Assembly (NCBI GenBank): GCA_965222035.1
Contig: OZ244940.1
Span: 1,775,852 to 1,839,851, forward strand
DNA length: 64,000 bases
Reading direction: 5' to 3'
Source: Candidatus Amphirhobacter sp.
Lineage (GTDB): Bacteria > Pseudomonadota > Gammaproteobacteria > Tethybacterales > Tethybacteraceae
In this document: piece by piece, positions 1-64,000 of the stretch
Layout of the letters: every line of letters starts with the position of its first letter
How positions within the stretch are numbered: position 1 is the first letter of the stretch
Made by a program: the position numbers and the translations under genes
The notes under the pieces: generated by a model
Told to the model about the DNA's origin: nothing
What the model saw: the letters and a program-made list of their open reading frames with translations, nothing else
Databases searched by the model: none

Positions 1-1
1 C

Positions 2-1873
2 GAGCAGGATAAAGACCTTATTAGCGAGCTTTTGACTAATAATAGCGACCGCCGCATGCGCCAGAAGAAACTCAAGGACATTCGGGTGATCGTGGGCAAC
101 CCTCCTTATTCGGTAGGCCAGGATAGAAGGAATGAGGGCACTCAACATGTTAGGTACCCTAAACTTGACGATAGAATCAAAAAAACTTATGCTGCTATGG
201 GAGGCGGGCAAAGCCTGTATGATAGCTACATTAGGGCAATTAGATGGGCTAGCGATCGCATAGGCGAAACAGGAGTGATTGGATATGTCACCAACTCTGG
301 ATGGCTCGAAGGAAGGGCCAGTGCTGGCTTGCGGATATGTCTTGCTAAGGAATTCAATAGCATCTATGTACTAAATCTACGCGGGCATGCCAGAGGGCAT
401 GGCCTCGTTCGAAAGGAGGAAGGGGGCACGGTTTTTGGTTCGGGGAGCCGTACGGGCATATCAATTATGTTGCTATCGAAGAATCCCAATATGGCTGACA
501 GCAGTAAAATATATTTTCGCGATATAGGGAAATTTCTCAACTGTGAGGAGAAATTAAACAAAATTAGCAAGATACGAAGCATCGAGACGGAGAATGATAG
601 TGAATCCAAATGGCATCTAATTGTTCCTGATCGCTATGGGGATTGGATAAACCAACGCTCTGAGTTTCCCAAACCACACATGTATTTGGCAGGAACTAAC
701 AAGGAAGAGGCCTTGTTTAGCATACGAAGCAGAGGTTTTGTAACCGGGCGCGATGTATGGGTTTACAACGATTCGAAGGTGTCGCTGACTAAGAACATAC
801 GCCGCACGATTGATACCTACAATATGTGCGTCGCTGATCCAGATCGAAATGACTGCAGCGATGCTACAAAAATAAAATGGACGAAAGAGCTGCGGAAACT
901 GCGTGATGAAGGCAAGCAGATCGCCTTCAATAAGGACGAGATTCTTGTTTCATTGTACCGCCCCTTCAATCTCAGGTATCATTATCGTGACAAGAATCTC
1001 AATTCAAGTTTCTCTTACATGCCCAAACTGTTTCCGGGGAATAAATTTGACAACAAGGCCATCTGCATTGCCGCTCCAGCCGCTGGAGCAGAGTTTTCAG
1101 TATTGATGACAAAGTATGCTTGCGATGATGGTTTAATGAGATTAAGCCAAATGTTCCCCCTGTATGATTTTCCTGAAAACAAGGAAGGGCGCAGTGAACA
1201 GGGTGCTTTGCTAAATAAAAGCATGCGAAAACTTGCAGTCACTGATGCGGGGCTCAAGTTTTTCCAAGCGGCATATCCAGGCAAGGACATATCCAAGGAA
1301 GATCTTTTCTATTATACTTATGGTTTCTTACACGCCCCAGATTACCGGCAGTTTTTCATTAATACTCTCAACAAAGAGCTGCCTAGAGTATGGCCTGTTA
1401 GCAAACACAGAGATTTCCTGAAATTCGTGCAGATGGGTCGCAAGCTTGGCAAGATGCATTGCAATTTTGATGAGGTCGAAGAATTTCCAGTTAGTTTCAA
1501 CCAAGGAGAGACCGCATTGGCTCCTCTTTCTTCACAGGAAGAAAAGGATTTCTATCGCGTCACCGAAATGAAATTTGCTGGGAAAAGGCCTAATTGGGAT
1601 AAGAGGACAGTCATCTATAACTCCAACATTACCATTACGGGCATTCCACTAAAGGCTTATGACTATATGGTGAACGGAATATCTGCCTTGGAATGGATAA
1701 TGAAAAGGCAGAAAGCTTCCGGCGACAATGATCCCAATGACTTCGCCAACGAGGCCATGGGTGACCCCAAATATCCGCTCAAGCTGTTCCGGCGCATCAT
1801 CACCGTCAGCCTGGAAACCCTCAAGATCGTCGAGAGCCTCCCGCCGCTCGACCTCGGCGACAAGAAGAAATAG
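2..1873 (+). CDS. Type ISP / type IIG-like N6-adenine DNA methyltransferase-restriction enzyme, C-terminal part (5' end off window)
   Basis: The frame is open from nt 2, so the gene continues upstream of the window. Methylase motif IV VGNPPYS is present. The long C-terminal region with SLYRPFNLRYHY resembles the target-recognition domain of LlaGI/YeeA-like enzymes. The gene is AT-rich until about nt 1700, then GC-rich. Confidence 0.7.
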   Translation, partial: EQDKDLISELLTNNSDRRMRQKKLKDIRVIVGNPPYSVGQDRRNEGTQHVRYPKLDDRIKKTYAAMGGGQSLYDSYIRAIRWASDRIGETGVIGYVTNSGWLEGRASAGLRICLAKEFNSIYVLNLRGHARGHGLVRKEEGGTVFGSGSRTGISIMLLSKNPNMADSSKIYFRDIGKFLNCEEKLNKISKIRSIETENDSESKWHLIVPDRYGDWINQRSEFPKPHMYLAGTNKEEALFSIRSRGFVTGRDVWVYNDSKVSLTKNIRRTIDTYNMCVADPDRNDCSDATKIKWTKELRKLRDEGKQIAFNKDEILVSLYRPFNLRYHYRDKNLNSSFSYMPKLFPGNKFDNKAICIAAPAAGAEFSVLMTKYACDDGLMRLSQMFPLYDFPENKEGRSEQGALLNKSMRKLAVTDAGLKFFQAAYPGKDISKEDLFYYTYGFLHAPDYRQFFINTLNKELPRVWPVSKHRDFLKFVQMGRKLGKMHCNFDEVEEFPVSFNQGETALAPLSSQEEKDFYRVTEMKFAGKRPNWDKRTVIYNSNITITGIPLKAYDYMVNGISALEWIMKRQKASGDNDPNDFANEAMGDPKYPLKLFRRIITVSLETLKIVESLPPLDLGDKKK

Positions 1874-1876
1874 CCC

Positions 1877-2236
1877 CTACCGGGGCGGGAACGGCACCTG
1901 TACCAGCCAGGCCGCCTGGAACACCACCAGGCCCACCGGCAGCGCTGGCGGGAACAGCTCGTAGAAGGCCAGGACGACCCAGGTCGCCATGCCGATGAAG
2001 ATCAGCGTGAAGGAGCGCTCCTCGTGGTACTTGAGGATCGCCCGCGCCCGCCGGGTCAGCCGCATGCCCGGACGGTCGAGCAGGGCGACCGCCGCCACTA
2101 CCACCCCCAGATTGAGCCCATTGAGGGCCTGGAGGGCGTAAACCAGCCCGAATGGCAGGTCCAAAAGGCCGAAATAGGCCTGGAAAGCCCCGCCGCAGGC
2201 GACGCCGAGCAGGGCGCATATTGCGAATCGCATCAA
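1877..2236 (-). CDS. Small integral membrane protein (unassigned family)
   Basis: 119-aa ORF with three or four hydrophobic segments and native high GC. It is convergent with the methylase gene, with only 3 nt between the stop codons. Confidence 0.45.
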   Translation of the reverse strand: MMRFAICALLGVACGGAFQAYFGLLDLPFGLVYALQALNGLNLGVVVAAVALLDRPGMRLTRRARAILKYHEERSFTLIFIGMATWVVLAFYELFPPALPVGLVVFQAAWLVQVPFPPR

Positions 2237-2248
2237 ACATAGTATAAT
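2221..2248 (+). promoter_or_regulatory. Putative sigma70 promoter for the sugar ABC operon
   Basis: TTGCGA, a 16-nt spacer, then TATAAT (2243-2248). It lies about 35 nt upstream of the AGGAG-like RBS and the ATG at 2284. Confidence 0.4.
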
Positions 2249-2283
2249 CTGCGGCGAGAACTTTGCTTTACAGGAGCGGGAAC

Positions 2284-3525
2284 ATGATCAAGAAACAACA
2301 ACTGGCAGGCCTGGTGGCCGCTGCGATGGCGTGCGCCGTGCCGGCGCAGGCTGCTGACGTCGAGGTCACCCACTGGTGGACCTCCGGCGGTGAGGCTGCC
2401 GCGGTGAAGGTCTTCGCCGAGTCCTTCGATGCCCTCGGTGGCGACACCTGGGTCGATGGCGCCATCGCCGGTTCCGGCGGCGTCGCCCGACCCATCATCA
2501 TCAGCCGCATCCAAGGGGGCGACCCCATGGGCGCGACCCAGCTGAACCACGGCCGCCAGGCCGAGGAGCTGGTCAATGCTGGCTTGATGCTGGAACTGAC
2601 CGACGTGGCCGAGCGCGAAGGATGGGCCAATCTCATCCGTCCGAGCGGCCTGTATGAATCCTGCAACTACGATGGCAAGATCTACTGCGTCCCGGTCAAT
2701 ATCCACTCCTGGCAGTGGATGTGGATCAGCCGACCGGCGTTCCAAAAGGCCGGCGTATCTGTTCCGCAGGATTGGCATGACTTCGTCGCTGCTGCTCCGA
2801 AGCTGCGCGAAGCTGGCGTAACCCCGCTGGCGGTTGGACAGCAGCCCTGGCAGACTTCCGGCATGTTCGGCGTGCTGGTCGTGGGCCTCGGTGGCATCGA
2901 CACCTGGAAGAAGATCAACGTCGACCGCGACGTCGATTTCGCCCGGGGCTCCAAGATGAAGGAGATCTGGCAAGCTTTCGGCGACGCTCGCGAACTGAGC
3001 GTGGGCAGCAATGTCAATGACTGGAACGAGGCCACCAACCTGGTCATCACCCACAGGGCCGGCGCCCAAATCATGGGCGACTGGGCGCAGGGCGAGTTCA
3101 GCGTCGCGGGCTACACCGCTGGCGATGAGTACGACTGCCTGCCGGGCCTGGGCATCCAGCCGGTGCTGAGCACCGGTGGCGACGCCTTCTACTTCCCCAA
3201 GACGGATGACGCAGACCTCACCCGTGCGCAGAAGAAGATGGCTTCGATGATGGTTTCCAAGAGCGTCCAAGTAGGCTTCAACCTGGCCAAGGGCTCCCTG
3301 CCGATCCGGGCGGACGTCGACCTGTCGGCGGCCAACCTGTGCATGAAGAAGGGCCTGAAGATCCTGGACGATCCTTCCAACATCATCCCGGACGCCACCC
3401 AGCTGCTGTCCCCGGACACCCTGGGCCAAATGGACGACCTGCTGGTTGAGTTCTGGAACGACACCAGCATCACTCCGGCTGAGGCGCAAGCCAACTACGC
3501 TGACATCCTGGCTGCCGCCGACTAG
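2284..3525 (+). CDS. Sugar ABC transporter substrate-binding protein (family 1 SBP)
   Basis: Signal peptide MIKKQQLAGLVAAAMACAVPAQA follows an AGGAGCGGG RBS. It is the first gene of an SBP-permease-permease-ATPase operon. The ORF track starts earlier, at 2263. Confidence 0.85.
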   Translation: MIKKQQLAGLVAAAMACAVPAQAADVEVTHWWTSGGEAAAVKVFAESFDALGGDTWVDGAIAGSGGVARPIIISRIQGGDPMGATQLNHGRQAEELVNAGLMLELTDVAEREGWANLIRPSGLYESCNYDGKIYCVPVNIHSWQWMWISRPAFQKAGVSVPQDWHDFVAAAPKLREAGVTPLAVGQQPWQTSGMFGVLVVGLGGIDTWKKINVDRDVDFARGSKMKEIWQAFGDARELSVGSNVNDWNEATNLVITHRAGAQIMGDWAQGEFSVAGYTAGDEYDCLPGLGIQPVLSTGGDAFYFPKTDDADLTRAQKKMASMMVSKSVQVGFNLAKGSLPIRADVDLSAANLCMKKGLKILDDPSNIIPDATQLLSPDTLGQMDDLLVEFWNDTSITPAEAQANYADILAAAD

Positions 3526-3629
3526 GCGCCACCAAGGCTTTGGCTACGCGGCTATCTCAACCACTGCTTAGGAACTAACCTATGCGGCGATAGCCGCTTC
3601 GCCAGGGCCCGCCTGTCCTCAGAGGGCCC

Positions 3630-4580
3630 GTGATGGAGCACCAGTCCGCAGCTGCGGCGCCCGGCGCGCCGCCCGCCGACTTGGCCGGCCGCATGCTATG
3701 GCATGCGCGCCGCAACCTGCCGGCGAAAATCGCCTCGATACCCATGGTGTTCACCGCCGTGGTGGTGTTCGCCGGCGGCACCCTGTGGTCGGTTTTCTAC
3801 TCGTTCACCAAGTCCAAGGCGCTGCCGAGCGAGACCTTCGTCGGCTTCGCCCAGTACGTGCGGCTGTTCAACACCAAGCGCTGGATCATCTCGCTCGAGA
3901 ACATCGCCATCTTCGGCGTGTGCAGCCTGGTGTTCTCGCTGGTGATAGGCTTTTTGCTCGCCGCGCTGCTCGATCAGAAGATTCGTTTTGAGAATACTTT
4001 CCGCACCATCTTCCTGTATCCCTTTGCGCTGTCGTTCATCATAACCGGCTTGGTATGGCAGTGGATTCTCAATCCGGATTTCGGCGTCCAGCAGGTGGTG
4101 CGCAGCTTCGGCTTCGATGAATTCGTCTTCAATCCGCTGCGAGATCCGGACATCGTCATCTACGGGGTGTTGATCGCTGGCCTGTGGCAGGGATCCGGGC
4201 TGGTGATGGTGCTGATGCTCGCTGGCCTGCGCAGCATCGAGGACGATATCTGGAAAGCGGCTAAGGTGGACGGCATCCCAGCGTGGAAGACCTATCTGAT
4301 CATCGTCATTCCCATGATGCGGCCGGTGTTCATCACTACCTTGGTGATCATCGCCGCGGGCATCGTCAAGGTTTTCGACTTGATCGTCGCGCAGACTTCC
4401 GGAGGGCCGGGCATCGCCTCGGAGATGCCGGCGAAATACGTCTATGACTACCTGTTCGCGCGCGGCAACCTCGGCCAGGGCCTGGCGGCCTCGACCGTCA
4501 TGCTGGGGACCGTGCTGATCATCTTGATTCCCTGGATGTACCTGGAGTTCGGCAACCGCCGGCAGCAGCGTCATGGCTGA
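3630..4580 (+). CDS. Sugar ABC transporter permease (MalF/UgpA-like)
   Basis: Multi-TM protein with the EAA-type loop region KAAKVDGIPAWKTYLIIVIPMMRP. Operon context supports the call. Confidence 0.85.
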   Translation: MMEHQSAAAAPGAPPADLAGRMLWHARRNLPAKIASIPMVFTAVVVFAGGTLWSVFYSFTKSKALPSETFVGFAQYVRLFNTKRWIISLENIAIFGVCSLVFSLVIGFLLAALLDQKIRFENTFRTIFLYPFALSFIITGLVWQWILNPDFGVQQVVRSFGFDEFVFNPLRDPDIVIYGVLIAGLWQGSGLVMVLMLAGLRSIEDDIWKAAKVDGIPAWKTYLIIVIPMMRPVFITTLVIIAAGIVKVFDLIVAQTSGGPGIASEMPAKYVYDYLFARGNLGQGLAASTVMLGTVLIILIPWMYLEFGNRRQQRHG

Positions 4581-5475
4581 GGCGCTCGTACTTGCTCCCG
4601 GCCCGGCCGGACCGCGGCCGAAGCGGCCGTTCGCGCCGCGTACGATTATGCTGTACAGCATCCTGCTGGTGGCCGCGGTGTACTACCTGATGCCGCTGTA
4701 CGTCATGATCGCGACCTCGCTCAAGGGCATGCCCGAGGTGCGCCTGGGGAACATCTTCTCGCCGCCGGTCGATATCACCTTCGCGCCCTGGATCAAGGCC
4801 TGGGACGAGGCCTGCACCGGGCTGTACTGCGAGGGGCTCAAGGTCGGCTTTTGGAACTCGGTCCAGATTCTGGTCCCGGGCGTGGTGATCTCGATCGCGA
4901 TCGCCTCGGTCAACGGCTACGCCCTGTCATACTGGCGCTTCAAGGGCTCGGAGGCCTTCTTCACCATCTTGCTGTTCGGGGCCTTCATACCCTATCAGGT
5001 CATGATCTATCCGCTGGTGATCCTGCTGCGCGAGCTGGGGCTGTTCGGGAGCCTGGCGGGCGTGACCATGGTGCACACCATCTTCGGGATGCCGATCCTG
5101 ACCCTGCTGTTCCGCAACTACTTCGCGTCGATTCCGGTCGAGCTGTTCAAGGCGGCGCGGGTTGATGGCGCCGGCTTCTGGGGCATTTTCCTCAAGATCA
5201 TGGTCCCGATGTCGCTGCCGATTTTCGTGGTCGCGACCATTATCCAGGTGACCGGCATCTGGAACGACTTCCTGTTCGGCGTCATCTACGCGGGCACCAA
5301 GAACTTCCCGATGACGGTGCAGCTGAACAACATCGTCAACTCGACCCAGGGGGTCAAGGAGTACAACGTCAACATGGCGGCGACCATCCTGACCGGCATG
5401 GTTCCGCTGGTGGTGTATTTCGTCTCGGGCAAATTGTTCGTGCGCGGCATGGTCGCCGGGGCGGTCAAGGGTTAG
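4573..5475 (+). CDS. Sugar ABC transporter permease (MalG/UgpE-like)
   Basis: Multi-TM protein with FKAARVDGAGFWGIFLKIMVPMSLP. It overlaps the upstream permease gene by 8 nt. Confidence 0.85.
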   Translation: MAEALVLAPGPAGPRPKRPFAPRTIMLYSILLVAAVYYLMPLYVMIATSLKGMPEVRLGNIFSPPVDITFAPWIKAWDEACTGLYCEGLKVGFWNSVQILVPGVVISIAIASVNGYALSYWRFKGSEAFFTILLFGAFIPYQVMIYPLVILLRELGLFGSLAGVTMVHTIFGMPILTLLFRNYFASIPVELFKAARVDGAGFWGIFLKIMVPMSLPIFVVATIIQVTGIWNDFLFGVIYAGTKNFPMTVQLNNIVNSTQGVKEYNVNMAATILTGMVPLVVYFVSGKLFVRGMVAGAVKG

Positions 5476-5484
5476 GTTAGTTCT

Positions 5485-6570
5485 ATGGCTTCGATTTCCA
5501 TCAAGCGGCTGTGCGTCAACTACGGCGCGGTCAAGGTCCTCGAGGACCTCGATCTCGACATCGAGGCCGGCGAGTTCATCGTCCTGCTCGGCCCGTCCGG
5601 CTGCGGCAAGAGCACGCTGCTCAACTGCATCGCCGGGCTGCTCGACATCAGCGGCGGGCAGATCCTGATCAAGGACCGCAACGTGACCTGGCTCGAGCCC
5701 AAGGACCGCGGCATCGGCATGGTGTTCCAGTCCTACGCGCTGTACCCGCAGATGACGGTGCGCGGCAACCTGTCCTTCGGCATCAAGAACGCGGGCCTGT
5801 CCAAGGAGGAGGTGGACCAGCGCATCGACAAGACGTCCAAGCTGCTGCACATCGAGGAGCTGCTCGGGCGCAAGCCGGCGGCCCTGTCCGGCGGGCAGCG
5901 GCAGCGGGTGGCGATCGGCCGGGCGCTGGTGCGCGACGTGGATGTGTTCCTGTTCGACGAGCCGCTGTCGAACCTGGACGCCAAGCTGCGCGCCGAGCTG
6001 CGGGTGGAGATCAAGCGCCTGCATCAGCAGCTCGAGTCGAACACCATGGTCTACGTCACCCACGACCAGATCGAGGCGCTGACGCTGGCGGACCGCATCG
6101 CGGTGATGAAGAACGGCATCATCCAGCAGCTCGCCGACCCCCATGAGATTTACAACCGGCCCACCAACCTCTATGTGGCGAGTTTCATCGGCTCGCCGAG
6201 CATGAATTTCATCCAGGGCAAGATTGAGGGCAATGCCTTCAGCTTCGAAGGGGGCCAGGCCAAGCTCGACAGTTACCAGGCCGAGCAGGAAGGCGCCCTG
6301 GCAGGGAGCGATGGCAAGGAGGCCTTGCTAGGGCTGCGGCCCGAGCATGTCGTACTTGGCGGCGGCGGCCGCGATCCCATCGGCCGCGGCGTGGTCGACA
6401 TCATCGAGCCGATGGGTTCGGACAGCCTGGTCTGGATCAACATCGGCGACGCCAGCATCTCGAGCCGGCAGGAGGGCGCCACTGCCTTCAAGAAGGGCCA
6501 GGAAGTCGAGGTGAGCGCCGACATCAGCCTGGCCTCGGTCTTCGCCAAGGACAGCGAGAAACGCTTATAA
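5485..6570 (+). CDS. Sugar ABC transporter ATP-binding protein (MalK/UgpC-like)
   Basis: Walker A GPSGCGKST, signature LSGGQRQRV and Walker B VFLFDEPLS are present, followed by a C-terminal regulatory-type domain. Confidence 0.9.
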   Translation: MASISIKRLCVNYGAVKVLEDLDLDIEAGEFIVLLGPSGCGKSTLLNCIAGLLDISGGQILIKDRNVTWLEPKDRGIGMVFQSYALYPQMTVRGNLSFGIKNAGLSKEEVDQRIDKTSKLLHIEELLGRKPAALSGGQRQRVAIGRALVRDVDVFLFDEPLSNLDAKLRAELRVEIKRLHQQLESNTMVYVTHDQIEALTLADRIAVMKNGIIQQLADPHEIYNRPTNLYVASFIGSPSMNFIQGKIEGNAFSFEGGQAKLDSYQAEQEGALAGSDGKEALLGLRPEHVVLGGGGRDPIGRGVVDIIEPMGSDSLVWINIGDASISSRQEGATAFKKGQEVEVSADISLASVFAKDSEKRL

Positions 6571-6601
6571 TCAACCACATCATCCATCCGAGGAGCCAAC
6601 C

Positions 6602-7348
6602 ATGAAACTAACCTACCAACTCTACTCATCCCGCAACCACCCGCCGCTGGACAAGACCCTGGCGATGCTGGCCGCCGCCGGCTACAAGGCGGTCGAGGGC
6701 TACGCCCACTTTTTCGGCGAGGACTACGCGGCCAAGGCCGCGGCGGTCCAGGCGGCCGGCCTCGAGATGAAGTGCGCGCACTTCGGCATCGAGGACCTGG
6801 AGAACGACTGGGAGCGCTGCATGGCGATCGCCAAGGCCTTCGGCCTGGAGAACGTCTATTGCCCCTACTTGATGCCGGGAGACCGCCCGGCCGATGCGGC
6901 GGGCTGGCAGGCGCTCGGAGCCAAGCTGGCTGAGATCGGCAAGAAGGTCAACGACGCCGGCTACGGCTTCGGCTGGCACAACCACGACTTCGAGCTGGTC
7001 AAGCTGTCGGACGGATCGGTGCCGCTGGACCTGATCTTCGGCGCCAGCGACGACCTGCAGTGGGAGGCCGACCTCGCCTGGGTGGTACGCGGCTCCGCCG
7101 ATCCGCTGTCTGAAGTCAAGAAGCACCAGGCGCGCATCACTGCGGTGCATATCAAGGACATCGCGCCGGAGGGCGAGTGCGCCGATGAGGACGGCTGGGC
7201 CGATGTCGGCCACGGCACCATGGACTGGAAGGGACTGCTGGAGGCGCTGCAGGCCTCGCCGGTCAAGCACTTCATCGCCGAGCACGACAAGCCCAGCGAG
7301 GACGACCGCTTCGCGCGGCGCACGGCTGAGTTCCTGCTCGCGCTGTAG
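6602..7348 (+). CDS. Sugar phosphate isomerase/epimerase (xylose isomerase-like TIM barrel)
   Basis: 248 aa. The overall pattern (HFG, WHNHDFE, VHIKD) is typical of AP_endonuc_2/IolE-like TIM-barrel proteins. It sits next to the sugar ABC operon. Confidence 0.7.
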   Translation: MKLTYQLYSSRNHPPLDKTLAMLAAAGYKAVEGYAHFFGEDYAAKAAAVQAAGLEMKCAHFGIEDLENDWERCMAIAKAFGLENVYCPYLMPGDRPADAAGWQALGAKLAEIGKKVNDAGYGFGWHNHDFELVKLSDGSVPLDLIFGASDDLQWEADLAWVVRGSADPLSEVKKHQARITAVHIKDIAPEGECADEDGWADVGHGTMDWKGLLEALQASPVKHFIAEHDKPSEDDRFARRTAEFLLAL

Positions 7349-7366
7349 GCTGCCAGGAGACCAGCG

Positions 7367-8530
7367 ATGAAAGTAGGTCTGATCGGCTGCGGCAACATCA
7401 GCGCGACGTACTTCAAGAACGTCCCGCTGTTCAAGGACATGGAAGTAGCCGCCTGCGCCGACATCATGCCGGAGGCGGCGAAGCAGGCCGCCGAGCGGTG
7501 GGGCGTCAAGGCTCTCAGCGTGGATGAGCTGCTCGCGGACGGTGATATCGACGCCGTCGTCAACATCACCATCCCGGCGGCGCACTGCGAGGTAAGCTGC
7601 CGCATTCTCGAGGCGGGCAAGCACCTGTACTCGGAAAAGCCGCTGGGCCTGGACATGGCCGAGGGGCGCAAGATCGAGCAGGCGGCCGCGGCCGCAGGCA
7701 AGCAGGCCTGCTGCGCGCCGGACACTTTCATGGGCGGCGCCCATCAGTTGGCGCGGCAGTGCATCGATGATGGCGCCGTGGGCAAGGTAACTTCGGGCAG
7801 CTGCCACGTCATGAACCTCGGCATGGAGATGTGGCATCCCAACCCCGACTTCTTCTTCCAGCCCGGCGGCGGGCCGATTCTCGACCTGGGACCGTATTAC
7901 ATCGCCAACCTGGTCAACCTGCTGGGACCGGTCAAGCGCCTCGCCTCCATGGCGAACGCCGCCCGCTCCGAGCGCACCATCACCAGCGAGCCGCGCGCCG
8001 GGGAGAAGGTCAAGGTCGAGGTCCAGACCACGGTGCTGGCCCTGCTGGAATTCGCCAGCGGCGCAGCGGTCACCCTGTCGGCCAGCTGGGACGTCTGGGC
8101 GCACCGCCATGCCAACATGGAGTTGTACGGCACTGAAGGGAGCCTGTATGTGCCCGATCCGAACTTTTTCAACGGCGATGTGATCAAGGTAGGTTCCGAC
8201 GGCAAGCAGGAGACGCTGCCGCCGGGTGACCATCCGCTCTACATCACCAACGAGATCCATGACATGGGCAAACTGGCGAACTACCGCGCTGTCGGCCTGG
8301 CTGAGATGGCCGACGCCGTCGCCGCGGGCCGCGAGCCGCGCTGCTCGCTCAGCCGCGCCTTGCATATCCTGGAGGTCATGGCCGGCATCCTCTCAGGAGC
8401 CGAAGCGGGCAAGTTCGTCGAGATGGAGACCAGCTGCGAGCGCCCGGCGCATTTCGGCGCGGCCGAGGCGGGAGCATTGTTCAAGGAATTGCCGGTAGCC
8501 GGCCAGGAGCAGAGTCACAAAAATGAGTAA
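7367..8530 (+). CDS. Gfo/Idh/MocA family oxidoreductase
   Basis: N-terminal Rossmann motif VGLIGCGNIS and the EKPL motif (LYSEKPLG). Confidence 0.8.
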   Translation: MKVGLIGCGNISATYFKNVPLFKDMEVAACADIMPEAAKQAAERWGVKALSVDELLADGDIDAVVNITIPAAHCEVSCRILEAGKHLYSEKPLGLDMAEGRKIEQAAAAAGKQACCAPDTFMGGAHQLARQCIDDGAVGKVTSGSCHVMNLGMEMWHPNPDFFFQPGGGPILDLGPYYIANLVNLLGPVKRLASMANAARSERTITSEPRAGEKVKVEVQTTVLALLEFASGAAVTLSASWDVWAHRHANMELYGTEGSLYVPDPNFFNGDVIKVGSDGKQETLPPGDHPLYITNEIHDMGKLANYRAVGLAEMADAVAAGREPRCSLSRALHILEVMAGILSGAEAGKFVEMETSCERPAHFGAAEAGALFKELPVAGQEQSHKNE

Positions 8531-9428
8531 GCAGCGCACCAACATCATCTTCACGGGCGGCAGCGGCAAGGCGGGCAAGCACATGCTGCCGTGGCTGGCG
8601 GCCAAGGGCTACAACGTCCTCAACGTCGACAAGGTCCCGCTGCGCGGGGTCGAGCACGTCCACAACATCGTAGCCGACATCACCAATCCCGGCGAGATGC
8701 ACAACGTCATGGAGACCTACGGCAAGTTCGGCGAGCTCGACACCGGCGACCAGACCTTCGCCGCGGTGGTCCACTTCGCGGCGATTCCGGCGCTGCTGGT
8801 CACGCCCGACAGCACATTGTTCCACATCAACACCGTCGGGACCTACAACGTCATCGAGGCGGCGCTGGCGCGGGGCATCCGCAAGATCATCATCGCGAGC
8901 AGCGAGACGACCTACGGCGTCTGCTTCGCCAAGGGGCACCGCGACTACAAATACCTGCCGCTGGACGAGGACTATCCCATCGATCCCATGGACAGCTACG
9001 CCCTGTCGAAGGTGCTCAACGAGCATACCGCCAAGGCGTTTCACGTGCGCACGGGCGCCGACATCTACGCGCTGCGCATCGGCAACGTGATCGAGCCGCA
9101 TGAGTACGAGAATTTTCCCGGTTATTTCGCCGACCCGTCGCTGCGCAAGCGCATTTGCTGGAGCTACATCGACACCCGCGACCTGGCGCAGATCGTTCAT
9201 CTGTGCATCGAGAAGGACGGCCTGGGCTTCGAGGTCTTCAACGCCTGCAACGACCACACCTCGGCGACGCAGCCGAACGCCGAATTGGTCAAGCAGTTCT
9301 ATCCGAAGGTCCCGATCAAGGGCGAGCTGGGCGAGCACGACGGCCTGCTGTCCAACCGCAAGGCGAAGGAAGTGCTAGGCTTCAAGGAAGAGCACAACTG
9401 GCACAAGTACGTCCCCGGCCACGGCTAG
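8523..9428 (+). CDS. NAD-dependent epimerase/dehydratase family protein
   Basis: N-terminal IIFTGGSGKAGKH glycine-rich motif and the extended-SDR YALSK (YxxxK) motif. It overlaps the upstream gene by 8 nt. Confidence 0.75.
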   Translation: MSKQRTNIIFTGGSGKAGKHMLPWLAAKGYNVLNVDKVPLRGVEHVHNIVADITNPGEMHNVMETYGKFGELDTGDQTFAAVVHFAAIPALLVTPDSTLFHINTVGTYNVIEAALARGIRKIIIASSETTYGVCFAKGHRDYKYLPLDEDYPIDPMDSYALSKVLNEHTAKAFHVRTGADIYALRIGNVIEPHEYENFPGYFADPSLRKRICWSYIDTRDLAQIVHLCIEKDGLGFEVFNACNDHTSATQPNAELVKQFYPKVPIKGELGEHDGLLSNRKAKEVLGFKEEHNWHKYVPGHG

Positions 9429-9512
9429 GCGGGCGGCTGGGCGCCGCGCGCCGGGGCCGGCGCGCGCGGCGCGGCATCTTGGCCGGCCCAGCAGACATAA
9501 GGAGAGCATGGC

Positions 9513-10280
9513 ATGGAAAATGGCAACCACGAGTACAAGGAGCAGCTGGGAGACCTGCATGAGCTGCAGCGCATCGTGTTCACTGATGTGCAAGATGATG
9601 CGATCAGCCCCCACGAGGATTTCACCTATCCGGTGAGCAACATGATCCGGATGCAGCGCTCGCTGAGCTGGATGCAGCGCTTCGCCGAGGAGGAGGTGGA
9701 CGAGGACATCGGCTTCATCCTGCACTGGATCGCCTTCGAGTCGCTGTACGGCCAGGACGACAACTCGCAGTTCACCACCCGCGTGAACAAGCTCACCGTC
9801 CTGCAGGAGATCGTCAAGTTCTTCGACGAGCTGGAGAAGAGCGAGCGCGACCGCTCCAAGCTGGTGAACGCCGCGATTGAGGTGCTTGACGACATCAACA
9901 GCACCTTCGCGAACCCCTACATCAGCAACGAGGCCTGGGCCGTATACTACAAGGGCTCAACCAAGGCGGGCAGCAAGCACAATCCGTTCGCGAAGGCGGC
10001 GGACAAGTTCAAGCCGTATACGCAGAGCAAGCTGAAGGACCCGCATCAATTCAACAGGGTCATCAAGGACCTGTTCCAGCGGCTGTATCTGGTGCGCAAC
10101 CAGCTGTTCCACGGCAACGCATCCTACAAGCAGGACAAGTCCCCGCAGGTCGTCAGCGCCTTTCACATCCTGCGCAAGCTGATGCCGCTGATCGTCGAGA
10201 TCATGCTGCGGTCGCTGGAGGACAATCTCGGCAGCGAGCGCTGGGGCAAGGTGCCCTATCCGCGCATCAAGGACAAATAA
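9513..10280 (+). CDS. Hypothetical protein with HEPN-like Rx4H motif
   Basis: 255-aa protein, predicted helical. It contains LVRNQLFHG (R at 10095-10097, H at 10110-10112), which matches the HEPN Rx4-6H signature. An AAGGAGAG RBS lies upstream. No partner gene is adjacent. Confidence 0.5.
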   Translation: MENGNHEYKEQLGDLHELQRIVFTDVQDDAISPHEDFTYPVSNMIRMQRSLSWMQRFAEEEVDEDIGFILHWIAFESLYGQDDNSQFTTRVNKLTVLQEIVKFFDELEKSERDRSKLVNAAIEVLDDINSTFANPYISNEAWAVYYKGSTKAGSKHNPFAKAADKFKPYTQSKLKDPHQFNRVIKDLFQRLYLVRNQLFHGNASYKQDKSPQVVSAFHILRKLMPLIVEIMLRSLEDNLGSERWGKVPYPRIKDK

Positions 10281-10283
10281 GAG

Positions 10284-11609
10284 CTAGTCGAGGTCCTGCA
10301 GGATCCGGCCCAGGCGCTGGCCGATCTCGGCCAGGTGCTCGGGCGTAGCAATCAGCGGCGGCGAGACCGCGATGATGTCGCCGGTCACGCGGATTAGCAT
10401 GTCGTGCTGGTGGAAGGCCGCGCAGAGGGCGTCATAGGCCCGGGCGCCGGGCTGCTCGCGCGGCTGCAGCTCGATCGCGCCCATCAGGCCGTAGTTCCTG
10501 ACATCGATGACATGCGGCTGGTCCTTGAGCCCGTGCAGGATGTTGGCGAAGGCGTCTTCGAGCTCGATGGCTTTCTCAAACAGTTTTTCTTCCCGGTAGA
10601 CCCGCTGGGCGGCGAGCGCCGCAGCCATGGCCAGGGGATGGCCGCTGTAAGTGTAGCCGTGGAAGAAGTCGATCGCCTTGCCGGCTGTCGCGGCAAGGAA
10701 CTTGTCATAGATAGAACTGCTGACGGCGACACCGCCGAGCGGTACCGCGGCGCTGTTGACGCCTTTGGCGAAGGTGAGCATATCGGGCTCGATGCCGAAG
10801 CGCTCGGCGGCGGTGCCCTTGCCCACGCGCCCGAAAGCGGTGATGACCTCGTCTAGGATCAGCAGCAGGTTGTGCTCTGAGCAAATGTCCCGGAGACGCT
10901 CGAGATAGCCGCGCGGCGGTACCAGGACGCCGGTTGAGCCTGCGACCGGCTCGACGATGACGGCGGCGATGTGCTCGGCCCCGTGTTCCTTGATCACGTT
11001 GAGCAGGTCATCAGCGAACTCAGCGCCGTGTTCGGGCTGGCCGCGGCTGAAAGCGTTGTGCTCGAGGTCGTGGGTGTCCCGGATGTGGGCGACGCTCAGC
11101 TGGTTGGGATACCACTTCTTGTTGTTCGGGATGCCGCCGACGGAGATGCCGCCGAAGTTGACGCCGTGATAGGCTCTGCTGCGTCCGACCAGCAGGGTGC
11201 GCTCGGCCTCGCCGCGGTGCTGGTGATAGGCGAGGGCGATCTTCAAGGCGGTGTCGACAGCCTCGGATCCTGAATTGGCGAAGAACACCTTGTCGAGGCT
11301 GCCGGGGAAGACCTCGTTGGCCAGCAAGCTAGCGAGCTCGAAAGCAAGCGGATGGCCCATCTGAAAGCCCGGCGCGAAGTCAAGTTCGGCCGCCTGCTGC
11401 TGGACTGCGGCGACGATGGTGGGATGGCTGTGCCCGCAGTGGCAGCACCACAGCCCGGCGGTGCTGTCAAGAATCTTCCGGCCCGCGGGATCGTAGAAAT
11501 ACATGCCCTCGGCGCGCGCGAGCAGCCGGGGTTTGTCCTTGAAGTCCCGGTTGCTGCTGAACGGCATCCAGAGCGCTTCGAGGTCGGGGGCTGGCGGAGG
11601 CGAAGACAT
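10284..11609 (-). CDS. Class III (omega) aminotransferase, beta-alanine-pyruvate transaminase-like
   Basis: Typical aspartate aminotransferase family class III sequence: SGSEAVDTALK, LILDEVITAFGRVG, TFAKG (PLP-binding Lys). The start was chosen at MSSPPP; the ORF extends to 11636. Confidence 0.85.
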   Translation of the reverse strand: MSSPPPAPDLEALWMPFSSNRDFKDKPRLLARAEGMYFYDPAGRKILDSTAGLWCCHCGHSHPTIVAAVQQQAAELDFAPGFQMGHPLAFELASLLANEVFPGSLDKVFFANSGSEAVDTALKIALAYHQHRGEAERTLLVGRSRAYHGVNFGGISVGGIPNNKKWYPNQLSVAHIRDTHDLEHNAFSRGQPEHGAEFADDLLNVIKEHGAEHIAAVIVEPVAGSTGVLVPPRGYLERLRDICSEHNLLLILDEVITAFGRVGKGTAAERFGIEPDMLTFAKGVNSAAVPLGGVAVSSSIYDKFLAATAGKAIDFFHGYTYSGHPLAMAAALAAQRVYREEKLFEKAIELEDAFANILHGLKDQPHVIDVRNYGLMGAIELQPREQPGARAYDALCAAFHQHDMLIRVTGDIIAVSPPLIATPEHLAEIGQRLGRILQDLD

Positions 11610-11770
11610 TGTGTGCATGATTATACAAAACGGCATATATGGAGGCTGCGCGAGTCGCGTGGATATGGCAAAGTTGCTCGGAGCAGATATTGATCTTCTT
11701 AGACATCATTGGGGGATTATTGTGTAAAATAAGGCTTGTTCAGCGCGGATTTGCAGAATGATAGGAGCTA

Positions 11771-11779
11771 CCCCCCCCC
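11771..11779. repeat. Homopolymeric C9 tract
   Basis: Nine consecutive C residues, read directly. The tract lies between an AGGAG-like element (11763-11767) and the GTG/ATG start of the large surface-protein gene. Confidence 0.95.
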
Positions 11780-11788
11780 ATCTTATTT

Positions 11789-14700
11789 GTGGCTGCGGCC
11801 CGGATGCCTGGGTTGCTGAGCATCCAGCGCTTCCTGCTGCTAGCGCTGCTAGTACTGCTGCCGGCCATGGCCCTGGCGCAGACGCAGCAGGTTTGGTTTC
11901 CTAATTCTGTTCCGAACGGCTGGAACTTCCGCATCAACCACGCTCCCGCCGGAAGTGTCAACCTGTTTGACGTGCATAACAATCCGAGTGAATTCGGTAC
12001 TGGGCTCAAATACGCTCACCAGACCGATTGCCCGAGCGGCGGGCCAGCTAGATACCACTTGCAAGATCAAATTATAGGACAAAATGATAGAGCATATTTC
12101 AAGCTCATTAGAAGTGACAATACATCAGGCGATTATGTAACCCTTACCAATCCAGCGACTCAGTATGCCACGCTCAATTTCAAGGCCAACCAGAGCTTCT
12201 CCGGGGAAACGACGTTAAATATTCGCGTATCGTTATACAGAGGTTGCAGCGGCGCTGTCACCTGGAGGCGAGCCACCATCTTCATCACGCTGCTAGCGCA
12301 GCGCGACATTCGCACGGCGGAGTCGCTGGCAGCGGCGGGCGTGTTCCGGCAAGCTACGCTAGCTAGCAACGTTTCCATCACGACGGGGATCGTGTTCCAG
12401 CGGGGCACGATGCGATGCCCGACGAACATGACCTTGCTGAGCCATACCGACGAGCTGCGCCTGCAGCATATGAATCCGTCGAGCAACGCCTTGACGGGCG
12501 CCTTGGCGACGGCGCACAGCGGCGTGGCGATGGGCGGGACCAACGCCCGGGCGCTGGCGCTGCTGTATAAGGCGGGGGCGACGGTGTCGCCGGGGGTGCT
12601 GACGGTCAAGGTCAAGGTGGACAGCCCCGCCAGCAACAACGCCTGTCCGGGTGCGTTCGCGCGTACGGTCACGGCGAAGGTGACGGCGGCCGCGTCGCTG
12701 GCGTGGACGACGGACGATGACGACGCGACGGCGGCGACAACGACGTTCGACACGCCACTGTCGAGCAGCACGCCGACGGGGATCAGGATCGCCCGCTATG
12801 CGGGCAGCTGCGAGTCGATGAAGGTGGCGCTGCCGGACAATCGGGTGACGGGCGCGGGCAACGCGATGGCGCGGGTGAGGGACATCATGCAGCTGCGCAG
12901 CGTGGATGACAGCTTGGACACGCCGGTGCTGGGCTCGCCGGGCTTCGATATATCGGTTGATGAAATCAACAGCGACGACATTTACGCGCGGCTGGAGCTG
13001 CGGGGCAGCCCGCCGGCGGGGACGCTGACGGTATCGGCGGTGGTGACGCCGGGCTGTTCGGACGAGGCGGCCCTGGCGGATCCGCAGACGCTGTCGTATC
13101 TGCTAACGGTGGAGGCGGACAACGCCTGGGAGATCGAGGGCAAGGACAGCGTGTCCACGACGCTGTCGTTTGCGGCGCCGGCGCTGGCGGCGGCGACTGC
13201 GCCGACGCCGACGGGAATCCGTCTGCATCGCAGCTCGACGAACTGCCGGGTGTTTGACGTGACGATGAGAAGCGGGGCGGGCACGTGGCTGGGGCTGCTG
13301 CGGATGACGGTGAACGGTAGCTCGACCACAGCGGTGGGCGCGCAGGGCCGGGGCTTCACAGGCGTGCACATGCAGGACGGCAACGCCGCGGACAATCATT
13401 TCCGGCTGGTGTTCGACGCTCGGGCGAACGTGGGCGCGACCACGCGGGTCGAGCGCGCGACGGTGGAGGTGAGGCCGGCGTCAACGTGCGCGGCGGCGGA
13501 CCGGCCGGCGAATCCGCTGACGTTGACCTATATGGTATCGATCCGGTCGGGCTATCGCGAGGTGGGCCCGAACGAGACGCTGCGGGCGGCGGCGGCGCTG
13601 CAGATCAACGAGCTGGCGGCGAGCGCGACGGCGGTCACCACGGGGATCAAGTTCCAGCGCGGCGTGGCGTCGTGTCCGAACACCAGCATGAGCTTGCTCG
13701 ACCACACCAGCTACCTGCGGCTGCAGCCGGTGAATGCGGCCGGCGCCCTGTCGGGCTCGCCGGCGGTCTCGCACACGAACGTGCCGATGTTCAGCGCCGT
13801 AGCGGCGAACAACCGGGCCTTGGCCTTGCTGTTCGCGCCGCGGGCGAATGTGCAGGCCGGGACCGTGACGGTACAGGTGCGGGTGGCGTCGGACACCACG
13901 CAGACGGGCTGCGCGGGCTTGGAAGCCACCACCATCACGGCCTCGGTGACGCTGGTGGATCCGACCACGTGGCAGACAGGTCCCAAGGCGCGGTCGCAGG
14001 CGGCCTCGGTGCTGCTGACGACGGAGATCGGCACCGGGGCGGACACCGGCATCCGCTTCAGCCATTTCACGGCGGCCTGTTCAGACTCGCGGCTGGTGCT
14101 GTCGGACCGGACGGTGACGGGATCGGCCGGCACGGCGCAGGCGCGCTCGATTGCGCGCTTCAGCCGGTACACCGCGGCCGACGTTCTTGAAACGGGCCAT
14201 GTCGGGTTCGACATCACGGTGGCCAACGCGTCGAACAACGTCTACGCGCGGCTGGAGATGATAGGTACGCCGCCGCCGGGGACGCTGACGTTCGCGGCGG
14301 TGGCGACGCCGGCCTGCTCGCCAGTACCGCCGGGGGTCGAGCCCTTGACGCTGTCGTATGTGGTGACGCTGACGGACCCGACGGTGTGGCAGACGGGCTC
14401 CAAGGCGCGCGGCTCGGCGGCCTCGGTGCTGGTGGCGTCGGAGATCGCGACCCAGCCGGACACCGGCATTCGTTTTCACAGCTACACGGCGGCCTGCGAC
14501 CGCGCGCGCCTGGTGTTGACGGACAGCGCGGTGACGGGCGCGGCCGGCTCGGCGCAGGCGCGGACGATCGCGCGCTTGCAGCGGTACACCGCGGGCGACG
14601 CGCCCGACGGCTCTCCCGGTCACGACATCAACCTGGCCAGCCTGTCGAGCGGGGTCCATGCGGGCCTGGAGCTGATGGGTACGCCGCCGGCGGGTACGCT

Positions 14701-16060
14701 GACGTTCGAGGTGGTGGCGACGGCGGCCTGTCCGTCGCCACCGGACATCCAGCCGTTGACGCTGTCGTATCAGGTGACGGTCCGGGATACGAGCGACGCG
14801 GAGCAGGCCGCGCAGGCCGCGGTGGGCCAGGCGACCGGCGCGGCGGTCACGCGGGTGGTTGGCTTGAGCGCCATCGCCGCGGTGCTGGGGCGCGCGGCGG
14901 ACGATGACGATGAGGGCCAGTCGCTGCTGGGACTTTTAGCGGCCAAGGAGGAGCTGCTGGAGAGCGGGGACATCGACCTGCGCAGTTTCCTGGCGGGACA
15001 ATCATTCGCGCTGGGCCTGGACGCCTCGGCGACCGGCCGGCCGGGCTTCGGCGCCTGGGGCCGGGCTGAGTTCCTGCAGCTGGAGAAAGGGGAAGACAGC
15101 GATCCCTTCCGGCATGAGGGCGACATGTTCTCGGCGCAGCTGGGCGCGGACTACCGCACGGCGGGCGGCGCCTTGATCGGCCTGAGCTACGGGCAGCACC
15201 AGCTGGACACCGACTACGCCGGCCGCCTCACCGGCGCCGACGCCTATGCGGGCAACTACGTCCTGAAGCTGGACGTGGCCCAGCCGTATGCGGCGCTGCC
15301 GCTGGAGGGCGGGCACCTGGCGGGCGCGGTCGCCGTCGGCAGCGGCGAGGCCGAGCTCAAGGACGCGGACGCCGACGCAAGCGAGGTCTATGACGCCGAC
15401 TATCTCGGCTGGGTCCTGGGCTACCGCTCGGCGGTGGGCGACGGCGGCATGGAGGTCGAGGGCGCCCTCAGCGGCGGATCCCTGGACATCCCCGACTGGG
15501 GCAACGGCTCCAAGGCGGACAACATGAGCCTGCGGACCGGCGTGCGCTACGCCCCGTCCATCGATATGGGCCGGGGCTCGCTGCGGCCCTCGGCTGGCGT
15601 CGCGCTCGCCGTCGACTGGGGCGATGATCCCGGCCACAAGTACGAGCTCAGCGCCGGCCTCGGCTATGCAGGCCTGCGCCTGGACGCTGCGGTTGAATAC
15701 ATCTACATCGGCATGGACGAGGGCGACCTGACCGCCAGCGGCGGCGCCATCGATGTGCGTTTTTCCACCGCGCCGGGCAACCTCGGCCTCGGCCTGGCGG
15801 CCACGCCGGCGCATGGACCGGCGGCCGGAGCCGACCTGCTTGCGAACCCAGACGCCGGCATGCGCGGCTCCGCTGAGATCGGCTACGGCCTCGCCGTCGA
15901 CGGCGGCGTGCTCACGCCGTACGGCGGCTGGTCCTTCGCCACCGAGGCCGGCGAAGTCGGCCTGCGGCTGCGCCACGGCGACGGCGGCAGCTGGCTGCTG
16001 CGCTGGCGGGAGGACGAGCGCGACATGATCGCGATCGAGTTCAATCTGCTCGGCGACTAA
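11789..16060 (+). CDS. Large modular secreted/surface protein with autotransporter-like C-terminal beta-domain
   Basis: Signal peptide LLLALLVLLPAMALAQT. About seven modules of roughly 135-140 aa carry conserved Cys pairs. The C-terminal ~300 aa are Gly/Ala/Asp-rich with alternating-pattern strands (FGAWGRAEF..., GADYR...), like an autotransporter barrel. An alternative start is the ATG at 11804. Confidence 0.7.
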   Translation: MAAARMPGLLSIQRFLLLALLVLLPAMALAQTQQVWFPNSVPNGWNFRINHAPAGSVNLFDVHNNPSEFGTGLKYAHQTDCPSGGPARYHLQDQIIGQNDRAYFKLIRSDNTSGDYVTLTNPATQYATLNFKANQSFSGETTLNIRVSLYRGCSGAVTWRRATIFITLLAQRDIRTAESLAAAGVFRQATLASNVSITTGIVFQRGTMRCPTNMTLLSHTDELRLQHMNPSSNALTGALATAHSGVAMGGTNARALALLYKAGATVSPGVLTVKVKVDSPASNNACPGAFARTVTAKVTAAASLAWTTDDDDATAATTTFDTPLSSSTPTGIRIARYAGSCESMKVALPDNRVTGAGNAMARVRDIMQLRSVDDSLDTPVLGSPGFDISVDEINSDDIYARLELRGSPPAGTLTVSAVVTPGCSDEAALADPQTLSYLLTVEADNAWEIEGKDSVSTTLSFAAPALAAATAPTPTGIRLHRSSTNCRVFDVTMRSGAGTWLGLLRMTVNGSSTTAVGAQGRGFTGVHMQDGNAADNHFRLVFDARANVGATTRVERATVEVRPASTCAAADRPANPLTLTYMVSIRSGYREVGPNETLRAAAALQINELAASATAVTTGIKFQRGVASCPNTSMSLLDHTSYLRLQPVNAAGALSGSPAVSHTNVPMFSAVAANNRALALLFAPRANVQAGTVTVQVRVASDTTQTGCAGLEATTITASVTLVDPTTWQTGPKARSQAASVLLTTEIGTGADTGIRFSHFTAACSDSRLVLSDRTVTGSAGTAQARSIARFSRYTAADVLETGHVGFDITVANASNNVYARLEMIGTPPPGTLTFAAVATPACSPVPPGVEPLTLSYVVTLTDPTVWQTGSKARGSAASVLVASEIATQPDTGIRFHSYTAACDRARLVLTDSAVTGAAGSAQARTIARLQRYTAGDAPDGSPGHDINLASLSSGVHAGLELMGTPPAGTLTFEVVATAACPSPPDIQPLTLSYQVTVRDTSDAEQAAQAAVGQATGAAVTRVVGLSAIAAVLGRAADDDDEGQSLLGLLAAKEELLESGDIDLRSFLAGQSFALGLDASATGRPGFGAWGRAEFLQLEKGEDSDPFRHEGDMFSAQLGADYRTAGGALIGLSYGQHQLDTDYAGRLTGADAYAGNYVLKLDVAQPYAALPLEGGHLAGAVAVGSGEAELKDADADASEVYDADYLGWVLGYRSAVGDGGMEVEGALSGGSLDIPDWGNGSKADNMSLRTGVRYAPSIDMGRGSLRPSAGVALAVDWGDDPGHKYELSAGLGYAGLRLDAAVEYIYIGMDEGDLTASGGAIDVRFSTAPGNLGLGLAATPAHGPAAGADLLANPDAGMRGSAEIGYGLAVDGGVLTPYGGWSFATEAGEVGLRLRHGDGGSWLLRWREDERDMIAIEFNLLGD
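13946..14773 (+). repeat. Two tandem coding repeats (139 and 137 codons) inside the surface-protein gene
   Basis: The module VTLVDPTTWQTGPKARSQAASVL...LTLSYV is followed directly by VTLTDPTVWQTGSKARGSAASVL...LTLSYQ. Identity is roughly two-thirds by eye. More diverged copies lie upstream. Confidence 0.85.
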
Positions 16061-16198
16061 TCACCCAGCCGCAGTGGCGCGGCTTATCAAAACTCGTGAT
16101 GCTCCAGCTCGACTCGGCAGTACGAGACGGCGATGTGCTTGCTCGATTGCAAGCCGGGTCAAGATGGATTGTTTGGAAATCGCATATATAATTCCCTT

Positions 16199-17656
16199 AT
16201 GGATATTGCGTCCCTGACCAGGAACGACATAACTGTTGAGTTGATCGACTCCTTGCTCGACCAGCCCGAGGGTCCCGAGCTCGAGTTCAAGGCGGAAGCT
16301 GGCTTCAACATCGATGAGTTATGCAGGTACTGCTGCGGCTTCGCTAATTCAGACGGAGGCCTGCTTGTATTGGGCGTGTCCGACAAGCGTCCGCGTCAGG
16401 TAGTAGGGACACCTGCCCTCCAAAACCCGGCCAAAGCCGAGGAGGCGCTTCATGCTCACGTTTCTCCTAAACCGCACGTGCAGGTGTTGGAGGTTTTCTA
16501 TCCGGAGGGGCAGAGAGTGGTTGCTGCGCTAATTAAGCGGCATCCACCGGGGGATCCTTGCGCGTATAAATCCGACTTCTGGAAGAGGAAAGGTACCCAG
16601 CTGGTGAAAATGGCCTTTGAGGATTTGAGAGAAATATTTAATGAAGTCCGTCCTCATTGGCTTGAGGCGCTGGTGGTTAAAAATGCGTCTGCCGACGAAA
16701 TTATCGAATTGCTCGACATCGAACAGTTTTACCAGTTGCAGCAGGCAAGAACCAGGCCAGCGCAGGTAGCCCGGATTATGAAAGATCTGCAAGAAGAGGG
16801 CATGATTGTCCCAACAGGTTCTAAAGGCAAGTACAATCTCAATAGGATGGGAGCGCTGTTGCTAGCAAAAAGTATCCGTGAGTGCTCCAAGGACTTGAGA
16901 TCCAAGCGGGTAAGGGTCATCAAATACCAGGGCAACGCCAAGAGTGATTCGGTTTCTTTAGATGAAGATTGGGACAAGGGCTATGCGACGGGCTTCGACG
17001 ATTTGGTGGATCTTGTGTTCAAGCAAATGGAAAATCGCCAAGTCTTCGAAAATGGCACCATTCGCCGGGACCAGGATTTTGTCCCGCAAACAGCGTTGCG
17101 GGAGTTGATTGCTAACGCCATCATCCATCAAGATTTTGAAAACGATCGTCAGCCAGTAGTGGAGATCTTTGACAACAGGGTTATTATAATCAATCCAGGA
17201 ATGTCATTGCTGGATGAAGAGGATATGATTCTCACGCATCAGGCCCGCAACAAGCAAGTTGTGGATGCGATGCGCCTGTTTGGTATTTGCGAGAAGCAGA
17301 GCAGCGGCATCGACAAGGCGATCATAGCTCTCGAAGAGGAGGGGCATGCTCCGGTCGAGTACCGGATGAGCAAGAGTGTCGGTGAGACAGAAGCCTACCT
17401 GCAAGGAGTGAAACCATATGAAGATCTGGGCAGGAAACTGCGAGAGCTTGCCTGCCGCCAGCACTGCGCAATCCGCTATGTGTTGGGAAATTACATGACC
17501 AACGAGTCATTGCGCAACAGATTCAGGCTGGATGAGGACAAGACCAAAGAAATCTCTAAATTGATTCACAAGATGGTGGAAGAAGGCCACATCAAGCCAT
17601 TCGAAGGCAACGGCAATTCCAAGAAATATGCTAGTTATGTTCCTGCCCGGGTTTAG
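16199..17656 (+). CDS. AlbA_2 (Schlafen-like) DNA-binding domain plus HATPase_c_4 domain protein ('RecG-like' putative regulator)
   Basis: The N-terminus has the ELEFK pattern of the AlbA_2 domain. ALRELIANAIIHQDF matches the HATPase_c_4 core. The C-terminus looks like a winged-helix region. The gene is AT-rich. The ORF track starts at 16133; MDIASL at 16199 is preferred. Confidence 0.6.
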   Translation: MDIASLTRNDITVELIDSLLDQPEGPELEFKAEAGFNIDELCRYCCGFANSDGGLLVLGVSDKRPRQVVGTPALQNPAKAEEALHAHVSPKPHVQVLEVFYPEGQRVVAALIKRHPPGDPCAYKSDFWKRKGTQLVKMAFEDLREIFNEVRPHWLEALVVKNASADEIIELLDIEQFYQLQQARTRPAQVARIMKDLQEEGMIVPTGSKGKYNLNRMGALLLAKSIRECSKDLRSKRVRVIKYQGNAKSDSVSLDEDWDKGYATGFDDLVDLVFKQMENRQVFENGTIRRDQDFVPQTALRELIANAIIHQDFENDRQPVVEIFDNRVIIINPGMSLLDEEDMILTHQARNKQVVDAMRLFGICEKQSSGIDKAIIALEEEGHAPVEYRMSKSVGETEAYLQGVKPYEDLGRKLRELACRQHCAIRYVLGNYMTNESLRNRFRLDEDKTKEISKLIHKMVEEGHIKPFEGNGNSKKYASYVPARV

Positions 17657-17951
17657 CCAGCCGCTACAACAGAGCGTAAATCTTATTCCCCGAAACAGGC
17701 GTTTTAGGCCCTTTTAAAAAGTGAGAATCAGTAAAAACAATAACTTCTTATTCCCCCAAGTGGCTATTTTCTACATCAATTAAGCATAAAAATATATCAA
17801 AAAACTCAAAATCATTTCAACTGTATTATCTTCGCGTCAATATATCTTATTCTTCATTGATCTACGGCTATTGCTATAAAATAATCAACCCTAGATAGAT
17901 ATAGATGGGCGCAGCCAAGGTGCTGTACTCGCTTTTCTCCGAAACTTATTG

Positions 17952-19550
17952 ATGGTTGCCAAACGCAAACCTGTGGTGCTCGTAGCTGACCGGCTGTCAG
18001 ACGAGGGCCTTGCCTGCCTCAAGCAGAACGGCATCGATGCCCGGCTGGAGACCGGCTTGTCCGATGCCAAGCTCAAGGCGCGGCTCGCCAAGGTCGACGG
18101 CGTCGTCGTGCGCAGCGCGACCAAGCTGACGGCCAAGGTGCTGCCGGAGAAGTCGCAGCTGCGCGTCATCGGCCGCGCCGGCATCGGCGTCGACAACATC
18201 GATGTCGCCCGAGCGACCGAGCTCGGCCTCGTCGTGCTCAACACGCCGGACGCCAACGCGACCACCACCGCCGAGCTTGCGGTCGCGCACATCTTCGGCA
18301 TGGCGCGACACCTCGCCGCCGCCGACGCTTCAGTCCGCGAGGGCAAGTGGGACCGCTCCAAGTACACCGGCACCGAGATCTCCGGCAAGACGGTCGGCAT
18401 CGTCGGCTACGGCACCATCGGGCGCATTGTCGCCGCGCGCTGCCGCGGGCTGGCGCTGCAGGTCATGATCCATGATCCCTTCGTGCCCGACAACGTGGTG
18501 TCCGACGACGGCTACCAGCCGGCCAGTCTCAAGCAGCTGCTCGCCGCCAGCGATTTCGTGACCATCCACACGCCGGGCAGCAAGGAAACCATGGGACTGA
18601 TCGGGCGCAAGGAACTCGCCGCCATGAAAACGTCCGCCTATTTGATCCAGTGTGCGCGCGGCGGCATCGTCGATGAGGAAGCGCTCGCGCAGGCGCTGCG
18701 CAAGGGCGCCATCGCCGGGGCCGCCGTCGATGTGTTCACGACTGAGCCGCTGCCGGCGCAGCACCCGCTGCGGTCAGCGCCCAACATCGCCTTCACCCCG
18801 CACCTGGGCGCTTCGACCAAGGAGGCCCAGCGCGCGACCGGCCTGGCCATCGCCGAGCAGCTGGGTACGTACTTCCGCACCGGCGAGGCCATCAACGCCG
18901 TCAACCTGCCGCGGATTCCGGCCGACCAGCTGGCCGTAACCAAGCCCTATATCCCGCTGGCAAAGAACCTAGGGCAGCTGCTGGCCGCAACCTGCAAGAT
19001 GAGTCCCAAGCACCTGAAGCTCGAGTTGCTGGGCGAGGCCGCCGAGCTGTCGGCTAGCGTCGTTTTGGCCGAAGCGGTCGCTGGCTTGCTGGCCAACCGG
19101 CTGTCTTTCCCGCTCAACCAGGTCAACGCATTGGCGGTCGCTGAGCGCCAGGGCCTGCACTTGGAGACTGCTGCCAGCCACGCCAGCGCCGACTTCGCGA
19201 CCATGCTGAAGCTTAGCCTGCGCTGCGGGAGCAAGGAGGTTGCGGTGGCCGGGACCCTGCTGGGCGGCGACCAGCCGCGGCTGGCGTATTTCGACGGCAT
19301 CGAGCTGGAAGCGCCGCTGACCGGGTCGGTGCTGCTGACCACCCATCACGATCGCCCCGGCGTCATCGCGCAGGTAGCCGGGTACCTGGCTGAGAAGCGC
19401 ATCAACATCACTCACATGCACGTGGGCTCCGAGGGCAAGCGCGCTGCATCCTTCATCCGCCTGGCGAAGCCGCTGTCGGATCAGACCGTCGCGCGCATCG
19501 CCAAAGTGCCCAGCATCAAGTCGGTCGTCAGCATGGAATTCCCGTCGTGA
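17952..19550 (+). CDS. serA: D-3-phosphoglycerate dehydrogenase (long form with C-terminal ACT region)
   Basis: 2-hydroxyacid dehydrogenase motifs are present (GIVGYGTIGRIVA, CARGGIVDE, TPHLGAST), plus a ~200-aa C-terminal extension ending in an ACT-like segment. Confidence 0.85.
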   Translation: MVAKRKPVVLVADRLSDEGLACLKQNGIDARLETGLSDAKLKARLAKVDGVVVRSATKLTAKVLPEKSQLRVIGRAGIGVDNIDVARATELGLVVLNTPDANATTTAELAVAHIFGMARHLAAADASVREGKWDRSKYTGTEISGKTVGIVGYGTIGRIVAARCRGLALQVMIHDPFVPDNVVSDDGYQPASLKQLLAASDFVTIHTPGSKETMGLIGRKELAAMKTSAYLIQCARGGIVDEEALAQALRKGAIAGAAVDVFTTEPLPAQHPLRSAPNIAFTPHLGASTKEAQRATGLAIAEQLGTYFRTGEAINAVNLPRIPADQLAVTKPYIPLAKNLGQLLAATCKMSPKHLKLELLGEAAELSASVVLAEAVAGLLANRLSFPLNQVNALAVAERQGLHLETAASHASADFATMLKLSLRCGSKEVAVAGTLLGGDQPRLAYFDGIELEAPLTGSVLLTTHHDRPGVIAQVAGYLAEKRINITHMHVGSEGKRAASFIRLAKPLSDQTVARIAKVPSIKSVVSMEFPS

Positions 19551-20224
19551 CGCCGCAGCCGCAGCGCATCCAGGTCTTTCTCGATTTCGACAGCACGCTC
19601 ACTGCGCTCGAGGGCTACGACGAGCTCGCGCGCATGCGCGGGACCTACCGCCGGGTGAGCGCCCTGACCCGCCAGGCGATGGCCGGCCGCATGGATTTCC
19701 TCGCTTCGCTGCGGGAGCGTCTCGACTTGATCCGGCCGGACGCGTCCATGCTGGATGAGCTCGCGCGCCGTTATCGCGCGGCGGCGGTCGCGGGCGTGGC
19801 GGCCGGCATCAATAAACTAAGAGAGCAGGGCATGCGCCCGGTGATCGTCTCGGGCGGGCCGCAAGAGGCCATCTTGCCGTTCGCCGCTCGCATCGGCATT
19901 CCGGCGCGGGATGTACTGGCGGTGAGCATGCGCCTGGATGCGCGGGGCGCCTACCGGGGCTTCGACCGTCGCAGCGCGGTTTTGCGTCCCGGGGGCAAGG
20001 CGAGCGCCTGCCGCGCGCGGCTCAAGGCGCGCGATATCGGCGTGGTCGTGGGCGACGGCGCCAGCGACGCCGAGGCCAAGGATGCTGAGCTGCTGTTCAT
20101 TCAATACGCCGGAGTGGTCGATCGCAAGGAAGTACGGCCCCATGCGGACGCCGTGATCCGCGGCCGCAGCCTGCGCAATCTCGACCGCCACGTCCTGCGC
20201 GCGGTCAAGCAGCGCTATCATTAA
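19547..20224 (+). CDS. HAD-IB family hydrolase, phosphoserine phosphatase-like
   Basis: DxDxT motif FLDFDSTLT and the late GDGASD motif. Its GTG start overlaps the serA stop. Confidence 0.65.
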   Translation: MTPQPQRIQVFLDFDSTLTALEGYDELARMRGTYRRVSALTRQAMAGRMDFLASLRERLDLIRPDASMLDELARRYRAAAVAGVAAGINKLREQGMRPVIVSGGPQEAILPFAARIGIPARDVLAVSMRLDARGAYRGFDRRSAVLRPGGKASACRARLKARDIGVVVGDGASDAEAKDAELLFIQYAGVVDRKEVRPHADAVIRGRSLRNLDRHVLRAVKQRYH

Positions 20225-20259
20225 CCCGCCAGAACACTGCCCCGCGAGGAACACAAGCC

Positions 20260-21654
20260 ATGCCTACTAAGAAGAAGACGAGCAAGACGCGCACCATGCG
20301 CGATTCAATGGGACCAGTGGAAGTACCGCGCGGAGCCCTGTACGGACCCACGACCCAGCGGGCGGTGGAGAACTTCCCCATCTCGGGACAGGGCATGCCG
20401 GATGAGTTCATCACCGCGCTGGCGCTGGTCAAGTGCGCGGCCGCCGAGGCCAACGGCGCGCTCGGGCTGCTGCCCAAGGCCAAGGCCAAGGCGATCGCCC
20501 GTGCGGCGATCGATGTCTACAACGGCGAGCATCTCGACCAGTTCCCGGTCGACATCTACCAGACCGGCTCGGGCACCAGCACCAACATGAACATGAACGA
20601 GGTGCTCGCGACGCTGGCTAGTCGTGCGCTGGGCGCGGCGGTGTCCGCCAACGACGACGTCAACATGGGCCAAAGCAGCAACGACGTGATTCCGACCGCG
20701 ATCCATGTGTCCGCGGCGCTGGAGATCGATTATGAGCTGCTGCCGGCGCTGCGGCGCCTGGCGCGCGGGACCGCAACCAAGGGACGGCGGCTGCGCGACT
20801 GCGTCACCACCGGCCGCACCCACTTGATGGACGCCATGCCGGTCACCATGGAGCAGGAACTCGGCGGCTGGGCCGCGCAGCTGCGCGAGGCCCACGACCG
20901 GATCGAGCGCTCGGCGCTGGGGCTGCGCGAGCTCGCCCAGGGCGGGACCGCGGTGGGCACCGGCGTCAACACCCATCCGAGCTTTCCCAAGCACTGCGCG
21001 CGGCGGCTGAGCCATCACAGCGAGCTGCGCTTCAAGCCGAGCAAGAACTTCTTCGCGCGCATGGCCTCGCAGGACACGGCGGTGGAGGTCTCCGGCCAGC
21101 TGCGCGCCCTGGCGGCCTGCCTGACCAAGATCGCCAACGACCTGCGCTGGATGAATTCCGGCCCGCTGGCGGGCCTGGGCGAGATCCAGCTCAAGGCGCT
21201 GCAGCCCGGATCCTCGATCATGCCGGGCAAGGTCAATCCGGTGGTGCCCGAAGCCTGCGCCATGGTCTGCGCCCGGGTCGAGGGCAACGACTGCACCATC
21301 GCGGCGGCGGGCAAGTCGGGCAATTTCCAGCTCAACGTCATGCTGCCGGTGATCGGCGCGTCCCTGCTCGAGAGCATCAAGCTGCTGGCGCGCGCCATGC
21401 CGCTGATGCAGCAGGCGATCGCGGACTTCAAGCCGAACCGCCGCAAGATGCGGGAGGCCCTCAGCCTCAATCCGATCCTGGTGACGGCTCTCAACCCCCT
21501 GATCGGCTACCAGGCGGCGGCGAAAGTCGCCAAGGCGGCCTACCGCGAGCGCCGCCCGATTCTCGAGGTGGCCGAGCGCATGACGGGCCTGCCGCGGGCG
21601 CGGCTGGCCAAGCTGCTGGATCCCGCCCGGCTGGTCAAGGGCGGTCTCGGCTGA
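20260..21654 (+). CDS. fumC: Class II fumarate hydratase / aspartase-family lyase
   Basis: QTGSGTSTNMNMNEVLA, SSNDVIPTA, GRTHLMDAMP, GGTAVGTG and the signature GSSIMPGKVNP. Most segments look FumC-like. The KVNPVVPE segment is more AspA-like, so substrate assignment is tentative. Confidence 0.65.
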   Translation: MPTKKKTSKTRTMRDSMGPVEVPRGALYGPTTQRAVENFPISGQGMPDEFITALALVKCAAAEANGALGLLPKAKAKAIARAAIDVYNGEHLDQFPVDIYQTGSGTSTNMNMNEVLATLASRALGAAVSANDDVNMGQSSNDVIPTAIHVSAALEIDYELLPALRRLARGTATKGRRLRDCVTTGRTHLMDAMPVTMEQELGGWAAQLREAHDRIERSALGLRELAQGGTAVGTGVNTHPSFPKHCARRLSHHSELRFKPSKNFFARMASQDTAVEVSGQLRALAACLTKIANDLRWMNSGPLAGLGEIQLKALQPGSSIMPGKVNPVVPEACAMVCARVEGNDCTIAAAGKSGNFQLNVMLPVIGASLLESIKLLARAMPLMQQAIADFKPNRRKMREALSLNPILVTALNPLIGYQAAAKVAKAAYRERRPILEVAERMTGLPRARLAKLLDPARLVKGGLG

Positions 21655-21675
21655 GTTTGGGATAAAATAACTATC

Positions 21676-22026
21676 ATGCCAGGATACGACAAAGTCGGCA
21701 AGAAGACGCGAATCTGCGCGACCTGCGACAACTGGCGCTCCTATGACCGCCGGCCGGTCAACGACAACATCGACATCGAGTATGAGGTCTACCAGCGGGC
21801 CGAGTGCGCCGGCTCCATCAATCGGCAGCAGATGATGACGCCGCTGAGCAAGTGCAAGGAGTGGCGCATGTGGAAGAAGATGGAGGTCAAGCCGATGAGC
21901 GCGCGCAAAAAGGACGAAGAGCTCAATCTCAACCGCATCCGCAAGGCCAAGGAGTACTTGGCGGACAGCCACGGCGTCGAGATCAAAGGCCAGATTGCTG
22001 AAGAAGGCAAGAAGCAAGAGGGCTAG
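21676..22026 (+). CDS. Hypothetical small Cys-containing, Lys/Glu-rich protein
   Basis: 116-aa ORF with CATC...C...C and a charged C-terminal half. It fills the fumC-oxidoreductase gap. No family was recognised. Confidence 0.4.
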   Translation: MPGYDKVGKKTRICATCDNWRSYDRRPVNDNIDIEYEVYQRAECAGSINRQQMMTPLSKCKEWRMWKKMEVKPMSARKKDEELNLNRIRKAKEYLADSHGVEIKGQIAEEGKKQEG

Positions 22027-22073
22027 CCGCGCCGGCTAGCGCGGGCGCAAGCCTCCCTATACAGAACTAAGAC

Positions 22074-24080
22074 ATGCTGCGCTGGGGCATCATCGGGCCG
22101 GGCGCGATCGCGCGCTGCTACGCCGAGGGCCTGGCGCACGCCGACAACGCCGAGCTGATCGCGGTCGCAGGCCGCCGCGCTGAGAGCGCCGCGGCGTTCG
22201 CAGAGGAAATGGGCCTGGCAAAGCAGGACGCTCACGCCGCTCCAGCCGAGCTGCTGCGCCGCGACGACATCGACGCGGTCTACATCGCGACTCCGCATCC
22301 GGGACATGCGCAGCTATGCATCGATGCCCTGAACGCCGGCAAGCATGTCTTGTGCGAGAAGCCCCTGGCGCTCAACGCGGCCGAGGTGCGCTCGCTGCTG
22401 CATGCGGCGCGTACCAGCGGCAAGTTCTTCGCCGAGGGTTTCATGTACCTGTATCATCCCCAGATCAAGAAGGCGCTGGAGATCATCGCCGCGGGCACCA
22501 TCGGGGACATCGAGCACATCGAAGCGGCTTTCTGCTTCGACTCCGAATTCGACGCGTCCTCGCGCTTGTACGATCCGGAGCTCGCCGGCGGCGCAATCCT
22601 GGATGTGGGCTGCTACACCGTCTCGCTGGCTTGCTTGATGGCCGGCGCGGCGGCAGGCAAGCGCTTTGCTGAGCCGCAGCGGGTGGCCGGCGTCGCGACC
22701 AAGGCGCCGACCGGGGCGGACGCGCGCAGCTGCGCGCTGCTGGAGTTCGCGGGCGGCATCACCGCGGTGTGCAAGGCCGCGGTCACGGGCGAGAACAAGC
22801 GCTACGGCCGCATCTACGGGACCAAAGGAATCTTGGCGTTCGACAATCCCTGGGACGCGGGCGCGCGGAGCAAGCCGGCGAACGCTTTTTTCGAGGTGAC
22901 GGTAGCGGGCGAGACCAGCAGGGAAGAATGCTCCTATCCGCATATCTTGTTCGCGCTGGAGGCGCAGCAGGCCTCGGCCGCGATCCTGGCCGGCGAGGTC
23001 GAGGCGCCGGCGCCGGCGATGACCTGGGCCGGCAGCCTGGGCAACGCCGTCGCCCTGGATGCGTGGCGCCGCGAGGCCGGCTATGTCTTGCCGCACGAGC
23101 GCTTTCCGGCGGTCCCGCAGCTGCGCGGGGTGGTGCGCGACGTGCCCAAGATGCCGATGGTGGAGATCGAGGGCGCGGGCCGGCCCATGTCGCAGCTGGT
23201 GCTCGGCTGCGACAACCAGGAGCATGCGGCCGACGGCGCGGCGATCTGGGACGCATGGATGGAGGCCGGCGGGAACGCGTTCGACACTGCCTATGTATAC
23301 GGCGGCGGGCGCATGGAACAGCTGCTGGGCCAGTGGCTGCAAGCGCGGGGCGTGGCCGATGAGGCGGTGGTGATCGTCAAGGGCGCGCACACGCCGCACT
23401 GCGATCCAGCGTCGCTGCGGTCCCAGCTGATGGAATCGCTCGAGCGCCTGCAATTGCCGCGGGCGCCGATTTACGTCATGCATCGCGACAACCCGGCGAT
23501 CCCGGTCGGTGAGTTCATCGACTGCCTGCACGAGCTGGCGGACGAGGGGCTGCTGGGCGCATGCGGGGGCTCGAACTGGACCCTGGAACGCTTCCAGGAG
23601 GCCAACGCATGGGCCAAGGAGCACGGCAAGCGCGGCTTCGCCTTGCTGAACAACAACCTGTCCCTGGCGCGGATGATCAAGCCGGTCTGGGACGGTTGCC
23701 AGTCGGCCAACGACCCCGCCGCGCTCGCTTACCTGGCCGAGGCCGGCAAGGCCCATCTGTCGTGGTCGTCGCAAGCCCGCGGCTTTTTCCTTCCTGCTGA
23801 GACACGCGGAGAATTGCCGCCGGGTACCTCGCCGGACGAATGCTTCGGCGGGAAAGAGAATGAAGAGCGCCGTCGCCGCGCCGTCGAGCTCGCGCGCGAG
23901 CTGGGCGTCGCGGCCCACAACATCGCCGCCGCCTGGGTACTGCGGCAGCCGTTCACCTCGGTGGCGCTGATCGGCCCGCGTCAGCCTAGCGAGATCGTCT
24001 CGAGCATGCCGGCCCTGGAGCTCGAGCTCAGCGCGGCCCAGCTGGCCTGGTTGAATCTCGAGCGGGACAGTCCCGCTTAG
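22074..24080 (+). CDS. Two-domain oxidoreductase: N-terminal Gfo/Idh/MocA fused to C-terminal aldo/keto reductase
   Basis: The N-terminus has WGIIGPGAIA and CEKPLA (Gfo/Idh/MocA). From about aa 350 the sequence is AKR-like (GGNAFDTAYVYGGG, VIVKG, LLNNNLSLA). Confidence 0.75.
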   Translation: MLRWGIIGPGAIARCYAEGLAHADNAELIAVAGRRAESAAAFAEEMGLAKQDAHAAPAELLRRDDIDAVYIATPHPGHAQLCIDALNAGKHVLCEKPLALNAAEVRSLLHAARTSGKFFAEGFMYLYHPQIKKALEIIAAGTIGDIEHIEAAFCFDSEFDASSRLYDPELAGGAILDVGCYTVSLACLMAGAAAGKRFAEPQRVAGVATKAPTGADARSCALLEFAGGITAVCKAAVTGENKRYGRIYGTKGILAFDNPWDAGARSKPANAFFEVTVAGETSREECSYPHILFALEAQQASAAILAGEVEAPAPAMTWAGSLGNAVALDAWRREAGYVLPHERFPAVPQLRGVVRDVPKMPMVEIEGAGRPMSQLVLGCDNQEHAADGAAIWDAWMEAGGNAFDTAYVYGGGRMEQLLGQWLQARGVADEAVVIVKGAHTPHCDPASLRSQLMESLERLQLPRAPIYVMHRDNPAIPVGEFIDCLHELADEGLLGACGGSNWTLERFQEANAWAKEHGKRGFALLNNNLSLARMIKPVWDGCQSANDPAALAYLAEAGKAHLSWSSQARGFFLPAETRGELPPGTSPDECFGGKENEERRRRAVELARELGVAAHNIAAAWVLRQPFTSVALIGPRQPSEIVSSMPALELELSAAQLAWLNLERDSPA

Positions 24081-24083
24081 GGC

Positions 24084-24857
24084 CTAGCCCGACGAATAGG
24101 CGGCCCCGCCGTCGACCGGGACGATCTGCCCGGTCATCTTGCTCGAGGCCTGCGAGGCCATGAACAGCACCGGCCCGACCATATCGACCGGCGCCAGGTG
24201 GTCGGGCAGGCACTGTTTCTTGAGATGGGCCTCGCCCTTTTCCTTGCTATACCACTTATCCATCTGCCGCTCGGTCAGGACCCAGCCGGGCGCGAGGGCA
24301 TTGCAGCGGATGTTGTCCTTGCCGAACTCACCGGCCATGCTGCGGGTGAGGCCCATGATGGCGCAGTTCGCGGACGAATAGGCCGGGTACTCGTGATTGC
24401 CCAGCATGAAGCTGATCGAGGAGATGTTGACGATGGCGCCGCCGCCGAGCTTCTGCATGCCGGGGATGACGGCCTGGACCGCGAAGAAATAGGGCCGCAG
24501 GTTGATGGCGTGGTTGTTGTCCCAGTACTCGACGGTCACGTTCATGGTTGCGTGCCGGTCGTCGTTGGCGGCGTTGTTGACGAGCACGCCGGCCGGTCCG
24601 TGCTTGGCGGCGGCCTGCTTGACCGCGTCCCGCAGGGCGTCGATGTCGGTGATGTCGCACTGGATGTAGTGCGGCCGGTTGCCGTGCTCCTGCTCGAGGC
24701 GGTCGCAGAGCTCGCTGGCGTCGCTGCGCTGGACGAAGCTGACTTTGGCCCCTTGTTGGATGAACCCCTCGGTCAGGGCGGCGCCGATGCCCTTGCCGCC
24801 GCCGGTGATGAAAACCGCGGCGTCCTTGAGGTCGTGGAAGGTTGCGTGTTGCTCCAT
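24084..24857 (-). CDS. Short-chain dehydrogenase/reductase (SDR) family protein
   Basis: TGGGKGIG cofactor motif, NNAA, and the active-site region PAYSSANCAIMG. The start was chosen at MEQHATF; the ORF extends to 24893. Confidence 0.8.
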   Translation of the reverse strand: MEQHATFHDLKDAAVFITGGGKGIGAALTEGFIQQGAKVSFVQRSDASELCDRLEQEHGNRPHYIQCDITDIDALRDAVKQAAAKHGPAGVLVNNAANDDRHATMNVTVEYWDNNHAINLRPYFFAVQAVIPGMQKLGGGAIVNISSISFMLGNHEYPAYSSANCAIMGLTRSMAGEFGKDNIRCNALAPGWVLTERQMDKWYSKEKGEAHLKKQCLPDHLAPVDMVGPVLFMASQASSKMTGQIVPVDGGAAYSSG

Positions 24858-24905
24858 AGTGACGTTATTATAAGCGGGCGGGCCCGCTGGCAATTAAAAT
24901 AAGGC

Positions 24906-26279
24906 GTGATGAGCAGAGACCGTCCGCCCCTGTACGTCGCCATCCTGGCAGCGGGCAAGGGCAAGCGCATGGGCGCGCCGGTCTCCAAGGTGATGCTGCC
25001 GCTGTGCGGCAAGCCCATCTTGCAGCGCGTCATCGACGCCGCGGCCAAGCTCAAGCCGGCGAAGATCATCATCGTCGTCGGCGCCAATGAGAAAGAGATC
25101 CGCGGCCATGTGTCGGGCCCGCGCCTGGCCTTCGCGCGCCAGCCCCGGCTCGACGGCAATGCCGGGGCCATGAAAGCGGCGATGAAGCTGGTACCCGACC
25201 GCGCGCGGGTGGTAGGGCTGTTCGGCGACGGCGTGTTGACGACGGAGCAGATCGGCGCGCTGGCGGATGCGGTTGCCGACGACGCGGTCAGCATCCGGCT
25301 GCTGCGCACCGAGGACGCTTCGAGCTACAGCCGCTTTATCCGGGACCGGCACGGCAAGATCATCGACTTGATCACGCCGAAGTGCCTGACGCCGGCGCAG
25401 CGCATGATTACCGAGTGCGATGCCGGCGGCCAAGGTTTTCCCGCGGCCTGGGGGCGCCGGGAACTCACGCGCATCAAGCCGCATATGAAGGGCGGCGAGT
25501 TGTTCATGACGGATTTGATCCCAGCGGCGGTGCGGGATGGCATGCGGGTGGAGACGGTCGACGTCAGCGAGGAAGAGGGCGTGAATATCAACACGCCGGC
25601 CAGCCTGCTGCAGGCCGAGGCCCATCTATCTGCGCAGCTGGTCGCGGAGCTGCGCGCGCGTGGGGTGCTGATCGCGCAGCCAGCGAGCGTGCTCATACGC
25701 GGCGAGGTCCAAGCGGCGGCGGGATCCTTCATTGGCCCGAACGTGCTCCTTGCGGGCAAGGTGACGCTCAAGGCGGGCGCGATCATCAGCGCGAACTGCA
25801 TGGTCGAGGACTGCGTGCTGGACCCGGGCGCCCGGCTCGAGCCCTTCACCCATGCGGCGGGCGCGGTGCTCGGGCGTGATGCGATCGCAGGTCCATACGC
25901 ACGCCTGCGCGAGGGTACTGTACTTAAAGAAGGGGCGCAGATCGGCAATTACGTCGAGACCAAGGCCGCCGTGATTGGCAAGGGGTCTAAGGCCAAGCAC
26001 TTGGCCTATATCGGCGATGCGGTGATCGGCGACGGCGTCAACATCGGCGCGGGCGCGGTCTTTTGCAACTACGACGGCGTGCGCAAGCATAAAACCAAGG
26101 TGGGTAAGGGCGCCTTTATCGGCGCCGGTTGCATGCTGGTAGCGCCTCTGAGCATCGGCGCCGGGGCGCAGGTCGCGGCCGGAGCGGTGGTGGTACGCGA
26201 TGTGCCTGCGCGGACGTTGGTGCGGGGCCTGCCCGCGCACCGCGCCGCGCCCGCCCGGAAAATCAAGAAGAAGCGCTGA
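24906..26279 (+). CDS. glmU: Bifunctional UDP-N-acetylglucosamine pyrophosphorylase / glucosamine-1-phosphate N-acetyltransferase
   Basis: LAAGKGKRM nucleotidyltransferase motif. The C-terminal left-handed beta-helix hexapeptide repeats include IGDGVNIGAGAVFCNYDGVRKHKTKVG. Confidence 0.75.
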   Translation: MMSRDRPPLYVAILAAGKGKRMGAPVSKVMLPLCGKPILQRVIDAAAKLKPAKIIIVVGANEKEIRGHVSGPRLAFARQPRLDGNAGAMKAAMKLVPDRARVVGLFGDGVLTTEQIGALADAVADDAVSIRLLRTEDASSYSRFIRDRHGKIIDLITPKCLTPAQRMITECDAGGQGFPAAWGRRELTRIKPHMKGGELFMTDLIPAAVRDGMRVETVDVSEEEGVNINTPASLLQAEAHLSAQLVAELRARGVLIAQPASVLIRGEVQAAAGSFIGPNVLLAGKVTLKAGAIISANCMVEDCVLDPGARLEPFTHAAGAVLGRDAIAGPYARLREGTVLKEGAQIGNYVETKAAVIGKGSKAKHLAYIGDAVIGDGVNIGAGAVFCNYDGVRKHKTKVGKGAFIGAGCMLVAPLSIGAGAQVAAGAVVVRDVPARTLVRGLPAHRAAPARKIKKKR

Positions 26280-26752
26280 TGCCGGCAACGGTCGAGCAGG
26301 GCGATTATGACAATCCGCGCCATGCGCGGGCCTTGATTGAACTGACTCAGGCTTTCGCCGCCGAGCAGAACGATTCCGCCTCAGCGGACGGCGAGGACCT
26401 GCCGGAGCTGCTGAAGCTCGAGCAGCATGGCTTTTTCCTGCTAGCCCGCCAGGCGGAAGATTACCTGGGCCTGGCGATCTGCTTCCGACTGTTCTCGACC
26501 TTCCGCCGCCAGCCAATCATGTACATCCACGACTTGATTGTGGCGCCGGCCGGCCGGCGGCAGGGCATCGCCACGGCTTTGCTGCAGAGGATCGAGGAGA
26601 TCGCGCGCGAGCAGGGCTGCTGCAAGATAACCCTGGAGGTACTGGAGCGCAATGAAGGGGCGCAGTCGCTATACGCCAAGCTGGGTTATGGCGATGTGGT
26701 GTTGGATGAGAGTACCGGACGTACGTTGCACTGGGACAAGAAACTTATATGA
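26279..26752 (+). CDS. GNAT family N-acetyltransferase
   Basis: The ATG overlaps the glmU stop (TGATG). Motif A is LIVAPAGRRQGIATALL. The longer listed ORF from 26129 overlaps glmU and is not preferred. Confidence 0.75.
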   Translation: MPATVEQGDYDNPRHARALIELTQAFAAEQNDSASADGEDLPELLKLEQHGFFLLARQAEDYLGLAICFRLFSTFRRQPIMYIHDLIVAPAGRRQGIATALLQRIEEIAREQGCCKITLEVLERNEGAQSLYAKLGYGDVVLDESTGRTLHWDKKLI

Positions 26753-26755
26753 ATT

Positions 26756-28252
26756 CTAAGCGCCGTCAATCCTATCCATGCCCAAAGCCACGCTAAACTG
26801 CGCGGCTGGAATGACGCGCATGCCAGCGCCCAGCTGGGCGCTGTGCCCGTAACTGGCTTTGGAAGTGCAGTAGAGTTCCGGATTTGCTTTTTTCTTTTTA
26901 CTCCAGTTTCTTGCAAGCAACTGCATTCCACCTGAGACCTGCTCAAAGACCTTGTTGTCATCCTTCCATTTGATCTCAGCAAGCAGCTTGGGCCACCTAT
27001 CTTCGTTCAGGTAGCAAAGGTCTATTTCAAATGGTTGCGCCAATCTTTTGTATTCTAGATAACCGTATTCTTCAAAGGGCCTCTTCTTGTCAAATTGCGC
27101 TAGGGTCGCCGCCTCGACTCTGTTCCCTATGCCATGGCTGTCTTCCTTCACGCTCGCCTTAGCCAAGGAAGGCATCGAGCAGTTCTCTAGAATGAATTTG
27201 CAGTGCGTGTGCCGATGTTTCAGGAACTTCAAGTGCTGGTCAATCTTGCGAAAGCATTTGATGAAGTAGGCGCCCTCTAGAAAACTCAGGTATTTACGCA
27301 AGGTGAAGTCGTTGGTTTCCAACTCTTGTCTAGTTTGCTTCTCGCTGTATTGCGTGGCGTTGTTATTTACTAGCCGCTCGCCAAGGCGGCGGAGCAGATC
27401 CGAGCTGTTGACGCCAAACAAGAGCGGCAATTCATGCTCGACATAGAATGCAACAACGTTTTTCTGAGCACTAGCTCTCAGTTGTTCCCAAGATTTGCAT
27501 TCGCCGTTCTTGTACTCGTAAGCCAATGACGGAAAGGCTCCGAAGTTGATGTAATTGATGAATTCTTGGTTTAGTGCTTCTAGCTCCTCGGATGTCAGTT
27601 GCACATCGAGCATGGCATGGAACCCTTCCATCGGCAAGTTGGAGGGCCAAGCGTGTCTGAATTGCTTCAGGTACTCACAGAACAGAAGGGGTGGCAAGCG
27701 CATTTCGTCGATGCGTCCCAGCCCTGTTTCGCTGCGTTTTTTCTTCAGGATCCTTGCTGAAGATCCCGAGACCGCGCATCTGACAAAGGGTTGGCGATCG
27801 GCGATCACCTTCAAGTCATGTTCCCATTCATTGAAGAACTGGACTTCATCGATGATCAGCAACCAGTCTTGCTCTGGGTTTACGAGCTCCCGCTTGATCA
27901 ATCGTACGATGTCAAGGATGGCCATTCTTCTCAGCCTAGGTTCATCGCCGCTGACGAAGACGATTTGCTTGGGATTGTATTGGCCTGTCGCGATGGCGCT
28001 CCCTATTATCTGCATGAGCATGTGAGTTTTGCCCGTGCGCCGCAAGCCAATGAGAGCGACCACCTGGTCCTTGCGTCCTTGCAGTACTCTCTGCTCGAGA
28101 ATGGGGTAATACAGCCGATGCGGATCCCTGTGCTCCGGTGGCGGATTGCCATCAATCCACCAAGGATTGAGTTCCGTTTTTAGGACACTGACCATTTCTT
28201 CATGCATAAAAATATATTTCCCGTCATATTTTTTGACATTTGATTTTATCAT
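26756..28252 (-). CDS. AAA+ ATPase of the COG1373 / DUF4143 type with C-terminal D...ExK nuclease-like motif (paralog 1)
   Basis: Walker A GLRRTGKTH, Walker B LLIIDEVQ, and C-terminal FEIDLCYL...LAEIKW. The gene is AT-rich. The start at MIKSNV (28252) was chosen by homology of its start context with paralogs; MHEEM at 28207 is the alternative. Confidence 0.75.
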   Translation of the reverse strand: MIKSNVKKYDGKYIFMHEEMVSVLKTELNPWWIDGNPPPEHRDPHRLYYPILEQRVLQGRKDQVVALIGLRRTGKTHMLMQIIGSAIATGQYNPKQIVFVSGDEPRLRRMAILDIVRLIKRELVNPEQDWLLIIDEVQFFNEWEHDLKVIADRQPFVRCAVSGSSARILKKKRSETGLGRIDEMRLPPLLFCEYLKQFRHAWPSNLPMEGFHAMLDVQLTSEELEALNQEFINYINFGAFPSLAYEYKNGECKSWEQLRASAQKNVVAFYVEHELPLLFGVNSSDLLRRLGERLVNNNATQYSEKQTRQELETNDFTLRKYLSFLEGAYFIKCFRKIDQHLKFLKHRHTHCKFILENCSMPSLAKASVKEDSHGIGNRVEAATLAQFDKKRPFEEYGYLEYKRLAQPFEIDLCYLNEDRWPKLLAEIKWKDDNKVFEQVSGGMQLLARNWSKKKKANPELYCTSKASYGHSAQLGAGMRVIPAAQFSVALGMDRIDGA

Positions 28253-28584
28253 ATTGAAAACAAATAATAAAAACATGTATTGTATAAAAAATCCTATCAT
28301 CGCTAGATTTTTTGACATTTTAATATAAATATATGATAATATTGAATTATTCCATGTAGTAACTATTTGGCAGAGAATTGGGACTGTCGCTGCATTTAGA
28401 TCTGGCGGACCGCAGTATGCTAGATTGCTTCCCTATGTTGTTGCTGGCTGAGCGTCCCCGATTTCCCAGTGGAATACCGCTCTGCCCATCTCTTATGGGA
28501 TAAGAAACTGCAAGCTCTTGCAGCGGCGCTGGAGCAGTCAAGTTCGAATCATGCTACTTCTAATGCGTTCAGCCCCTAGGAAAA

Positions 28585-30042
28585 TCAGGACTGTTCATAG
28601 CCAATTCTTATCATGCCTAAGGCTGCGCTGAACTGCGCGGCTGGCAGAATGCGTATGCCTTCGGACAGCTTGGTGCCATCGCCGTAGCTGGTTCGGGAAG
28701 TGCAGTACAGCGCGGGCCTGACTGGATTCTCCTTGCTCCACTTCCGCATTAGACGTTCCATGTTGCCAGACGTTTGTTCAAATGCCCCGGCGCTATCTAG
28801 CCACTTTATCTCAGCTAGAAACTTGGGCCAGCCGTTCGTACCGAGATGGCAAAGATCTATCTCAAACGGCGGCACTGCTCTACCATGCTCAATGTAACCA
28901 TAGTCCTCGAAGAAAGATTTTTCGCTAAACTGAGATAAGGCGGCTGCCTTAACTCGCTTGCCCATGTCCAGGCTATCTGCATCCACAGCGTCCCCGACCA
29001 AGGATGGCATAGAGCAGTTTGCAAGAATGAACCTGCAGTGGGTGTGCCTATGCTTCAAGGTTTTTAGGTTCGGGTCAAACCTTCTGAAACACCTGATGAA
29101 GTAAGCTTCTTCGAGAAAACGCAGGTATCTTCTCAAAGTAATATCATTGGTCTGAAGTTTTTTCTTGATTTTTTGCTGGCCGTATTCCTGGGCATTGTTT
29201 TCAAGCAGCCAGCTTCCCAGGTCGTGTAGCAAGCCCGGGCTGCACGCGCCGAATAAACGAGACAGTCCGGGCTCGACATAGTGCTCAACAATATTCTTGT
29301 GCGCTTCCATCTTCAGCTCGTCCCAAGATGCGCACTGCTCGTCCTGGTATTCGTAGGCAAGCTGAGGAAAGGCGCCGAAATTAATGTAGTTGATGAATTC
29401 ACGGTTCAGTACCTTCAGCTCCTCGTCCGGCAGCCGCGCCTCGAGCATGGCTTGAACATCACTTGTTGGCAAGGCAGCAGGCCAAGCATTCCTGAATTGC
29501 TGCAGAAATTCGCAGAAAAGCAGAGGAGGAAGGTCCATCTCATAGATGCGTCCCAATCCGGTTTCGCTGCTCATGTTTTTCGCGATGGTCGCGGAAGAAC
29601 CCGAGGCCGCGCATCTGATGCGAGGCATGTGATCCGCGATTATCTTCAACTCCTGTCGCCAATTATCGAAGAATTGGACTTCATCGATGAGCAGCAGCCA
29701 GTCTTGCTTTGGGTTCACGATCTTTTGTTCGATCGCCTGTACGATTTCAGTGATGAGCATTTTTCTCAGCCCACCATAGTCGCCGCTGATGAAAACGATT
29801 TGCTGGGGAGCGTACTGGCCTGTCGCGATGGCGTCGCCCACCACCTGCTTGAGTATGTGCGTCTTGCCTGTGCGCCGCAGGCCCATAATGACGACAGCAC
29901 GGCCAACGCGTCCCTGCAGGATTCTCTTTTCGAGAATAGGGTAGTACATCCGATGGGGATGCGCATGTTCCGCTGGCGGCTTGGCATCGCTCCACCAAGG
30001 ATTAAGATAATCCTTCAGAAGCTGAACTGTTTCTTCCTTCAT
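28585..30042 (-). CDS. AAA+ ATPase of the COG1373 / DUF4143 type with C-terminal D...ExK motif (paralog 2)
   Basis: About 60% identical to paralog 1 by eye. It has GLRRTGKTH, LLLIDEVQ and FEIDLCHL...LAEIKW. Start at MKEETV (the listed ORF starts at the TTG at 30051). Confidence 0.75.
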   Translation of the reverse strand: MKEETVQLLKDYLNPWWSDAKPPAEHAHPHRMYYPILEKRILQGRVGRAVVIMGLRRTGKTHILKQVVGDAIATGQYAPQQIVFISGDYGGLRKMLITEIVQAIEQKIVNPKQDWLLLIDEVQFFDNWRQELKIIADHMPRIRCAASGSSATIAKNMSSETGLGRIYEMDLPPLLFCEFLQQFRNAWPAALPTSDVQAMLEARLPDEELKVLNREFINYINFGAFPQLAYEYQDEQCASWDELKMEAHKNIVEHYVEPGLSRLFGACSPGLLHDLGSWLLENNAQEYGQQKIKKKLQTNDITLRRYLRFLEEAYFIRCFRRFDPNLKTLKHRHTHCRFILANCSMPSLVGDAVDADSLDMGKRVKAAALSQFSEKSFFEDYGYIEHGRAVPPFEIDLCHLGTNGWPKFLAEIKWLDSAGAFEQTSGNMERLMRKWSKENPVRPALYCTSRTSYGDGTKLSEGIRILPAAQFSAALGMIRIGYEQS

Positions 30043-30154
30043 AAAAATCAATTATAATTTTTTACACAACATTCTATCATATTGATAAAAAAAGATAAAT
30101 AAATGTTATACAAAAAACCTTACTTTAATTATAATTTTTTATATAACACTATAT

Positions 30155-30177
30155 AATATTGAAAATACAAGATAAAT
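30155..30177. promoter_or_regulatory. Conserved AT-rich box upstream of COG1373 paralog 2
   Basis: AATATTGAAAATACAAGATAAAT lies about 113 nt upstream of the start. A near-identical box, GATATTGAAAATAAAAGATTAAAT, lies about 109 nt upstream of paralog 3 (50105-50128). Confidence 0.4.
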
Positions 30178-30350
30178 ATGTTTTATGCATAAAAATATAA
30201 CTTTATCTATGATTTTCGCATATAAGTTCTGAGATTGAGAGCACAAGCAAACCTTTATGCCGGCTATGGGGCGTAGCCAACTGGGCCGCGACACGTATTT
30301 CCCGTAGAATTACCGCCCCGCCCATCCCTCTGGGCCAAGGCAAAGCAGAT

Positions 30351-30803
30351 ATGGACCAAGCAAGCATCACCAAAGCCGCGCAGGAGCGCGCCGTCGCCGA
30401 AGGGCTGCCGTACGCCGGCTTGCTCACGCCGCAGGAGGCCGAGCAGATGCGCCAGGCCGACACTCAAGCCGTGATTGTCGACGTCCGCACCAAGGCTGAG
30501 CTCAACTATGTCGGGCGCATCCCCGACGCGGTCGAGATCGAGTGGCTCAGCTGGCCGGATGGCCAGATCAACGAGGGCTTCCTGGACCAGCTCAAGAGCG
30601 CCGGCGTCGGCGAGGAGCAGCCGGTGATGTTCATCTGCCGCTCCGGCGTGCGCTCGCACAACGCCGCCCTAGCCGCCCAGCAAGTCGGCTATCGCCAGGT
30701 CTTCAACGTCATCGAAGGCTTCGAAGGAGATCCGGACGACAATGGCCAGCGCAACCGTACCAACGGCTGGCGTTTTCACGGCCTGCCCTGGTTCCAATCC
30801 TAA
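30351..30803 (+). CDS. Rhodanese-like domain sulfurtransferase
   Basis: Active-site loop FICRSGVRSHNAA (CRxGxRS) in a 150-aa protein. Confidence 0.8.
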   Translation: MDQASITKAAQERAVAEGLPYAGLLTPQEAEQMRQADTQAVIVDVRTKAELNYVGRIPDAVEIEWLSWPDGQINEGFLDQLKSAGVGEEQPVMFICRSGVRSHNAALAAQQVGYRQVFNVIEGFEGDPDDNGQRNRTNGWRFHGLPWFQS

Positions 30804-30838
30804 GCCTATTTTCGGCTGCGTTCTCGCTTAAAATAGGC
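30804..30838. promoter_or_regulatory. Perfect 9-bp inverted repeat between the rhodanese gene and bioY
   Basis: GCCTATTTT, 17 nt, AAAATAGGC. It lies immediately after the rhodanese stop and 6 nt before the bioY ATG. Confidence 0.35.
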
Positions 30839-30843
30839 GTCTT

Positions 30844-31437
30844 ATGACTGCATCTACCCAAGCTCTCAATCTGAGCACGGCCCTGTGGCCGACTAAATCC
30901 GGGGTCCAGGCCTCCTGGCGCGCCACCATCCTGGCGGTGACCGGCTTCGTACTATTGACTGCCTCTGCCAAGCTGCAAATCCCGTTCTATCCCGTGCCCG
31001 TCACCCTGCAGACCTTCGTGCTGCTGGTACTGGGCATGGCCTATGGCCTGCGCCTGGCGACCGTAACCGCCACCAGCTACTATCTCGCCGGCATCGCTGG
31101 CGCCCCGGTGTTCGCGGCCGGTGCCGGCTGGGCCTATGCTGCGGGCCCGACCGGTGGCTATCTTGTCGGTTTTGTGCTCGCCATGGCGCTGATGGGCGCG
31201 TTCGGGGACCGCGGCTGGGGCCGCAAGTGGCACAGCATGCTCGTGCCGATGCTGCTGGGTACTGCGGTGATTTTCACCTGCGGCGTGTCCTGGCTCGCCT
31301 ACTTGATCGGCGTGGACAAGGCCATCGCCGGCGGACTGCTGCCGTTCCTGCCGGGCGAGGCGGCCAAGATCGTACTGGCCATGCTGCTGGTCCCGACTGT
31401 CTGGAAATACGCCAAGCCGGATTCCAGCTCGTCCTAG
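30844..31437 (+). CDS. bioY: Biotin transporter BioY
   Basis: LQIPFYPVPVTLQTFVLLVLG and GPTGGYLVGF are characteristic BioY segments. The protein is 197 aa and multi-TM. Confidence 0.8.
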   Translation: MTASTQALNLSTALWPTKSGVQASWRATILAVTGFVLLTASAKLQIPFYPVPVTLQTFVLLVLGMAYGLRLATVTATSYYLAGIAGAPVFAAGAGWAYAAGPTGGYLVGFVLAMALMGAFGDRGWGRKWHSMLVPMLLGTAVIFTCGVSWLAYLIGVDKAIAGGLLPFLPGEAAKIVLAMLLVPTVWKYAKPDSSSS

Positions 31438-31449
31438 GCCGTCGCGGCC

Positions 31450-32220
31450 GTGGAGCTGCTCGGCGACTGGCGCTTCGTACTCGCTGCTAGCCTAGCCTCT
31501 TTCATCATCGGCCTGTCGCGCGGCGGCTTCGCCGGCGGCATCGCCTTCGCAGGCGTATTGATCATGGCGCAGATGGTCGAGCCGACCCTCGCGGCGGCCT
31601 TCATCCTGCCGATCCTGTGCTTCATCGATCCCTTCGGCAATTACGTCTATCGCAAGGACATCCATTGGCCCAGCGCCAAGGTGCTGCTGCCCGGCGGGCT
31701 GGTTGGCATCGCCATCGGCGCCAGCGTGTTCTACCTGGTCGATGACAATGTGATCCGCATCCTGGTCGCGGGCCTGTCGCTGTACCTGGTCGTCGACCGC
31801 CTGCACGGCAGGTGGCGCGGCCAGGACGAGGCCTGGACCTATCCCAAGCCCATCGGCTTCGCGCTGGGCATCTTCGCCGGCATCTCGACCTTCATCATCC
31901 ACGCCGGCCACCCGCCGGTCAGCGCCTACCTGTTGCCGCAGCGGCTGCCGCGCTTGCTGTTCATCGGGACCTTCGCGCTGCTGTTCACCGTCTTCAACTA
32001 CGTCAAGCTGCTGCCCTACGCCTGGCTCGGGCTGCTGGACTGGTCGCTGCTCGGGGTCGGCGCGGTGTTCTTTCCCGTCGCCATCGCTGGCTTTTTCTGC
32101 GGCAAGGTACTCGCGCAGCGGATGTCCGACAAGGTGTTCTACTGGATTATGTATGCCTCGATTGTGGTGATGGGCCTCAAGATCGGCGTCGAGGGCGTAC
32201 TCAATATGCTGGCGGCGTAG
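31450..32220 (+). CDS. TauE/SafE (DUF81) family anion exporter membrane protein
   Basis: 256-aa protein with 7-8 TM segments and the internal duplication pattern typical of the family. GTG start. Confidence 0.65.
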   Translation: MELLGDWRFVLAASLASFIIGLSRGGFAGGIAFAGVLIMAQMVEPTLAAAFILPILCFIDPFGNYVYRKDIHWPSAKVLLPGGLVGIAIGASVFYLVDDNVIRILVAGLSLYLVVDRLHGRWRGQDEAWTYPKPIGFALGIFAGISTFIIHAGHPPVSAYLLPQRLPRLLFIGTFALLFTVFNYVKLLPYAWLGLLDWSLLGVGAVFFPVAIAGFFCGKVLAQRMSDKVFYWIMYASIVVMGLKIGVEGVLNMLAA

Positions 32221-32238
32221 CGGCGCCGCGCGCCGACC

Positions 32239-33324
32239 CTAGGAAGGCTTGACTTCCTGGACGTCTTCGGCGGTCTGCAGCCCGCTCTGGCGGTAGCCGA
32301 TCGCGATCTCGAACTCACGCAGGCGCTTGATGACCGATAGGAACTCGGTGACCGTGGTCCAGCTGCGGATGAAGTAGGAGAAGCTGTCGATGACCTTGTC
32401 AAAGGCGTTCGAGGCCTGGATGATCACGCCCAGGGTGATGGCGCCGAGGAACAAGCTCTCGGCCGTGGTGATGAACGGGATCAGCACGATGCTCTGCAGA
32501 TAGAAGATGCGCCAGAAATCGAAATAGCCGTAGTGCAGGAACAAGCGGAAGTAGTTGAAGCGGATGGGCACGAACAGCTCCCACATCGAGGGCACGCTGA
32601 CATGCTCCTTGCCGTCTTCGCCGTAGACCAGCTTCTTGCGGAAAGCGGCCTCCACCTTCTGGTTGTTGTACTCCAGCCCCGGCAGGCGGATGCCGACCAG
32701 GAAGGAAATCACCATGCCGCCCAGCGAGCACGCCAGCGCTAGCCAGACCAATGAGCCGGGGATGTTCTCGAGCCAGTCGATCTTGACATGCACCGACAGC
32801 GACCACAGGATGGTGATGAAAGCGATCACCTTGAGGAAGGATTCGAACAGCTCCAGGCCCAGACTCTCGACGATGCGCGCGAAGCGCTGGGTGTCCTCCT
32901 GGATGCGCTGGGACGAGCCCTCGATCTCTTTTTCGGTCTTGGCCCACAGCGGGATGTAGAAAAAGGTCATCGCCTGGCGCCAGCGGAAGACCCAGTGGCG
33001 CGAGAAAAAGGATGAGAAGACCGCGATGGTGATGTAGATGAAGGCCAGCTGGTAGAACTTGCGGATCGCCAGCCAGAACTCATCGAGCTTGCCGCGGCCC
33101 AGCTCCTCGGCCGCCGTCGCCGCTGCTGCATCATCGGCCTCGGCCGCCTCATCGACCGCGGTCTTGACCTCGGCCGCGCTCTGCAGCAGGTCGTAGAACT
33201 CCTTGTACCAGTCGTTGAGCTTGACCAGGATGTGGACCTGCGCGCTCACCGAAATCAGCAGGATTGCCAGGCCGCCCCAAGCCCACAGGGCCCAGGGACG
33301 CGAGAGAAAGAAAGAACGCAGCAT
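32239..33324 (-). CDS. SbmA/BacA-like peptide transporter
   Basis: Clear similarity to E. coli SbmA as remembered: FRWRQAM, SSQRIQEDTQRFA, PGLEYNNQKVEAAFRKKLVYGED, NYFRLFLHYGYF, SWTTVTEFLSVIKRLREFE. Start chosen at MLRSFF. Confidence 0.8.
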   Translation of the reverse strand: MLRSFFLSRPWALWAWGGLAILLISVSAQVHILVKLNDWYKEFYDLLQSAAEVKTAVDEAAEADDAAAATAAEELGRGKLDEFWLAIRKFYQLAFIYITIAVFSSFFSRHWVFRWRQAMTFFYIPLWAKTEKEIEGSSQRIQEDTQRFARIVESLGLELFESFLKVIAFITILWSLSVHVKIDWLENIPGSLVWLALACSLGGMVISFLVGIRLPGLEYNNQKVEAAFRKKLVYGEDGKEHVSVPSMWELFVPIRFNYFRLFLHYGYFDFWRIFYLQSIVLIPFITTAESLFLGAITLGVIIQASNAFDKVIDSFSYFIRSWTTVTEFLSVIKRLREFEIAIGYRQSGLQTAEDVQEVKPS

Positions 33325-33372
33325 CGCGACGGTTAAAATCAACAATTCTACTAGCAAACAACCCCGCAATCA

Positions 33373-34314
33373 ATGTCCTGCCGTCCGCTGGCCGCTGCCG
33401 CCTTGCTGCTGCTGCCGGCCGCAGCGAGCGCTGAGCCCGAGCTCAACGGCTTCGACCTCGAGGGCGCGAGCGTCCCAATCGAGGAAATCCTGCCCGGCGG
33501 CCCGCCGCGGGACGGCATCCCCGCCATCGACCAGCCGAGCTTCGAGACGCCCGAAGACGCCGACGCCTGGCTGCGCCCGGATGACTATGTGCTCGGCGTC
33601 GTGCGCGGCGAGATCCGGCGCGCCTATCCGCTGCGGATCCTCAACTGGCACGAAGTCGTCAACGACCGCTATGAGGATGAGGCGATCGTGGTGACCTACT
33701 GCCCGCTGTGCGGGACCGGCATCGTCTTCGCACTGCCCGAGCCGGAAGCCGGCGGCTTCGGGGTCTCGGGCCTGCTGTACAACTCCGATGTGCTGCTGTA
33801 CGACCGCAAGACCGAATCATTGTGGTCGCAGATCCTGGGCCGGGCGGTTGCCGGCAAGCGGCTGGGCGAGGAGCTTGTCGCGATCCCCGCGCGCCAGACC
33901 ACCTGGGAGCAGTGGCGCCGGCTGCATCCGACCACCGAGGTGCTCAGCCGCGCGACCGGCGCGCAGCGCAACTACAACCACGATCCCTATGCCGGCTATG
34001 CAGACAGCGACAGCGTGTTCTTCCCTTTGCGCCACCGCCCGCCCGCGGACGGCTTGCATCCGAAGGAAAGGGTGCTGGGCCTGGTGTTCGAGGGCGCGGC
34101 CAAGGCCTATCCCTTCAGCCGCCTGGCGGCCTACAACCAGAGTCAGTTCCCCGATGCGATCGGCGGGGTTGACGTCGTCATCCACTGGGACACCACGTCC
34201 GGCATGGCCTGGGCGACCGATGCCGCCGGTACTGAGCTAGCGTCCGTCGATGGCTATTGGTTCGCCTGGCACGCGTTCCATCCAGGCACTGAGGTTTTCG
34301 CCCTGCCCGATTAG
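33373..34314 (+). CDS. DUF3179 domain protein (secreted)
   Basis: Signal peptide, PAIDQP, and the VVTYCPLCGTG motif characteristic of DUF3179. Confidence 0.65.
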   Translation: MSCRPLAAAALLLLPAAASAEPELNGFDLEGASVPIEEILPGGPPRDGIPAIDQPSFETPEDADAWLRPDDYVLGVVRGEIRRAYPLRILNWHEVVNDRYEDEAIVVTYCPLCGTGIVFALPEPEAGGFGVSGLLYNSDVLLYDRKTESLWSQILGRAVAGKRLGEELVAIPARQTTWEQWRRLHPTTEVLSRATGAQRNYNHDPYAGYADSDSVFFPLRHRPPADGLHPKERVLGLVFEGAAKAYPFSRLAAYNQSQFPDAIGGVDVVIHWDTTSGMAWATDAAGTELASVDGYWFAWHAFHPGTEVFALPD

Positions 34315-35054
34315 TGGGCCAGGCCGGTGATCATCGAGACGATCTCACCCTTGTCAACCTGCTTGGCGTCCCGCACGCCGATTTGCTGGCCGCGGCGCAG
34401 CACGCAGATGCGGTCCGCCAGGCGGAAGACCTGGTCGAGATTGTGGCTGATCATCAAGATGGCGATGTCGCGCCGCTTCAGGCCCAGCACCAGCTGCTCG
34501 ACCTTGGCGGTCTCGGCGACCCCAAGCGCGGCGGTGGGCTCGTCGAGCAGGATCAGCCTGCTCGCCCAGTGGGTGGCGCGGGCGATGGCGACGCCCTGGC
34601 GCTGCCCGCCGGACAGGTCGCGCACCGTCGCTTTCGCCGAGGGTATGCGCACGTCCAATTCGCGCACCAGCCGCTCGGTCGCTTCGATCATGGCGCTGCG
34701 GTCCAGCCGGCGCAGCGGCCCGCGGACCAGCTCGCGGCCCAAGAACATGTTCATGTAGACCGGCTGCTGGTTCGCGAGCGCCAGGTCCTGGTAGACCACT
34801 TCGATGCCTTCGCGCCGCGCTTCGCTGGCGTCGGCGAACTTGCATTCCGCATCGCCCAGCTTGATGGTCCCGGCGTCCGGACTGTGGACTCCCGAGATGA
34901 TCTTGATCAAAGTCGACTTGCCCGCGCCGTTGTCGCCCACTAGCGTGACAATCTCGCCGGCCGCGATCTCCAAGGAGAAGTCCTCGATGGCGACCACGCC
35001 GCCGAAGGTCTTGCGGATGCCGCGCAGGGACAGCTGCGCGCCGGCGGCCGTCAT
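34311..35054 (-). CDS. Sugar ABC transporter ATP-binding protein (single NBD)
   Basis: Walker A GDNGAGKST, signature LSGGQRQGV, Walker B LILLDEPTAAL. Confidence 0.85.
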   Translation of the reverse strand: MTAAGAQLSLRGIRKTFGGVVAIEDFSLEIAAGEIVTLVGDNGAGKSTLIKIISGVHSPDAGTIKLGDAECKFADASEARREGIEVVYQDLALANQQPVYMNMFLGRELVRGPLRRLDRSAMIEATERLVRELDVRIPSAKATVRDLSGGQRQGVAIARATHWASRLILLDEPTAALGVAETAKVEQLVLGLKRRDIAILMISHNLDQVFRLADRICVLRRGQQIGVRDAKQVDKGEIVSMITGLAH

Positions 35055-36259
35055 CGCAGCTGCGGCCAGCCGCTGGGGACGCCGTGGCAGGTCTCGATGT
35101 TGTCGACCGTCGGCGCGCCCTTGGTTACGCCGGCGATGCCGGCGACAAAAGCGCGGGTGACGAAGGCCTGGCCGCGAAAGCCGAACACCACGCTGTCGCC
35201 CGCCTGCGGCTTGACCTTGCCGTTCGCGTCGATCATGCCGTAGTAGTCGATGGCGCTCGGCGGCGGGATCTCGACGCTCGCGCGCTGCTGGTTCAGGTCG
35301 CCCGCCGGCTCGGTGCCCACCACCGCCTGGACGTCGTAGTCCGGAAAGACCGGGTCGATGTAGAGCCCGCCGCCGAAGCAGTAGGCCTTGCCGCCGTGCA
35401 GATGCGAGACCTCAGTCAGGTACAGCACCGCAGGCAGTTCGGGCAGGTTTTCGATCGCATGCAGCGGCGTGGTCCCGTGCAGGCCGTTGCCCGGCTCGCA
35501 CTGGGTCGCGCCGGCGCCCGCGAGCGCTTCGACGACCACTGCGCTCGTGGTACCCGGCGCGTTGATCTCGATGTCCTTGCGCCCGGACTTGGCGAGCTGC
35601 TCGCGTGCCTGCTCGAGGGTCGCGAGGTTGGGCGTGCGCTCGACCGCCCGCTTGTCGTTGTCATAGAGCAGGGCGGGAAAGGTGGTGATGCCCGCGCAGT
35701 GCGCATGCTCGAGGCCGTCGATCATGTCGGCGGCGGCCACGACCTCGGCCGCGGCGAAGCCGCCTTCGTGGCCGCGGTAGAAAATGTCGCCGTCGGCATG
35801 GATGCGCGCCAGCATGGCCTGCTCGCGCCCGGCGCGTCCGGCGGCCGCCGCCGCTTCCTGCGCCTTGGTCTCGGAATAGACCGTCCAGTAATCCGGCTTG
35901 AGTCCGCCTGCGGCCAGGTCCGCCTCGCCGCGCGGTACCTGCACCAGGTGCCCCAGGTGCCCGACCTTGAGCCCGGCGCGGTCGCAGGACACCCCGCAGG
36001 CGATGTCGACGGCGACGCAGCGGTCGATGCCGCCGCGCATGACCGCCTTGCAAAAGCCTGAGTTGCGCCCGACCTGCTTGGTCATGGCATAGACCTTGAG
36101 CTGGTGCTTGGCCGCCTCGGCCGCGAAGGCGCGGGCGTTGGCCTCGACCGCGTCGAGATCGAGCACATAGCAGTTGGGCGGCAGCTTGCCCTGCTGGTGC
36201 AGGTTGATGGCCGCTTCGATGAAGGCGGCGTTGCGGCGGATGAGCACGTCGAGGAACAT
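35051..36259 (-). CDS. YhfX-like PLP-dependent (alanine racemase N-terminal fold) protein
   Basis: The N-terminus MFLDVLIRRNAAFIEAAINLHQQGKLPPNCYVLDLD...YAMTKQVGRN resembles E. coli YhfX as I recall it. The gene is embedded in the ABC operon. Confidence 0.5.
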   Translation of the reverse strand: MFLDVLIRRNAAFIEAAINLHQQGKLPPNCYVLDLDAVEANARAFAAEAAKHQLKVYAMTKQVGRNSGFCKAVMRGGIDRCVAVDIACGVSCDRAGLKVGHLGHLVQVPRGEADLAAGGLKPDYWTVYSETKAQEAAAAAGRAGREQAMLARIHADGDIFYRGHEGGFAAAEVVAAADMIDGLEHAHCAGITTFPALLYDNDKRAVERTPNLATLEQAREQLAKSGRKDIEINAPGTTSAVVVEALAGAGATQCEPGNGLHGTTPLHAIENLPELPAVLYLTEVSHLHGGKAYCFGGGLYIDPVFPDYDVQAVVGTEPAGDLNQQRASVEIPPPSAIDYYGMIDANGKVKPQAGDSVVFGFRGQAFVTRAFVAGIAGVTKGAPTVDNIETCHGVPSGWPQLR

Positions 36260-36275
36260 AGCGGCCTCCTGGGCG

Positions 36276-37247
36276 TTAGCGGGCGGTATTGCGGAGGGAG
36301 AGGGCGACGGCGGCGAGGATGATGACGCCGCGGACGATCATCTGGTCGGATACGGCCAGGCCCATGAGGATCAGGCCGTTGTTGAGCATACCCATCAGCA
36401 GGGCGCCGATGAAGGCGCCGACGATCGAGCCGCGTCCGCCGTTGAGCGCCGTGCCGCCGACGATCACCGCGGCGATCACGATCATCAGGTCGGTCTCGCC
36501 CAGCGTGTACTTGGCGGCCTGCAGCCGGCCGGCGTACAGCAGTCCGGCGAGTCCGGCGCAGCCGCCGCAGATGGTGAGGGCGGCGAAGCGCACCCGCGCG
36601 ACTTTGACGCCGGCGACGCGGGCCGCGCCGGGATTGTCGCCGGTCGCGAGGATGTGGGCCCCGAAGCGCGTGTGGCGGAAGATCCAGTGCCCGACCAGCA
36701 CCGCGCCGAAGGTCCACCACACCAAAGAGGGAACACCGAACAGCCGCCCCGAGCCGAAAAAGCCGGTGAAGGAGTCGTTGATGACCGCAATCGAGCGCAG
36801 GTCAGTCATGGTGCGCGCCACGCCGGCGAACAGCCCCAGCGTCGCGAGCGTTACCAAAAACGAGGGCAGGCGCAATCCAGCGACCAGCGCGCCGTTGAAG
36901 GCCCCGATCAGCAGTCCGGCGCCCAGCCCGGCCGCGACCCCAACGGCCAGCGGCATGCTCTGCAAGGCGACGGCCGCCGCCAGGGCGCTGACCGCTACGG
37001 TCGAGCCGAAAGAGATGTCGATCTCACCTGCGGACAGGACATAGACCAGTCCAATCGCCATCACCGTTGCCGGCGCGGTCTGCAGGATGATGTTGGTGAG
37101 GTTGCGAGTCGTCAAGAAGCCATCGTCATGCAAGACGATGGCGAAGAACAGGAAAATCGCCAGAAAGCCGATGTAGATGAGATGCTGCTGGAGATCGAAG
37201 CCCTGCAGCTTCGACCTCCAAGCATCTGCCGGCTTGCCGGCAGCCAA
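36276..37247 (-). CDS. Sugar ABC transporter permease (RbsC-type)
   Basis: Multi-TM protein with TGDNPGAARVAGVKV, typical of the ribose/xylose-type permease family. Confidence 0.8.
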   Translation of the reverse strand: MAAGKPADAWRSKLQGFDLQQHLIYIGFLAIFLFFAIVLHDDGFLTTRNLTNIILQTAPATVMAIGLVYVLSAGEIDISFGSTVAVSALAAAVALQSMPLAVGVAAGLGAGLLIGAFNGALVAGLRLPSFLVTLATLGLFAGVARTMTDLRSIAVINDSFTGFFGSGRLFGVPSLVWWTFGAVLVGHWIFRHTRFGAHILATGDNPGAARVAGVKVARVRFAALTICGGCAGLAGLLYAGRLQAAKYTLGETDLMIVIAAVIVGGTALNGGRGSIVGAFIGALLMGMLNNGLILMGLAVSDQMIVRGVIILAAVALSLRNTAR

Positions 37248-37280
37248 GGCGCGAGGTGCCGCCTTTTAGCTACGCGCGCC

Positions 37281-38342
37281 CTAGCGCGCGTTCAGCACGC
37301 TGTCGGGCGCGGGCCGGTTGAGCGAGATGCGCCAGTTGCGCGCGATGTTGCCCTTGTCGACTGTGATGGCCGGCGCGACCACGAACGGCGGGGTTTCCTG
37401 GCCCAGCAGGTCCCGCGCGCCGGCGGCCGCCATGGCCCGGCCCAGCTCGTAGGCCTCGTCCGCCACGATCGCCGCGACGTTGCCGTCATTCATCATGTCG
37501 AGCGCGATCGGCTCGGACAGGTCGAGAGTGACGATCTTGGTCGAGGTGTTGCCGTTCGCCCGCAGCGCGGCCAGTACGCCCTCGGCCGGTCCGGCCCAGG
37601 TGACGTAGATGCCGTCGAGGTCGGGGTTCTTCAGCAGCATGGCGTTGGCGATCTCCTCGGCCCGCGCGGGGTCGCTGATGCCCGCCTCGGCGGTGACGTC
37701 GATGTTCGGATAGTCGTTCTCGATCGTCGTCTTGAAGGCGTTGTCGCGCTGGTTGGTCACGTAGTAGGTGGCGTCGTGGAAGATCCAGCCCACTTCACCT
37801 GCGCCGCCGATGGCGCTGGCCAGCGCATCCGCGGCCTGCTTGCCCATTTGGAACAGGTCGTCGGTGACGATGGCTGCGTAATCGCGCGGGTGCTGGTAAT
37901 CGGACGGCAGGTTGGACAGGAAGACCAGCTTGACGTCATCGGCCAAGGCTTCCTTGAACGCCGCGGCCGAGGTTACCGGGTCGAGCGGCAGCGCCAGGAT
38001 AATGTCCGGGTTGCGCGCCAGCGAGGTCTCGATGTCGCTGCGCTGCTTGGCGGCGTCGAAGGCCGCGTTGGTCTCAGCGACGACTTCGATGCCCAGCCGC
38101 GCGAACTCGTCCTTGGCGCCAGCGGTCACGGCGTTGACGAAGTCCGACTGGTCGTGCCACAGCAGGGCGGCCTTGTAGTTGCCGTTGCGCAGCGTGATGA
38201 CGTCCGAATCGGCCACGCGGACGGTGGACGAGGGCGTCGCCTCCTCACCGCCGGGACCAATGGTTTCAGCCAGCGCCAGCGGCTGGGCCGCCAGCAGGGC
38301 CGCGGCTACGACAGCCGCTCCATAAGAATTTTTGGTGTTCAT
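37281..38342 (-). CDS. Sugar ABC transporter periplasmic binding protein (RbsB-type)
   Basis: Signal peptide AVVAAALLAAQPLALA and a Peripla_BP_4-like sequence. It is the first gene of the minus-strand ABC operon. Confidence 0.8.
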   Translation of the reverse strand: MNTKNSYGAAVVAAALLAAQPLALAETIGPGGEEATPSSTVRVADSDVITLRNGNYKAALLWHDQSDFVNAVTAGAKDEFARLGIEVVAETNAAFDAAKQRSDIETSLARNPDIILALPLDPVTSAAAFKEALADDVKLVFLSNLPSDYQHPRDYAAIVTDDLFQMGKQAADALASAIGGAGEVGWIFHDATYYVTNQRDNAFKTTIENDYPNIDVTAEAGISDPARAEEIANAMLLKNPDLDGIYVTWAGPAEGVLAALRANGNTSTKIVTLDLSEPIALDMMNDGNVAAIVADEAYELGRAMAAAGARDLLGQETPPFVVAPAITVDKGNIARNWRISLNRPAPDSVLNAR

Positions 38343-38453
38343 GGTTGTTATTTACTCCTCCGATGCTTCAGAACGGCGCTTGCTATGCCATCCCAAAACA
38401 TTGCGGAAAGTTTATCACAAATGATATATCTAGAGGGAGGGGCATAGCAGGAG

Positions 38454-39380
38454 CTAGGACTTGAAGGGCGTGTCGTAGCCTGCGTAGCTCTGCACGTATT
38501 GAAGGATATAGGTGCCGCTCTCATCCTGCGGATTCTTGCCATCGACCAGCAGGCTGACGACCCCGCCGGCGCCGCGCAGATGCGCGCCGGCCAGGAGCCC
38601 GGACAGCGTGATGGTGACCTCGTTGGGCAGGCCGCTCGGCGGGTTGGGCACCGGCGGGTCGAGCTTGTCCCAATAGACCTTGGTGTTGAGGTAGTCGGAC
38701 AGCTGCTTGCCGCGCGCTTTCAGTCCATCGACAATGCCCTGGTACTTGTTGGCGAAGTGATCTTTGATGATGAGGATTTGTTTGGAGGGGTCGCGGAAGT
38801 CAGCGTTGCTGCTGATGCCGTTCTTGCCAGTGAAATTACCGTCAAAGAAGTAAACGGTGTCCGTGATCCAAGTTGGTGTGGAGACCAAGGCAGGGTCGTT
38901 GGAGAAGAAAATAGATCGGCCTGCTTTCCAATAGCTTGGATCCACATCCACATAATGCACTGGAAACAGCACTATTCCTTCATCGCTGCTAGCAGGCGCG
39001 GGAATTTCGGTGAAGTTATAGTAGCCGAGTGTCTGCAGATCAGATTCCTGGAACTGGAAGCCTACGAAGCCCAGGTAGTTGATTACCGAGGCCTGTATCT
39101 TCGCCCAGTCGGGCTTGGGGTTGGAGGGATCGTACAGCGAATCCACGCCGATGATGGTGAAGAGTTCCTTGATGGTCAGGTTGTCCTGCATGATGGGATT
39201 GCCGTCTTCATCGCGCACGACCCGTCCGGGACTAAGAACCCTCGGATAGCTGAGCGTGGTGCGAAGTTCCCAGTAGTGGTTGTAGAAGTCTTGCTTCGCC
39301 GGATCGATGTCGGATTCGAAAATCCAGACCGCGTTGATGAAGTCGTCGTAGCTGCCGCCTTGTGGTTTTTGCTCGCTCAT
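38454..39380 (-). CDS. Hypothetical protein, no confidently recognised family
   Basis: 308 aa from MSEQKPQGG, preceded by an AGGAAGG RBS. No signal peptide and intermediate GC. It is divergent from the DUF4143-type ATPase across an AT-rich spacer. The segments GFVGFQFQESDLQTLGYY and GAHLRGAGG weakly resemble lysozyme-like/transglycosylase families, but I cannot assign one. Confidence 0.5.
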   Translation of the reverse strand: MSEQKPQGGSYDDFINAVWIFESDIDPAKQDFYNHYWELRTTLSYPRVLSPGRVVRDEDGNPIMQDNLTIKELFTIIGVDSLYDPSNPKPDWAKIQASVINYLGFVGFQFQESDLQTLGYYNFTEIPAPASSDEGIVLFPVHYVDVDPSYWKAGRSIFFSNDPALVSTPTWITDTVYFFDGNFTGKNGISSNADFRDPSKQILIIKDHFANKYQGIVDGLKARGKQLSDYLNTKVYWDKLDPPVPNPPSGLPNEVTITLSGLLAGAHLRGAGGVVSLLVDGKNPQDESGTYILQYVQSYAGYDTPFKS

Positions 39381-39597
39381 GATTAGCCTTCCTGGTGCAA
39401 TTATAAGAGGCTTGTGGAGCGAAGTACCATCTACCAGAAACAACGTGCGCTTCGCATCCCTGGAATTTCTACCTATAGAAAGATATTTTAGGAATAATCG
39501 ATGATTAATCATAAAAATTTATATATTATTTAAAAATATCAGTAATAATTGGCTATTTTCCCTGTATTTTTATATATTCTTGAAAAATCACAGCAAT

Positions 39598-40815
39598 ATG
39601 ATAGAATTGCCGGGCATGAGCAGTAAAATCATTACTAGACGGAAGAAAGCGGAGGTCCTTCAAAGCCTTAGGATTCACCCGGCTGTTGCCATTCTAGGGC
39701 AGCATCAGGTGGGCAAAACCACGTTGGCGAAAGAAATAGCGGCCGACTTCGATGCCCGCTACTACGACTTCGAAACCGAGGGGGCTAGGCGCATGGTTGA
39801 CCAAGGCCGAATGTTCCAGCAGGTGCAGGAGGCAGAGGGAAACAGGCTAGTAGTGCTGGACGAAGTCCATAATCAGCACGGCTTGTTCTCGGAGTTGAAA
39901 GGGATTATCGACGCTAGCATTTCTCAGGACAAGGACAAAGCCATGGGTATGTTCCTGTTGCTCGATTCCTCGTCGCAGGAGCTGGCGAACAAATCAAATG
40001 AGAGCATGATAGGACGCTTGGGTTATGTGTACCTGGATCCGCTCAATGTCCTGGAAGTGGACAGGTACGACATTGACAAACTATGGCGGCGCGGCGGCCT
40101 GCCAAGTAGTTTTCTACAGAAAAATGATGATGATAGCAATCTTATCCGCCGCAGTATCATTGACCATATGTCGGGACGAGAATTAGCTGACCGCGGCCTG
40201 GGCATCGACTATGGCCAGAGGATGAGACTCATGCATATATTGGCGGATCGCCATGGTGGCATGTTGAATGTGGAGGAGCTGGCCAATGACATCAAAATAA
40301 AGAGGAAGCCGGTTGAGCGTTTTTTGGATTTGCTAGCCGACCTGCGCATAATCAGGCTGCTGCAGCCATATGAGAAGACTGTGACAAAAACACTGGTCAA
40401 GACTCCGAAGTTTTATTATCGAGACAGTGGAATGCTGCATTGGTTCTTGGGCATAATCAAGCAGGAAGAGTTGGAAGTGCATCGCCAATCAGGATATAGT
40501 TGGGAAAGTTTTGTCATCGAAAATATTCTGCGACTGGTGCATCGGCCCGATCTAGCTTGTTTTTATCGTACCAGGGACGGAGCGGAAATTGATTTAGTTC
40601 TCAAAATGCCCGGCGACCAAACCTGGGCTATTGACATCAAAGAAGGCTATCCTAAAATCAGCAGAGGAATGACTGTTTCACTCAATGACTTGAAACCAGA
40701 TCGCAGTTTCGTCGTCCACACGCGCGATGACTTGCCGCCTACCCAAGGCAAGCATGGCATTGAGTTCGTGTCCCTGTTGGGTATATGCCACGAGATTAAC
40801 GCAGCGCTCGAATAG
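39598..40815 (+). CDS. AAA+ ATPase with DUF4143-type C-terminal region and D...DxK motif (distant paralog 4)
   Basis: Walker A GQHQVGKTT, Walker B LVVLDEVH, C-terminal AEIDLVL...AIDIKEG. The start context CAATATGATAGAAT is shared with paralogs 1 and 2. The listed ORF begins at 39580. Confidence 0.7.
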   Translation: MIELPGMSSKIITRRKKAEVLQSLRIHPAVAILGQHQVGKTTLAKEIAADFDARYYDFETEGARRMVDQGRMFQQVQEAEGNRLVVLDEVHNQHGLFSELKGIIDASISQDKDKAMGMFLLLDSSSQELANKSNESMIGRLGYVYLDPLNVLEVDRYDIDKLWRRGGLPSSFLQKNDDDSNLIRRSIIDHMSGRELADRGLGIDYGQRMRLMHILADRHGGMLNVEELANDIKIKRKPVERFLDLLADLRIIRLLQPYEKTVTKTLVKTPKFYYRDSGMLHWFLGIIKQEELEVHRQSGYSWESFVIENILRLVHRPDLACFYRTRDGAEIDLVLKMPGDQTWAIDIKEGYPKISRGMTVSLNDLKPDRSFVVHTRDDLPPTQGKHGIEFVSLLGICHEINAALE

Positions 40816-42060
40816 TTACTTCTCCAATCCGCAGAAATCAGCGATGAACAAAGCGAAGGCGCGGGCCGCCGCCAGGTACTCGGAGACGGACAAACGCTCT
40901 TCCAAGGTGTGCGCGACGCCGATGTCGCCCGGCGCGCAGTAGACCGCCGGACAGCCGATCTGCTTCGTCAGGAAGGGCATCTCCGACCAAAAAGGCGCGC
41001 CTTCGATGGCGCCGGGCTTGTCGCTGCAGCGCTCGATCGCCTGCTGCAGCTGCGCGACTGCTGGCAGGGCAGGGTCAATCTCAGCGGGCGTACCGCCGTG
41101 CTTGTGATCGCGGCCGGCTGGATAGTCGATGGCGATCTCAATGCCCTTCTCGACCGGCGCGCCGCGCACTGCTTTTTCAAATGAGGCGACCGCGTCATCG
41201 AGGCTCTCGCCCGGGCGCAGTTTGCGGATCAGCGAGAGCTTGCATGTCTCGGGTACCGCGATGTAGCCGCCGCCGCTGAGCGAGGTGATCAGGGCGCTCG
41301 CGCGGCCGACCAGCTTGTGCTCGCCGCTGGCCTCGAGCTCCCGGGCGTGATCCCAGATCGCGGTTTGAATCGCATGCGCGGCGCGGAAGGCGTCGATGCC
41401 TTCCTCGGGCCGCCCGAAGTAGGCCGACTTGCCGGTCACCGTGATGTCGGCGATGAAAAAACCAATCTGCGAAGTGTAGACCGCCAGCTTGCTGGGCTCG
41501 ACGTAGATCGCGAAGTCCGGCTTGGCGATCTCGCCAGCGACGACGCGCTTGGCGTACTGCGCGACGCCGGCGCTGACGCCGGTGCCGGTCTCGCCGCTCT
41601 CCTCATCGCCTACGAAAGCGAAGGCCACCTCGCCGGCGTGCTTGACCCCGCAAGCCTGCAGCAGGTCGAGCGCCGCGATGCTCGCGCAGATGCCGCCCTT
41701 GAGATCGACGGTACCGCGGCCCCAGATCTCGCCGTCGACGACCGCGCCGCCGCAGGGGTCCTCGCGGGGATCGCCTTGCCAACGCTCGGCCCAGCCATCG
41801 ACATGCACGGTGTCGGTGTGCCCGATGAACAGCAGTCGTGGACCGGCTTGCTCGCTGGTACTCGCGCCCCAGATGTTCGGCCGGCCCGGCAGGAACTCCT
41901 CTTGCTGCGGCTGCAAGCCGCGGGCGTCGAGCTCGGTCTGCAGTACCTTGACGAAATTGGCCTCGTCGCCGGTCACGCTGCGCGCCTGGACCGCGCGCTT
42001 GAGCAGGCCGAGCGCCGCATCCTGGTCCTGGACTTCGATTAACTTCTTGGGATCGATCAT
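40816..42060 (-). CDS. M20 family metallopeptidase / ArgE-DapE-like deacylase
   Basis: HTDTV, GRGTVDLKGG and GDEESGETG motifs. Confidence 0.8.
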   Translation of the reverse strand: MIDPKKLIEVQDQDAALGLLKRAVQARSVTGDEANFVKVLQTELDARGLQPQQEEFLPGRPNIWGASTSEQAGPRLLFIGHTDTVHVDGWAERWQGDPREDPCGGAVVDGEIWGRGTVDLKGGICASIAALDLLQACGVKHAGEVAFAFVGDEESGETGTGVSAGVAQYAKRVVAGEIAKPDFAIYVEPSKLAVYTSQIGFFIADITVTGKSAYFGRPEEGIDAFRAAHAIQTAIWDHARELEASGEHKLVGRASALITSLSGGGYIAVPETCKLSLIRKLRPGESLDDAVASFEKAVRGAPVEKGIEIAIDYPAGRDHKHGGTPAEIDPALPAVAQLQQAIERCSDKPGAIEGAPFWSEMPFLTKQIGCPAVYCAPGDIGVAHTLEERLSVSEYLAAARAFALFIADFCGLEK

Positions 42061-42071
42061 AACTGGCTTCC

Positions 42072-42860
42072 TTAGTAAATGCCGCCGCCGCCCGCGCCGC
42101 CCTCGGCCGCGGGCCGCATCTTAGCCAGTTCTTCCTCACCCGCCTTGAGCAGCAGGCGGCTGTCCGACATGATGGTGACCAGCCCGAAACCCTGCTCGAG
42201 CATGCGCTGGGCGTACGCGGCCGAGCCGGTGTGGATGCCGGCCCACAGCTTGTGTTCCTTGGCCTTGGCCGCGATCAGCCCGATCGCCTCGACCACTTCC
42301 GGCTGCTCGGTGTCGAGCTGGGGCGGGTGCCCGAGGGAGCAGGACAGGTCGGCCGGGCCGACATAGATGCCGTCGACGCCGTCGGTCCCCATGATGGCAT
42401 CGATGTCATCGAGCGCTGATTTGGTCTCGATCATCGCGAAGGCCAGGCAGTTGGCGTCGGCCTGCTGCGCGTAGTCGGCGCCGTGCCGCAGCACCGCCCG
42501 GGTCGGGCCGAAGCTGCGCCCGCCGCGCGGCGGATAGCGCATGGCGTGGATGAACTTTTCGGCGTCGGCGCCGCTGTTGACCATCGGGCAGATGACGCCG
42601 TGGCAGCCGGCGTCCAGGGTCTTCATGATGATGCCGGGCTCGAGCCAGGGCACCCGCGCCATCACCGGCATCGCCGGCGGGATCGCGCCGAGCATCGGCA
42701 GCAGGGTGTCGTAGCCGACCAGGCCGTGCTGCATGTCGATGGTGAGCGCGTCCCACGGCAGGGAGGCCATGGCCTCGGCCGTGAAGAACGAGGGGATGGC
42801 GAGCCAGCCGTTGACGACGGGCTGGCCTTTAGCGAGGCGCTGCTTGATGGGGTTGTCCAT
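42072..42860 (-). CDS. HpcH/HpaI family aldolase
   Basis: 262 aa with the typical HpcH/HpaI layout: DMQHG, an RVPW region, and IETKSALDDIDAI. Confidence 0.8.
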   Translation of the reverse strand: MDNPIKQRLAKGQPVVNGWLAIPSFFTAEAMASLPWDALTIDMQHGLVGYDTLLPMLGAIPPAMPVMARVPWLEPGIIMKTLDAGCHGVICPMVNSGADAEKFIHAMRYPPRGGRSFGPTRAVLRHGADYAQQADANCLAFAMIETKSALDDIDAIMGTDGVDGIYVGPADLSCSLGHPPQLDTEQPEVVEAIGLIAAKAKEHKLWAGIHTGSAAYAQRMLEQGFGLVTIMSDSRLLLKAGEEELAKMRPAAEGGAGGGGIY

Positions 42861-42934
42861 GGCGGTAGCGGCGGCGAAAAGCGGCCCTGCTATTGTAAAA
42901 CCTCCGGCTCCTTCCCCCTAGTAGAATGCAAGGG

Positions 42935-43612
42935 ATGAAGTGGTCGCAAGCTCGGCTGCGCGCGGCGGCGCTGGCGCTGCTGGCCGTGCTGCCGGCGAGC
43001 TGGAGTGCGGCGGAGACAGTGGTCGAGTTCGGCCCCGGGCAGCTGGACGGCTGGCGCCTGGAGACCTTTCCCAAGCTGACGGTGCATACCGACTACGCCG
43101 AGGTGGACGATCCGTCCAGCCCGGCCAGCGGCCGCGCCATCGACGCCCGCTCCGAAGGCGGAGTCGCGGGCTATGTCTATGAAAGCGACCTGCCGTTCGC
43201 CCTGGACGCCGAGGTGGTGCTCAGCTATCAGGTGCTCGCGGCGCGCAATCCGGCCGATGAGCGCGCCAAGGCGGGCGATGACTTCCCGCTGCGCTTTTAC
43301 CTGACGGCCAAGACCGGCCTGCTCAGCTATGAGACGCTGGTTCTGGTCCATTCCTTGCAGTCGCCGGCGGGCAGCCACTGGGCCAATCCCTACAGCCAGC
43401 GCCTGGCGCAGTTTGAGATGCATGCGATCGCCGGGCCTGAGGACGAGCTGGGCGAGTGGCGCGAGATTGTCGTACCGGTCGGGCTGCGATGGCGCGAGCG
43501 CTTCGGCTCCGTGCCCGACGAGCTGATCGCGCTCGGCGTGATGGTCGACAGCGACAACGCCGGCGGCATGATGCATACGCGCATCGCAGGCATCAGCTAC
43601 CGTTCCCGCTAG
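42935..43612 (+). CDS. DUF3047-like secreted protein
   Basis: Signal peptide LALLAVLPASWSAAE and GDDFPLRFYL, reminiscent of DUF3047. The family call is tentative. Confidence 0.45.
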   Translation: MKWSQARLRAAALALLAVLPASWSAAETVVEFGPGQLDGWRLETFPKLTVHTDYAEVDDPSSPASGRAIDARSEGGVAGYVYESDLPFALDAEVVLSYQVLAARNPADERAKAGDDFPLRFYLTAKTGLLSYETLVLVHSLQSPAGSHWANPYSQRLAQFEMHAIAGPEDELGEWREIVVPVGLRWRERFGSVPDELIALGVMVDSDNAGGMMHTRIAGISYRSR

Positions 43613-43738
43613 CGGGACGGGGCCACCCGCCGCAGGCTAAAATAACAGCGGAGGAGAGAGGGCGCAGCGTCAATGCTGGTTCCGAATCGCTGACACGGCC
43701 GTTTGCGCCGGCAGCGTTGCGCTGGAGAGCAGGAGCAA

Positions 43739-44017
43739 ATGAGCGTCACCAGCGCGGACATCAAGATCAAGTATGCGTCCGGCATGCATGCGCGCCCGGC
43801 GGTCGCCTTCACCAAGCTGGCCAAGACCTTCGACTGCGACATCCAGTGTATTGTGGTCGGCCGCAGCATCAACTTCAACGCCAAGAGCATCAAGCAGGCC
43901 ATGGGAGCCAAGGTGCGCCAGGGCCAGACCCTGCGCATCGAGGCCTGCGGGCCCGAGGCGAACGTGGCCGTCGACGCTTTGGTCGAACTGGTCAAGCTGG
44001 ACTTCCAAGAGGATTGA
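43739..44017 (+). CDS. ptsH: HPr-family phosphocarrier protein
   Basis: 92 aa with GMHARPA (active-site His) after a GCAGGAGCAA RBS. The listed ORF starts earlier, at 43703. Confidence 0.8.
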   Translation: MSVTSADIKIKYASGMHARPAVAFTKLAKTFDCDIQCIVVGRSINFNAKSIKQAMGAKVRQGQTLRIEACGPEANVAVDALVELVKLDFQED

Positions 44018-44020
44018 ACC

Positions 44021-45592
44021 ATGCGCCTGATCCGCGGACGGCAAGCATCGCCGGGCCTGGCCTACGGCAAGGCTTTCGTGCTCAAGCGCCGGCGCCCGCA
44101 AGACTCGGTCAGCGACGTACCGGCTGAGCGCGAGCGCCTGAGAGCCGCCATCGCGGCTGCCGTCTCGCAGCTGCATGCGCTCGCCGCCAAGGCGCCGTCG
44201 CCGGACGCGCGCGGCATGCTGGAGTTCCAGGCCGAGCTCGCCAAGGATCCCAGCCTGGTCGACAGCGCCTACGCCAAGATCGAGCAGGGCCAGGGCGCGG
44301 TCAGCGCCTGGCGCATGGTCTTGGATGCGGAAGTGGCGGAGTACAAGCAGTCAGCCAGCGATAGTTTCCGGGCGCGCGCGAGCGATGTCGCGGACCTGCG
44401 CGAGCGCGTGCTGGACTCCTTGCTCGGACGGAACGCGCTGACGCTGCCGGCGGGCCGGGTGGTGCTGGCGGACGACATGACGCCCAGCATGTTCCTCAGC
44501 ACCGACTGGCGACGCGGCGCGCTAGTGCTGGAAGAGGGCAGCGCGTCCAGCCACGTCGCCATGCTGGCGCGTTCGCAGAAGGTGCCGATGCTGATCGACG
44601 CAAAGTGGCGCGAGCAGTTCGCGGACCAGCTGTGCATCGTCGACGCCGAAGAGGGCGTCTTGCAGGTCGAGCCCGATGAGAAGTCGCTCGCCAACTATCG
44701 CCGCCGCCGCCAGTGGCTGGCCCGGCAGGAGCGCCAGCAGCGGGATGGCATGCTGCGCCCGGCCCGGACAGCATGCGGCCAGGCGCTCGCGGTCCGAGCG
44801 AATATCACTTCGCTCGACGAGCTCGCTGGCATGGACCGCCGCGCCATCGACGGCCTGGGCCTGGTGCGTACGGAGTTCTTGTTCAAGCACGGCCTGGCGG
44901 ACGAGGACAGCCAGTACCAGAGCTATCGCAAGCTGCTCAAGTGGGCCGGGCGCCAACCGGTCACAATCCGCACCCTGGACGCCGGCGGCGACAAGCCGAT
45001 CCCGGGCTATACGGTCGATGGCGAGAGCAATCCTTTTCTCGGTACCCGCGGGCTGCGCCTGTCGCTGCGTCAGTCGCGTGAGTTCCGCACGCAGCTGCGC
45101 GCCATGCTGCGCGCGGCCCAGGGCGGCAAGCTGCGGATCCTGCTGCCGATGGTGACCGTCCCGTCAGAGTACAGTCGGGCGCGGCGGGTCCTGCGGGAGG
45201 AAGCGGCCAAGTTGAAGGTGCCCTTGCCGCCGCTGGGGATGATGGTCGAAGTGCCGGCCGCTGCGCTGGCGATCGAGAAGTTTCGCGCTGATTTCTACGC
45301 CATCGGCAGCAACGACCTATTGCAGTACCTCACCGCCTGCGGGCGTGACGTCGCCGGCTTGGATGAGTTGGCTGACCAGAGCATGGATTTATTGCTGGAA
45401 TTGATTGCACGAGTGGTCGCGCATGGCAAGAACAGCGATGCGGAGGTCAGCATCTGCGGCGACCTCGCTGGCGATCCGGCGCGCATCCCGGCGCTGCTAG
45501 CTTGCGGGCTGCGGTCGTTGTCGATGGCTTATGGCCGGGTAGGCGCGGCCAAGGCGGCCATCGCCAAGTGGCGGCAGGCACCTAATCAATGA
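44021..45592 (+). CDS. ptsI: Phosphoenolpyruvate-protein phosphotransferase (PTS enzyme I)
   Basis: Phosphohistidine region GSASSHVAMLARS, RTEFLF, the IRTLDAGGDK PEP-utilising domain, and IGSNDLLQY. Confidence 0.85.
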   Translation: MRLIRGRQASPGLAYGKAFVLKRRRPQDSVSDVPAERERLRAAIAAAVSQLHALAAKAPSPDARGMLEFQAELAKDPSLVDSAYAKIEQGQGAVSAWRMVLDAEVAEYKQSASDSFRARASDVADLRERVLDSLLGRNALTLPAGRVVLADDMTPSMFLSTDWRRGALVLEEGSASSHVAMLARSQKVPMLIDAKWREQFADQLCIVDAEEGVLQVEPDEKSLANYRRRRQWLARQERQQRDGMLRPARTACGQALAVRANITSLDELAGMDRRAIDGLGLVRTEFLFKHGLADEDSQYQSYRKLLKWAGRQPVTIRTLDAGGDKPIPGYTVDGESNPFLGTRGLRLSLRQSREFRTQLRAMLRAAQGGKLRILLPMVTVPSEYSRARRVLREEAAKLKVPLPPLGMMVEVPAAALAIEKFRADFYAIGSNDLLQYLTACGRDVAGLDELADQSMDLLLELIARVVAHGKNSDAEVSICGDLAGDPARIPALLACGLRSLSMAYGRVGAAKAAIAKWRQAPNQ

Positions 45593-45635
45593 ATATGCTG
45601 TAAATAGGTTAGAATTATCGTACAAATGACCCTCG

Positions 45636-45644
45636 CCCCCCCCC
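45636..45644. repeat. Homopolymeric C9 tract at the left edge of the tRNA-proximal AT-rich island
   Basis: Nine consecutive C residues, read directly, 44 nt after the ptsI stop. Confidence 0.95.
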
Positions 45645-45852
45645 TTCCAAAGGGTAGTTTCTGCCTGCAGTGAGACAGCCCTAGAGCATTCCTCTGCGCT
45701 TCGGTGGCAATCTAGGGACACACCCGATAATCCAAATTACTTAGGGCTTTTTTGTCTGCCCTATTGCTATTTCAGCGTTGCTTTGGGCAGCGCTGGTGCT
45801 GTGGATCAGCACATCTATCCTGTAGCTGGGAAACACCTCAAAGAGGCGATGC

Positions 45853-47334
45853 ATGGCTAAACCAAACTGGGACAACCGCACTCTGTTCCAGGGCGATAAT
45901 CTGGATGTCATGCGAGCTATGAACTCCGAATCAGTTGATCTGATTGCCACCGATCCACCTTTTAACAAAGGGCACGATTTCCATGCTACGCCTGATAGCT
46001 TAGCCGCTGGTTCTTCCTTCCAGGACCGCTGGACCTGGGAGGAGGTTCATGAAGAATGGTTGGAGCAAATCCAGGGAGACAGCCTAAAGCTAACGACAGT
46101 CGTCAATTCCGCCCGTAAAGCTCATTCAGACGGCATGGGAGCTTTCCTATGTTTTCTTAGCGTTCGCCTTATGGCCATGCACAGATTGCTGAAGCCAACA
46201 GGCAGTATTTTCATTCACTGCGACCATAGTGCCGGCCATTACATCAAATCGGCGATGGATGCTGTATTTGGCAGCGACAATTTCGTCAATGAGATTGTGT
46301 GGCGGAGAGCTGAAGCGAAAGGCAGGGCAAAGAGATCCTTCGGCAAAAACCACGATATTATTTTCTGGTATGGCAAATCTAGAAGCCGTATATTCAACCC
46401 TATTTATCGACAGCATGATGCGAGGTATTTGTCAAAATATCGGCATGTGGAAGAGGGAACGATGCGACGCTATCAGCTTGACAATCTAATTTCACCCAAG
46501 CCTAACCCTAAAACGCGCTATGAGTTCCTAGGTGTTACAAAGGACTGGCGCTGGACTAAGGAGCGTATGGAGCAAGGTTTTAAAGATGGCATAGTGGTTC
46601 AAACTAAACCAGGTGCGACAGCTAGGCTTAAGCGCTATCTTGATGAACAAGGTGGGCCCATGATTGACAGTATATGGGATGATGTGAAGGCATTAAACTC
46701 ACAGGCAAATGAGCGTACTGGATATCCCACCCAAAAACCAATAGTGCTTTACAAGCGAATCATAAAAGTTGCCAGCAATCCAGGAGATATAGTGCTTGAT
46801 CCGTTCGCAGGCTGCGCCACTACATGTGTTGCTGCCGAGATGGAACAACGGCAATGGGTGGGAATTGATATTTGGAACAAGATAGAAGAGGTTATCAAAA
46901 GCAGGCTCGAGCAAGAGCGCGAACTAAAAGATCTTGATCCAAATGAGATATTTCTTATTAAGAACTTGCCAGAGCGCACCGATAAGGGAGATGTAGCCGC
47001 CCATTATCTGCGCGTTCGCGAGACTACTAAGAATCCTTGTGACAGGGACAGATTTAAGAACAATAAAGAGAGGAAAGAATTCCTCATTAAGCGAGATGGC
47101 GTTCGGTGCGCAGGTTGCGATAGAATTTTCGATCGCCCTGAATACCTGGAACTAGATCACAATACGCCAAGGTCGAGCGGCGGCTGGGACCACATCAGCA
47201 ACTATGTTTTGTTGTGTCGGCCTTGCAATGGGGCTAAATCCAATACACTTACGCTAGAAGGGCTGCGAAAACGGAACAAGCAGCAAGGTTTCATGGACAG
47301 CCAGCCAGCACCCACTAGTCCCCACCTCTCATAA
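45853..47334 (+). CDS. Beta-class N6A/N4C DNA methyltransferase fused to a C-terminal HNH nuclease domain
   Basis: Motif IV IATDPPFNKG precedes motif I VLDPFAGCATT (beta-class order), and YPTQKP is present. The C-terminus (about 47095-47270) reads CAGC...LELDHNTPRSSGGWDHISNYVLLCRPCNGAKSN, an HNH with two CxxC pairs. The gene is AT-rich. Confidence 0.8.
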   Translation: MAKPNWDNRTLFQGDNLDVMRAMNSESVDLIATDPPFNKGHDFHATPDSLAAGSSFQDRWTWEEVHEEWLEQIQGDSLKLTTVVNSARKAHSDGMGAFLCFLSVRLMAMHRLLKPTGSIFIHCDHSAGHYIKSAMDAVFGSDNFVNEIVWRRAEAKGRAKRSFGKNHDIIFWYGKSRSRIFNPIYRQHDARYLSKYRHVEEGTMRRYQLDNLISPKPNPKTRYEFLGVTKDWRWTKERMEQGFKDGIVVQTKPGATARLKRYLDEQGGPMIDSIWDDVKALNSQANERTGYPTQKPIVLYKRIIKVASNPGDIVLDPFAGCATTCVAAEMEQRQWVGIDIWNKIEEVIKSRLEQERELKDLDPNEIFLIKNLPERTDKGDVAAHYLRVRETTKNPCDRDRFKNNKERKEFLIKRDGVRCAGCDRIFDRPEYLELDHNTPRSSGGWDHISNYVLLCRPCNGAKSNTLTLEGLRKRNKQQGFMDSQPAPTSPHLS

Positions 47335-47344
47335 TAGAACACAA

Positions 47345-48220
47345 ATGAACAAAAAACAAAAAACTGAGGCAACAGCTCCTAACGAAGGCAAAATCGAAGT
47401 GCGGGCTTCAAGCCTGCCAGCGATAGCAAGCTGCGCCCGCTACTACGCAGCCCAGGTGTACGGCAAGGAGGCATCCCAAGCACATCCTGACATCATGGAG
47501 AAGGTTGAAAAACGTGGCGGAGGCTATAAGTCGACCATGGGAGATGCCATGCACAAAATCATGCATCTCAATCTCACACACGAGGATGAGGTGCATAAGG
47601 CGGCTGACGAAGCTTTCGAGCGCAAAATAGAAAAGCCCGGTTTTTTCGATGAGAAGTTTCTCAACACTTCTGACCTGAAAGACACGCTTGTCAAGATGGT
47701 GCAGAATTGCCGGCAGAGCGAGGCTGTGCGCGAGTGGACGACTGAGCGCGAAGGAAATATCTACGAAAAACAGTGGGAGATTGATGATTTGGACCCGGAT
47801 TACATTTTGACGGGGCACATCGATTGCGTTCGCAAGGACGGGATGGTACTTGATTTGAAAATTGGCGTCACTACCGATCAGCAGCTCTACCAAGAGCAGT
47901 TAACTGCTTATCATATGATGGTAGAGCGCCAGGGGCGCGAAAGCCCTGAAATTGCCACTATCGTAAAAATAGCAAGGCCCAAAACTCCCAATTTCAAAGA
48001 AACAACATTGCGTGTCGTACGCTATGAAATACCAATCACAATTCATAAGAAAAGCATCCCCATCTTGGTCAAGAAGGCTGGTGATGTAAAAAGTAATTAT
48101 GATAATTTCAAAGAAGATTTCACAAAGTTGCCTGCCAATCCCGCTTGCCGCGCCTGCCAATGGTGCAAGCTCAAGAACACCTCAGGATGTCCTGAAACTC
48201 AATCAAGGATCATCGAATAG
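47345..48220 (+). CDS. Cas4/RecB-like PD-(D/E)xK nuclease with Cys cluster
   Basis: N-terminal Cys (IASCARYY), GHIDCV, LDLK (DxK), QEQLTAYHMM (QxxxY), and C-terminal CRACQWCKLKNTSGC. It starts 10 nt after the MTase-HNH stop. Confidence 0.7.
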   Translation: MNKKQKTEATAPNEGKIEVRASSLPAIASCARYYAAQVYGKEASQAHPDIMEKVEKRGGGYKSTMGDAMHKIMHLNLTHEDEVHKAADEAFERKIEKPGFFDEKFLNTSDLKDTLVKMVQNCRQSEAVREWTTEREGNIYEKQWEIDDLDPDYILTGHIDCVRKDGMVLDLKIGVTTDQQLYQEQLTAYHMMVERQGRESPEIATIVKIARPKTPNFKETTLRVVRYEIPITIHKKSIPILVKKAGDVKSNYDNFKEDFTKLPANPACRACQWCKLKNTSGCPETQSRIIE

Positions 48221-48565
48221 GATTGATTTTTTGTTTCCAATATCCGTAGAGCACGCCGGCAGAGCGTATTAAGATGATTCAAACCCACGCTGCCTTTGGT
48301 TGTCAGCCCCCCTAGCGCGCAACTGCACTGCTCGCTCGACATCGTGCTAGGCCGCCTGGATTGAGACAAACAAATAATACGATCTTCTCAAAATAAAACG
48401 TAATACGTATTTCCTGAAAAAATAGGAATTCGATATAAATCGCGTAAGATATTGAAATTCAAGTTTTTTCTTATATGCTTTGTTTTGCTAATCCAGGCTA
48501 ACGGTCGCAAATAAGCTGCGAAACGTCAATTCTCATCTCCAAGCAAGACCCGCCAGTTATCGGCT

Positions 48566-49996
48566 TCACCGCCCGCTCCGTATTTTCTCCAGGCCCAGTC
48601 CATAGCCATACTGGGCGGTAGGCACGACGGTCAGGCCGCTTTTGAAAGCTAGCTTGCCCGCATAGACGCTTTGGGAAGTGCAGACCAGGATGTCGGGACG
48701 GCGTTCCTGCTTGCGCCACTCTATTTTGTTGAGCACATATGCCATAGTGCGATCCGCAGCGAGGAATTTATTTTCATCATCATCCCATTTCACTTCCGTA
48801 AGCGACTTCGGCTTGTTGTGAAGATCGATAAGAGCCAAATCGATTTCAAATGTCTGATTATTCTCTTTGAAATGGATGTAGCAGATCCTGTTAGTAAGCC
48901 TCTCTACATGCATTTGGGAGCGCACGAAGGCCTCGAGCTTATGACCTATGCCCTTCTCTGCAAGGTCGATTTCGACACCTTGCGATAATGTGTAGGCGGA
49001 GTTATTGACCAGCGAGTACCGATCTCCCCGATGGTTTGCGTTTTCACGCAGTAGTTCATCGACTTTGGGAGTGCGCGCCACGACATAGGCAGCTACTAAA
49101 TAATTAAGCATGTCTGCTATCTTGTCTCTTTTGACGTTGATGGCTGTGGCTAGGCGACTGACATTGATTTCCAGGCCGGAATGCGCGGTTAAGTGACCCT
49201 GTACCTTGCCTAGATCATTGGCCTCAAACTTGCCGTACAACGGCGCAATTGCTCGCAGGAGGTTGTTATCGAAGATGTCAAGAGTGATTGTTCTGTGACT
49301 CGGCGAACTAGCAAAAACCATTTCTGGATAACTGCCACGATTCAGATAATCCTGGAGATGGTGGTTTAGTTTGGCGATTGCGGCTGGTGATAGCCGGACC
49401 GAGAGGATGTCTTCCAGCTTGGTAGCGTCGCGGAAGGCGGCAGGGCGCTGGCCGATGAAACCCAAATACTCACAGAACAGAATTGGTGGCAGGTAATATT
49501 CCGAGAAGCGCCCCACTCCGGTCTCGCGCCCACGCAGCCGCATGGCGTAGGCTGCCGAGCCCGACGCCATGAATCTGATATCAGGGTACATGTCGGTCAG
49601 CACTTTCAGCTGCGTCTCCCAGTCGTCGCAAGACTGAATTTCGTCATAGACCACCAAGTAGGGCCCCTTAGTTTCCGCCTGCTCCCGGAAGATTTTCAGG
49701 ATATCATAGAGGCAGGAGTGATCCCGGACTGGCAGGGGGTCTATCGTGATGAAGCAGACGTTCTTGGGCTTGAAGCGGCCGGAAGCGATTGCCTCGCCGA
49801 TGATCTGCCGCAGCAAATAGGTCTTGCCCACCCGACGCGGTCCGAGTAGGATCGGCGTGCGGACATAGTCGGTACTGAAAGTTTGCTCGGTGAGGGCAGC
49901 GAACAAAGCGCGCCGATGCTTGGCCTGCACTTCCACAGGCGGCTTGCCGTCGTGCCACCATGGATTGCTTGCCACAATCCATTCACGCATCTTCAT
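48566..49996 (-). CDS. AAA+ ATPase of the COG1373 / DUF4143 type with C-terminal D...ExK motif (paralog 3)
   Basis: The N-terminus has NPWWHDGKPP as in paralogs 1 and 2. It has GPRRVGKTY, LVVYDEIQ and FEIDLALI...LTEVKW. Identity to paralogs 1 and 2 is about one third by eye. Confidence 0.7.
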   Translation of the reverse strand: MKMREWIVASNPWWHDGKPPVEVQAKHRRALFAALTEQTFSTDYVRTPILLGPRRVGKTYLLRQIIGEAIASGRFKPKNVCFITIDPLPVRDHSCLYDILKIFREQAETKGPYLVVYDEIQSCDDWETQLKVLTDMYPDIRFMASGSAAYAMRLRGRETGVGRFSEYYLPPILFCEYLGFIGQRPAAFRDATKLEDILSVRLSPAAIAKLNHHLQDYLNRGSYPEMVFASSPSHRTITLDIFDNNLLRAIAPLYGKFEANDLGKVQGHLTAHSGLEINVSRLATAINVKRDKIADMLNYLVAAYVVARTPKVDELLRENANHRGDRYSLVNNSAYTLSQGVEIDLAEKGIGHKLEAFVRSQMHVERLTNRICYIHFKENNQTFEIDLALIDLHNKPKSLTEVKWDDDENKFLAADRTMAYVLNKIEWRKQERRPDILVCTSQSVYAGKLAFKSGLTVVPTAQYGYGLGLEKIRSGR

Positions 49997-50104
49997 GTTG
50001 TCCGTCGCCTCCTATTGGTTAGGAGATAATTATATCATTTTGTACGAAATTTGATATTATATGTATTTGTTAAGAAGTGCAACATTTAGATATAAAATAT
50101 ATAA

Positions 50105-50128
50105 GATATTGAAAATAAAAGATTAAAT
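50105..50128. promoter_or_regulatory. Conserved AT-rich box upstream of COG1373 paralog 3
   Basis: GATATTGAAAATAAAAGATTAAAT. It is the counterpart of 30155-30177, at a similar distance from the start codon. Confidence 0.4.
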
Positions 50129-50208
50129 CCATATCTCTTATTTTGCCAAATCAAGCTTGCCAGCCGAAAAACGAGCCTGGCTTGCCTGTTTTCCTTGCCG
50201 AAGCAAGG

Positions 50209-50281
50209 CGTCCCCAAGGGGAGTCGAACCCCTGTTGCCGCCGTGAAAGGGCGGTGTCCTAGGCCTCTAGACGATGGGGAC
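50209..50281 (-). tRNA. tRNA-Glu (anticodon UUC), CCA not encoded
   Basis: The reverse complement reads GTCCCCATCGTCTAGAGGCCTAGGACACCGCCCTTTCACGGCGGCAACAGGGGTTCGACTCCCCTTGGGGACG. The cloverleaf is intact, with anticodon loop CTTTCAC. Confidence 0.9.
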
Positions 50282-50289
50282 CCGGAACC

Positions 50290-50365
50290 TGGTGGAGGTA
50301 AGCGGGTTCGAACCGCTGGCCTCTTGTATGCCATACAAGTGCTCTACCAACTGAGCTATACCCCC
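50290..50365 (-). tRNA. tRNA-Ala (anticodon GGC), CCA encoded
   Basis: The reverse complement reads GGGGGTATAGCTCAGTTGGTAGAGCACTTGTATGGCATACAAGAGGCCAGCGGTTCGAACCCGCTTACCTCCACCA. The G3:U70 identity pair is present. Confidence 0.9.
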
Positions 50366-50418
50366 TTGTAGCGTGGGGATTCTATAACGACCGGGCCCCT
50401 GCGGGGCAAGGGCAGGCC

Positions 50419-50742
50419 CTATTGGACCGTTACCGCCGTGCCCGAGATCGACACCATCAGCATGTTGCTGCCGCCGCCGCCGATGACCTCGTAGTCGATG
50501 TCGCAGCCGATGACTGCGTTCGCGCCCATGTCCGCCGCCACCAGCGTCATCTCCTCGGTCGCGATCTCGCGGGCCTTGCGCAGCTCCTTCTCGTAGGTGC
50601 CCGAGCGCCCGCCGACGATGTCGGTGATGCTCGCGAACAGGTCCTTGAAGACGTTCGCGCCCATGATGGTCTCGCCGGTGACGATGCCGTGGTACTTGGC
50701 GATGCTGCGCCCTTCGATGGTGTTGGTGGTGGTTACGATCAT
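50419..50742 (-). CDS. YbjQ (UPF0145) family protein
   Basis: 107 aa, [24 protein letters not shown]...GTAV, typical of YbjQ. It is only the 3' end of the spurious 788-aa listed ORF. Confidence 0.8.
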
Positions 50743-50832
50743 GCTGGAAGCTCCGGCTGCTGCGGACTGCCATTTTACCCGTTCGCCCGCTTGGTAAAAT
50801 TGCCTGGACGCACCCCTACCCAGGATCCACCC

Positions 50833-52200
50833 ATGGCCAAGCTCTGCATCATCGGCGCCGGCAGCACCGTCTTCACCAAGCACATCGTCACCGACCTGCT
50901 GCTGCTGGACGACTTCAAGGACCTCGAGATCGCCCTGGTCGACATCGACCCCGAGCGCCTCGAGCTCACCGCCCAGGTCCTCGGAGCCCTCGCCAAGCAG
51001 CTCGGCGCCCGGCCCAAGCTGACCACCCACGCCGAGCGCCGCGACGGCCTGCCCGGCAGCGACTTCGTCCTCACCGCCATCCAGGTCGGGGGCTACAAGC
51101 CTGCGACCGTCATCGACTTCGAGATACCCGAGAAGTACGGCCTGCGCCAGACCATCGCCGACACCCTCGGCATCGGCGGCGTCATGCGCGCGCTGCGTAC
51201 CATCCCGGTGCTGCTCGACATCGCCGCGGACGTCGCCGAACTGTGCCCGCAGGCGACCTGGCTGCAGTACGTCAATCCCATGGTGATGAACATGATGGCG
51301 ATCGACGCGCGCTATCCGGAACTCAAGGCCGTCGGTTTGTGCCACTCGGTCCAGGGGACCGCCGCCATGCTCGCGCGCGACCTCGGCGAGAAGTTCGAGG
51401 ACATCGACTTCGAATGCGCCGGCATCAATCACATGGCGTTCTACACCCGCTTCGCCAAGAAGGCCAACGGCGGCGCCGGCGAGGACTTGTATCCGCGGCT
51501 GCGGGAGGTCGCCCGGCAGATCCTCGCGAACGAGCGCACCTCGACCCGTACCGAGGAGCCGATGGACCACGGCAAGAAACTGCCGGAGAAGGTGCGCTAT
51601 GAGATGCTGATGCGCCTGGGCTACTTCGTGACCGAAAGCTCCGAGCACTTCAGCGAGTACGTCCCCTGGTTCATCAAAAGCCACCAGCCCGGGCTGGTCG
51701 AGGAATTCGGCATCCCGCTCAACGAGTACATCGACCGCTGCGAGTATGCGACCACCAAGTGGCAGAACATCGCCAAGCGGATGGATGACGAGCAGCTGCC
51801 GGCCGAGCGCTCCGACGAGTACGCCTCCCACATCGCCCATGCCGTCTCCGGCGGACCCCCGGCGGTCTTCAACGGCAACGTCTCCAACCGCGACTTGCTG
51901 ATCCCGAACCTGCCCGCCGACGCCTGCGTCGAAGTACCCTGCGACGTCGACGCCAAGGGCATCCGCCCGCGCCGGGTCGAGGCGCTGCCCGTCCACCTCG
52001 CCGCGCTCATGCGCACCAACCTCAACGTCCAGGAACTGACCGTCAAGGCCGTGCTCGAAGGCAACCGCGAGCACGTTTATCACGCCGCCATGCTCGACCC
52101 GCACACCGCGGCCGAGCTCAGCCTCGATCAGATCTGGAAGATGGTCGACGAATTGCTCGCCGCGCACGGCGAGTACATCCCCGCCAACCTGCGCCCCTAG
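50833..52200 (+). CDS. melA: Glycoside hydrolase family 4 alpha-galactosidase
   Basis: [54 protein letters not shown] and CAGINHMAF closely parallel E. coli MelA as remembered. Confidence 0.85.
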
Positions 52201-53807
52201 TTGCTGCGCCGCTGCGGCAGTACGATCGGCAGGCCGTTCGCCAAGGCCTCGAGCACGGCCGCATGGCCGAGCGCCGCGCCGGCGACCGCCTTGGCCTGCT
52301 TGACCTTGTGGCGCCAGCAGCCCTCGACCGCGGTCGCCAGCCGCTGGTCCTTGCGCAGCTCCTTCGCCGCGGCCTCCTTGTCGAGCAGCCCCAGGCCGTC
52401 GAGGACCGGATAGTACAGCTCGGTCTCGGCATGCGGCAGGCCGAGGAAATTGTCGAAGTCTTCCGGCCGCGGCAGCCGCTCGCGCCAGGACGCTAAACGC
52501 TCGGCCGCAGCCGGCGCCAGGCACTTCTCCTTGACGTGCCGCCAGAACGGCGTGTCGCTGCGCCCGCCGCGATAGTGCATCACTAGGAAAGTACGGAAGT
52601 CGTCCATGACGCGGGCGACGGTCTGGTTGTACTGCTCGCGCGCCTCCGGCGCGCCCGGCGCCTCGCCCGCCATGCAGTCGCGGTCGAACAGCAGCAGCTG
52701 GACCAAGGTGGTGTGGATGGAAGTGGCCTCGAGCGGCTCGAGAAAACCGCTGGCGAGGCCGGCAGCCAGGCAGTTGCCGGCCCACGCCTGCTGCAGGCGC
52801 CCGACCTGGAACTTGATGTCCGCCAGCGGCTCGATCTTCTGTCCCAGCTTCGCTTCGACCTCGGCCTGGGCCTGCTCGGGGGTCGCATGCTCATCGCAGT
52901 AGGCGTAGCCGTTGCCGATGCGGTCCTGGGTCGGGATCTGCCACAGCCAGCCGGCGCCCAGGGCCCAGGCATGGGTGTAGGGCGCGACCGGCTGCCCCGG
53001 GCGATGCTGCAGCTGGAACGGAAAGGCGCGGTTGACCGGCAGGCAGTCCTGGTAGCTCACCCACTTATCGCCGCCGACGGCCGCGATCAGCTTGCGGCGG
53101 AAACCGGTGCAGTCGATGAAGAAGTCCCCGGCGATGGTCCGGCCGTCCGCGCAGCGCAGCTGCGTGATGGTGCTCCCGTCCTCATCGGTCTCCGCTGTCT
53201 CGACCTGGGCGTCGACGACCGCTAGGTCCGGCAAGCGCGCACGCAGCCAGGCCGCGACCTTGGCGTTGTCGAAGTGATAGGCGTGGCTGAACTCAGAGCA
53301 GCGCTCGAGCGTTTCCCCGCGCCGGACGAAGGGCGCCTTGCCCCCGCGCATCAGCTGCGCGAAGTGATGCGACTGGGATACCTTCATGCCGTTGGCGACC
53401 GCATGGAAATTGAGCAGCTCCAGCGCGGGCAGGCCGGGCACGTCGCGCTGCCAGTGCGGATCGTCGATGGGCCCGTCGTAGTACTGCCCCGATCCGTCCC
53501 AGTCGCGATGGCGGATACCCAGCTTGAAGGTCGCGCGGGTCTCGCGCACGAACTCGTCCTCAGCCAGCTTGAAGTGCTCGAGAAAGAGCTTGAACAAAGC
53601 CGTGGTGCCCTCGCCGACGCCGATGGTCGGGATGGCCGAGCTCTCGATCATGACCAGGTCCCAGGGCCGCTGGTTCTGCCGGATGCGCGCCTGGCAGATC
53701 CAGGCCGCCAGCCAGCCGGCGGTCCCGCCGCCGACGATGACCATGCGCTTGCGCCCGGCCGGGACCGCGGCCAGCTCTTCCGCGCTCGGGGGCGTGGGTT
53801 CAGCCAC
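52197..53807 (-). CDS. Tryptophan halogenase family flavoprotein
   Basis: [13 protein letters not shown] motif, IGVGEGT, and a conserved WxWxIP-like segment (GWLWQIPTQ). Confidence 0.8.
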
Positions 53808-53828
53808 AGACGCGGGTGAGGTCGGTGC

Positions 53829-55133
53829 TTATGCGCTGCGGCCCTGCAAGAAAGCCAGCACCTGGTCGAGCCGGTCGAGATGCGGCAAGTGCCCGCAGTC
53901 GCCCAGGAAGTGCGCGCCGACATGCGGGGGCAGGGCGGTCGCGTCCTGCCACGGCAGCACCGCATCGTCCAGCCCGAACAGCGCCCGCGCCGGGACCGTG
54001 ACGCGCTCGAGCGCCGGCCGGATGTCGAGGGCCTGGGTGCCGCGCGGGAACCACGTCGCCGCCATCAGCTCCAGCGCCTCGGCGCGCTCGCGCAGCTCTT
54101 CATGCAAGACGTCGACAGCCTCGGGCCCGAGCTCGCTCATGGCGCGTCCCAGAAAACCCAGGGCGGGCTTGAGATCCTTGCCATGCGCGGCCGCGAGCAT
54201 GCTCTTGATGAAAGAGGCGTTGCATGCCTTGCCCAATCCGGCTGGAGACAGCAAGCACAGCTCAGTGATGTCCCGGTCCTGCGCCGCGAGCTCGGCCGCG
54301 ACCACCGCGCCCAGCGAGATGCCGGCCACCCGCAGCGGGCCCTTGTGCTTGAGGCGCGTCGCGCTGATGATGTCGGCCGCGATGCTCGCTGGCTCCAGGT
54401 TGTCCGAAGCCTGGGAGCGGCCGTGGCCGGGCAGGTCGACCGCATAGACGCCGACGCCGGCGTCGGTGAGGCTGGCCGCCAGGCCGGACCAGGTCTTGAG
54501 CGAGCCGAACAGCCCGTGGATCAGCAGCCACGGATGCTGCTGCCTGCGCCGCCGCGGGCGCCAGTGCTGCAAGAACAGATGCGAGTGCATGCCCGCAGTT
54601 GATTTAGGCTTGCCCGCTTTAGCTTTGTTGTTCTGCTTGCGCATTGCTCCCTCATTGTTCTGTTTAGCCGCGGCGACTACATCCGCGGCGGTTACGCGAC
54701 CGCGGCGGCCGCTGCCGGCAACTGTGGCGACGTCCACGCCCTGCTGCTTGGCGACCCGCTTGGCATTCGGCGAAGCCAGCGCCTGGCCGTCTGCAACCGC
54801 GCGCTGCTGCTTGGCCGCGGTCTTCTTGGTACCGGTACTCTTGCCGGATTTCTTGGCCGCTGGATCATTGCCGGCGGCGGCCGCCGCTTCGCCGCTGACG
54901 ACCGCCAGCGGCTCGCCGACGGCGATCTTGGTACCGGGCGCCGCGAGGATCTCGACCAGCTTGCCGTCCTTGAGCGCCGGCATTTCCACCACCGTCTTGT
55001 CGGTCTCGATCTCCGCGATCACCTCGCCGCGCTTGAAACTGTCGCCGGCCTGCTTGAGCCACGCGACCACCGTTCCTTCCTCCATGGTCTCGCCCAGCCG
55101 GGGCAACGGCAGCTTGGCTTGCTTGCTTGCCAT
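53829..55133 (-). CDS. acoC: AcoC-type E2 component: lipoyl domain plus E3-binding domain plus alpha/beta-hydrolase domain
   Basis: Lipoyl-lysine motif EIETDKTVVEMPA and PSBD ASPNAKRVAKQQGVDVATVAGSGRRGRV. The C-terminus has LIHGLFGS ... GISLGA (nucleophile elbow GxSxG) instead of a 2-oxoacid acyltransferase core. Confidence 0.7.
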   Translation of the reverse strand: MASKQAKLPLPRLGETMEEGTVVAWLKQAGDSFKRGEVIAEIETDKTVVEMPALKDGKLVEILAAPGTKIAVGEPLAVVSGEAAAAAGNDPAAKKSGKSTGTKKTAAKQQRAVADGQALASPNAKRVAKQQGVDVATVAGSGRRGRVTAADVVAAAKQNNEGAMRKQNNKAKAGKPKSTAGMHSHLFLQHWRPRRRRQQHPWLLIHGLFGSLKTWSGLAASLTDAGVGVYAVDLPGHGRSQASDNLEPASIAADIISATRLKHKGPLRVAGISLGAVVAAELAAQDRDITELCLLSPAGLGKACNASFIKSMLAAAHGKDLKPALGFLGRAMSELGPEAVDVLHEELRERAEALELMAATWFPRGTQALDIRPALERVTVPARALFGLDDAVLPWQDATALPPHVGAHFLGDCGHLPHLDRLDQVLAFLQGRSA

Positions 55134-55142
55134 GATCTCCTC

Positions 55143-56150
55143 CTAGTCCCAGTCCGGCTGCGGGCCGCGGCGCAGCAACTTGCATGCCGCGGCGGCGATC
55201 AGGTCGGCGTCGGGCACGCAGGCGCGCTCGAGATTGGGCGCGACCGGAATCGGCACGTCCTCGCCTGCGATCCGCAGCACCGGCTCCTCGAGATGGTCGA
55301 AGCAAGTCTCCTGCAGCCGCGCGGCGATCTCCGCGCTCGGGCCGAAGGACAGCACCGCTTCGGTGACCACCATGGCATGATGCGTACGGCGCACTGACTC
55401 AGCCAAAGTGTCCTCATCGAGGGGATTGAGCGTGCGCAGGTTGATCACCTCCGCCTCGATGCCGTGCTCCGCCAGCTGCTCCGCCGCCGCCAAGGCGTAA
55501 TCGAGCATGCGCGAATAGGCGATGATGGTCACATCCTGTCCCGCGCGGCTGACGTGGGCGCGGCCCCACGGCGCGTCGGCCTTCTTGCCGAGCTCGCCCT
55601 TCTTGACATACAGCCCCTTGTGCTCGATGAACAAAACCGGATCGGGCTGGCGGATGGCGTCCCGCAGCAGGAAGTAGGCGTCGTTGATGGTCGCCGGCAG
55701 CGCCACCCGCAGGCCGGGTACGTGCGCGCCCCAGCCCTCGAGGCTCTGCGAATGCTGGGCCGCCGCCGAGCGGCCGGTCCCGCCCTGGGTGCGAAGCACC
55801 AGCGGGACGCTGGCCGCGCCCCCGAACATATAGCGGATCTTCGCCGCTTGGTTCGCGAGCTGGTCCATCGCCATGGCGAGGAAATCGACGTACATCAATT
55901 CAGCGATCGGCAGCAGGCCCTCGAGCGCCATGCCCACCGAGGTCCCGACGATGCCGGGCTCGGAAATCGGCGTGTCGATGACGCGCTCGGGCCCGAAGCG
56001 CTCGAGCAGCCCGCGGGTGACGCCGTAGGCCCCGCCATAGGCGCCGACCTCCTCGCCCAGGACCACCACCTTGCCGTCGGCGGCCATGGCGTCGGCGATG
56101 GCCTGGCCCAAGGCCTCGCGGTAGGTGGTCTCAACCACGGCTGCGCTCAT
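55143..56150 (-). CDS. acoB: Acetoin/2-oxoacid dehydrogenase E1 beta subunit
   Basis: Transketolase-like pyrimidine-binding and C-terminal domains (VVLGEEVG..GGAYGVT, DTPISE). Confidence 0.85.
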   Translation of the reverse strand: MSAAVVETTYREALGQAIADAMAADGKVVVLGEEVGAYGGAYGVTRGLLERFGPERVIDTPISEPGIVGTSVGMALEGLLPIAELMYVDFLAMAMDQLANQAAKIRYMFGGAASVPLVLRTQGGTGRSAAAQHSQSLEGWGAHVPGLRVALPATINDAYFLLRDAIRQPDPVLFIEHKGLYVKKGELGKKADAPWGRAHVSRAGQDVTIIAYSRMLDYALAAAEQLAEHGIEAEVINLRTLNPLDEDTLAESVRRTHHAMVVTEAVLSFGPSAEIAARLQETCFDHLEEPVLRIAGEDVPIPVAPNLERACVPDADLIAAAACKLLRRGPQPDWD

Positions 56151-57154
56151 TGCTCGGCGAGGATGCGCGCGAGCCGCGTACGCAGCGCTTGGGGCCGGGG
56201 CTCGTTGGGGCCGTAGACGTCGGTGAACAAATCATCCGCCGGCGGCGGGTCCGCGGCGATTGCGGCCTCGACCGCCGCGTCCATCTCCGCGGCAATCGTG
56301 GCGTCGAGCTGGTCGAGCTTGGCGCCCGCGCCCTTGGCCTTGGCGAGCTTCGCCCGCGCCCGCAGGACGGGATCGCGCTTGCGGCCCGCCTTTTCCTCCT
56401 TGTCGTCGCGATAAGGGCTCTTGTCCATGCGGGCGTGGCCGAAGAAGCGGTAGCAGTTGATCACCAGCAGGGCGGGCTGGCCCTTGCGCGCGCCGGCGAG
56501 CAGCGGCTTGGCGGTACGCATGACGGTCTCGGCGTCGGCGCCGTCGGCGGTGGTCGCCTCCAGCCCGAAGCTGCGCGCGCGCGGGATGAAGTCCATCTTG
56601 GCGGCCGCGCGGCTGATGTGGGTCCCCATGCCGTACTCGTTGTTGATGCATACGAACACCGCCGGCAGGCTCCACAGCGCGGCCATGTTCATGCTCTCGT
56701 ACAGCAGGCCCTGCTGCATGGCGCCGTCGCCGAAGAAGGCGACCGCGAGGCGCTTGGCCTTGGCCTGCTTGTAGGCGTAGGCGGCGCCGACGCTGTGGGG
56801 GATGCCGCCGCCGACGATGGCGTTCGCGCCCAGGCTGCCGAGTTTCATGTCCGCGATGTGCATGGAGCCGCCCTTGCCGCCGCAGTAGCCGCGGCGCTTG
56901 CCCGCGATCTCCGCCATCATGCGCTCGGGATCGCCGCCGCGCGCGAGGCAGATGCCGTGGCCGCGGTGATGGGTGGTGAAGGAATCGCCCTTGCGCATCA
57001 GCAGGCAGACCGCGGCCGCGGCCTCCTCGCCGATGGACAAGTGCAGCATGCTGCCGGCCGAGCCGCCGCGCACGAACAATTCGCCGACGCGCTCCTCGAA
57101 GCTGCGGATGCGGCGCATCGCCGTGTAGAGGTCGCGGAGCTGCGGATCGGGCAT
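56147..57154 (-). CDS. acoA: Acetoin/2-oxoacid dehydrogenase E1 alpha subunit (TPP-dependent)
   Basis: TPP motif region FFGDGAMQQG...NNEYGM. Start chosen at MPDPQLRDLY; the listed ORF extends to 57244. Confidence 0.8.
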   Translation of the reverse strand: MPDPQLRDLYTAMRRIRSFEERVGELFVRGGSAGSMLHLSIGEEAAAAVCLLMRKGDSFTTHHRGHGICLARGGDPERMMAEIAGKRRGYCGGKGGSMHIADMKLGSLGANAIVGGGIPHSVGAAYAYKQAKAKRLAVAFFGDGAMQQGLLYESMNMAALWSLPAVFVCINNEYGMGTHISRAAAKMDFIPRARSFGLEATTADGADAETVMRTAKPLLAGARKGQPALLVINCYRFFGHARMDKSPYRDDKEEKAGRKRDPVLRARAKLAKAKGAGAKLDQLDATIAAEMDAAVEAAIAADPPPADDLFTDVYGPNEPRPQALRTRLARILAEQ

Positions 57155-57243
57155 GGTCGGTGGCGGGAACGAGCGGATAAGGGGAATATCATTGTAAGCG
57201 AAAGTAGAATCGCCGCTGCGTTCATGCGGGCAAGAACAGGGCA

Positions 57244-58332
57244 ATGAAGATCGACGGCAAGGCCTGGCGCACCATCTGGCCGCTCAAGGACGAGGCCGTT
57301 GGAATCATCGACCAGCGCCGCCTGCCGCATGAGTTCGTGACCATGGAGCTGCGCGATCTCGGCGCCGCCTGCGAGGCCATCAGCGACATGGCCGTCCGCG
57401 GCGCGCCCCTGATCGGCGCGACCGCCGCCTACGGCTTGTGCCTGGCCGCCAACGAGGACCCGGATCTCGAAGCCTTGCGCGCGGCCGGCGAGCGTTTGTG
57501 CGCGACCCGCCCGACGGCGGTCAACCTGCGCTGGGCGGTCGACCGCATGCTGATGCAGCTGAATAAGGCCCACATCGGCGCACGCGATACCGCCGCCTGG
57601 AAGGAGGCCGCGCTGATCTGCGATGAGGACGTTGAGACCAACCGCGCGCTCGGCGCGCACGGCAAGGATCTGATCGCCGAACTAGCCAAGGGCAAGGACG
57701 GCCCGGTGAACGTGCTCACTCATTGCAACGCCGGCTGGCTGGCGTGCGTCGACTGGGGGACGGCGACCTCGGCGATCTACCAGGCCCACGACGCCGGCAT
57801 CGACGTGCATGTCTGGGTCGATGAGACCCGCCCGCGCAACCAGGGCGCCTTCTTGACCGCCTGGGAGCTGGGCCGCCACGGCGTCCCGCACACGGTGATC
57901 GCGGACAACGCCGGCGGGCATTTGATGCAGCACGGCCAGGTCGACATCTGCATCGTCGGCACCGACCGCACCACCGGCGCCGGCGACGTGTGCAACAAGA
58001 TCGGTACTTATCTCAAGGCGCTCGCCGCGCACGACAATGGCATTCCGTTCTACGCCGCGCTGCCGTCCCCGAGCCTCGATCCCAAGCTCGCCGACGGTGT
58101 CGCCGAGATCCCCATCGAAGAGCGCTCGGCCCGCGAGGTCACCCACATCAGCGGCCTGACTGATGGCGGGGAGGTCGCGGAGGTGCAGCTGACGCCGGCG
58201 GGCAGCGGCGTGGGCAATCCGGGCTTTGACGTTACCCCGGCGCGGCTGGTCACCGGGCTGATTACCGAGCGCGGCGTGCTCAAAGCCGACCGCGCCAGCC
58301 TCAAAGAGGCCTTTCCCGAGCTGTTCGCCTAG
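57244..58332 (+). CDS. mtnA: S-methyl-5-thioribose-1-phosphate isomerase
   Basis: LTHCNAGWLA, VGTDRTTGAGDVCNKIGTY and IPFYAALPSPS are characteristic of MtnA/eIF-2B-related isomerases. Confidence 0.85.
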   Translation: MKIDGKAWRTIWPLKDEAVGIIDQRRLPHEFVTMELRDLGAACEAISDMAVRGAPLIGATAAYGLCLAANEDPDLEALRAAGERLCATRPTAVNLRWAVDRMLMQLNKAHIGARDTAAWKEAALICDEDVETNRALGAHGKDLIAELAKGKDGPVNVLTHCNAGWLACVDWGTATSAIYQAHDAGIDVHVWVDETRPRNQGAFLTAWELGRHGVPHTVIADNAGGHLMQHGQVDICIVGTDRTTGAGDVCNKIGTYLKALAAHDNGIPFYAALPSPSLDPKLADGVAEIPIEERSAREVTHISGLTDGGEVAEVQLTPAGSGVGNPGFDVTPARLVTGLITERGVLKADRASLKEAFPELFA

Positions 58333-59615
58333 GCGAGATCGGGCTCGCTGGCGTCGAGTTTTTCGGCGGCGGCGATCACATCGCTGATAGTACTGAAGCG
58401 CCCGGGGTCGGTGAGCAGCTGATGGGACAGTTCGAGCGCGCGGGCCTCGCAGCGCGCGCGGACGTCGGCTTCTTCGATGTGATCGAAGTCGATGTTGTGC
58501 GCGATGCCCAGTACCCGACGGGTCAGGGACGTACCGCAAAAGCCCAGCGCGTCGGCATACAGCGCGTCCATGTACTTGCTCCGCTCGGCCTCGAGCGACT
58601 TCTCATCGCTATGCAGCCGCAACTGATAAGCGGCGCCACGAGCTAGGTCAGGATCGCGCCACAGTTTCAAGAAGCGGTCGCGAAAGCCGGTCCATAGTTC
58701 TTCGGCGCACTGCAGCAGCCACTGTCGGTAGGGATCGCGCGCGCCGGAATCGGGCTCGTGGCCGCGCTGGCTGAAGAAGCTGATGAGGAAGTTGGCGATC
58801 AGCTTGCCGACATCAAAACCCATGGGCCCGAAGAAGGCGAACTCCGGGTCGATGACGCGCAGGTCGCCGTCGGCGACCATGATCGAGCCGGTGTGCAGGT
58901 CGCCGTGCAGCAGCGCTTGGGATGAAGACAGGAACTTGAGCTTGAGCTGCGCGACGCGCGCATGCAGGTCGCGGTCGGCCCGCCAGCGCGCGGCGTAGCC
59001 ATCGAGCTGCGGGGCGGTCCAGCGGTTGTTGGCGTGCTCGATGTAGGGCTCGGTGAAGATCACGTCCTCGGTCAGGCCGCACAGCACGTGGTTGCCGCCG
59101 AACTCCCCGGCGCGCAGCCGCTTGGTACCGGCCTCGAGATGCAGGTCCGAGGTTAGGAACAGGTTGCGCGCCATGAACTCGGCGAGCTGGGCGGCGCAGC
59201 CCTCGATGCGCTCGCCGGCGATCATCGGCTTGCGCATGATGGCATGCGGGCGCAGCAGCTCCATGACGATGCAATACAGTTTTTCGTGATAGGCGTGCAC
59301 CGCCGGGACCAGGCCGGGCGTGATCTCGTTCTCGCTCGCGAGGGCGAGGTGCTCGTAATAGGCGCGCGACAGCGGCAGCGGCCAGGCCTCGCCGACCAGC
59401 CGCAGGTAGGGCAGCGCCTGCTTGACGACCAGCCCGCCGCCGGGCCCGGTTACGATGAAGACCTGGTTGAGGTTGCCGTCGCCGACTTCCTCGGTCTGCC
59501 AGTCGGCCGGGCTGCCGCCGAGCAGCGCGGCGGCCTTGTTGTCGTCGGCCAGCAGCTTGCCGGCCGCGGCCTCATCGAGGATGTGGTAGCCGGGCGGGGA
59601 TTCGAGTTCAGGCAT
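58329..59615 (-). CDS. mtnK: S-methyl-5-thioribose kinase
   Basis: EVGDGNLNQVF, KQALPYLRLVGEAWPL and LLHGDLHTGSIMV..VIDPEFAFFGPMGFDVG parallel Bacillus MtnK as remembered. Confidence 0.85.
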   Translation of the reverse strand: MPELESPPGYHILDEAAAGKLLADDNKAAALLGGSPADWQTEEVGDGNLNQVFIVTGPGGGLVVKQALPYLRLVGEAWPLPLSRAYYEHLALASENEITPGLVPAVHAYHEKLYCIVMELLRPHAIMRKPMIAGERIEGCAAQLAEFMARNLFLTSDLHLEAGTKRLRAGEFGGNHVLCGLTEDVIFTEPYIEHANNRWTAPQLDGYAARWRADRDLHARVAQLKLKFLSSSQALLHGDLHTGSIMVADGDLRVIDPEFAFFGPMGFDVGKLIANFLISFFSQRGHEPDSGARDPYRQWLLQCAEELWTGFRDRFLKLWRDPDLARGAAYQLRLHSDEKSLEAERSKYMDALYADALGFCGTSLTRRVLGIAHNIDFDHIEEADVRARCEARALELSHQLLTDPGRFSTISDVIAAAEKLDASEPDLA

Positions 59616-59716
59616 GACGACGGCTCTATTTTAATTGGTGCGCTGGTTGAGCGAAGGAGTTCAGGCGTCGTGGCCCTGCGTCTGCTCAGAATTGATTTCG
59701 CTTAAAATACGATTGC

Positions 59717-60874
59717 ATGGCGAAGATTATTGAAAATCCATTCAACCCTGGTCCGGGGACCGTGCCTTTGTATATTGCTGGCCGGCGGCGGGAACGAAGA
59801 TTGATTGAGCAAGTCCTGCTGAGGGTGTCGGGATCAGGCTCAATCAAGAAAGGGAAACTGCGACCCCTAGCACCAATCAAGATTGTGGGCCCTCGTGGAG
59901 TGGGCAAGACCACGTTGCTGTACGAAGCGAAGAGGATGGCTCGGAGCCAAAACATCCAAGTGCTTCTCCTTTCAGAGCTCAACAGTTTGGCTGACGCCCA
60001 ATTATTGAACGGCCTAATGGGCGAGAAAGCCTACGAACGCCTGTTGGGCAAACTCGCTCGGCGCAAGAGCATGTCGGCTGGTTTTGCGGACATAGCCTGG
60101 GAGCCGGAGGATGTCGGTTTGGAGCAGCTCTTCCGCAAGAAAATGGCTAGGCGCCCGCTGCTGTTGGCGCTCGACGAGTTGATGCACTATGAGCCGCAGG
60201 CGTTGAGCGGGCTCTTGCGGGTATGCCATACATTGATTGGGGACAAACAGCCGCTAGCGGTGATGATGGCAGGTACGCCAGAGTCCGACCAGCTGTTGGA
60301 TCAGCTGCCAGCGAGATTCGCCGAGGACGTCATTGATATTGACATCAACGGCCTGAGCGACGATGAGACACTAGATGCCTTGGCCCGACCCTTCGAAATG
60401 CTTGGTGCGAAGGCTACATCCGCGGCGCTGCGACGCATGGTTGAGCTGAGCGACCACTATCCATATTTCATTCAGATTGTTGGTTATGAGGTTTGGAAGG
60501 CCATGTCGGCGACTGGCAAGAGTAAAGCAGGCTTGGCGTTGGTCAAGCAGGCTGAGCCTGCCATTAATATGAGGAGGGAACATCTCTACAGCAAGATCCA
60601 CGATTGGGTAATCAACAATGGTTTGCGCAAGCATGCTGAGCGAGCCGAGGAAATTCTCAAGATGAACCAAGGCAAGGTTGATTATGTCGCGATGCTCTCG
60701 GGCTTAGCTGGCAAAAAAATGAATGTGTTCGGTCAAGAGCATATCGAGATTTTCAACCAGTTGCTGGATCGGGGTCTTATCTGGACGGAGGGCGATGAGG
60801 TAGAAGCGGGCCTCCCGTCATTTTTTGACTACTGCCATCAGATTGTTGAGGAAGCGAAGCAAGAAAAATTGTAA
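59717..60874 (+). CDS. ORC/STAND-like P-loop ATPase (AAA_16 / ATPase_2-like), copy 1
   Basis: N-terminal NPFNPG...YIAGRRRE, Walker A GPRGVGKTTLL, Walker B LLLALDELMH, and a likely winged-helix C-terminus. GC is intermediate. Confidence 0.65.
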   Translation: MAKIIENPFNPGPGTVPLYIAGRRRERRLIEQVLLRVSGSGSIKKGKLRPLAPIKIVGPRGVGKTTLLYEAKRMARSQNIQVLLLSELNSLADAQLLNGLMGEKAYERLLGKLARRKSMSAGFADIAWEPEDVGLEQLFRKKMARRPLLLALDELMHYEPQALSGLLRVCHTLIGDKQPLAVMMAGTPESDQLLDQLPARFAEDVIDIDINGLSDDETLDALARPFEMLGAKATSAALRRMVELSDHYPYFIQIVGYEVWKAMSATGKSKAGLALVKQAEPAINMRREHLYSKIHDWVINNGLRKHAERAEEILKMNQGKVDYVAMLSGLAGKKMNVFGQEHIEIFNQLLDRGLIWTEGDEVEAGLPSFFDYCHQIVEEAKQEKL

Positions 60875-60962
60875 TGTGCTCCATCCCACCCGGGCGGTGG
60901 CCATCTTTAAAATGCACCGCCGCGCCGCCGGAGTGAGAAGGACCGGGATGCGGTAAAAAGGG

Positions 60963-61020
60963 ATGGAGAGGAGCGAGCTGCCAGAGTGGTTCCGGGCGAA
61001 GCCTGGCAAGCAGCGCCTGC
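60963..61020 (+). pseudogene. Duplicated 5' fragment of the ABC permease gene (first ~19 codons, MERSELPEWFRAKPGKQRL)
   Basis: Nearly identical to 62444-62500. After the junction, the reading frame runs into antisense mtnK-derived sequence (chimeric 74-aa ORF 60963-61187). Confidence 0.8.
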
Positions 61021-61100
61021 TAGTCGGACTAGCTGTCGCCGAGCAGCGTGGCGGCCTCATCGAGGATGAGGTAGCCGGGCGGGGATTCGAGTTCAGGCAT
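61021..61100 (-). pseudogene. Duplicated 5' fragment of mtnK (MPELESPPGY... then premature stop)
   Basis: The reverse complement matches the first codons of mtnK (59615 downward). It has a few substitutions and a 36-nt internal deletion. Confidence 0.8.
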
Positions 61101-61198
61101 GGCGACGGCTCTATAATTGGCGCGCTGGCTGAGCGAAGACATCCGGATGTCGCGGCTCTGCGTTCAACCAAGATTGATTTCGCTTAAAATACGATTGC

Positions 61199-62356
61199 AT
61201 GGCGAAGACTGTCAAAAACCCATTCAATCCTGGCACGGCGACTCAGCCCGTGTATGTGGCTGGTCGGTTGAAAGAGAGGGAACTCATCGAGGAAACCTTG
61301 TTGGGGATAACGGACTTGGATCCAGCTGATGAGACGCAGCCAGGCCCGCTTGTACCTCTCAAGATTGTGGGTCCTCGCGGCGTGGGCAAAACCACATTGC
61401 TTCTTGAAGCGAAGAAGTTGGCCAAGAGTCACAAAATCCAGGTGCTGCACCTCTCGGAGCTCAACAGTTTGGCTGACGCTAAGCTATTGACCGGCCTAGT
61501 GGGCGAGAAAGCCAAGGAACGCCTGCTGAACAAACTCTCCCGGATCAAAGGCATATCGGCTGGTCCCGTGGGCGTAGCCTGGGAGCCGGAGCAAATCGGT
61601 TTGGAGGATTCCTTCCGCAAGAAAATGGCGGAGCAGCCGTTGCTGTTGCTGCTTGATGAGCTGATGCACTATGAGCCCAAGGCGCTGAGCGGGCTGTTGC
61701 GAATATGCCAGCAATTGATTGGTGACAGAGAGCCGCTGGCGGTGATAATGGCAGGTACACCGCAGACTGACCAGGTGCTAGGCCAGCTGAAAGCGAGCTT
61801 CATTGAGAGAGTCAATAAGATTTACATCAACGCCTTTGACGATGATGAGACCCTGGACGCCTTGGCCCGTCCCTTCAAACTGCACAAGGCCAAGGTTGCG
61901 CCTGCGGCACTGGCTCGCATGACGAAGTTGCCCGATAACTATCCGTTTTTCATCCAGATTGTTGGCCGTGAGGTTTGGAAAGCTATGTCGGCAACTGGCA
62001 AGCGCGAAGTAAGCTTGGCGCTAGTCAAGCAGACTGAGCCTGCCATTAAAGAGAAACGGGAAAGTTTCTACGAAGAGATTCATGCAAAGATAATCAGTGC
62101 TTCTTTGCTCAAGCATGCGGAACGAGCCATGGAAATCCTAGGAAAGAACCAGGGCAAGGTCAAGCGTGTGACGATGATCTCGGGTTTGGCGGGCAAGAAA
62201 AAGAACGTGTTCGGCCCAGAGCATGTGGAAATTTTCAACAAGTTGATGGATCGGGGTTTCATCTGGATGCGGCGCGGTCGGGTGGAAGCGGGCATTCCAT
62301 CATTTTTTGACTACTGTCAGCAGGACGCTAAGGAAGTGGGGCACGAAGCAATTTAA
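61199..62356 (+). CDS. ORC/STAND-like P-loop ATPase, copy 2
   Basis: Same length (385 aa) and colinear with copy 1, about 60-65% aa identity by eye. Same Walker A (GPRGVGKTTLL) and Walker B (LLLLLDELMH). Confidence 0.65.
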   Translation: MAKTVKNPFNPGTATQPVYVAGRLKERELIEETLLGITDLDPADETQPGPLVPLKIVGPRGVGKTTLLLEAKKLAKSHKIQVLHLSELNSLADAKLLTGLVGEKAKERLLNKLSRIKGISAGPVGVAWEPEQIGLEDSFRKKMAEQPLLLLLDELMHYEPKALSGLLRICQQLIGDREPLAVIMAGTPQTDQVLGQLKASFIERVNKIYINAFDDDETLDALARPFKLHKAKVAPAALARMTKLPDNYPFFIQIVGREVWKAMSATGKREVSLALVKQTEPAIKEKRESFYEEIHAKIISASLLKHAERAMEILGKNQGKVKRVTMISGLAGKKKNVFGPEHVEIFNKLMDRGFIWMRRGRVEAGIPSFFDYCQQDAKEVGHEAI

Positions 62357-62443
62357 TTCGCTCCATGCCGCCCGGGCGGCGGCTATCCTAAAATGCAGCG
62401 TCGCGCCGCCGGAGTGAGAAGGGCCGGGACGCGGTAAAAAGGG

Positions 62444-63397
62444 ATGGAGAGGAGCGAGCTGCCAGAGTGGTTCCGGGCGAAGCCCGGCAAGCAGCGCCTG
62501 CAGGTGGGCCGCTGGGTGCCCGCCGCGCTGGTCGCGCCGCCGGTGCTGGTGCTGGTGGCGATCGTCGTGTACCCGACAATCTGGATGTTCTACCATTCGC
62601 TGCAGGACACCAACCTCATGCGGCTGTTCCAGGAGAACTGGTCGTACGTCGGCTTCGCCAATTTCGGCACCGTGCTGGGCTCGGACCGCTTCTGGAACGC
62701 CGCCGGGCAGATGGGGACCTACCTTTTGTTCGGCGCATGCCTGCAGGTGATGCTGGGGACCATCCTGGCGCTGGCGCTGTACGAGCTGGTGCGCAGCAAC
62801 ATCATGCGCACCGTGCTGCTGGTGCTGCTGGTGATCCCGATGATGCTGCCGCCTTCGATCGTGGGCGTGCTGTGGAAGTTCCTGCTCACGCCCTCGAACG
62901 GCGCCATCAACCAGGCTTTGCTCAACCTCGGCCTGATCACCGAGCACATTGAGTGGTTCAACCGCGGCCTGGCGCTGTGGTCGATCATCATCGCCGATGT
63001 CTGGAACTGGACCGCGCTGCCGCTGCTGATCGTCTTCTCCGGCCGGGTGTCGCTGCCGCCGGCGGTGTTCGAGGCCGCCCGCGTCGACGGCGCGAGCAAC
63101 TGGCAGGTGATGCGACGCCTGACCCTGCCGATGCTCAAGGAGATCATCGCCATCGCCTTCATCATCCGCTTCATGGACGCCTTCAAGTTCGTCGATTTGG
63201 TCTTCGTCATGACCTCGGGCGGCCCGGCGCAGTCGTCGGAACTGCCGGCCTACATCGCCTACCAGCGCGGCGTGCGCGAGTTCGAGATCGGCGAGGCCGC
63301 GGCGTACTCGCTGCTGATCTTCGTGTGCTCGGCCGTGATCATCACCTTGTTCCTGCAGTACCTCAAGCGCGTGGTCAAGGCGCAGGGGATCGCATGA
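62444..63397 (+). CDS. Sugar ABC transporter permease (MalF/UgpA-like)
   Basis: Multi-TM protein with EAARVDGASNWQVMRRLTLPMLK. Confidence 0.85.
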   Translation: MERSELPEWFRAKPGKQRLQVGRWVPAALVAPPVLVLVAIVVYPTIWMFYHSLQDTNLMRLFQENWSYVGFANFGTVLGSDRFWNAAGQMGTYLLFGACLQVMLGTILALALYELVRSNIMRTVLLVLLVIPMMLPPSIVGVLWKFLLTPSNGAINQALLNLGLITEHIEWFNRGLALWSIIIADVWNWTALPLLIVFSGRVSLPPAVFEAARVDGASNWQVMRRLTLPMLKEIIAIAFIIRFMDAFKFVDLVFVMTSGGPAQSSELPAYIAYQRGVREFEIGEAAAYSLLIFVCSAVIITLFLQYLKRVVKAQGIA

Positions 63398-64000
63398 CGG
63401 CGCCGGCCGGCGAGCGCGCGGTCCGCGCCCTGCTGTGGGCCGTGCTGCTGGCGTGGCTGGTGGTGACGCTGTTCCCGCTGTACTGGCAGCTGATCACCGC
63501 GCTCAAGACCACTGAGGAGACCAACCGGACCATCCCGACCTTCTGGCCCGAGGAGCTGCGCTTCGGCAACTTCGCCGCGGTGTTCACCGAGTCGACCAAC
63601 TTCGACGCGCTGGTCTCGAGCTTCATCATCGCCTCGGGCAACACCCTGCTGTCGCTGCTGCTCGGGACCATGGCGGGCTACGCCTTCGCGCGCTTCCCGC
63701 GGCACGCCGGCGGCGAGAACCTGGCCTTTTGGATCCTGTCGAACCGCATGTTCCCGCCGGTGGCGGTGATTATCCCGATGTTCTTCTTGTTCGACGCGAC
63801 GCCGTGGGGGACCGACAGCCACATTTCCCTGATTATCCTGTATCTGGTGTTCAACATGCCGCTGGCGACCTGGCTGATGATGGTGTTCTTCCGCGACGCG
63901 CCGCGCGAGCTCGAGGAGGCCGCCTATCTCGACGGCTACACGCCCTTGCAGGCTTTCCGCAAGGTCACCTTGCCGCTGGTGATCCCCGGCATGATCTCGG
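63394..64000 (+). CDS. Sugar ABC transporter permease (MalG/UgpE-like), 3' end off window
   Basis: The ATG overlaps the upstream stop (ATGA). It has LFPLYWQLITALKT and an EAAYLDG loop. The frame is open to the window edge. Confidence 0.8.
   Translation, partial: MTAPAGERAVRALLWAVLLAWLVVTLFPLYWQLITALKTTEETNRTIPTFWPEELRFGNFAAVFTESTNFDALVSSFIIASGNTLLSLLLGTMAGYAFARFPRHAGGENLAFWILSNRMFPPVAVIIPMFFLFDATPWGTDSHISLIILYLVFNMPLATWLMMVFFRDAPRELEEAAYLDGYTPLQAFRKVTLPLVIPGMIS

Follow-up and report, generated by a model that had tools for sequence, protein, structure and literature searches.

The closest described relatives of the proteins studied here belong to PDC-S01, the PADLOC entry under which the COG1373 family is now catalogued (PMC12988326). 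In the literature they appear as fusions of an ATPase with a PD-(D/E)xK domain (PMC12988326), a description also given by Steczkiewicz 2012 for family 100 (PMC3424549). Across prokaryotes, PDC-S01 is reported to rank fourth in frequency among "defence" calls (PMC12988326), and in rumen genomes no other single locus is reported to be as frequent (PMC13356809). The one heterologous test reported so far challenged a representative in E. coli B with T7, T5 and T4, and this representative did not belong to the four candidates reported to protect (10.1101/2024.09.26.614923). PDC-S01 is a known, abundant single-gene defence candidate that is still unvalidated, much as an earlier note on this DNA had put it for COG1373 (no established function, seen in defence surveys), and, since the function of the family is unproven, membership in it says nothing firm on mechanism.

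The window, by which we mean the whole stretch of 64,000 nucleotides that was analysed, comes from a sponge symbiont that has not been cultured and is a relative of Betaproteobacteria bacterium AqS2, with a reduced genome (~1.86 Mb contig). It contains four genes, A to D, whose products have the domain order and length class of PDC-S01 (Table 1). All four matched the PDC-S01 HMMs (E-values of 1e-29 for A, 7.8e-28 for B, 3e-31 for C and 1.6e-59 for D), these calls being HMM matches as a stand-alone gene, without PADLOC's own coverage and score rules. All four also scored above the 27-bit gathering threshold of Pfam AAA_14 (PF13173), with 95.7, 84.9, 88.8 and 62.6 bits for A to D, and their E-values of 5e-17 to 3e-27 (A 2.8e-27, B 6.2e-24, D 4.8e-17) indicate that the resemblance is not due to chance. 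The family assignment proposed earlier is confirmed. Against the 28.1-bit threshold of DUF4143 (PF13635), D (120.1 bits, E 9.8e-35) and C (30.4 bits) passed and A (20.7 bits) and B (18.4 bits) fell below it, the matches of both A and B being colinear and that of A covering the entire model (4-159 of 160). The weak scores on this model set A, B and C apart from PDC-S01 at large: they form a divergent subfamily of ~480 aa whose members carry an NPWW motif in the N-terminal part and CTS..Y..P.AQ as their tail, and close relatives of this subfamily were found almost only in the AqS2-related sponge-symbiont clade. The wider family occurs very widely, with 2321 representatives matching at E<=1e-3 when the subfamily was the query. 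For PDC-S27, too, the fusion of an ATPase with a PD-(D/E)xK superfamily domain is described (PMC12988326), but the window proteins gave only faint, P-loop-level matches to it. A tandem pair of 385-aa ATPase_2/AAA_22 proteins at 59717-62356, of the archaeal ATPase_2 (PF01637) type, was left out of the family count because only its P-loop aligns with A's family.

Table 1. Window features associated with the four family members and their surroundings.
Feature	Coordinates	Strand	Description	Basis
Gene A	26756..28207	-	AAA_14/DUF4143 (PDC-S01-type) predicted ATPase-nuclease, 483 aa from MHEEMVSV	ORF
AT-rich leader of A	28208..28350	-	two TTTCAATATNAT copies (28248-28259, 28336-28347); extended -10-like TGATAAAAT	sequence, motif count
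Tandem-duplication junction relic	28450..28509	.	14 nt from the GNAT gene 3' end, next to duplicated rhodanese-side spacer	alignment with L001
Gene B	28585..30042	-	AAA_14/DUF4143 paralog, 485 aa	ORF
AT-rich leader of B	30043..30230	-	two TTTCAATATNAT copies	sequence, motif count
Leader of D	39513-39597		18% GC	
Gene D	39598..40815	+	canonical AAA_14 + DUF4143 protein, 405 aa	ORF, Pfam, PADLOC, hhalign
Cargo in place of C2	45853..48220	+	two genes	Pfam, PADLOC, PHROGs
N6/N4 DNA methyltransferase fused to HNH	45853-47334	+	first C2-replacing cargo gene	
Weak Cas4/RecB-like nuclease gene	47345-48220	+	second C2-replacing cargo gene	
Relic leader of lost fourth subfamily copy C2	48351..48565	-	keeps one TTTCAATATNAT copy at 48446-48457	alignment with L004; motif
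Gene C	48566..49996	-	third paralog of A/B subfamily, 476 aa	ORF, Pfam, PADLOC, motifs
Leader of C	49997-50130		one TTTCAATATNAT copy; TGATATAAT	
tRNA-Glu(ttc) + tRNA-Ala(ggc)	50207..50365	-	border the C hotspot	ARAGORN

Genes A and B are an adjacent, intact and colinear minus-strand pair, as the earlier note had described, and the ~60% identity given there was measured as 59.5% over 479 aligned residues. Both carry the quoted motifs, GLRRTGKT (Walker A), LL[IL]IDEVQ (Walker B) and EIDLC..LAEIK within the segment FEIDLC...LAEIKW, and both have a conserved E..ExD..ExK block. The start of A at MHEEMVSV is colinear with B; an alternative ATG at 28195 would give a 479-aa product (26756-28195), and the longest ORF, which extends to 28318 and enters the AT-rich leader, is unlikely to be real. 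Proteins identical to B (485 aa) and to D are present in the public protein collection. The proposal that C is a third paralog was borne out, as C is 29% identical to A or B and has the same three motifs (GPRRVGKT, YDEIQ and EIDLA..LTEVK). D also has them (GQHQVGKT, LDEVH and EIDLV..AIDIK), but its pairwise identities of 23-27% are too low alone for recognizing homology. Comparison of an A-family profile with D by hhalign gave a probability of 98.9% over 361 columns, extending through the DUF4143 region, and D can be kept as a fourth member only in the sense of a distant relative, homologous over its full length.

The full-length AF2 model of A (pLDDT 90.8, pTM 0.92) predicts an AAA+/STAND-like ATPase followed by a helical region or lid, a winged helix and a C-terminal nuclease domain, and in this model the NTPase core, lid and winged helix typical of AAA+/STAND proteins are all present. 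The best PDB matches were CED-4, NRC3, Apaf-1/Dark, EfAvs5, RFC, ORC and RuvB. The likeness to CED-4/Apaf-1, the NRC resistosomes and Avs (EfAvs5) lies in the same order of NBD, helical region and winged helix, and in an NTPase switch coupled to an effector; NLR clusters also evolve by tandem duplication and allelic series, likewise the window family. However, TM-scores were only ~0.4, RFC, ORC and RuvB matched almost equally well, and the window effector comes after the winged helix, towards the C-terminus, where those proteins have it N-terminal. The window proteins also differ in being without a C-terminal repeat or sensor domain: the modelled protein ends in the nuclease domain. The only Pfam match of STAND type was a faint one to nSTAND3 in D. 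In an alignment of 47 diverse homologs G50, G55 and K56 of Walker A and the sensor-like S145 were invariant, T57 and Walker B D116 and E117 were each present in 46/47, and R161 in 43/47.

The C-terminal domain was modelled separately (residues 338-479, pLDDT 90.2) with the topology H-E-E-E-H-E-E-H, whose predicted core is alpha-beta-beta-beta-alpha-beta, as in the PD-(D/E)xK fold. The putative catalytic residues are conserved in 83-96% of the same 47 homologs (E361 in 42, D392 in 45, E407 in 39 and K409 in 41), and in the model E361 would fall in helix 1, D392 in strand 2 and E407-x-K409 in strand 3. The top Foldseek matches were PD-(D/E)xK nucleases, namely Cdn1, Can2, Card1, Bax1, McrC, EndoMS, DrdV, BsaXI and NucC, and these were modest (one below E 1e-3, TM 0.37-0.55). 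No solved relative came up when the PDB was searched by sequence, and no sequence-level link to Can2/Card1/Cdn1, McrC or Bax1 was seen. The nuclease domains of these CARF effectors, McrC and Bax1 appear to share the core topology and the placement of E, D and ExK with our model, the difference being that the activating module here is an ATPase, versus a CARF domain or a separate McrB GTPase. Residue conservation, predicted topology and best structural matches together support the PD-(D/E)xK reading that had been made from the motif alone.

The four genes are in AT-rich islets, each with its own leader, as previously noted. Their GC content is 0.49-0.53 (GC3 0.59-0.64), versus 0.64-0.70 (GC3 0.82-0.95) for genes of the ~66% GC backbone, and the leaders have a GC content of 0.18-0.34. 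The motif TTTCAATATNAT is common to the leaders of A, B, C and the C2 relic. The leader of B contains a ~90-bp unit duplicated internally (30050-30138 and 30127-30216), with copies 79% identical, which lies below the sensitivity of Tandem Repeats Finder; that program returned nothing relevant. An Rfam search of 26000-31000 gave no match, and a sigma-70/terminator scan (9 found versus 4.2 expected) is not informative in DNA so AT-rich.

Comparison with five related strains, at 92-95% identity, showed the sites of A to D to be shared, and the islets are not recent insertions. The family copies vary between strains far more than the surrounding genes: identity is 68-82% for the alleles of B, C and D, versus 93-99% for flanking genes. 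Relative to L033 and L034, flanking genes had dS of 0.11-0.32 and dN of 0.003-0.036, and B had dS of 0.49-0.56 and dN of 0.15-0.16; the dS of this gene, of D versus L004 and L005 (~0.58, dN 0.09) and of C versus L005 (0.60, dN 0.20) could partly be raised by the unusual composition of these genes. Versus L001, however, the dS of A and B was 0.10-0.12, no higher than that of the flanks. This indicates that the clock of these genes is not intrinsically fast and that alleles have been swapped between strains. At the boundary between leader and rhodanese gene, identity jumps from 60-85% to 95-99%. The dN/dS of the family genes, 0.13-0.33, reflects purifying selection and indicates that the proteins are functional. 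No obvious hypervariable "sensor" segment was seen along the protein, divergence being fairly even.

Copy number at the A/B locus is polymorphic: L034 has a single gene, the window and L001 have two intact ones, and L033 has one gene plus a copy with a ~950-bp internal deletion. The junction of the tandem duplication is complete in L001 and L033, and most of it has been deleted in this genome, leaving the relic listed in Table 1. An independent contig (run X5) shows the joint 30389->26604. The A-B split has a dS of 1.4 (A-C is saturated), and the duplication junction (30389|26604) looks about six times younger than that split. Another joint seen in short contigs, 26992->28844 (runs X1-X3), has a 24-nt side and 16 unmatched letters, and was set aside as a probable chimera, formed in assembly where the two paralogs are conserved.

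Gene C sits in a variable hotspot next to restriction-modification-type genes and two tRNAs. Relatives have at the site of the relic leader the start of a further 478-aa AAA_14 gene, C2; the alignment with L004 ends at 48351, precisely the C2 start codon, and the boundaries of the replacement relative to L004 are 45594-48350. L005 and L006 have a C5-methylase and a 326-aa ORF at the C site instead of the methyltransferase-HNH and Cas4-like genes. No defence genes were found among the immediate neighbours of A, B and D. The earlier note had reported no mobility gene beside any copy, and this held in that none of the four islets contains an integrase- or transposase-sized ORF, but its picture of the C islet required correction, as that islet adjoins the tRNA genes and carries the two cargo genes. 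These comparisons show that a gene and its AT-rich leader act as a cassette kept at fixed chromosomal sites, that cassette alleles are exchanged between strains by recombination, and that copies, once stacked in tandem, decay or give way to modules of restriction-modification type. Such a birth-and-death pattern is typical of immune genes.

Taken together, we consider it somewhat likely that A to D are resident chromosomal AAA_14/DUF4143 copies of a nuclease defence switched by an ATPase and evolving by birth and death. In the mechanism that we think most probable, the ATPase would be the switch, triggered by meeting foreign DNA or foreign protein; ATP-dependent oligomerization, in the manner of ORC/Cdc6, clamp loaders and STAND proteins of the apoptosome/Avs type, would unite the nuclease domains, and these would then cut nucleic acid, so that the invader is restricted or the infection aborted. 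A defence role for A to D is plausible and unproven.

The several copies in 64 kb, each with a leader and sharing TTTCAATATNAT, the foreign-looking composition and the cassette-precise replacement boundaries could also be produced by selfish or mobile cassettes, in which the nuclease would be a homing endonuclease or addiction module that spreads the gene with its leader, the copies arising by intragenomic spread. We regard this as improbable. Each copy is at the same site in the related strains, the paralogs are old, and the tandem pair arose from an ordinary segmental duplication that included pieces of both flanking host genes. No target-site duplications or terminal inverted repeats were found at the islets, self-comparison of the flanks showed only the duplication-junction relics, and a tRNA-derived direct repeat, the mark of an integrative island, was not found at the distal boundary of the C islet. 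The islets thus lack the features of a mobile genetic element, whether IS, integrative island or homing element. Searches of IMG/VR and PHROGs with the family gave no matches, phage records only two weak ones in 50,697, and plasmids with the family only 13, all non-mobilizable, which argues against a core gene of mobile elements. Of the two possibilities in the earlier note, immune sensors or selfish cassettes, the former fits better because of the fixed positions, the absence of mobility signatures, the near-absence from phages and the purifying selection. It is very improbable that the copies no longer function and are remnants, now decaying, of earlier horizontal transfer: low GC, the deleted copy in L033 and the loss of C2 in the window would be in keeping with decay, but all four window genes have intact reading frames of 405-485 codons, the dN/dS given above and preserved catalytic motifs.

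A housekeeping or regulatory factor of DNA transactions (ORC/Cdc6- or clamp-loader-like, with a winged helix), acting in replication, repair or transcription control, would account for the fold matches to ORC, RFC and RuvB, the conserved positions in every strain examined, the purifying selection and the very wide distribution of the family. Such a factor would not, however, be expected to diverge by 18-32% in amino acids where its neighbours differ by 1-7%, to be polymorphic in copy number with decayed copies, to be replaced by RM-type modules or to keep a persistently foreign composition, and a pure regulator would not be expected to conserve a nuclease triad. This role appears unlikely to us, if less so than selfish spread. 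Within the defence reading, we tentatively raise the possibility that the cassettes are the bacterial counterpart of an NLR cluster, in which STAND-like nuclease receptors at several loci would make up a repertoire under balancing selection. In such a repertoire recombination at the cassette boundaries may shuffle old allele lineages among strains, divergent alleles may be stacked in tandem and then lost or swapped for restriction-modification modules, and the TTTCAATATNAT leader motif may be a common regulatory handle.

That the family is catalogued as PDC-S01 is already known; what is new here is the islets at shared sites, the swapped alleles, the duplication junction and the position of C in a variable hotspot. 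As these patterns are expected of immune receptors, they strengthen the case for testing PDC-S01, and the allele and residue patterns single out specific residues and alleles with which to do so. The window is a natural experiment, with several paralogs in a small genome, an allelic series at fixed loci across near-identical strains, a tandem stacking that can be dated and a copy swapped for restriction-modification-type genes. It also fits the picture that sponge symbionts invest heavily in defence despite genome reduction.

The two minus-strand ORFs of the A/B pair were present as the earlier note had described, and their proteins are 59.5% identical, in line with the ~60% it gave. When read from 28207, A begins MHEEMVSV..., colinear with the MKEETVQ... 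start of B; the longest A ORF (to 28318) crosses the AT-rich leader. Every one of the Walker A, Walker B and EID...E[IV]K strings that had been quoted was found. The AT-rich islets in a GC-rich backbone were also evident, with A-D at 0.49-0.53 GC (GC3 ~0.6) versus 0.64-0.70 (GC3 0.82-0.95) for backbone genes, and with leaders at 0.18-0.34 GC. The earlier observation is therefore confirmed, and its interpretation is supported.

Positions of the ATPase-nuclease genes and of other islet features in the window
Feature	Position	Strand	Remarks
A	3' end 26756; likeliest start ATG 28207 or ATG 28195	-	
B	28585-30042	-	485 aa; identical protein exists in a public collection
C	48566-49996	-	29% identical to A and to B
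D	39598-40815	+	23-27% identical to A/B
Type ISP/IIG restriction-methyltransferase, C-terminal two-fifths	32-1873	+	GC 0.46; cut by window start
Schlafen AlbA_2 + HATPase_c_4 protein	16133-17656	+	GC 0.50; PHROG "DNA helicase" 4e-42
Fast-evolving ORF adjoining D	38454-39512	-	up to 352 aa; GC 0.54; divergently oriented to D
MTase-HNH and Cas4-like genes	45853-48220	+	replace C2
C2 leader relic	48351-48565		leader motif retained
AAA_22/ATPase_2-type P-loop protein, tandem pair, copy 1	59717-60874	+	385 aa; low GC
AAA_22/ATPase_2-type P-loop protein, tandem pair, copy 2	61199-62356	+	385 aa; low GC

The proposed AAA_14/DUF4143 assignment was supported. A, B, C and D all passed the AAA_14 model, and DUF4143 (Pfam) was passed by D strongly (1e-34) and by C barely over threshold, but not by A or B, in which the score is sub-threshold yet the match covers the model. 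A profile of A's family aligned with D over 361 columns, nuclease block included (probability 98.9%). All four genes matched models of PDC-S01, a single-gene phage-defence candidate in PADLOC (E 1e-28 to 1e-60); NCBIfam held no model for the family. PDC-S01 is reported to rank fourth among the commonest defence calls of prokaryotes and is described as an ATPase with a fused PD-(D/E)xK domain (PMC12988326). DUF4143/COG1373 was listed in 2012 among PD-(D/E)xK families of unknown function (PMC3424549). The only functional test of PDC-S01 found in the literature was one experiment in which a single representative, expressed in E. coli B and challenged with T7, T5 and T4, fell outside the four protective candidates (10.1101/2024.09.26.614923). 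An exhaustive search with A returned 2321 cluster representatives at E<=1e-3. Because only 72 of these remain at 1e-30, A, B and C belong to a distinct ~480-aa subfamily; the nearest named homolog of A is from Betaproteobacteria bacterium AqS2 (44%). AqS2 also has the closest fumarase to that encoded in the window (82% identity, with 67% for the runner-up), and sequencing runs that contain the window bear sponge or marine metagenome labels or coded organism names.

Conservation was counted over 47 diverse members of A's family. G50, G55, K56 and S145 are invariant, and T57, D116 and E117 (46/47 each), Q119 (45/47) and R161 (43/47) nearly so. The nuclease region keeps E361 (42/47), E390 (39/47), D392 (45/47), E407 (39/47) and K409 (41/47), along with W410 (46/47) and D412 (43/47). 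No solved structure of a relative was detectable by sequence. AlphaFold2 on the 47-member alignment gave a model (pLDDT 90.8, pTM 0.92) whose closest PDB structures over the full chain, at TM ~0.3-0.4, were CED-4, the NRC3 resistosome, the apoptosomes of Apaf-1 and Dark, EfAvs5, RuvB, ORC/Cdc6 and RFC clamp loaders. These matches point to a predicted domain order of an AAA+/STAND-like nucleotide-binding domain, a helical region and a winged helix. When residues 338-479 were modelled on their own (pLDDT 90.2), they adopted an H-E-E-E-H-E-E-H topology with E361 in helix 1, D392 in strand 2 and E407/K409 at the end of strand 3. The closest structures were the PD-(D/E)xK nucleases Cdn1, Can2, Card1, Bax1, McrC, EndoMS, DrdV, BsaXI and NucC, with modest scores (one match <1e-3; TM 0.37-0.55). 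Given this topology, these matches and the conserved motif, the C-terminal nuclease proposed by the earlier note is supported by the model, and neither a different fold nor an unconserved motif was found.

In related-strain contigs (92-95% nucleotide identity), AAA_14 genes occupy these same three sites. Across strains, identity is 93-99% for flanking proteins, versus 82% for D orthologs, 91% or 68% for C orthologs and 73% for B in strain contigs L033 and L034; in contig L001, A and B are 95-96% identical to those of the window. Codon analysis against L033 and L034 gave dS 0.11-0.32 and dN 0.003-0.036 for flanks, versus dS 0.49-0.56 and dN 0.15-0.16 for B. Values were dS ~0.58 and dN 0.09 for D against strain contigs L004 and L005, and dS 0.60 and dN 0.20 for C against L005. 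The synonymous clock of A/B is not intrinsically fast, because against L001 their dS (0.10-0.12) is not above that of the flanks. The excess divergence therefore reflects different, older allele lineages in the same slot: the islets are resident and their alleles are swapped. The L033 flanks are nearer to the window than those of L001 (rhodanese 99.3% versus 95.3%), but its B allele is divergent, and alignment identity steps from 60-85% to 95-99% precisely at the leader/rhodanese boundary. Divergence is spread over the whole protein length, with no obvious hypervariable patch, and dN/dS of 0.13-0.33 indicates purifying but relaxed constraint.

Homologs in other high-GC hosts (L008, L009, L026) have ameliorated, to GC3 of 0.88-0.93, near host values. 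Cassettes in the symbiont clade stay at ~50% GC and GC3 ~0.6, despite allele lineages that predate the strain splits. At L002 12004-12489, another organism has a SocA_Panacea-domain gene and a long series of glycosyltransferase genes next to the A-type homolog P0013; the same 251-kb contig also carries a second paralog, P0014.

Copy number at the A/B locus is polymorphic, and birth-and-death dynamics are apparent: L034 has one gene, the window and L001 two intact genes, and L033 one gene beside an A-type copy that has lost ~950 bp internally. The B-A spacer in L001, L033 and an independent contig from sequencing run X5 carries ~150 bp from the GNAT 3' end fused to a ~90-bp stretch of the rhodanese 5' region. 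At this joint, 30389|26604, the end of a tandemly duplicated segment, which runs from the rhodanese 5' region through the gene to the GNAT 3' end, meets the start of its second copy. In the window the junction is mostly deleted, with a relic at ~28450-28509. Relics of the junction still match their parent sequences at 84-87% identity. Since the A/B split (dS 1.44) is ~6x older than the junction, with parent-copy constraint allowed for, there are two ways to account for the pair: capture of a divergent allele into the second slot, or later replacement of one copy. The gene tree is in agreement, grouping B with single-copy alleles P0007, P0005, P0003 and P0008 (73-78%) and A with P0001 and P0002. 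The B leader (30050-30216, minus strand) holds a ~90-bp unit and its tandem duplicate (79% identical), and the L034 allele (7780-8000) apparently holds three, each ending in start-codon-like TTTTATG[C/T]ATGA; the units look like repeated duplications of a promoter plus start region.

The C hotspot runs from a PEP-utilising enzyme gene to tRNA-Glu/tRNA-Ala, and C is co-located there with restriction-modification-type genes. Strain contig L004 carries C and C2, a further subfamily copy (53% identical to C), and L005 and L006 carry C', C2, a 326-aa ORF and a C5 methylase. In the window, a foreign segment (45594-48350) has its boundary exactly at the expected C2 start codon. Its genes encode an N6/N4 DNA methyltransferase with a fused C-terminal HNH nuclease, and a 291-aa protein with weak Cas4/RecB-like matches and a C-terminal Cys cluster (CRACQWC...C). 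The motif TTTCAATATNAT (<=1 mismatch) has 6 sites in 64 kb versus 0.19 expected from whole-window shuffles, a significance overstated for AT-rich DNA. Every site lies on the minus strand, with two each in the A and B leaders, one in the C leader and one in the C2 relic, and the motif recurs in relatives' leaders. This consistent orientation and placement suggests a putative promoter or operator that the leaders have in common and that is passed on with the cassette.

Low-GC islets were more numerous than the earlier note had listed. The partial restriction-methyltransferase scored 5e-81 for Type_ISP_C and 3e-181 for PADLOC REase_MTase_IIG. The Schlafen gene is an isolated single-gene islet flanked by high-GC genes. 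The ORF adjoining D matched nothing in Pfam, NCBIfam, PADLOC, PHROG or PDB, is only 78-83% identical between strains and is called at different lengths (241 aa, 304 aa) in L004 and L005; candidate readings are a partner of D, a further fast-evolving gene or a gene in decay. The 385-aa proteins are 64% identical (dN 0.25, dS 0.67) and had no PADLOC match. Their spacer holds duplication-junction relics of the same kind as at A/B (60878-61020 copies 62360-62501, 92%; 61051-61198 copies 59566-59716, 85%). We rejected the pair as relatives of A's family, as the alignment is limited to the P-loop. With these restriction, Schlafen, MTase-HNH plus Cas4-like, AAA_22 and unassigned genes, the window is a defence-rich stretch of chromosome.

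For A-D themselves, we lean toward a role in defence. The ATPase would be a switch: foreign nucleic acid or protein would trigger ATP-dependent oligomerisation, which would activate the C-terminal nuclease, so that the invader is restricted or the infection aborted. That the genes serve a cellular DNA transaction or regulation seems improbable to us. The selfish cassette raised as an option by the earlier note is a still fainter prospect. As that note had stated, the ORFs of the islets include no integrase or transposase, and searches at the islets for inverted repeats, target duplications and a tRNA-derived att repeat likewise found none. The family is also nearly absent from mobile collections, with no relatives in IMG/VR, no PHROG family, 2 weak matches in 50,697 phage records and 13 in 72,556 plasmids, all non-mobilizable. 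These results speak against a selfish cassette.

PDC-S01 and proteins of the AAA_14/DUF4143 kind were known before, and A, B and C belong to a divergent subfamily of that kind. The useful addition here is the population-level pattern.

Follow-up and report, generated by a model that had tools for sequence, protein, structure and literature searches.

A two-gene cassette in the window (the whole stretch of 64,000 nucleotides analyzed here) encodes a DNA methyltransferase (MTase) joined in a single chain to a C-terminal HNH nuclease (g1) and, directly downstream, a Cas4-like nuclease (g2). The reading that we prefer, and to which we give about an even chance of being correct, is that g1 is a mobile single-chain restriction-modification (R-M) enzyme that has recruited g2, an exonuclease of phage origin, as an optional accessory. 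This reading draws on the domain content and active sites of both proteins, the size and mobility of the MTase-HNH family, the shuffling of its predicted target-recognition domain (TRD), and the recurrence of the g1-g2 pair in divergent lineages.

Organization and composition of the locus

The coordinates, ORF lengths, and 10-nt gap given for both genes in a preliminary description of this DNA were all reproduced, and g1 and g2 form an operon (Table 1). Both genes have a GC content of 0.477 compared with 0.68 in the flanks, which agrees with the earlier claim that they are foreign, and contigs of sister strains (L006 to L008) keep the same arrangement at 97 to 98% identity. The equal GC content, the 10-nt gap, and the arrangement kept in sister strains show that g1 and g2 were acquired jointly as a foreign low-GC cassette. 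A sigma-70-like promoter match upstream of g1 (positions 45704 to 45731) is only a candidate, since shuffled sequence contains such matches at least as often. The ORF list and a search for repeat arrays revealed no helicase, specificity subunit, integrase, or CRISPR array near the pair, and the previously noted lack of a separate specificity subunit or helicase therefore stands. Furthermore, no cas genes are present among the neighbors, no repeat array occurs in the whole window, and no att repeats, phage structural genes, or other replication genes were found around the pair in the window.

Table 1. Features of the g1-g2 locus and its surroundings (positions in the window)
Feature	Position	Strand	Basis
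Intergenic region 5' of cassette, GC falling	45593..45852	+	Sequence, GC profile
g1, MTase-HNH fusion, 493 aa	45853..47334	+	ORF list; Pfam, family alignments, AlphaFold
g1 N-terminal catalytic core, aa 1-150, motif IV DPPF at aa 34-37	45853..46302	+	Family conservation
g1 central hypervariable region, aa about 151-285, predicted TRD	46303..46707	+	Conservation, fold match
g1 C-terminal MTase core, aa 286-350, YPTQKP and AdoMet motif I VLDPFAGCATT	46708..46902	+	Family alignment
g1 HNH (beta-beta-alpha-Me) nuclease domain, aa about 416-470	47098..47262	+	Pfam, census
g1-g2 spacer, 10 nt, g1 stop to g2 start	47335..47344	+	ORF coordinates
g2, Cas4/Dna2/AddB-type PD-(D/E)xK nuclease, 291 aa	47345..48220	+	ORF list; homologue domains, fold
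AAA_14 and DUF4143 (COG1373-type) ATPase	48566..49996	-	Pfam; PADLOC PDC-S01 (3e-31)
tRNA-Glu(UUC) and tRNA-Ala(GGC), right border of low-GC region	50207..50365	-	ARAGORN, Rfam

Domain architecture and active sites of g1

The Pfam profile N6_N4_Mtase (PF01555) matches aa 28 to 349 of g1 with an E value of 1.9e-42 and a score of 146.1 bits (cut-off, 26.7), and the match spans profile positions 1 to 220 of 221. The motifs stand in the beta-class order, with DPPF (aa 34 to 37) followed by a hypervariable region and DPFAGCATT (aa 316 to 324). Their conservation was read from a 30-sequence family alignment and a 217-sequence census. D34, P35, P36, and F37 are found in 214 to 215 of the 217 family members, and P292, Q294, K295, P296, D316, P317, F318, G320, C321, A322, T323, and T324 are invariant in the alignment. 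The conservation of the N-terminal core is 0.6 to 0.83 (84 family members) and that of the C-terminal MTase core is 0.84 (family alignment). The protein had been described as a complete beta-class MTase with DPPF, YPTQKP, and VLDPFAGCATT, and all of these motifs are present and invariant in the family. By profile and motif order, g1 is a beta-class N6A/N4C MTase with predicted methylation activity; the DPPF motif by itself does not tell the target base (N6-A or N4-C). The structures closest to the AlphaFold model of g1 (pLDDT 80) are the EcoP15I Mod subunit 4zcf (5e-18), Mod 6k0w, M.BceJIV, and CcrM.

The reported fusion of a C-terminal HNH domain to the MTase was confirmed by Pfam, with HNH (PF01844) matching aa 419 to 464 at an E value of 1.8e-8 (score, 34.9 bits; cut-off, 21.4), and sub-threshold matches to the HNH domains of IscB and Cas9d were also obtained. 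The domain contains C419xxC422, D435-H436, N450, C455xxC458, and N459. Among the 207 HNH-bearing members, H436 and N450 are each present in 207, N459 is present in 204, and the four Cys residues are present in 206 to 207; the family alignment shows invariant rather than degenerate catalytic residues. The C terminus of g1 is, on this evidence, an HNH nuclease domain for which cleavage is predicted.

The conservation of aa 180 to 257 falls to just 0.26 to 0.32, with a gap content of 12 to 35%, and in the fold match the hypervariable region takes the position of the TRD of Type III Mod proteins and beta-class MTases. The central region of g1 is therefore probably a TRD. Comparisons within the family, on which the preliminary description was silent, show that the predicted TRD is exchanged as a cassette. 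Paralogues in the same genome have cores that are 97 to 100% identical and TRDs that are 16 to 21% identical. In the tandem pair of L052, the cores and HNH domains share 97 to 100% identity and the TRDs only 21%, and between L076 and L080 the values are 89% for the cores, 92% for the HNH domains, and 16% for the TRDs. The reverse combination is found between L076 and L078, with TRDs 97% identical and HNH domains only 41%.

The g2 nuclease

g2 itself has no Pfam match at E<=0.1 and lies below all Pfam thresholds, and no Pfam domain is on record for its 98% identical homologue (P0121); the other, more distant homologues of its close family, six in number (P0122 to P0127, 41 to 51% identity), all carry PF12705 (PDDEXK_1). 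The close family keeps D160, D170-x-K172, Q185xxxY189, and C30/C271/C274/C282 without exception. In 30 remote relatives, the catalytic residues are invariant or nearly so. The AlphaFold model (pLDDT 75, with a low-confidence C terminus) matches the folds of the Dna2 nuclease domain, Cas4 SSO0001, RecE, and AdnAB; the Foldseek E values are 6.8e-4 for Dna2 and 2.5e-3 for Cas4, with TM-scores of only 0.38 to 0.58. From these residues and folds, g2 is considered a Cas4/Dna2/AddB-type PD-(D/E)xK nuclease with a predicted four-Cys iron-sulfur site. Its earlier assignment to the Cas4/AddB type is upheld for the DxK and QxxxY motifs and for the N-terminal and C-terminal Cys residues, with the exception of C268, the first Cys of "CRAC," which is not conserved in the close family. 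An identification as a CRISPR Cas4 was rejected, as the TIGR00372 score of 13.1 bits lies below the cut-off of 65 and there are no cas genes and no array.

The close family of g2 is tiny: a search of 1.84 billion proteins gave 7 representatives at E<=1e-30, and no g2 relatives were found in IMG/VR. The nearest relatives are for the most part exonucleases of phage replication modules. Four of the eight close-family lineages lie in phage contigs with the order DNA_pol_A, g2-like gene, (DUF7220), DNMK ... TerL, and no MTase-HNH gene occurs in the retrieved DNA of these four. Of the 30 remote relatives, 20 match phrog_69, annotated as "exonuclease."

Distribution and mobility of the MTase-HNH family

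Species-representative genomes contain at least 597 loci of the g1 family, and the best 120 protein matches to g1 are all full-length MTase-HNH fusions. Members occur in about nine phyla and in a Nitrosopumilus archaeon, some genomes have two to three copies, and most carriers are metagenome-assembled genomes with names suggesting sponge symbionts. R-M systems and transposases are reported to be overrepresented in sponge symbionts (PMC7848895). Public annotation calls the family members merely "DNA methyltransferase," and a literature search found no paper describing an MTase-HNH fusion. Cultured phages and plasmids lack the family. With methylases from phages of Streptomyces and Mycobacterium, the MTase part of g1 shares 41 to 43% identity, but none of the 81 matches in cultured phages covers the HNH part, and the 2.9 million contigs of IMG/VR contain only about three full-length fusions, all of them distant.

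Both active sites are under strong purifying selection, and 202 of the 217 census members have the two of them intact. In nine members, the MTase is intact but the HNH domain is lost or defective. None of the 217 truly combines a dead MTase with a live HNH domain; of two candidates, one (L057) proved to be an ORF call cut short and the other (L031) a pseudogene with a frameshift. This asymmetry, in which HNH loss is tolerated and MTase loss with a live HNH domain is missing, is what an R-M system predicts, and it is weak evidence because the census sequences were picked by similarity to a full-length query.

An IS1595 transposase lies immediately beside the MTase-HNH gene in 17 of 79 loci, a feature of the relatives of g1 that the preliminary description did not mention. 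Terminal inverted repeats bracket the transposase and the MTase-HNH gene and are flanked by perfect 8-bp target duplications in three loci (L071, L023, and L108), and L072 has a near-perfect target duplication. These elements are 2.75 to 4.07 kb long, encode an IS1595 DDE transposase with a zinc ribbon, and end in inverted repeats of 24 to 50 nt beginning GGGAATT. Passenger-carrying "transporter IS" of the IS1595 family probably belong to the ISNwi1 subgroup, with ends starting GGnnATTAT. The MTase-HNH gene is thus mobile, with IS1595-family transposons as repeated carriers. The copy in the window has neither a transposase nor an inverted-repeat remnant, and most MTase-HNH copies lack a transposase or g2. 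The insertion contexts of the family loci all differ, with no conserved homing target, and no conserved neighbor other than the transposase was found across the family loci.

Linkage of g1 and g2

Three of the four cellular contexts of the g2 family (the window, L002, and L009) directly adjoin an MTase-HNH gene. Between these lineages, the g1 proteins are 48 to 63% and the g2 proteins 39 to 51% identical, the TRDs differ, and both gene orders are found. Each pair forms an isolated islet and none is embedded in a prophage module. The pair of L009 is also low in GC and has no integrase, att repeats, or neighboring phage genes, and L002 additionally carries extra methylases and a T5orf172 gene. 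Judged from these sequences, the linkage recurs in three divergent lineages and might stem from one ancestral pair. Conservation of the gene pair across genomes was thus borne out in these lineages only, since the 8 kb around the MTase-HNH gene lack g2 in all 80 of the 80 other species. The earlier proposal of a two-gene operon as the functional unit is not supported, as the family is self-contained and its gene behaves as a standalone unit. Because nearly all family loci are without g2 and an unrelated 309-aa protein occupies the g2 position within the L108 transposon, g2 is not required and may hitchhike.

Proposed function and alternative explanations

In the preferred reading, a Type III Mod-like beta-class MTase would read a short motif via its central TRD and methylate the host's sites, and the C-terminal HNH domain would nick or cut DNA with unmethylated sites. 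Beta-class MTases are dimeric, and two HNH domains could therefore make a double-strand break. g2 would be a Cas4-family iron-sulfur 5'-3' exonuclease born in phage replication modules, which a small sublineage recruited as an optional accessory; it came into this genome jointly with g1 in the low-GC cassette. By resecting the HNH-made breaks, it would cause invading DNA to be destroyed instead of repaired, a teaming of endonuclease and exonuclease comparable to that of T7 gp3/gp6. We infer restriction by g1, its dependence on the methylation state of the DNA, and the cooperation of g2 with g1. The presence of both activities in one chain calls for a safeguard against self-cleavage, and none is evident in g1. 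A more far-reaching version, in which MTase-HNH proteins are an unrecognized class of single-chain R-M enzymes that rides IS1595 transposons through the bacterial phyla of sponge microbiomes and even into archaea and that diversifies by swapping TRDs, with the phage-derived g2 as a true second component of a "cut-and-chew" defense, is possible but seems doubtful to us.

The 80 MTase-HNH loci without g2 and the unrelated gene at its position in the L108 transposon would also fit a standalone mobile R-M-like g1 beside a non-cooperating g2, co-transferred on the same vehicle as DNA-metabolism cargo, as would the phage g2-family proteins that work without an MTase-HNH partner. We regard this as rather improbable, since the g2 family is very rare and yet adjoins MTase-HNH genes in three of its four cellular contexts, although such genes are present only one to three times per genome. 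In addition, the linkage survives 39 to 63% identity, differing TRDs, and inverted order, which is the usual signature of functional coupling. The preliminary description had offered a phage methylase/exonuclease remnant as its alternative, with g1 as a protective methylase and g2 as a recombination or replication exonuclease without a role in host defense. The phage contigs with g2-like genes after DNA_pol_A, the PHROG exonuclease families matched by remote g2 relatives, the similarity of the MTase part to phage methylases, the low GC content and closeness to tRNAs of the cassette, and the extra methylases and T5orf172 gene of L002 all favor this view. However, the DNA around the pair in the window lacks an integrase, att repeats, phage structural genes, and further replication genes, and the bare two-gene islet recurs in three unrelated chromosomes. 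The cultured-phage matches stop short of the HNH domain, the IMG/VR fusions are few and distant, and g2 has no relative there. Moreover, the active sites of both genes are intact and the genes are 97 to 98% conserved between sister strains, so that a phage remnant is unlikely.

We consider it very unlikely that the pair is a selfish mobility module rather than an antiphage system, in which the HNH domain would spread the element as a homing or transposition aid, the MTase would protect the carrier's own sites, and g2 would resect 5' ends for gene conversion. HNH is a classic homing-endonuclease domain, several copies occur in some genomes, the family is spread over phyla and domains, and the gene is tightly coupled to transposases, but the IS1595 DDE transposase, inverted repeats, and 8-bp duplications already account for mobility. 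The differing insertion contexts offer no conserved homing target, shuffled TRDs are better explained by selection acting on recognition specificity than by one fixed homing site, and a transposase or g2 is missing beside most copies. An orphan or regulatory MTase, with the HNH domain as a mere DNA-binding zinc module and g2 as a repair nuclease, is hardly credible. It would suit the plain public annotation and the presence of CcrM among the fold matches of g1, and CcrM-type beta-class MTases carry noncatalytic C-terminal DNA-binding domains; the near-invariant catalytic His and metal-binding Asn residues (207/207, 207/207, and 204/207), however, are needless in a structural zinc module. The gene is also foreign, mobile, patchy, and multicopy with shuffled TRDs, unlike a conserved housekeeping MTase.

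Comparison with known systems

No system in PADLOC-DB v2.0.0 contains both g1 and g2, which bears out the earlier statement that no named R-M or defense type fits the pair. g1 matches only the MTase_II, MTase_III, and orphan-MTase models (MTase_III down to 2e-38), and g2 weakly matches Aga_Cas4-like_Nuc (2.7e-6) and DruK (2e-5). The best structural and full-length sequence match of g1 is Type III Mod (EcoP15I and Helicobacter pylori), which is likewise beta-class with a central TRD, and the 6k0w match covers aa 7 to 331 of g1. Type III mod genes exchange TRD alleles. Unlike Type III systems, g1 has its nuclease in cis as an HNH domain and the unit has no ATPase; no Res subunit (SF2 helicase plus PD-(D/E)xK nuclease) was found in or near the locus, and g2 is without an ATPase domain.

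Type IIC/IIG/IIL enzymes (MmeI, BpuSI, and Eco57I) resemble g1 in having a nuclease and an MTase in one chain with one recognition module, their specificity evolves through TRD changes as in the g1 family, and some of them need no separate MTase. At the domain level (Pfam), g1 combines endonuclease and MTase in one polypeptide as in Type IIC/IIG, and BtgZI indicates that an N-terminal MTase followed by a C-terminal nuclease is a workable order (PMC4081073). However, known Type IIC enzymes have an N-terminal PD-(D/E)XK domain and a gamma-class MTase (NPPY/F/W), and BtgZI has an alpha-class MTase and a PD-(D/Q)XK domain (PMC4081073); the combination of a beta-class MTase (DPPF) with a C-terminal HNH domain found in g1 is not an architecture listed there.

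HNH-type Type II/IIS restriction endonucleases (KpnI, MboII, MnlI, HpyAV, Hpy99I, and PacI) share the beta-beta-alpha-Me site and the Cys4 zinc structure with g1. M.MboIIA, a separate beta-class MTase, is among the fold matches of g1, which resembles a fusion of an HNH endonuclease and a beta-class MTase such as the MboII/M.MboIIA pair. There, the endonuclease is encoded apart from the MTase and has its own recognition domain, whereas the HNH domain of g1 has no evident recognition domain and presumably borrows the TRD of the MTase. g2 is similar to Cas4, AddB, Dna2, and the phage "Cas4-like" exonucleases in its D...D-x-K and QxxxY motifs and in its one N-terminal and three C-terminal Cys residues. 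The IS1595 passenger carriers are a likeness shared by the relatives of g1 and not by the copy in the window. Phage ParB-MTase fusions with nicking activity have been mentioned (PMC3592412), and they are like g1 in being mobile-element MTases joined to a nuclease-type domain. They differ in their ParB-like N-terminal domain, phage origin, and nicking, which is reported to be nonspecific, and the g1 family is nearly absent from cultured phages.

If the fusion is active, a beta-class MTase with an HNH domain would be a new architecture in the Type IIC repertoire, and its hundreds of natural TRD variants could be a source of compact programmable nickases and of new specificities. Carriage by small IS1595 transposons, which leave clean target duplications, would explain how R-M systems spread between phyla and even domains in dense communities on hosts, for example, in sponge microbiomes. 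Since the genes are labeled as plain or orphan methyltransferases, defense inventories may undercount them. The linkage with g2 would exemplify the recruitment of a phage replication exonuclease into host defense.

Genomic surroundings

The neighboring COG1373 ATPase was recovered as AAA_14 plus DUF4143 by Pfam and matches PDC-S01, a PADLOC candidate defense family. Its gene has a GC content of 0.534, unlike g1 and g2, is bracketed by a 34-nt imperfect direct repeat (48429 to 48462 and 50086 to 50119), and is a separate islet outside the g1-g2 unit. tRNA-Glu and tRNA-Ala genes do lie nearby, as had been pointed out, but their proximity does not indicate integration at g1-g2, because there is no att-like repeat or integrase and the ATPase gene separates the pair from the tRNAs; no tRNA-derived repeat was found at the left edge of the island. 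Besides the PDC-S01-type ATPase, the window contains several further defense-like islets, and the surroundings of g1 and g2 are defense-like.

Composition and setting of the g1-g2 cassette

As the preliminary description had proposed, the window carries the MTase-HNH gene (g1) and the nuclease gene (g2) as two ORFs separated by a 10-nt spacer, both AT-rich and foreign to the backbone (47.7% GC in each versus about 68% in the flanks), and the neighbors that it named are present, namely a COG1373-type ATPase gene (AAA_14+DUF4143), which is next after g2, followed by tRNA-Glu and tRNA-Ala. A 34-nt imperfect direct repeat, the sole one of note, brackets the ATPase gene, and the GC content of g1-g2 also differs, which suggests that the ATPase gene was inserted apart from the pair. 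The tRNAs were rejected as att sites, with g1-g2 being bracketed by neither tRNA-derived nor other flanking repeats. No IS1595 transposase or inverted-repeat remnant was found at the window copy of g1. An Rfam scan of the window returned tRNAs only and no other regulatory element, and promoter and terminator scans gave matches no better than those in shuffled sequence.

Coordinates of features in the window and in related loci (locus numbering for the latter)
Sequence	Feature	Position	Strand	Remarks
Window	Type ISP R-M enzyme, C-terminal part	32-1873	+	GC 0.46; extends past window start
Window	Schlafen/AlbA_2 and HATPase_c_4 gene	16133-17656	+	low GC
Window	AAA_14 (COG1373-type) ATPase	26756-28318	-	PDC-S01
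Window	AAA_14 (COG1373-type) ATPase	28585-30051	-	PDC-S01
Window	AAA_14 (COG1373-type) ATPase	39580-40815	+	PDC-S01; Pfam DUF4143
Window	g1	45853-47334	+	ORF, 493 aa
Window	g2	47345-48220	+	ORF, 291 aa
Window	Direct repeat, two copies	48429-48462, 50086-50119		76% identity; AT-rich
Window	AAA_14+DUF4143 ATPase	48566-49996	-	PDC-S01
Window	AAA ATPase, paralogous pair	59717-60874, 61199-62356	+, +
L071	IS1595-type element	6946-9699		2754-bp unit; perfect 8-bp target-site duplication TTTCTTTT
L023	IS1595-type element	7790-10677		2888 bp; perfect 8-bp target-site duplication AAAACATG
L108	IS1595-type element	about 1767-5838		about 4.07 kb; perfect 8-bp target-site duplication TTTCCAAA
L072	IS1595-type element	6780-9666		near-perfect 8-bp target-site duplication
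L010	IS1595-type element	7508-10445		without target duplication
L052	MTase-HNH paralogues	6521-9626
L083	MTase-HNH paralogues	6547-9320
L087	MTase-HNH paralogues	8001-10907
L037	MTase-HNH	7980-9542		OZ242041.1; full length, 520 aa
L002	Methylase-rich region	663-5515

The reading of g1 as a beta-class MTase with an HNH nuclease at its C terminus was borne out. Both the N6_N4_Mtase (aa 28-349; E=1.9e-42) and HNH (aa 419-464; E=1.8e-8) matches of Pfam are over the curated threshold, and the motifs follow the beta-class order, with motif IV, DPPF (aa 34-37), coming ahead of motif I, DPFAGCATT (aa 316-324). A family alignment of 30 members shows every motif as invariant, including YPTQKP, both CxxC pairs, D435-H436, N450, and N459. 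The g1 model (pLDDT 80) is nearest to the EcoP15I Mod subunit as well as other beta-class MTases, and the modeled fold is Mod-like. No solved structure retrieved by sequence and fold searches joins a beta-class MTase of this kind with an HNH domain.

The assignment of g2 to the PD-(D/E)xK nucleases of the Cas4/AddB kind also stands. A Pfam search of g2 itself gave no match, and its homologues bear PF12705 (PDDEXK_1); D160, D170-x-K172, Q185xxxY189, and the cysteines C30, C271, C274, and C282 are invariant in the close family. Structures matched by the AlphaFold model (pLDDT 75), at modest TM-scores, are the Dna2 nuclease domain, Cas4 SSO0001, RecE, and AdnAB. A sequence search against the PDB gave nothing beyond spurious matches to alcohol dehydrogenases, and a fold search was needed. 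An apparent truncation of g2 in a sister strain (L006) was a gene-calling artifact, with the full ORF intact.

The MTase-HNH family and its mobility

The best 120 protein matches to g1 are all MTase-HNH fusions of 430 to 593 aa with about 50% identity, the closest outside its own species being 63% identical. Scanning a single genome from each species yielded at least 597 related loci, of which the best 80, picked by similarity to g1, are full-length fusions almost throughout and come from Chloroflexota, Gamma- and Alphaproteobacteria, Poribacteria, Nitrospira, Acidobacteriota, Bacteroidota, Latescibacterota, and a Nitrosopumilus archaeon. Judging from record titles, MAG and sample names, and background knowledge, most of these 80 are probably MAGs of marine-sponge symbionts, a distribution that fits the reported enrichment of R-M systems and transposases in such symbionts (PMC7848895). 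The family has spread across the divide between the two prokaryotic domains, with a full-length copy, 45% identical to g1, present in the Nitrosopumilus sp. MAG (L037). Of the g1 matches, neither the 81 in cultured phage genomes nor the 322 in sequenced plasmids include one that runs through the HNH core, and IMG/VR contains only about three full-length examples, all distant. NCBI names these proteins just "DNA methyltransferase," and no description of the architecture was found in the open-access literature.

Both active sites are kept in 202 of 217 census members, which were likewise picked by similarity to g1, and the MTase is kept with the HNH lost or damaged in 9. HNH without the MTase N terminus occurs in only two cases, one an ORF call that is truncated and the other a pseudogene with a frameshift. 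The HNH catalytic residues are not degenerate, a point raised beforehand as a possible objection: H436 and N450 occur in 207/207 HNH-bearing members. Two 394-aa MTases without HNH and with identical scores (L053 and L054; CBDCJO010000002.1, Latescibacterota), which have a separate HNH-like ORF ~1.3 kb downstream and IS1595 transposases nearby, may be a split or decayed form of the element.

In the g1 family, conservation falls to 0.26-0.32 over aa 180-257, versus at least 0.8 in the catalytic cores. Several genomes among the best 80 loci carry two or three copies, some in tandem, and within-genome paralogues (L052, L083, L087, and L076, L078, and L080 of OZ251531.1) have near-identical cores and unrelated predicted target-recognition domains (TRDs). 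The tandem copies of L052 share 97% (N-core), 100% (C-core), and 99% (HNH) identity and 21% in the TRD, and L076 and L080 share 89% in the cores, 92% in the HNH, and 16% in the TRD. L076 and L078 show the TRD kept (97%) and the HNH diverged (41%), with cores of 73% (N) and 94% (C). In these alignments, the hypervariable central region is swapped as a cassette, and the mosaics point to modular recombination. Two strictly kept catalytic sites with a recognition domain in modular turnover are the pattern known from R-M enzymes.

In a clustering of neighbors across 79 loci, the sole recurrent partner was a transposase of the IS1595 family (DDE_Tnp_IS1595 with a zinc ribbon), which directly adjoins the MTase-HNH gene in 17 of them. 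The MTase-HNH gene is a passenger of small IS1595-type transposons, because 24- to 50-nt terminal inverted repeats starting GGGAATT enclose the transposase and the MTase-HNH gene, with 8-bp target-site duplications; these elements span 2.75 to 4.07 kb. The L108 transposon has two further passenger genes. There, the place that g2 would take beside the g1 relative (58% identity) is occupied by an unrelated 309-aa protein, which was rejected as a divergent g2 (hhalign probability, 0.4%; no Pfam or PADLOC match) and has no homologue in the other loci.

Linkage and origin of g2

The proposed two-gene operon is not a feature of the family: in the best 80 of at least 597 loci of other species, a search with the family profile found no g2 relative up to 8 kb from MTase-HNH. 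Conservation of the pair was found only in part, with recurrence in three lineages (the window with its sister strains, L002, and L009) and absence from 80/80 loci. All three pairs stand as isolated islets free of phage genes, that at L009 also being low in GC, which answers the question of a prophage setting. The pairs are divergent (g1 identity, 48-63%; g2 identity, 39-51%), the identity rankings of g1 and g2 disagree, their TRDs are unlike, and the gene order at L009 is inverted. Because the g2 family is so rare and MTase-HNH genes number only one to three per genome, chance seems a very unlikely reason for three of four cellular g2 occurrences to lie beside MTase-HNH. With the linkage based on three lineages, all three pairs possibly descend from one ancestral pair. 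The L002 region contains an MTase-HNH, the g2-like nuclease, a T5orf172 protein, a closely related MTase without HNH that has its first 35 nt in common with the MTase-HNH (86% identity), and, encoded on the other strand, a third N6_N4 MTase.

An exhaustive profile search for g2 relatives among 1.84 billion representatives gave no more than 7 proteins at E<=1e-30, rising to 192 at E<=1e-3; remote relatives retain the Cys residues and those of the catalytic site, and most of them hit PHROG "exonuclease" families. A pattern scan of IMG/VR and JGI metagenome contigs found none. In contexts obtained through exact-protein look-ups only, four close lineages (L001, L003-L005, L104/L105, and L106) are on phage contigs, straight after DNA polymerase A and ahead of DNMK with TerL near, three are in cellular DNA adjoining MTase-HNH, and one (L107) is on a contig too short to show context. 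The module order in these uncultured phages (GC 0.45 to 0.67) is sigma-70-like factor ... DNA_pol_A, Cas4-like exonuclease, (DUF7220), DNMK, (DUF5906), TerL. Cultured phages include no close relative of this group, the best being Bordetella phages at 27% identity.

Proposed function and relation to known systems

In the review by Pingoud et al. (PMC4081073), Type IIC/IIG enzymes join an N-terminal PD-(D/E)XK domain to a gamma-class MTase, the exception being BtgZI (alpha-class MTase and C-terminal PD-(D/Q)XK), and HNH restriction enzymes are given only as separate proteins. g1 resembles Type IIC/IIG in concept, as a single chain, but departs from the canonical Type IIC architecture; it differs from Type III in having no Res subunit, and g2 differs from CRISPR-Cas4 (13 bits versus a cutoff of 65, no array). 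Since, in addition, no PADLOC system includes both genes, as the earlier placement of the pair outside named systems had anticipated, g1 would be a new domain architecture of the known single-chain R-M concept, transposon-borne and with an unusual optional partner.

In the proposed mechanism, the Mod-like part of g1 would both recognize the target and protect the carrier's own DNA, and unmodified DNA would be cut by the tethered HNH. g2 would be a phage-derived Cas4-family exonuclease recruited by a g1 sublineage as an optional accessory that may resect the breaks, and both would have come in as a single low-GC cassette adjoining other defense-type islets. The chances of this combined reading, a mobile R-M enzyme with a recruited exonuclease and joint arrival, are put at about even. 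It is doubtful that g2 is independent cargo that does not cooperate with g1, for which its absence from the 80 other loci speaks. The relatives of g2 would suit a pair left over from a phage region, which is nevertheless unlikely given the missing phage context and the near absence of the fusion from phages. A role of the HNH in homing or transposition is very unlikely, as the DDE transposase already accounts for mobility, and it is extremely unlikely that g1 is an orphan MTase whose HNH is only structural, as the catalytic residues are invariant.

Other defense-like islets in the window

Each of the six ATPase genes in the window is a single-gene islet (GC 0.49-0.54) in the 68% GC backbone, and six within 64 kb is an unusual density. 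Four match the PADLOC candidate defense family PDC-S01, and DUF4143 is detected by Pfam in only two of these (39580 and 48566). The Type ISP gene has a Type_ISP_C specificity domain (5e-81) and an Eco57I-type MTase segment, and the Schlafen/AlbA_2 gene has a weak PADLOC pAgo-associated match (1.9e-9).

Follow-up and report, generated by a model that had tools for sequence, protein, structure and literature searches.

The window, that is, the whole 64,000-nt stretch of DNA from a sponge-associated bacterium that was analysed, contains two ATPase genes in tandem between mtnK and an ABC-transporter permease gene. The functional mtnK gene encodes a methylthioribose kinase of 428 aa (58329–59615, minus strand). 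It was recognized as an ORF and from Pfam APH matches on its orthologs, and its dN/dS between genomes is 0.06–0.16. The intergenic region upstream of ATPase-A (59616–59716, plus strand), as defined by an alignment of eight copies, consists of about 33 conserved nt beside mtnK, a core of about 45 nt and the start of a 36-nt patch. ATPase-A (59717–60874, plus strand; 385 aa; allele lineage alpha) has the Walker A motif GPRGVGKT and the Walker B motif ALDE, with a GC content of 0.535 and a GC3 of 0.64. ATPase-B (61199–62356, plus strand; 385 aa; allele lineage beta) has the same Walker A motif and the Walker B motif LLDE, with a GC content of 0.534 and a GC3 of 0.65, and exactly the same protein is also recorded on an NCBI contig of 1,855,096 bp. 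Both ORFs are intact in the ORF list, as a first-pass annotation of the sequence had reported. Downstream of ATPase-B (62357–63397, plus strand), an intergenic stretch that contains a TAAAAT box and a GC-rich hairpin leads up to the functional permease gene (62444–63397), whose orthologs match Pfam BPD_transp_1 and whose dN/dS between genomes is about 0.01.

The two ATPase genes belong to a head-to-tail tandem unit with a period of 1482 nt. The duplicated left flank derives from the 5′ end of the functional mtnK, and the duplicated right flank from the region with the functional permease gene (62357–63397). According to the alignments, a non-functional copy of the ATPase downstream region and the first 19 permease codons (60875–61020, plus strand; copied start codon at 60963) is joined to a non-functional copy of the mtnK 5′ end (61017–61100, minus strand; complement of the start codon at 61098–61100). 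This novel junction of a permease 5′ fragment and an mtnK 5′ fragment marks a tandem segmental duplication. The junction is a 4-nt overlap, CTGC (61017–61020, read from the alignments), which joins permease codon ~19 to mtnK codon ~40. The same CTGC junction is present in three genomes, those of the window (W) and of the related contigs L002 and L045. The mtnK fragment has several G/C-to-A/T changes and a 36-nt deletion between GCGGCC repeats. The intergenic copy upstream of ATPase-B (61101–61198, plus strand) has the 'type 2' haplotype and a 3-nt deletion. The 36-nt patch, ATTGATTTCGCTTAAAATACGATTGCATGGCGAAGA, had been described as identical at both genes; indeed, an exact string search finds exactly two occurrences, one starting at 59691 (59691–59726, plus strand), before and into ATPase-A, and the other at 61173 (61173–61208, plus strand).

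A chimeric 74-codon ORF (60963–61187, plus strand) runs from the copied permease start through the antisense mtnK fragment into the intergenic copy. Its stop codon is the TAA within a TTAAAAT box, 11 nt upstream of the ATPase-B ATG. The ORF is open in W, L002 and L045, with a pN/pS of 0.4–0.8 that derives from very few changes. Since the antisense frame is also open in the functional mtnK copy, the chimeric frame may be open by chance, and its function is doubtful. The same inter-copy region, 60963–61187, differs by about 5% between genomes, which is below the neighbouring synonymous sites; some constraint or old conversion could have acted here. An Rfam scan of the whole window detected two tRNAs only, with no match at the ATPase locus. 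Within the ATPase genes, an overlapping antisense gene was considered as the source of the low synonymous and high non-synonymous change in codons 100–171. It was rejected because the antisense ORF, which is open in both window copies, is broken by stop codons in L2_B, L3 and L4.

A TTAAAAT box is located at 59702–59708, 8 nt upstream of the ATPase-A ATG, and the second patch has its TTAAAAT box at 61184–61190. In most paralogs checked, a TAAAAT or TTAAAT box lies at most about 10 nt from the start; in two paralogs the distance is about 18 nt. As previously noted, no Shine–Dalgarno sequence precedes the ATPase ATG, and a simple promoter scan of the plus strand found no convincing sigma-70 promoter upstream of either ATG. 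Translation of the ATPases probably uses an mRNA that starts at the TTAAAAT box and has no leader or a very short one. A terminator scan predicted 'terminators' inside the CDS, which are probably chance matches.

The products had been guessed to be ORC/STAND-like P-loop ATPases with a winged-helix C-terminus, and a structure model and fold searches support this assignment. The model (pLDDT 87.5) shows an AAA+ ATPase with a C-terminal winged helix, and its strand order is as expected for AAA+. Among 63 family members, Gly58, Gly63 and Lys64 of Walker A (GxxxxGK[ST]) and Asp153–Glu154 of Walker B (hhhhDE) are invariant, and Thr65 is nearly so. In the model, helices 94–145 are located between the Walker motifs, helices 215–300 correspond to the AAA+ lid, and the C-terminus consists of helix 323–351 and a β-hairpin of strands 355–358 and 361–364. 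Whole-chain matches are found to RuvB, Cdc6 and proteasomal ATPases. The top fold matches are Cdc6 (1fnn), PAB2304 (2qen), ORC2 (1w5t) and SSO1545 (2fna). In the Foldseek search, 2qen is matched with an E-value of 4.4e-10 (TM 0.56/0.61) and 2fna with an E-value of 9.2e-9 (TM 0.54/0.58); the fold is the one common to the solved ATPase_2 members PAB2304 and SSO1545. The Cdc6/ORC fold matches span the whole chain with TM scores of only 0.40–0.50.

At the level of sequence profiles, Pfam AAA_22 is matched above its cut-off of 27 bits (28.7 and 31.2). The scores for ATPase_2 (PF01637), 17.2 bits for ATPase-A and 30.4 bits for ATPase-B, are below the gathering threshold of 33.2 bits, and some relatives carry a precomputed PF01637 match. 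AAA_16 (24.6 and 21.8 bits against 32.6) and nSTAND_NTPase5 (E 0.067) give weak matches below threshold, and there is no significant match to the ORC-CDC6-like model (E 0.13–0.14, 11 bits against 27). A search of the PDB with the family profile gave P-loop-level matches only, with human ORC4 as the best natural-protein match (E 2.7e-4), and in BFVD, the viral fold search yielded nothing beyond generic AAA+ and clamp-loader matches. All 385 residues are accounted for by ATPase core, lid and winged helix; C-terminal STAND sensor repeats (TPR, WD40, LRR) and an N-terminal effector domain are lacking, and the earlier remark that no effector is evident is confirmed. Likewise, no extra Pfam domain was found in nine longer family members and in one 749-aa protein with two matched stretches. 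A profile search (E ≤ 1e-30) collected 488 clusters at 50% identity. Among the distant actinobacterial relatives, the single locus examined, that of Rhodococcoides fascians (L017), encodes an AAA_16 protein of 392 aa that stands alone, its similar-sized neighbour being unrelated; it offered no clue to function.

ATPase-A and ATPase-B are colinear without frame-breaking indels, and share 64.2% protein identity and 73.4% DNA identity, in agreement with the estimates by eye of about 60–65% and 70%. The duplicated flanks had been called close to identical. This holds for stretches with 97–99% identity; overall, 21 of the 256 aligned flank positions differ (91.8% identity, clearly above the CDS), and in the middle of the upstream intergenic region a stretch of ~45 nt has diverged like the CDS (65% identity). 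The mtnK stretch, for which about 59 of 61 matches had been noted, shows 97% identity over 64 nt (59566–59629 against 61051–61114). The permease stretch, noted as about 97% identical, shows 93% over 120 nt (60908–61027 against 62389–62508). The alignments have a single difference in roughly the last 90 nt before the junction; of the changes private to the fragment copy, several are located in its first 100 nt and one in the last ~60 nt. In 40-nt windows, the identities are 97, 87, 65 and 92% for the left flank, 50–87% for the CDS, and 82, 95, 97 and 93% for the right flank. Uniform divergence across CDS and flanks, named beforehand as the contrary outcome, is not seen; the profile places the flanks above the CDS.

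The comparison of ATPase-A with ATPase-B gives a dS of 0.67, a dN of 0.25 and a dN/dS of 0.37. For mtnK, mtnA and the permease gene, the dS between genomes is 0.08–0.28; the A/B value exceeds the values of these neighbouring genes by a factor of about five. In the following, W_A and W_B denote ATPase-A and ATPase-B of the window genome, and L-numbers denote related contigs. The orthologous ATPase copies have a dS that matches the neighbours (0.18 for W_A/L2_A and 0.14 for W_B/L2_B), which indicates that no local hypermutation occurs. Their dN/dS of 0.23–0.32 indicates that both ATPase copies are maintained. Two segments of the CDS are unusual. Codons 31–50 (59807–59866 in ATPase-A, 61289–61348 in ATPase-B), before the P-loop strand, are hypervariable and occur in two very different forms with 52–58% DNA identity; the pLDDT of the model is low at residues 44–47. 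Codons 121–140 (60077–60136 in ATPase-A, 61559–61618 in ATPase-B) belong to the helical insert that separates the two Walker motifs. According to Nei–Gojobori counts for 26 deep pairs, they form the sole window with pN ≥ pS, with a mean pN/pS of 1.26. Between A and B, pS is 0.07 and pN is 0.26 in this window of only 20 codons, and the unusually low pS could reflect a recombination tract rather than selection.

The mtnK–permease slot was compared across seven related contigs. The ATPase genes form three well-supported lineages, alpha, beta and gamma, and one divergent allele, with bootstraps of 99–100% for the allele clades. The slot contains an alpha–beta array in W, L002 and L045, a gamma–alpha array in L001, and a single ATPase gene in two genomes (gamma in L003, the divergent allele in L004/L005). 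Alpha is the first gene of the array in W and the second one in L001, and first-slot and second-slot genes do not form two clades. Three haplotypes of the ~45-nt upstream core occur among the genomes, and their distribution differs from that of the CDS lineages: type 1 is found at W_A and type 3 at its ortholog L2_A, and 'type 2' precedes the second gene in all arrays seen. The alleles are mosaics. Runs of parental sites are non-random (0 of 200 permutations reach the observed value), and in codons 316–345 W_B is 97% identical to L1_B and only 86% identical to its ortholog L2_B. Gamma has an alpha-like N-terminus and a beta-like middle. This mosaicism indicates intragenic recombination. The three lineages and the L004 allele arose long before the host genomes diverged. 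No empty mtnK–permease site was found, the slot being occupied in all seven related contigs. A scan of GTDB representative genomes gave only one closer relative, the sponge-symbiont MAG AqS2 with 37% identity, and no empty site.

At least nine ATPase paralogs, all of low GC, are present on one 1.86-Mb contig of the source genome. The GC3 of the ATPases is 0.64–0.65 against 0.87–0.96 in neighbouring genes, and the other low-GC genes of the window are mostly restriction-modification or defence-candidate genes. Family members lie alone or paired between unrelated housekeeping genes at many positions. No conserved partner gene was found beside the examined members, and no integrase, transposase or other mobility gene accompanies any examined copy. 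Tandem diverged pairs are also present at other slots, with dS of 0.53–0.73. These pairs have flanking-gene fragments or identical short repeats between the copies. Both copies in L042 are followed by a 38-nt repeat with 100% identity, and in L040 each of the two is preceded by a copy of the MGMT 5′ end.

The tandem array is not an assembly artefact. The genome is metagenome-derived and samples of this kind contain several alleles side by side, so an assembler might have joined two strain variants of a single-copy gene head to tail. However, the junction has decayed sequence of its own and a specific deletion, and it occurs, with substitutions, in three separately assembled genomes; a related array was also found in a run from a different host organism. 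Furthermore, unitigs from three independent runs cover the junction (60974–61099) with zero mismatches, and in the two runs with a single covering unitig its depth is near that of the flanking contigs (16 against 16, and 326 against 205–284). In three runs, ATPase-A, ATPase-B and the flanks are all at approximately single-copy depth. We consider an artefact to be extremely improbable.

The first-pass annotation had offered three readings of the contrast between CDS and flanks. Strong diversifying selection on the protein after a recent duplication, with neutral flanks staying similar, would agree with the dN of the orthologous copies (0.043–0.045), which exceeds that of the neighbouring genes (0.001–0.029), and with codons 121–140. 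Nevertheless, amino-acid selection cannot explain the A/B divergence. The dS of 0.67 is several times the flank divergence (8%) and the dS of the neighbours between genomes, and the overall dN/dS is only 0.37. The orthologs evolve at a normal synonymous rate (dS 0.14–0.18), against CDS-targeted hypermutation, and equally diverged alleles exist as single copies in other genomes. As the main cause, selection is highly unlikely. The second reading was homogenization of the flanks by gene conversion; here the duplication would be as ancient as the A/B divergence, and the fragments would have been kept similar to mtnK and the permease gene by repeated conversion. However, the 36-nt and 3-nt deletions, which conversion would erase, are common to the fragments of W, L002 and L045 and absent from all functional copies. 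In the aligned flank copies, no site has a state found exclusively in the fragment and functional copy of a single genome, and the W fragment is no closer to its own functional copy (21 of 256 differences) than to those of other genomes (18–24 of 256). An ancient duplication is also at odds with the slot positions, which are not two clades, alpha being first in W and second in L001. The single change in the last ~60 nt of the permease-derived fragment, and the inter-copy difference of ~5%, less than neutral expectation, speak for conversion; with the other results it is quite improbable. A mobile single-gene cassette, with the pair produced by two successive site-specific or homing insertions at the same site, is an unlikely explanation. 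It would account for the scattered positions of members, the GC below the surroundings, the conserved upstream box, and the repeats of L042 and L040. Against it, mobility genes are absent beside all copies, the slot is filled in 7 of 7 contigs, and the window unit duplicates both flanks, a signature of segmental tandem duplication and not of insertion.

The third reading, a second allele stacked at the locus, is the one supported, by the multi-allelic slot and the varying array composition (alpha–beta against gamma–alpha). The join itself is an illegitimate 4-nt microhomology junction and not, as had been proposed, a recombination through the flanks. We regard it as probable that old alleles were stacked in tandem and reshuffled by recombination, rather than that a fresh duplicate diverged fast. 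A segment of about 1.48 kb, from inside mtnK to inside the permease gene, would have been duplicated in tandem by an illegitimate join at the CTGC microhomology. The incoming copy may already have been a different allele, or one copy may soon have been replaced by allelic recombination, possibly by way of conserved sequence like the 36-nt patch at the start. On this view, the age of the junction, similar to that of the genome group, is read from the flanks, and the age of the alleles, about five times greater, from the CDSs; neither positive selection after duplication nor flank homogenization would be needed. Since the join, both copies would have stayed intact under moderate purifying selection. 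Arrays may also collapse by crossover between copies, giving hybrids such as gamma. The L001 junction could be an independent event, or it could have arisen from the window-type junction by a deletion between GGCGGCGGC repeats. According to an excerpt of one report, natural transformation in Streptococcus pneumoniae generates merodiploids, that is, partial chromosome duplications (PMC3784515). The merodiploids described there suggest a possible route to the ATPase array, which differs in its 4-nt microhomology junction and its uncultured host.

The closest structural relatives are the archaeal ATPase_2 proteins PAB2304 (Pyrococcus abyssi) and SSO1545 (Sulfolobus), which give the best whole-chain fold matches (TM 0.54–0.61). 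They share the ATPase base, lid and C-terminal winged helix with ATPase-A and ATPase-B, are similar in size and are also stand-alone genes; unlike them, ATPase-A and ATPase-B score below the Pfam cut-off and have bacterial hosts. Archaeal ATPase_2 proteins occur as many paralogs per genome, and to our knowledge nothing has been reported for them on allelic series, mosaic alleles or tandem stacking at one slot. The Orc1/Cdc6 initiators (1fnn, 1w5t, 2qby) are the top fold matches by E-value. They have a C-terminal winged helix and, after strand 2, a helical insert (initiator-specific motif) to which helices 94–145 of the model may correspond. However, their identity is only 13–16%, and the ATPase genes are multi-copy, hypervariable and compositionally foreign. 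The host bacterium uses DnaA-type replication, and a replication-initiator role is very unlikely. STAND NTPases (NB-ARC/NACHT/AAA_16; bacterial Avs and plant NLR) share the module of nucleotide-binding, helical and winged-helix parts, and the family has weak matches to AAA_16 and nSTAND models. Unlike the STAND immunity proteins, ATPase-A and ATPase-B consist of the switch module only, without sensor repeats or an effector. Plant NLR clusters form tandem arrays, keep old alleles, and make new ones by unequal crossover and intragenic recombination; the evolutionary behaviour of the ATPase slot resembles theirs.

In searches of PADLOC-DB 2.0 and the NCBIfam antiphage models, as well as of PHROG, no family matched ATPase-A or ATPase-B above noise. 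The best PADLOC match was a partial one to mad8 (E 8.4e-4), the others were short stretches with E ≥ 0.005, and NCBIfam DS41_1 gave E 0.014 (14 bits against a cut-off of 370). The PADLOC candidate PDC-S01 (AAA_14 + DUF4143) has a genomic lifestyle like that of ATPase-A and ATPase-B: four copies in the window form low-GC single-gene islets, two of which are a diverged tandem pair (60% protein identity). PDC-S01 nevertheless belongs to another family, which ATPase-A and ATPase-B match only at E 0.01–0.03 over short stretches, and its DUF4143 is absent from them. Nothing relevant on this ATPase family in sponge symbionts was found in the literature.

The ATPase is probably a switch driven by ATP, with DNA or a partner as its ligand, and allele variety would be favoured in it. 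The role that fits best is the sensing of foreign genetic elements, and an immune-sensor function is plausible. A further idea, speculative and rather unlikely, is that these effector-less, switch-only ATPases form a new single-gene family of sponge symbionts for immune or self/non-self sensing, in which paralogs cooperate and the repertoire is renewed like an accordion. Mixed oligomers are one form that the cooperation of diverged paralogs might take, much as plant NLRs act in pairs or networks. The accordion would consist of stacking old alleles in tandem and later collapsing the arrays by crossover into new hybrid alleles.

The locus is a clean natural example of a tandem duplicate whose flanks and CDS differ in age. 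When such pairs are read as fast post-duplication divergence, wrong estimates of selection are obtained. The analysis also defines an uncharacterized family of ORC/Cdc6-like ATPases of about 390 aa, which behaves like immune genes in a small symbiont genome, with old alleles, mosaic recombination, copy-number change, many paralogs and foreign composition. If the sensing of foreign DNA or phage proves true, a minimal, effector-less type would be added to the NTPase-based defences of bacteria.

The two tandem ORC/Cdc6-like ATPase genes, ATPase-A (59717–60874, plus strand) and ATPase-B (61199–62356, plus strand), each of 385 codons, are located between the functional mtnK (58329–59615, minus strand) and an ABC-transporter permease gene (62444–63397, plus strand). 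According to the repeat search and the global alignment, the locus is made up of two units in head-to-tail order, repeating every 1482 nt. After ATPase-A, the copied ATPase-downstream region and the first 19 permease codons (60875–61020) are joined, through a 4-nt overlap CTGC (61017–61020), to an mtnK 5'-end copy on the opposite strand with a 36-nt deletion (61017–61100), and the copied ATPase-upstream intergenic region (61101–61198) follows. ATPase-A and ATPase-B share 64.2% protein identity and 73.4% DNA identity, close to the approximately 60–65% and 70% of the first-pass annotation, which had described them as colinear. The duplicated flanks, in contrast, show 91.8% identity across 256 aligned positions, and the noticed excess of divergence in the ATPases over the flanks was borne out. 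In 40-nt windows, the identity between the units is 97, 87, 65 and 92% in the left flank, 50–87% in the coding sequence, and 82, 95, 97 and 93% in the right flank. Uniform divergence over coding sequence and flanks was looked for and not seen, the flank values being mostly higher.

By exact string search, the 36 nt at the start codon, previously noted as identical in both units, have two exact occurrences in the window and no more. The near-identity described for other flank stretches applies to the mtnK-derived 64 nt (97%) and to about the last 90 nt of the permease-derived duplicate before the junction (a single mismatch; 93% over 120 nt), but not to the middle of the ATPase-upstream intergenic region, where the divergence is on a par with that of the coding sequence. 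In its outer part (61017–61057), the mtnK fragment departs from the functional mtnK of the window at 6 of 41 nt. Each change is from G/C to A/T, the direction in which unconstrained sequence should decay when the genome is GC-rich, and some of the fragment states are also seen as variants of the functional mtnK of other genomes. A chimeric 74-codon ORF (60963–61187, plus strand) begins at the copied permease start, reads the mtnK fragment in antisense and stops 11 nt short of the ATPase-B ATG. It is open in the window and in the related contigs L002 and L045, and the region shows only about 5% divergence between genomes, less than neighbouring synonymous sites. The region might serve translation coupling or contain a promoter for ATPase-B, or the frame may be open by chance.

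The tandem array is real. The whole locus is covered by unitigs from three independent sequencing runs, and the junction (60974–61099) is spanned by one exact unitig. ATPase-A, ATPase-B and the flanking contigs all have approximately single-copy depth. A related array, about 6% diverged, was found in a run from a different host organism.

Three readings had been offered for the contrast between coding sequence and flanks: diversifying selection on the ATPases, homogenisation of the flanks by gene conversion, and stacking of a second allele at the locus. Substitution rates were estimated by the Nei–Gojobori method with our own script on protein-guided codon alignments. ATPase-A and ATPase-B differ by dS 0.67 and dN 0.25 (dN/dS 0.37). 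The orthologs of ATPase-A (W_A) and ATPase-B (W_B) in L002 give dS 0.18, dN 0.043 and dN/dS 0.23 (W_A and L2_A), and dS 0.14, dN 0.045 and dN/dS 0.32 (W_B and L2_B). For mtnK, mtnA and the permease, comparison of the window with four related genomes (L001–L004) gives dS 0.08–0.28, dN 0.000–0.042 and dN/dS 0.00–0.16. These dS values indicate a normal synonymous rate within the ATPase genes. As estimated from these rates, the common ancestor of A and B is much older than that of the flanks, a pattern which selection on amino acids cannot yield. The A/B ratio is well below 1, but variation is concentrated in two regions: codons 31–50, ahead of the P-loop strand, and a helical insert between Walker A and Walker B, which includes codons 121–140 with pN ≥ pS. 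Diversifying selection fails as the cause of the contrast, and is confined to local stretches at most.

The identical junction, with the 36-nt deletion and a 3-nt deletion, is also present in L002 and L045, which indicates that the join is older than the split of these three genomes. Of 256 sites, 21 separate the window fragment from its own functional copy and 18–24 separate it from those in other genomes, and no site with a state private to one genome's fragment and functional copy was found among the 256 aligned flank positions. These comparisons give no support to gene conversion of the flanks. Allele stacking is supported, as the slot is multi-allelic and occupied by arrays of different composition.

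The mtnK–permease slot was recovered from seven related contigs. One ATPase gene is present in L003 and L004/L005, and two are present in the window, L001, L002 and L045. In the neighbour-joining tree (200 bootstraps), three allele lineages are resolved: alpha (W_A, L2_A and L1_B; 99%), beta (W_B, L2_B, P0006 and P0007; 100%) and gamma (L1_A, P0003 and L3; 99%). The L4 allele lies outside all three. The array order is alpha–beta in the window, L002 and L045, and gamma–alpha in L001, so array position is not conserved. The L001 junction also differs, with mtnK joined to a hairpin that follows the first gene of the array; the junction is either an independent event or a deletion derivative between GGCGGCGGC repeats. 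Mosaicism was analysed with sliding identities and a maximum-chi-square type test. The gamma alleles are alpha-like in about codons 1–79 and mostly beta-like in the middle, and the observed value was reached in none of 200 permutations. L1_B carries a beta tract (codons 321–344) with 97% identity to W_B, whereas in this stretch identity is only 86% between W_B and its ortholog L2_B. The upstream intergenic core has three haplotypes, which are discordant with the coding-sequence lineages. Judged by these identities, the alleles are mosaics, and the crossovers probably took place in conserved patches, the 36-nt start region among them.

The most likely history combines a microhomology duplication with two alleles of the slot gene. 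A segment from inside mtnK to inside the permease gene would have been duplicated by the microhomology join, and the other allele would have arrived with the duplicating DNA, or one copy would soon have been swapped by allelic recombination. The flanks would then date the join and the coding sequences the alleles. Crossover between members of an alpha–beta array would give gamma-type hybrid alleles. Persistence of a tandem pair may require copies that are from the outset too dissimilar for homologous recombination to delete one efficiently, which would explain why all pairs seen have 69–78% DNA identity.

In other contigs, family members are present as single genes or diverged tandem pairs amid unrelated housekeeping genes. 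Pairs are located between ABC-F and MGMT genes in L039 and L040, and directly upstream of a histidine-kinase gene in L042; single genes lie between ftsY and purM and between PBP and pgsA genes in L041. The pairs have dS 0.53–0.73, and between their copies are 5'-end fragments of the downstream gene or 38-nt repeats with 100% identity. In L042, the 38-nt sequence follows both members identically (11181–11218 and 12544–12581), whereas their coding sequences are only 70% identical, and more distant versions are upstream of each gene (9928–9965 and 11280–11317). Either the repeat brackets a cassette or it belongs to the unit that was duplicated. In L039 and L040, the first approximately 30 nt of the MGMT gene that lies downstream, start codon included, are copied upstream of ATPase copies: before both in L040 (about 8600–8640, 9930–9970 and 11217–11260) and before the second only in L039 (about 3510–3550 and 4803–4845). 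These copies point to repeated segmental duplication at this second slot, or to a longer array that has collapsed.

Pfam gave clan-level matches only, with AAA_22 just over the threshold and ATPase_2 and AAA_16 under it, and PADLOC, NCBIfam and PHROGs gave no significant match for the ATPases. The AlphaFold2 model from 63 family members, which is of high confidence (pLDDT 87.5, pTM 0.84), has Cdc6 (1fnn), PAB2304 (2qen, TM 0.56/0.61), ORC2 (1w5t), SSO1545 (2fna), RuvB and ORC subunits as top structural matches. According to the model and these matches, the predicted architecture is an AAA+ core, a lid and a C-terminal winged helix, the last of which had been anticipated as probable. Walker A and Walker B are conserved throughout the family. 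No effector or sensor-repeat domain was found in the ATPases or their longer relatives; for effector domains in the two ATPases, this agrees with the earlier view. When 1.84 billion representative proteins were searched with a profile, 488 clusters matched at E ≤ 1e-30; among the best 150, nearly all match over the full length and have about 380–400 aa. P0211 (749 aa), from the representative library, contains two matched stretches in a single protein, as would result from fusion of a tandem pair or from read-through in gene calling.

A TTAAAAT box precedes ATPase-A (59702–59708) and ATPase-B (61184–61190). A TTAAAAT, TAAAAT or TTAAAT-type box precedes the start of every paralog checked; most boxes lie within about 10 nt of the start, two at about 18 nt. 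The permease start has a similar TAAAAT box about 50 nt ahead of it (62391–62396). The box looks like the −10 element of the organism. The start codon is fixed by the conserved N-terminal NPFxPG motif, and no Shine–Dalgarno sequence precedes it in the family members checked, as first noted for both ATGs. The ATPase mRNAs are likely to be leaderless or to have a very short leader.

The 1,855,096-bp NCBI contig with the exact ATPase-B protein encodes seven further family members, and thus the genome has at least nine. The sequence is present in sponge and marine metagenome runs, and the nearest named MtnA proteins are alphaproteobacterial (about 65% identity). GC3 is 0.64–0.65 in both ATPases versus 0.87–0.96 in the neighbours, and all family copies have GC below their surroundings. 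The other low-GC islets in the window (GC 0.46–0.54 versus about 0.68 for the host) hold mostly defence-type genes. They are at 32–1873, 16133–17656, 38454–39512, 39580–40815, 45853–47334, 47345–48220 and 48566–49996, besides the pair at 26756–30051. Their products are the C-terminal part of a Type ISP/IIG restriction-modification enzyme, a Schlafen AlbA_2/HATPase_c_4 protein, an N6/N4 methylase–HNH nuclease fusion followed by a Cas4-like nuclease, and four AAA_14/DUF4143 ATPases (PADLOC candidate PDC-S01) in total; the ORF at 38454–39512 has no family match. Two of the PDC-S01 genes (26756–28318 and 28585–30051, minus strand) form a second tandem pair, with 60% protein identity and GC 0.49–0.52. 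It is a diverged tandem pair like the ORC/Cdc6-like ATPases, although the family differs. The base composition common to the ATPases and the defence-type genes supports, rather than shows, an immune-like role for the ATPases.

Hypervariable, recombining loci with copy-number change are known from plant NLR clusters. The ORC/Cdc6-like ATPase slot follows the same evolutionary dynamic, which is found here in an uncharacterised, effector-less ATPase family of a sponge symbiont.
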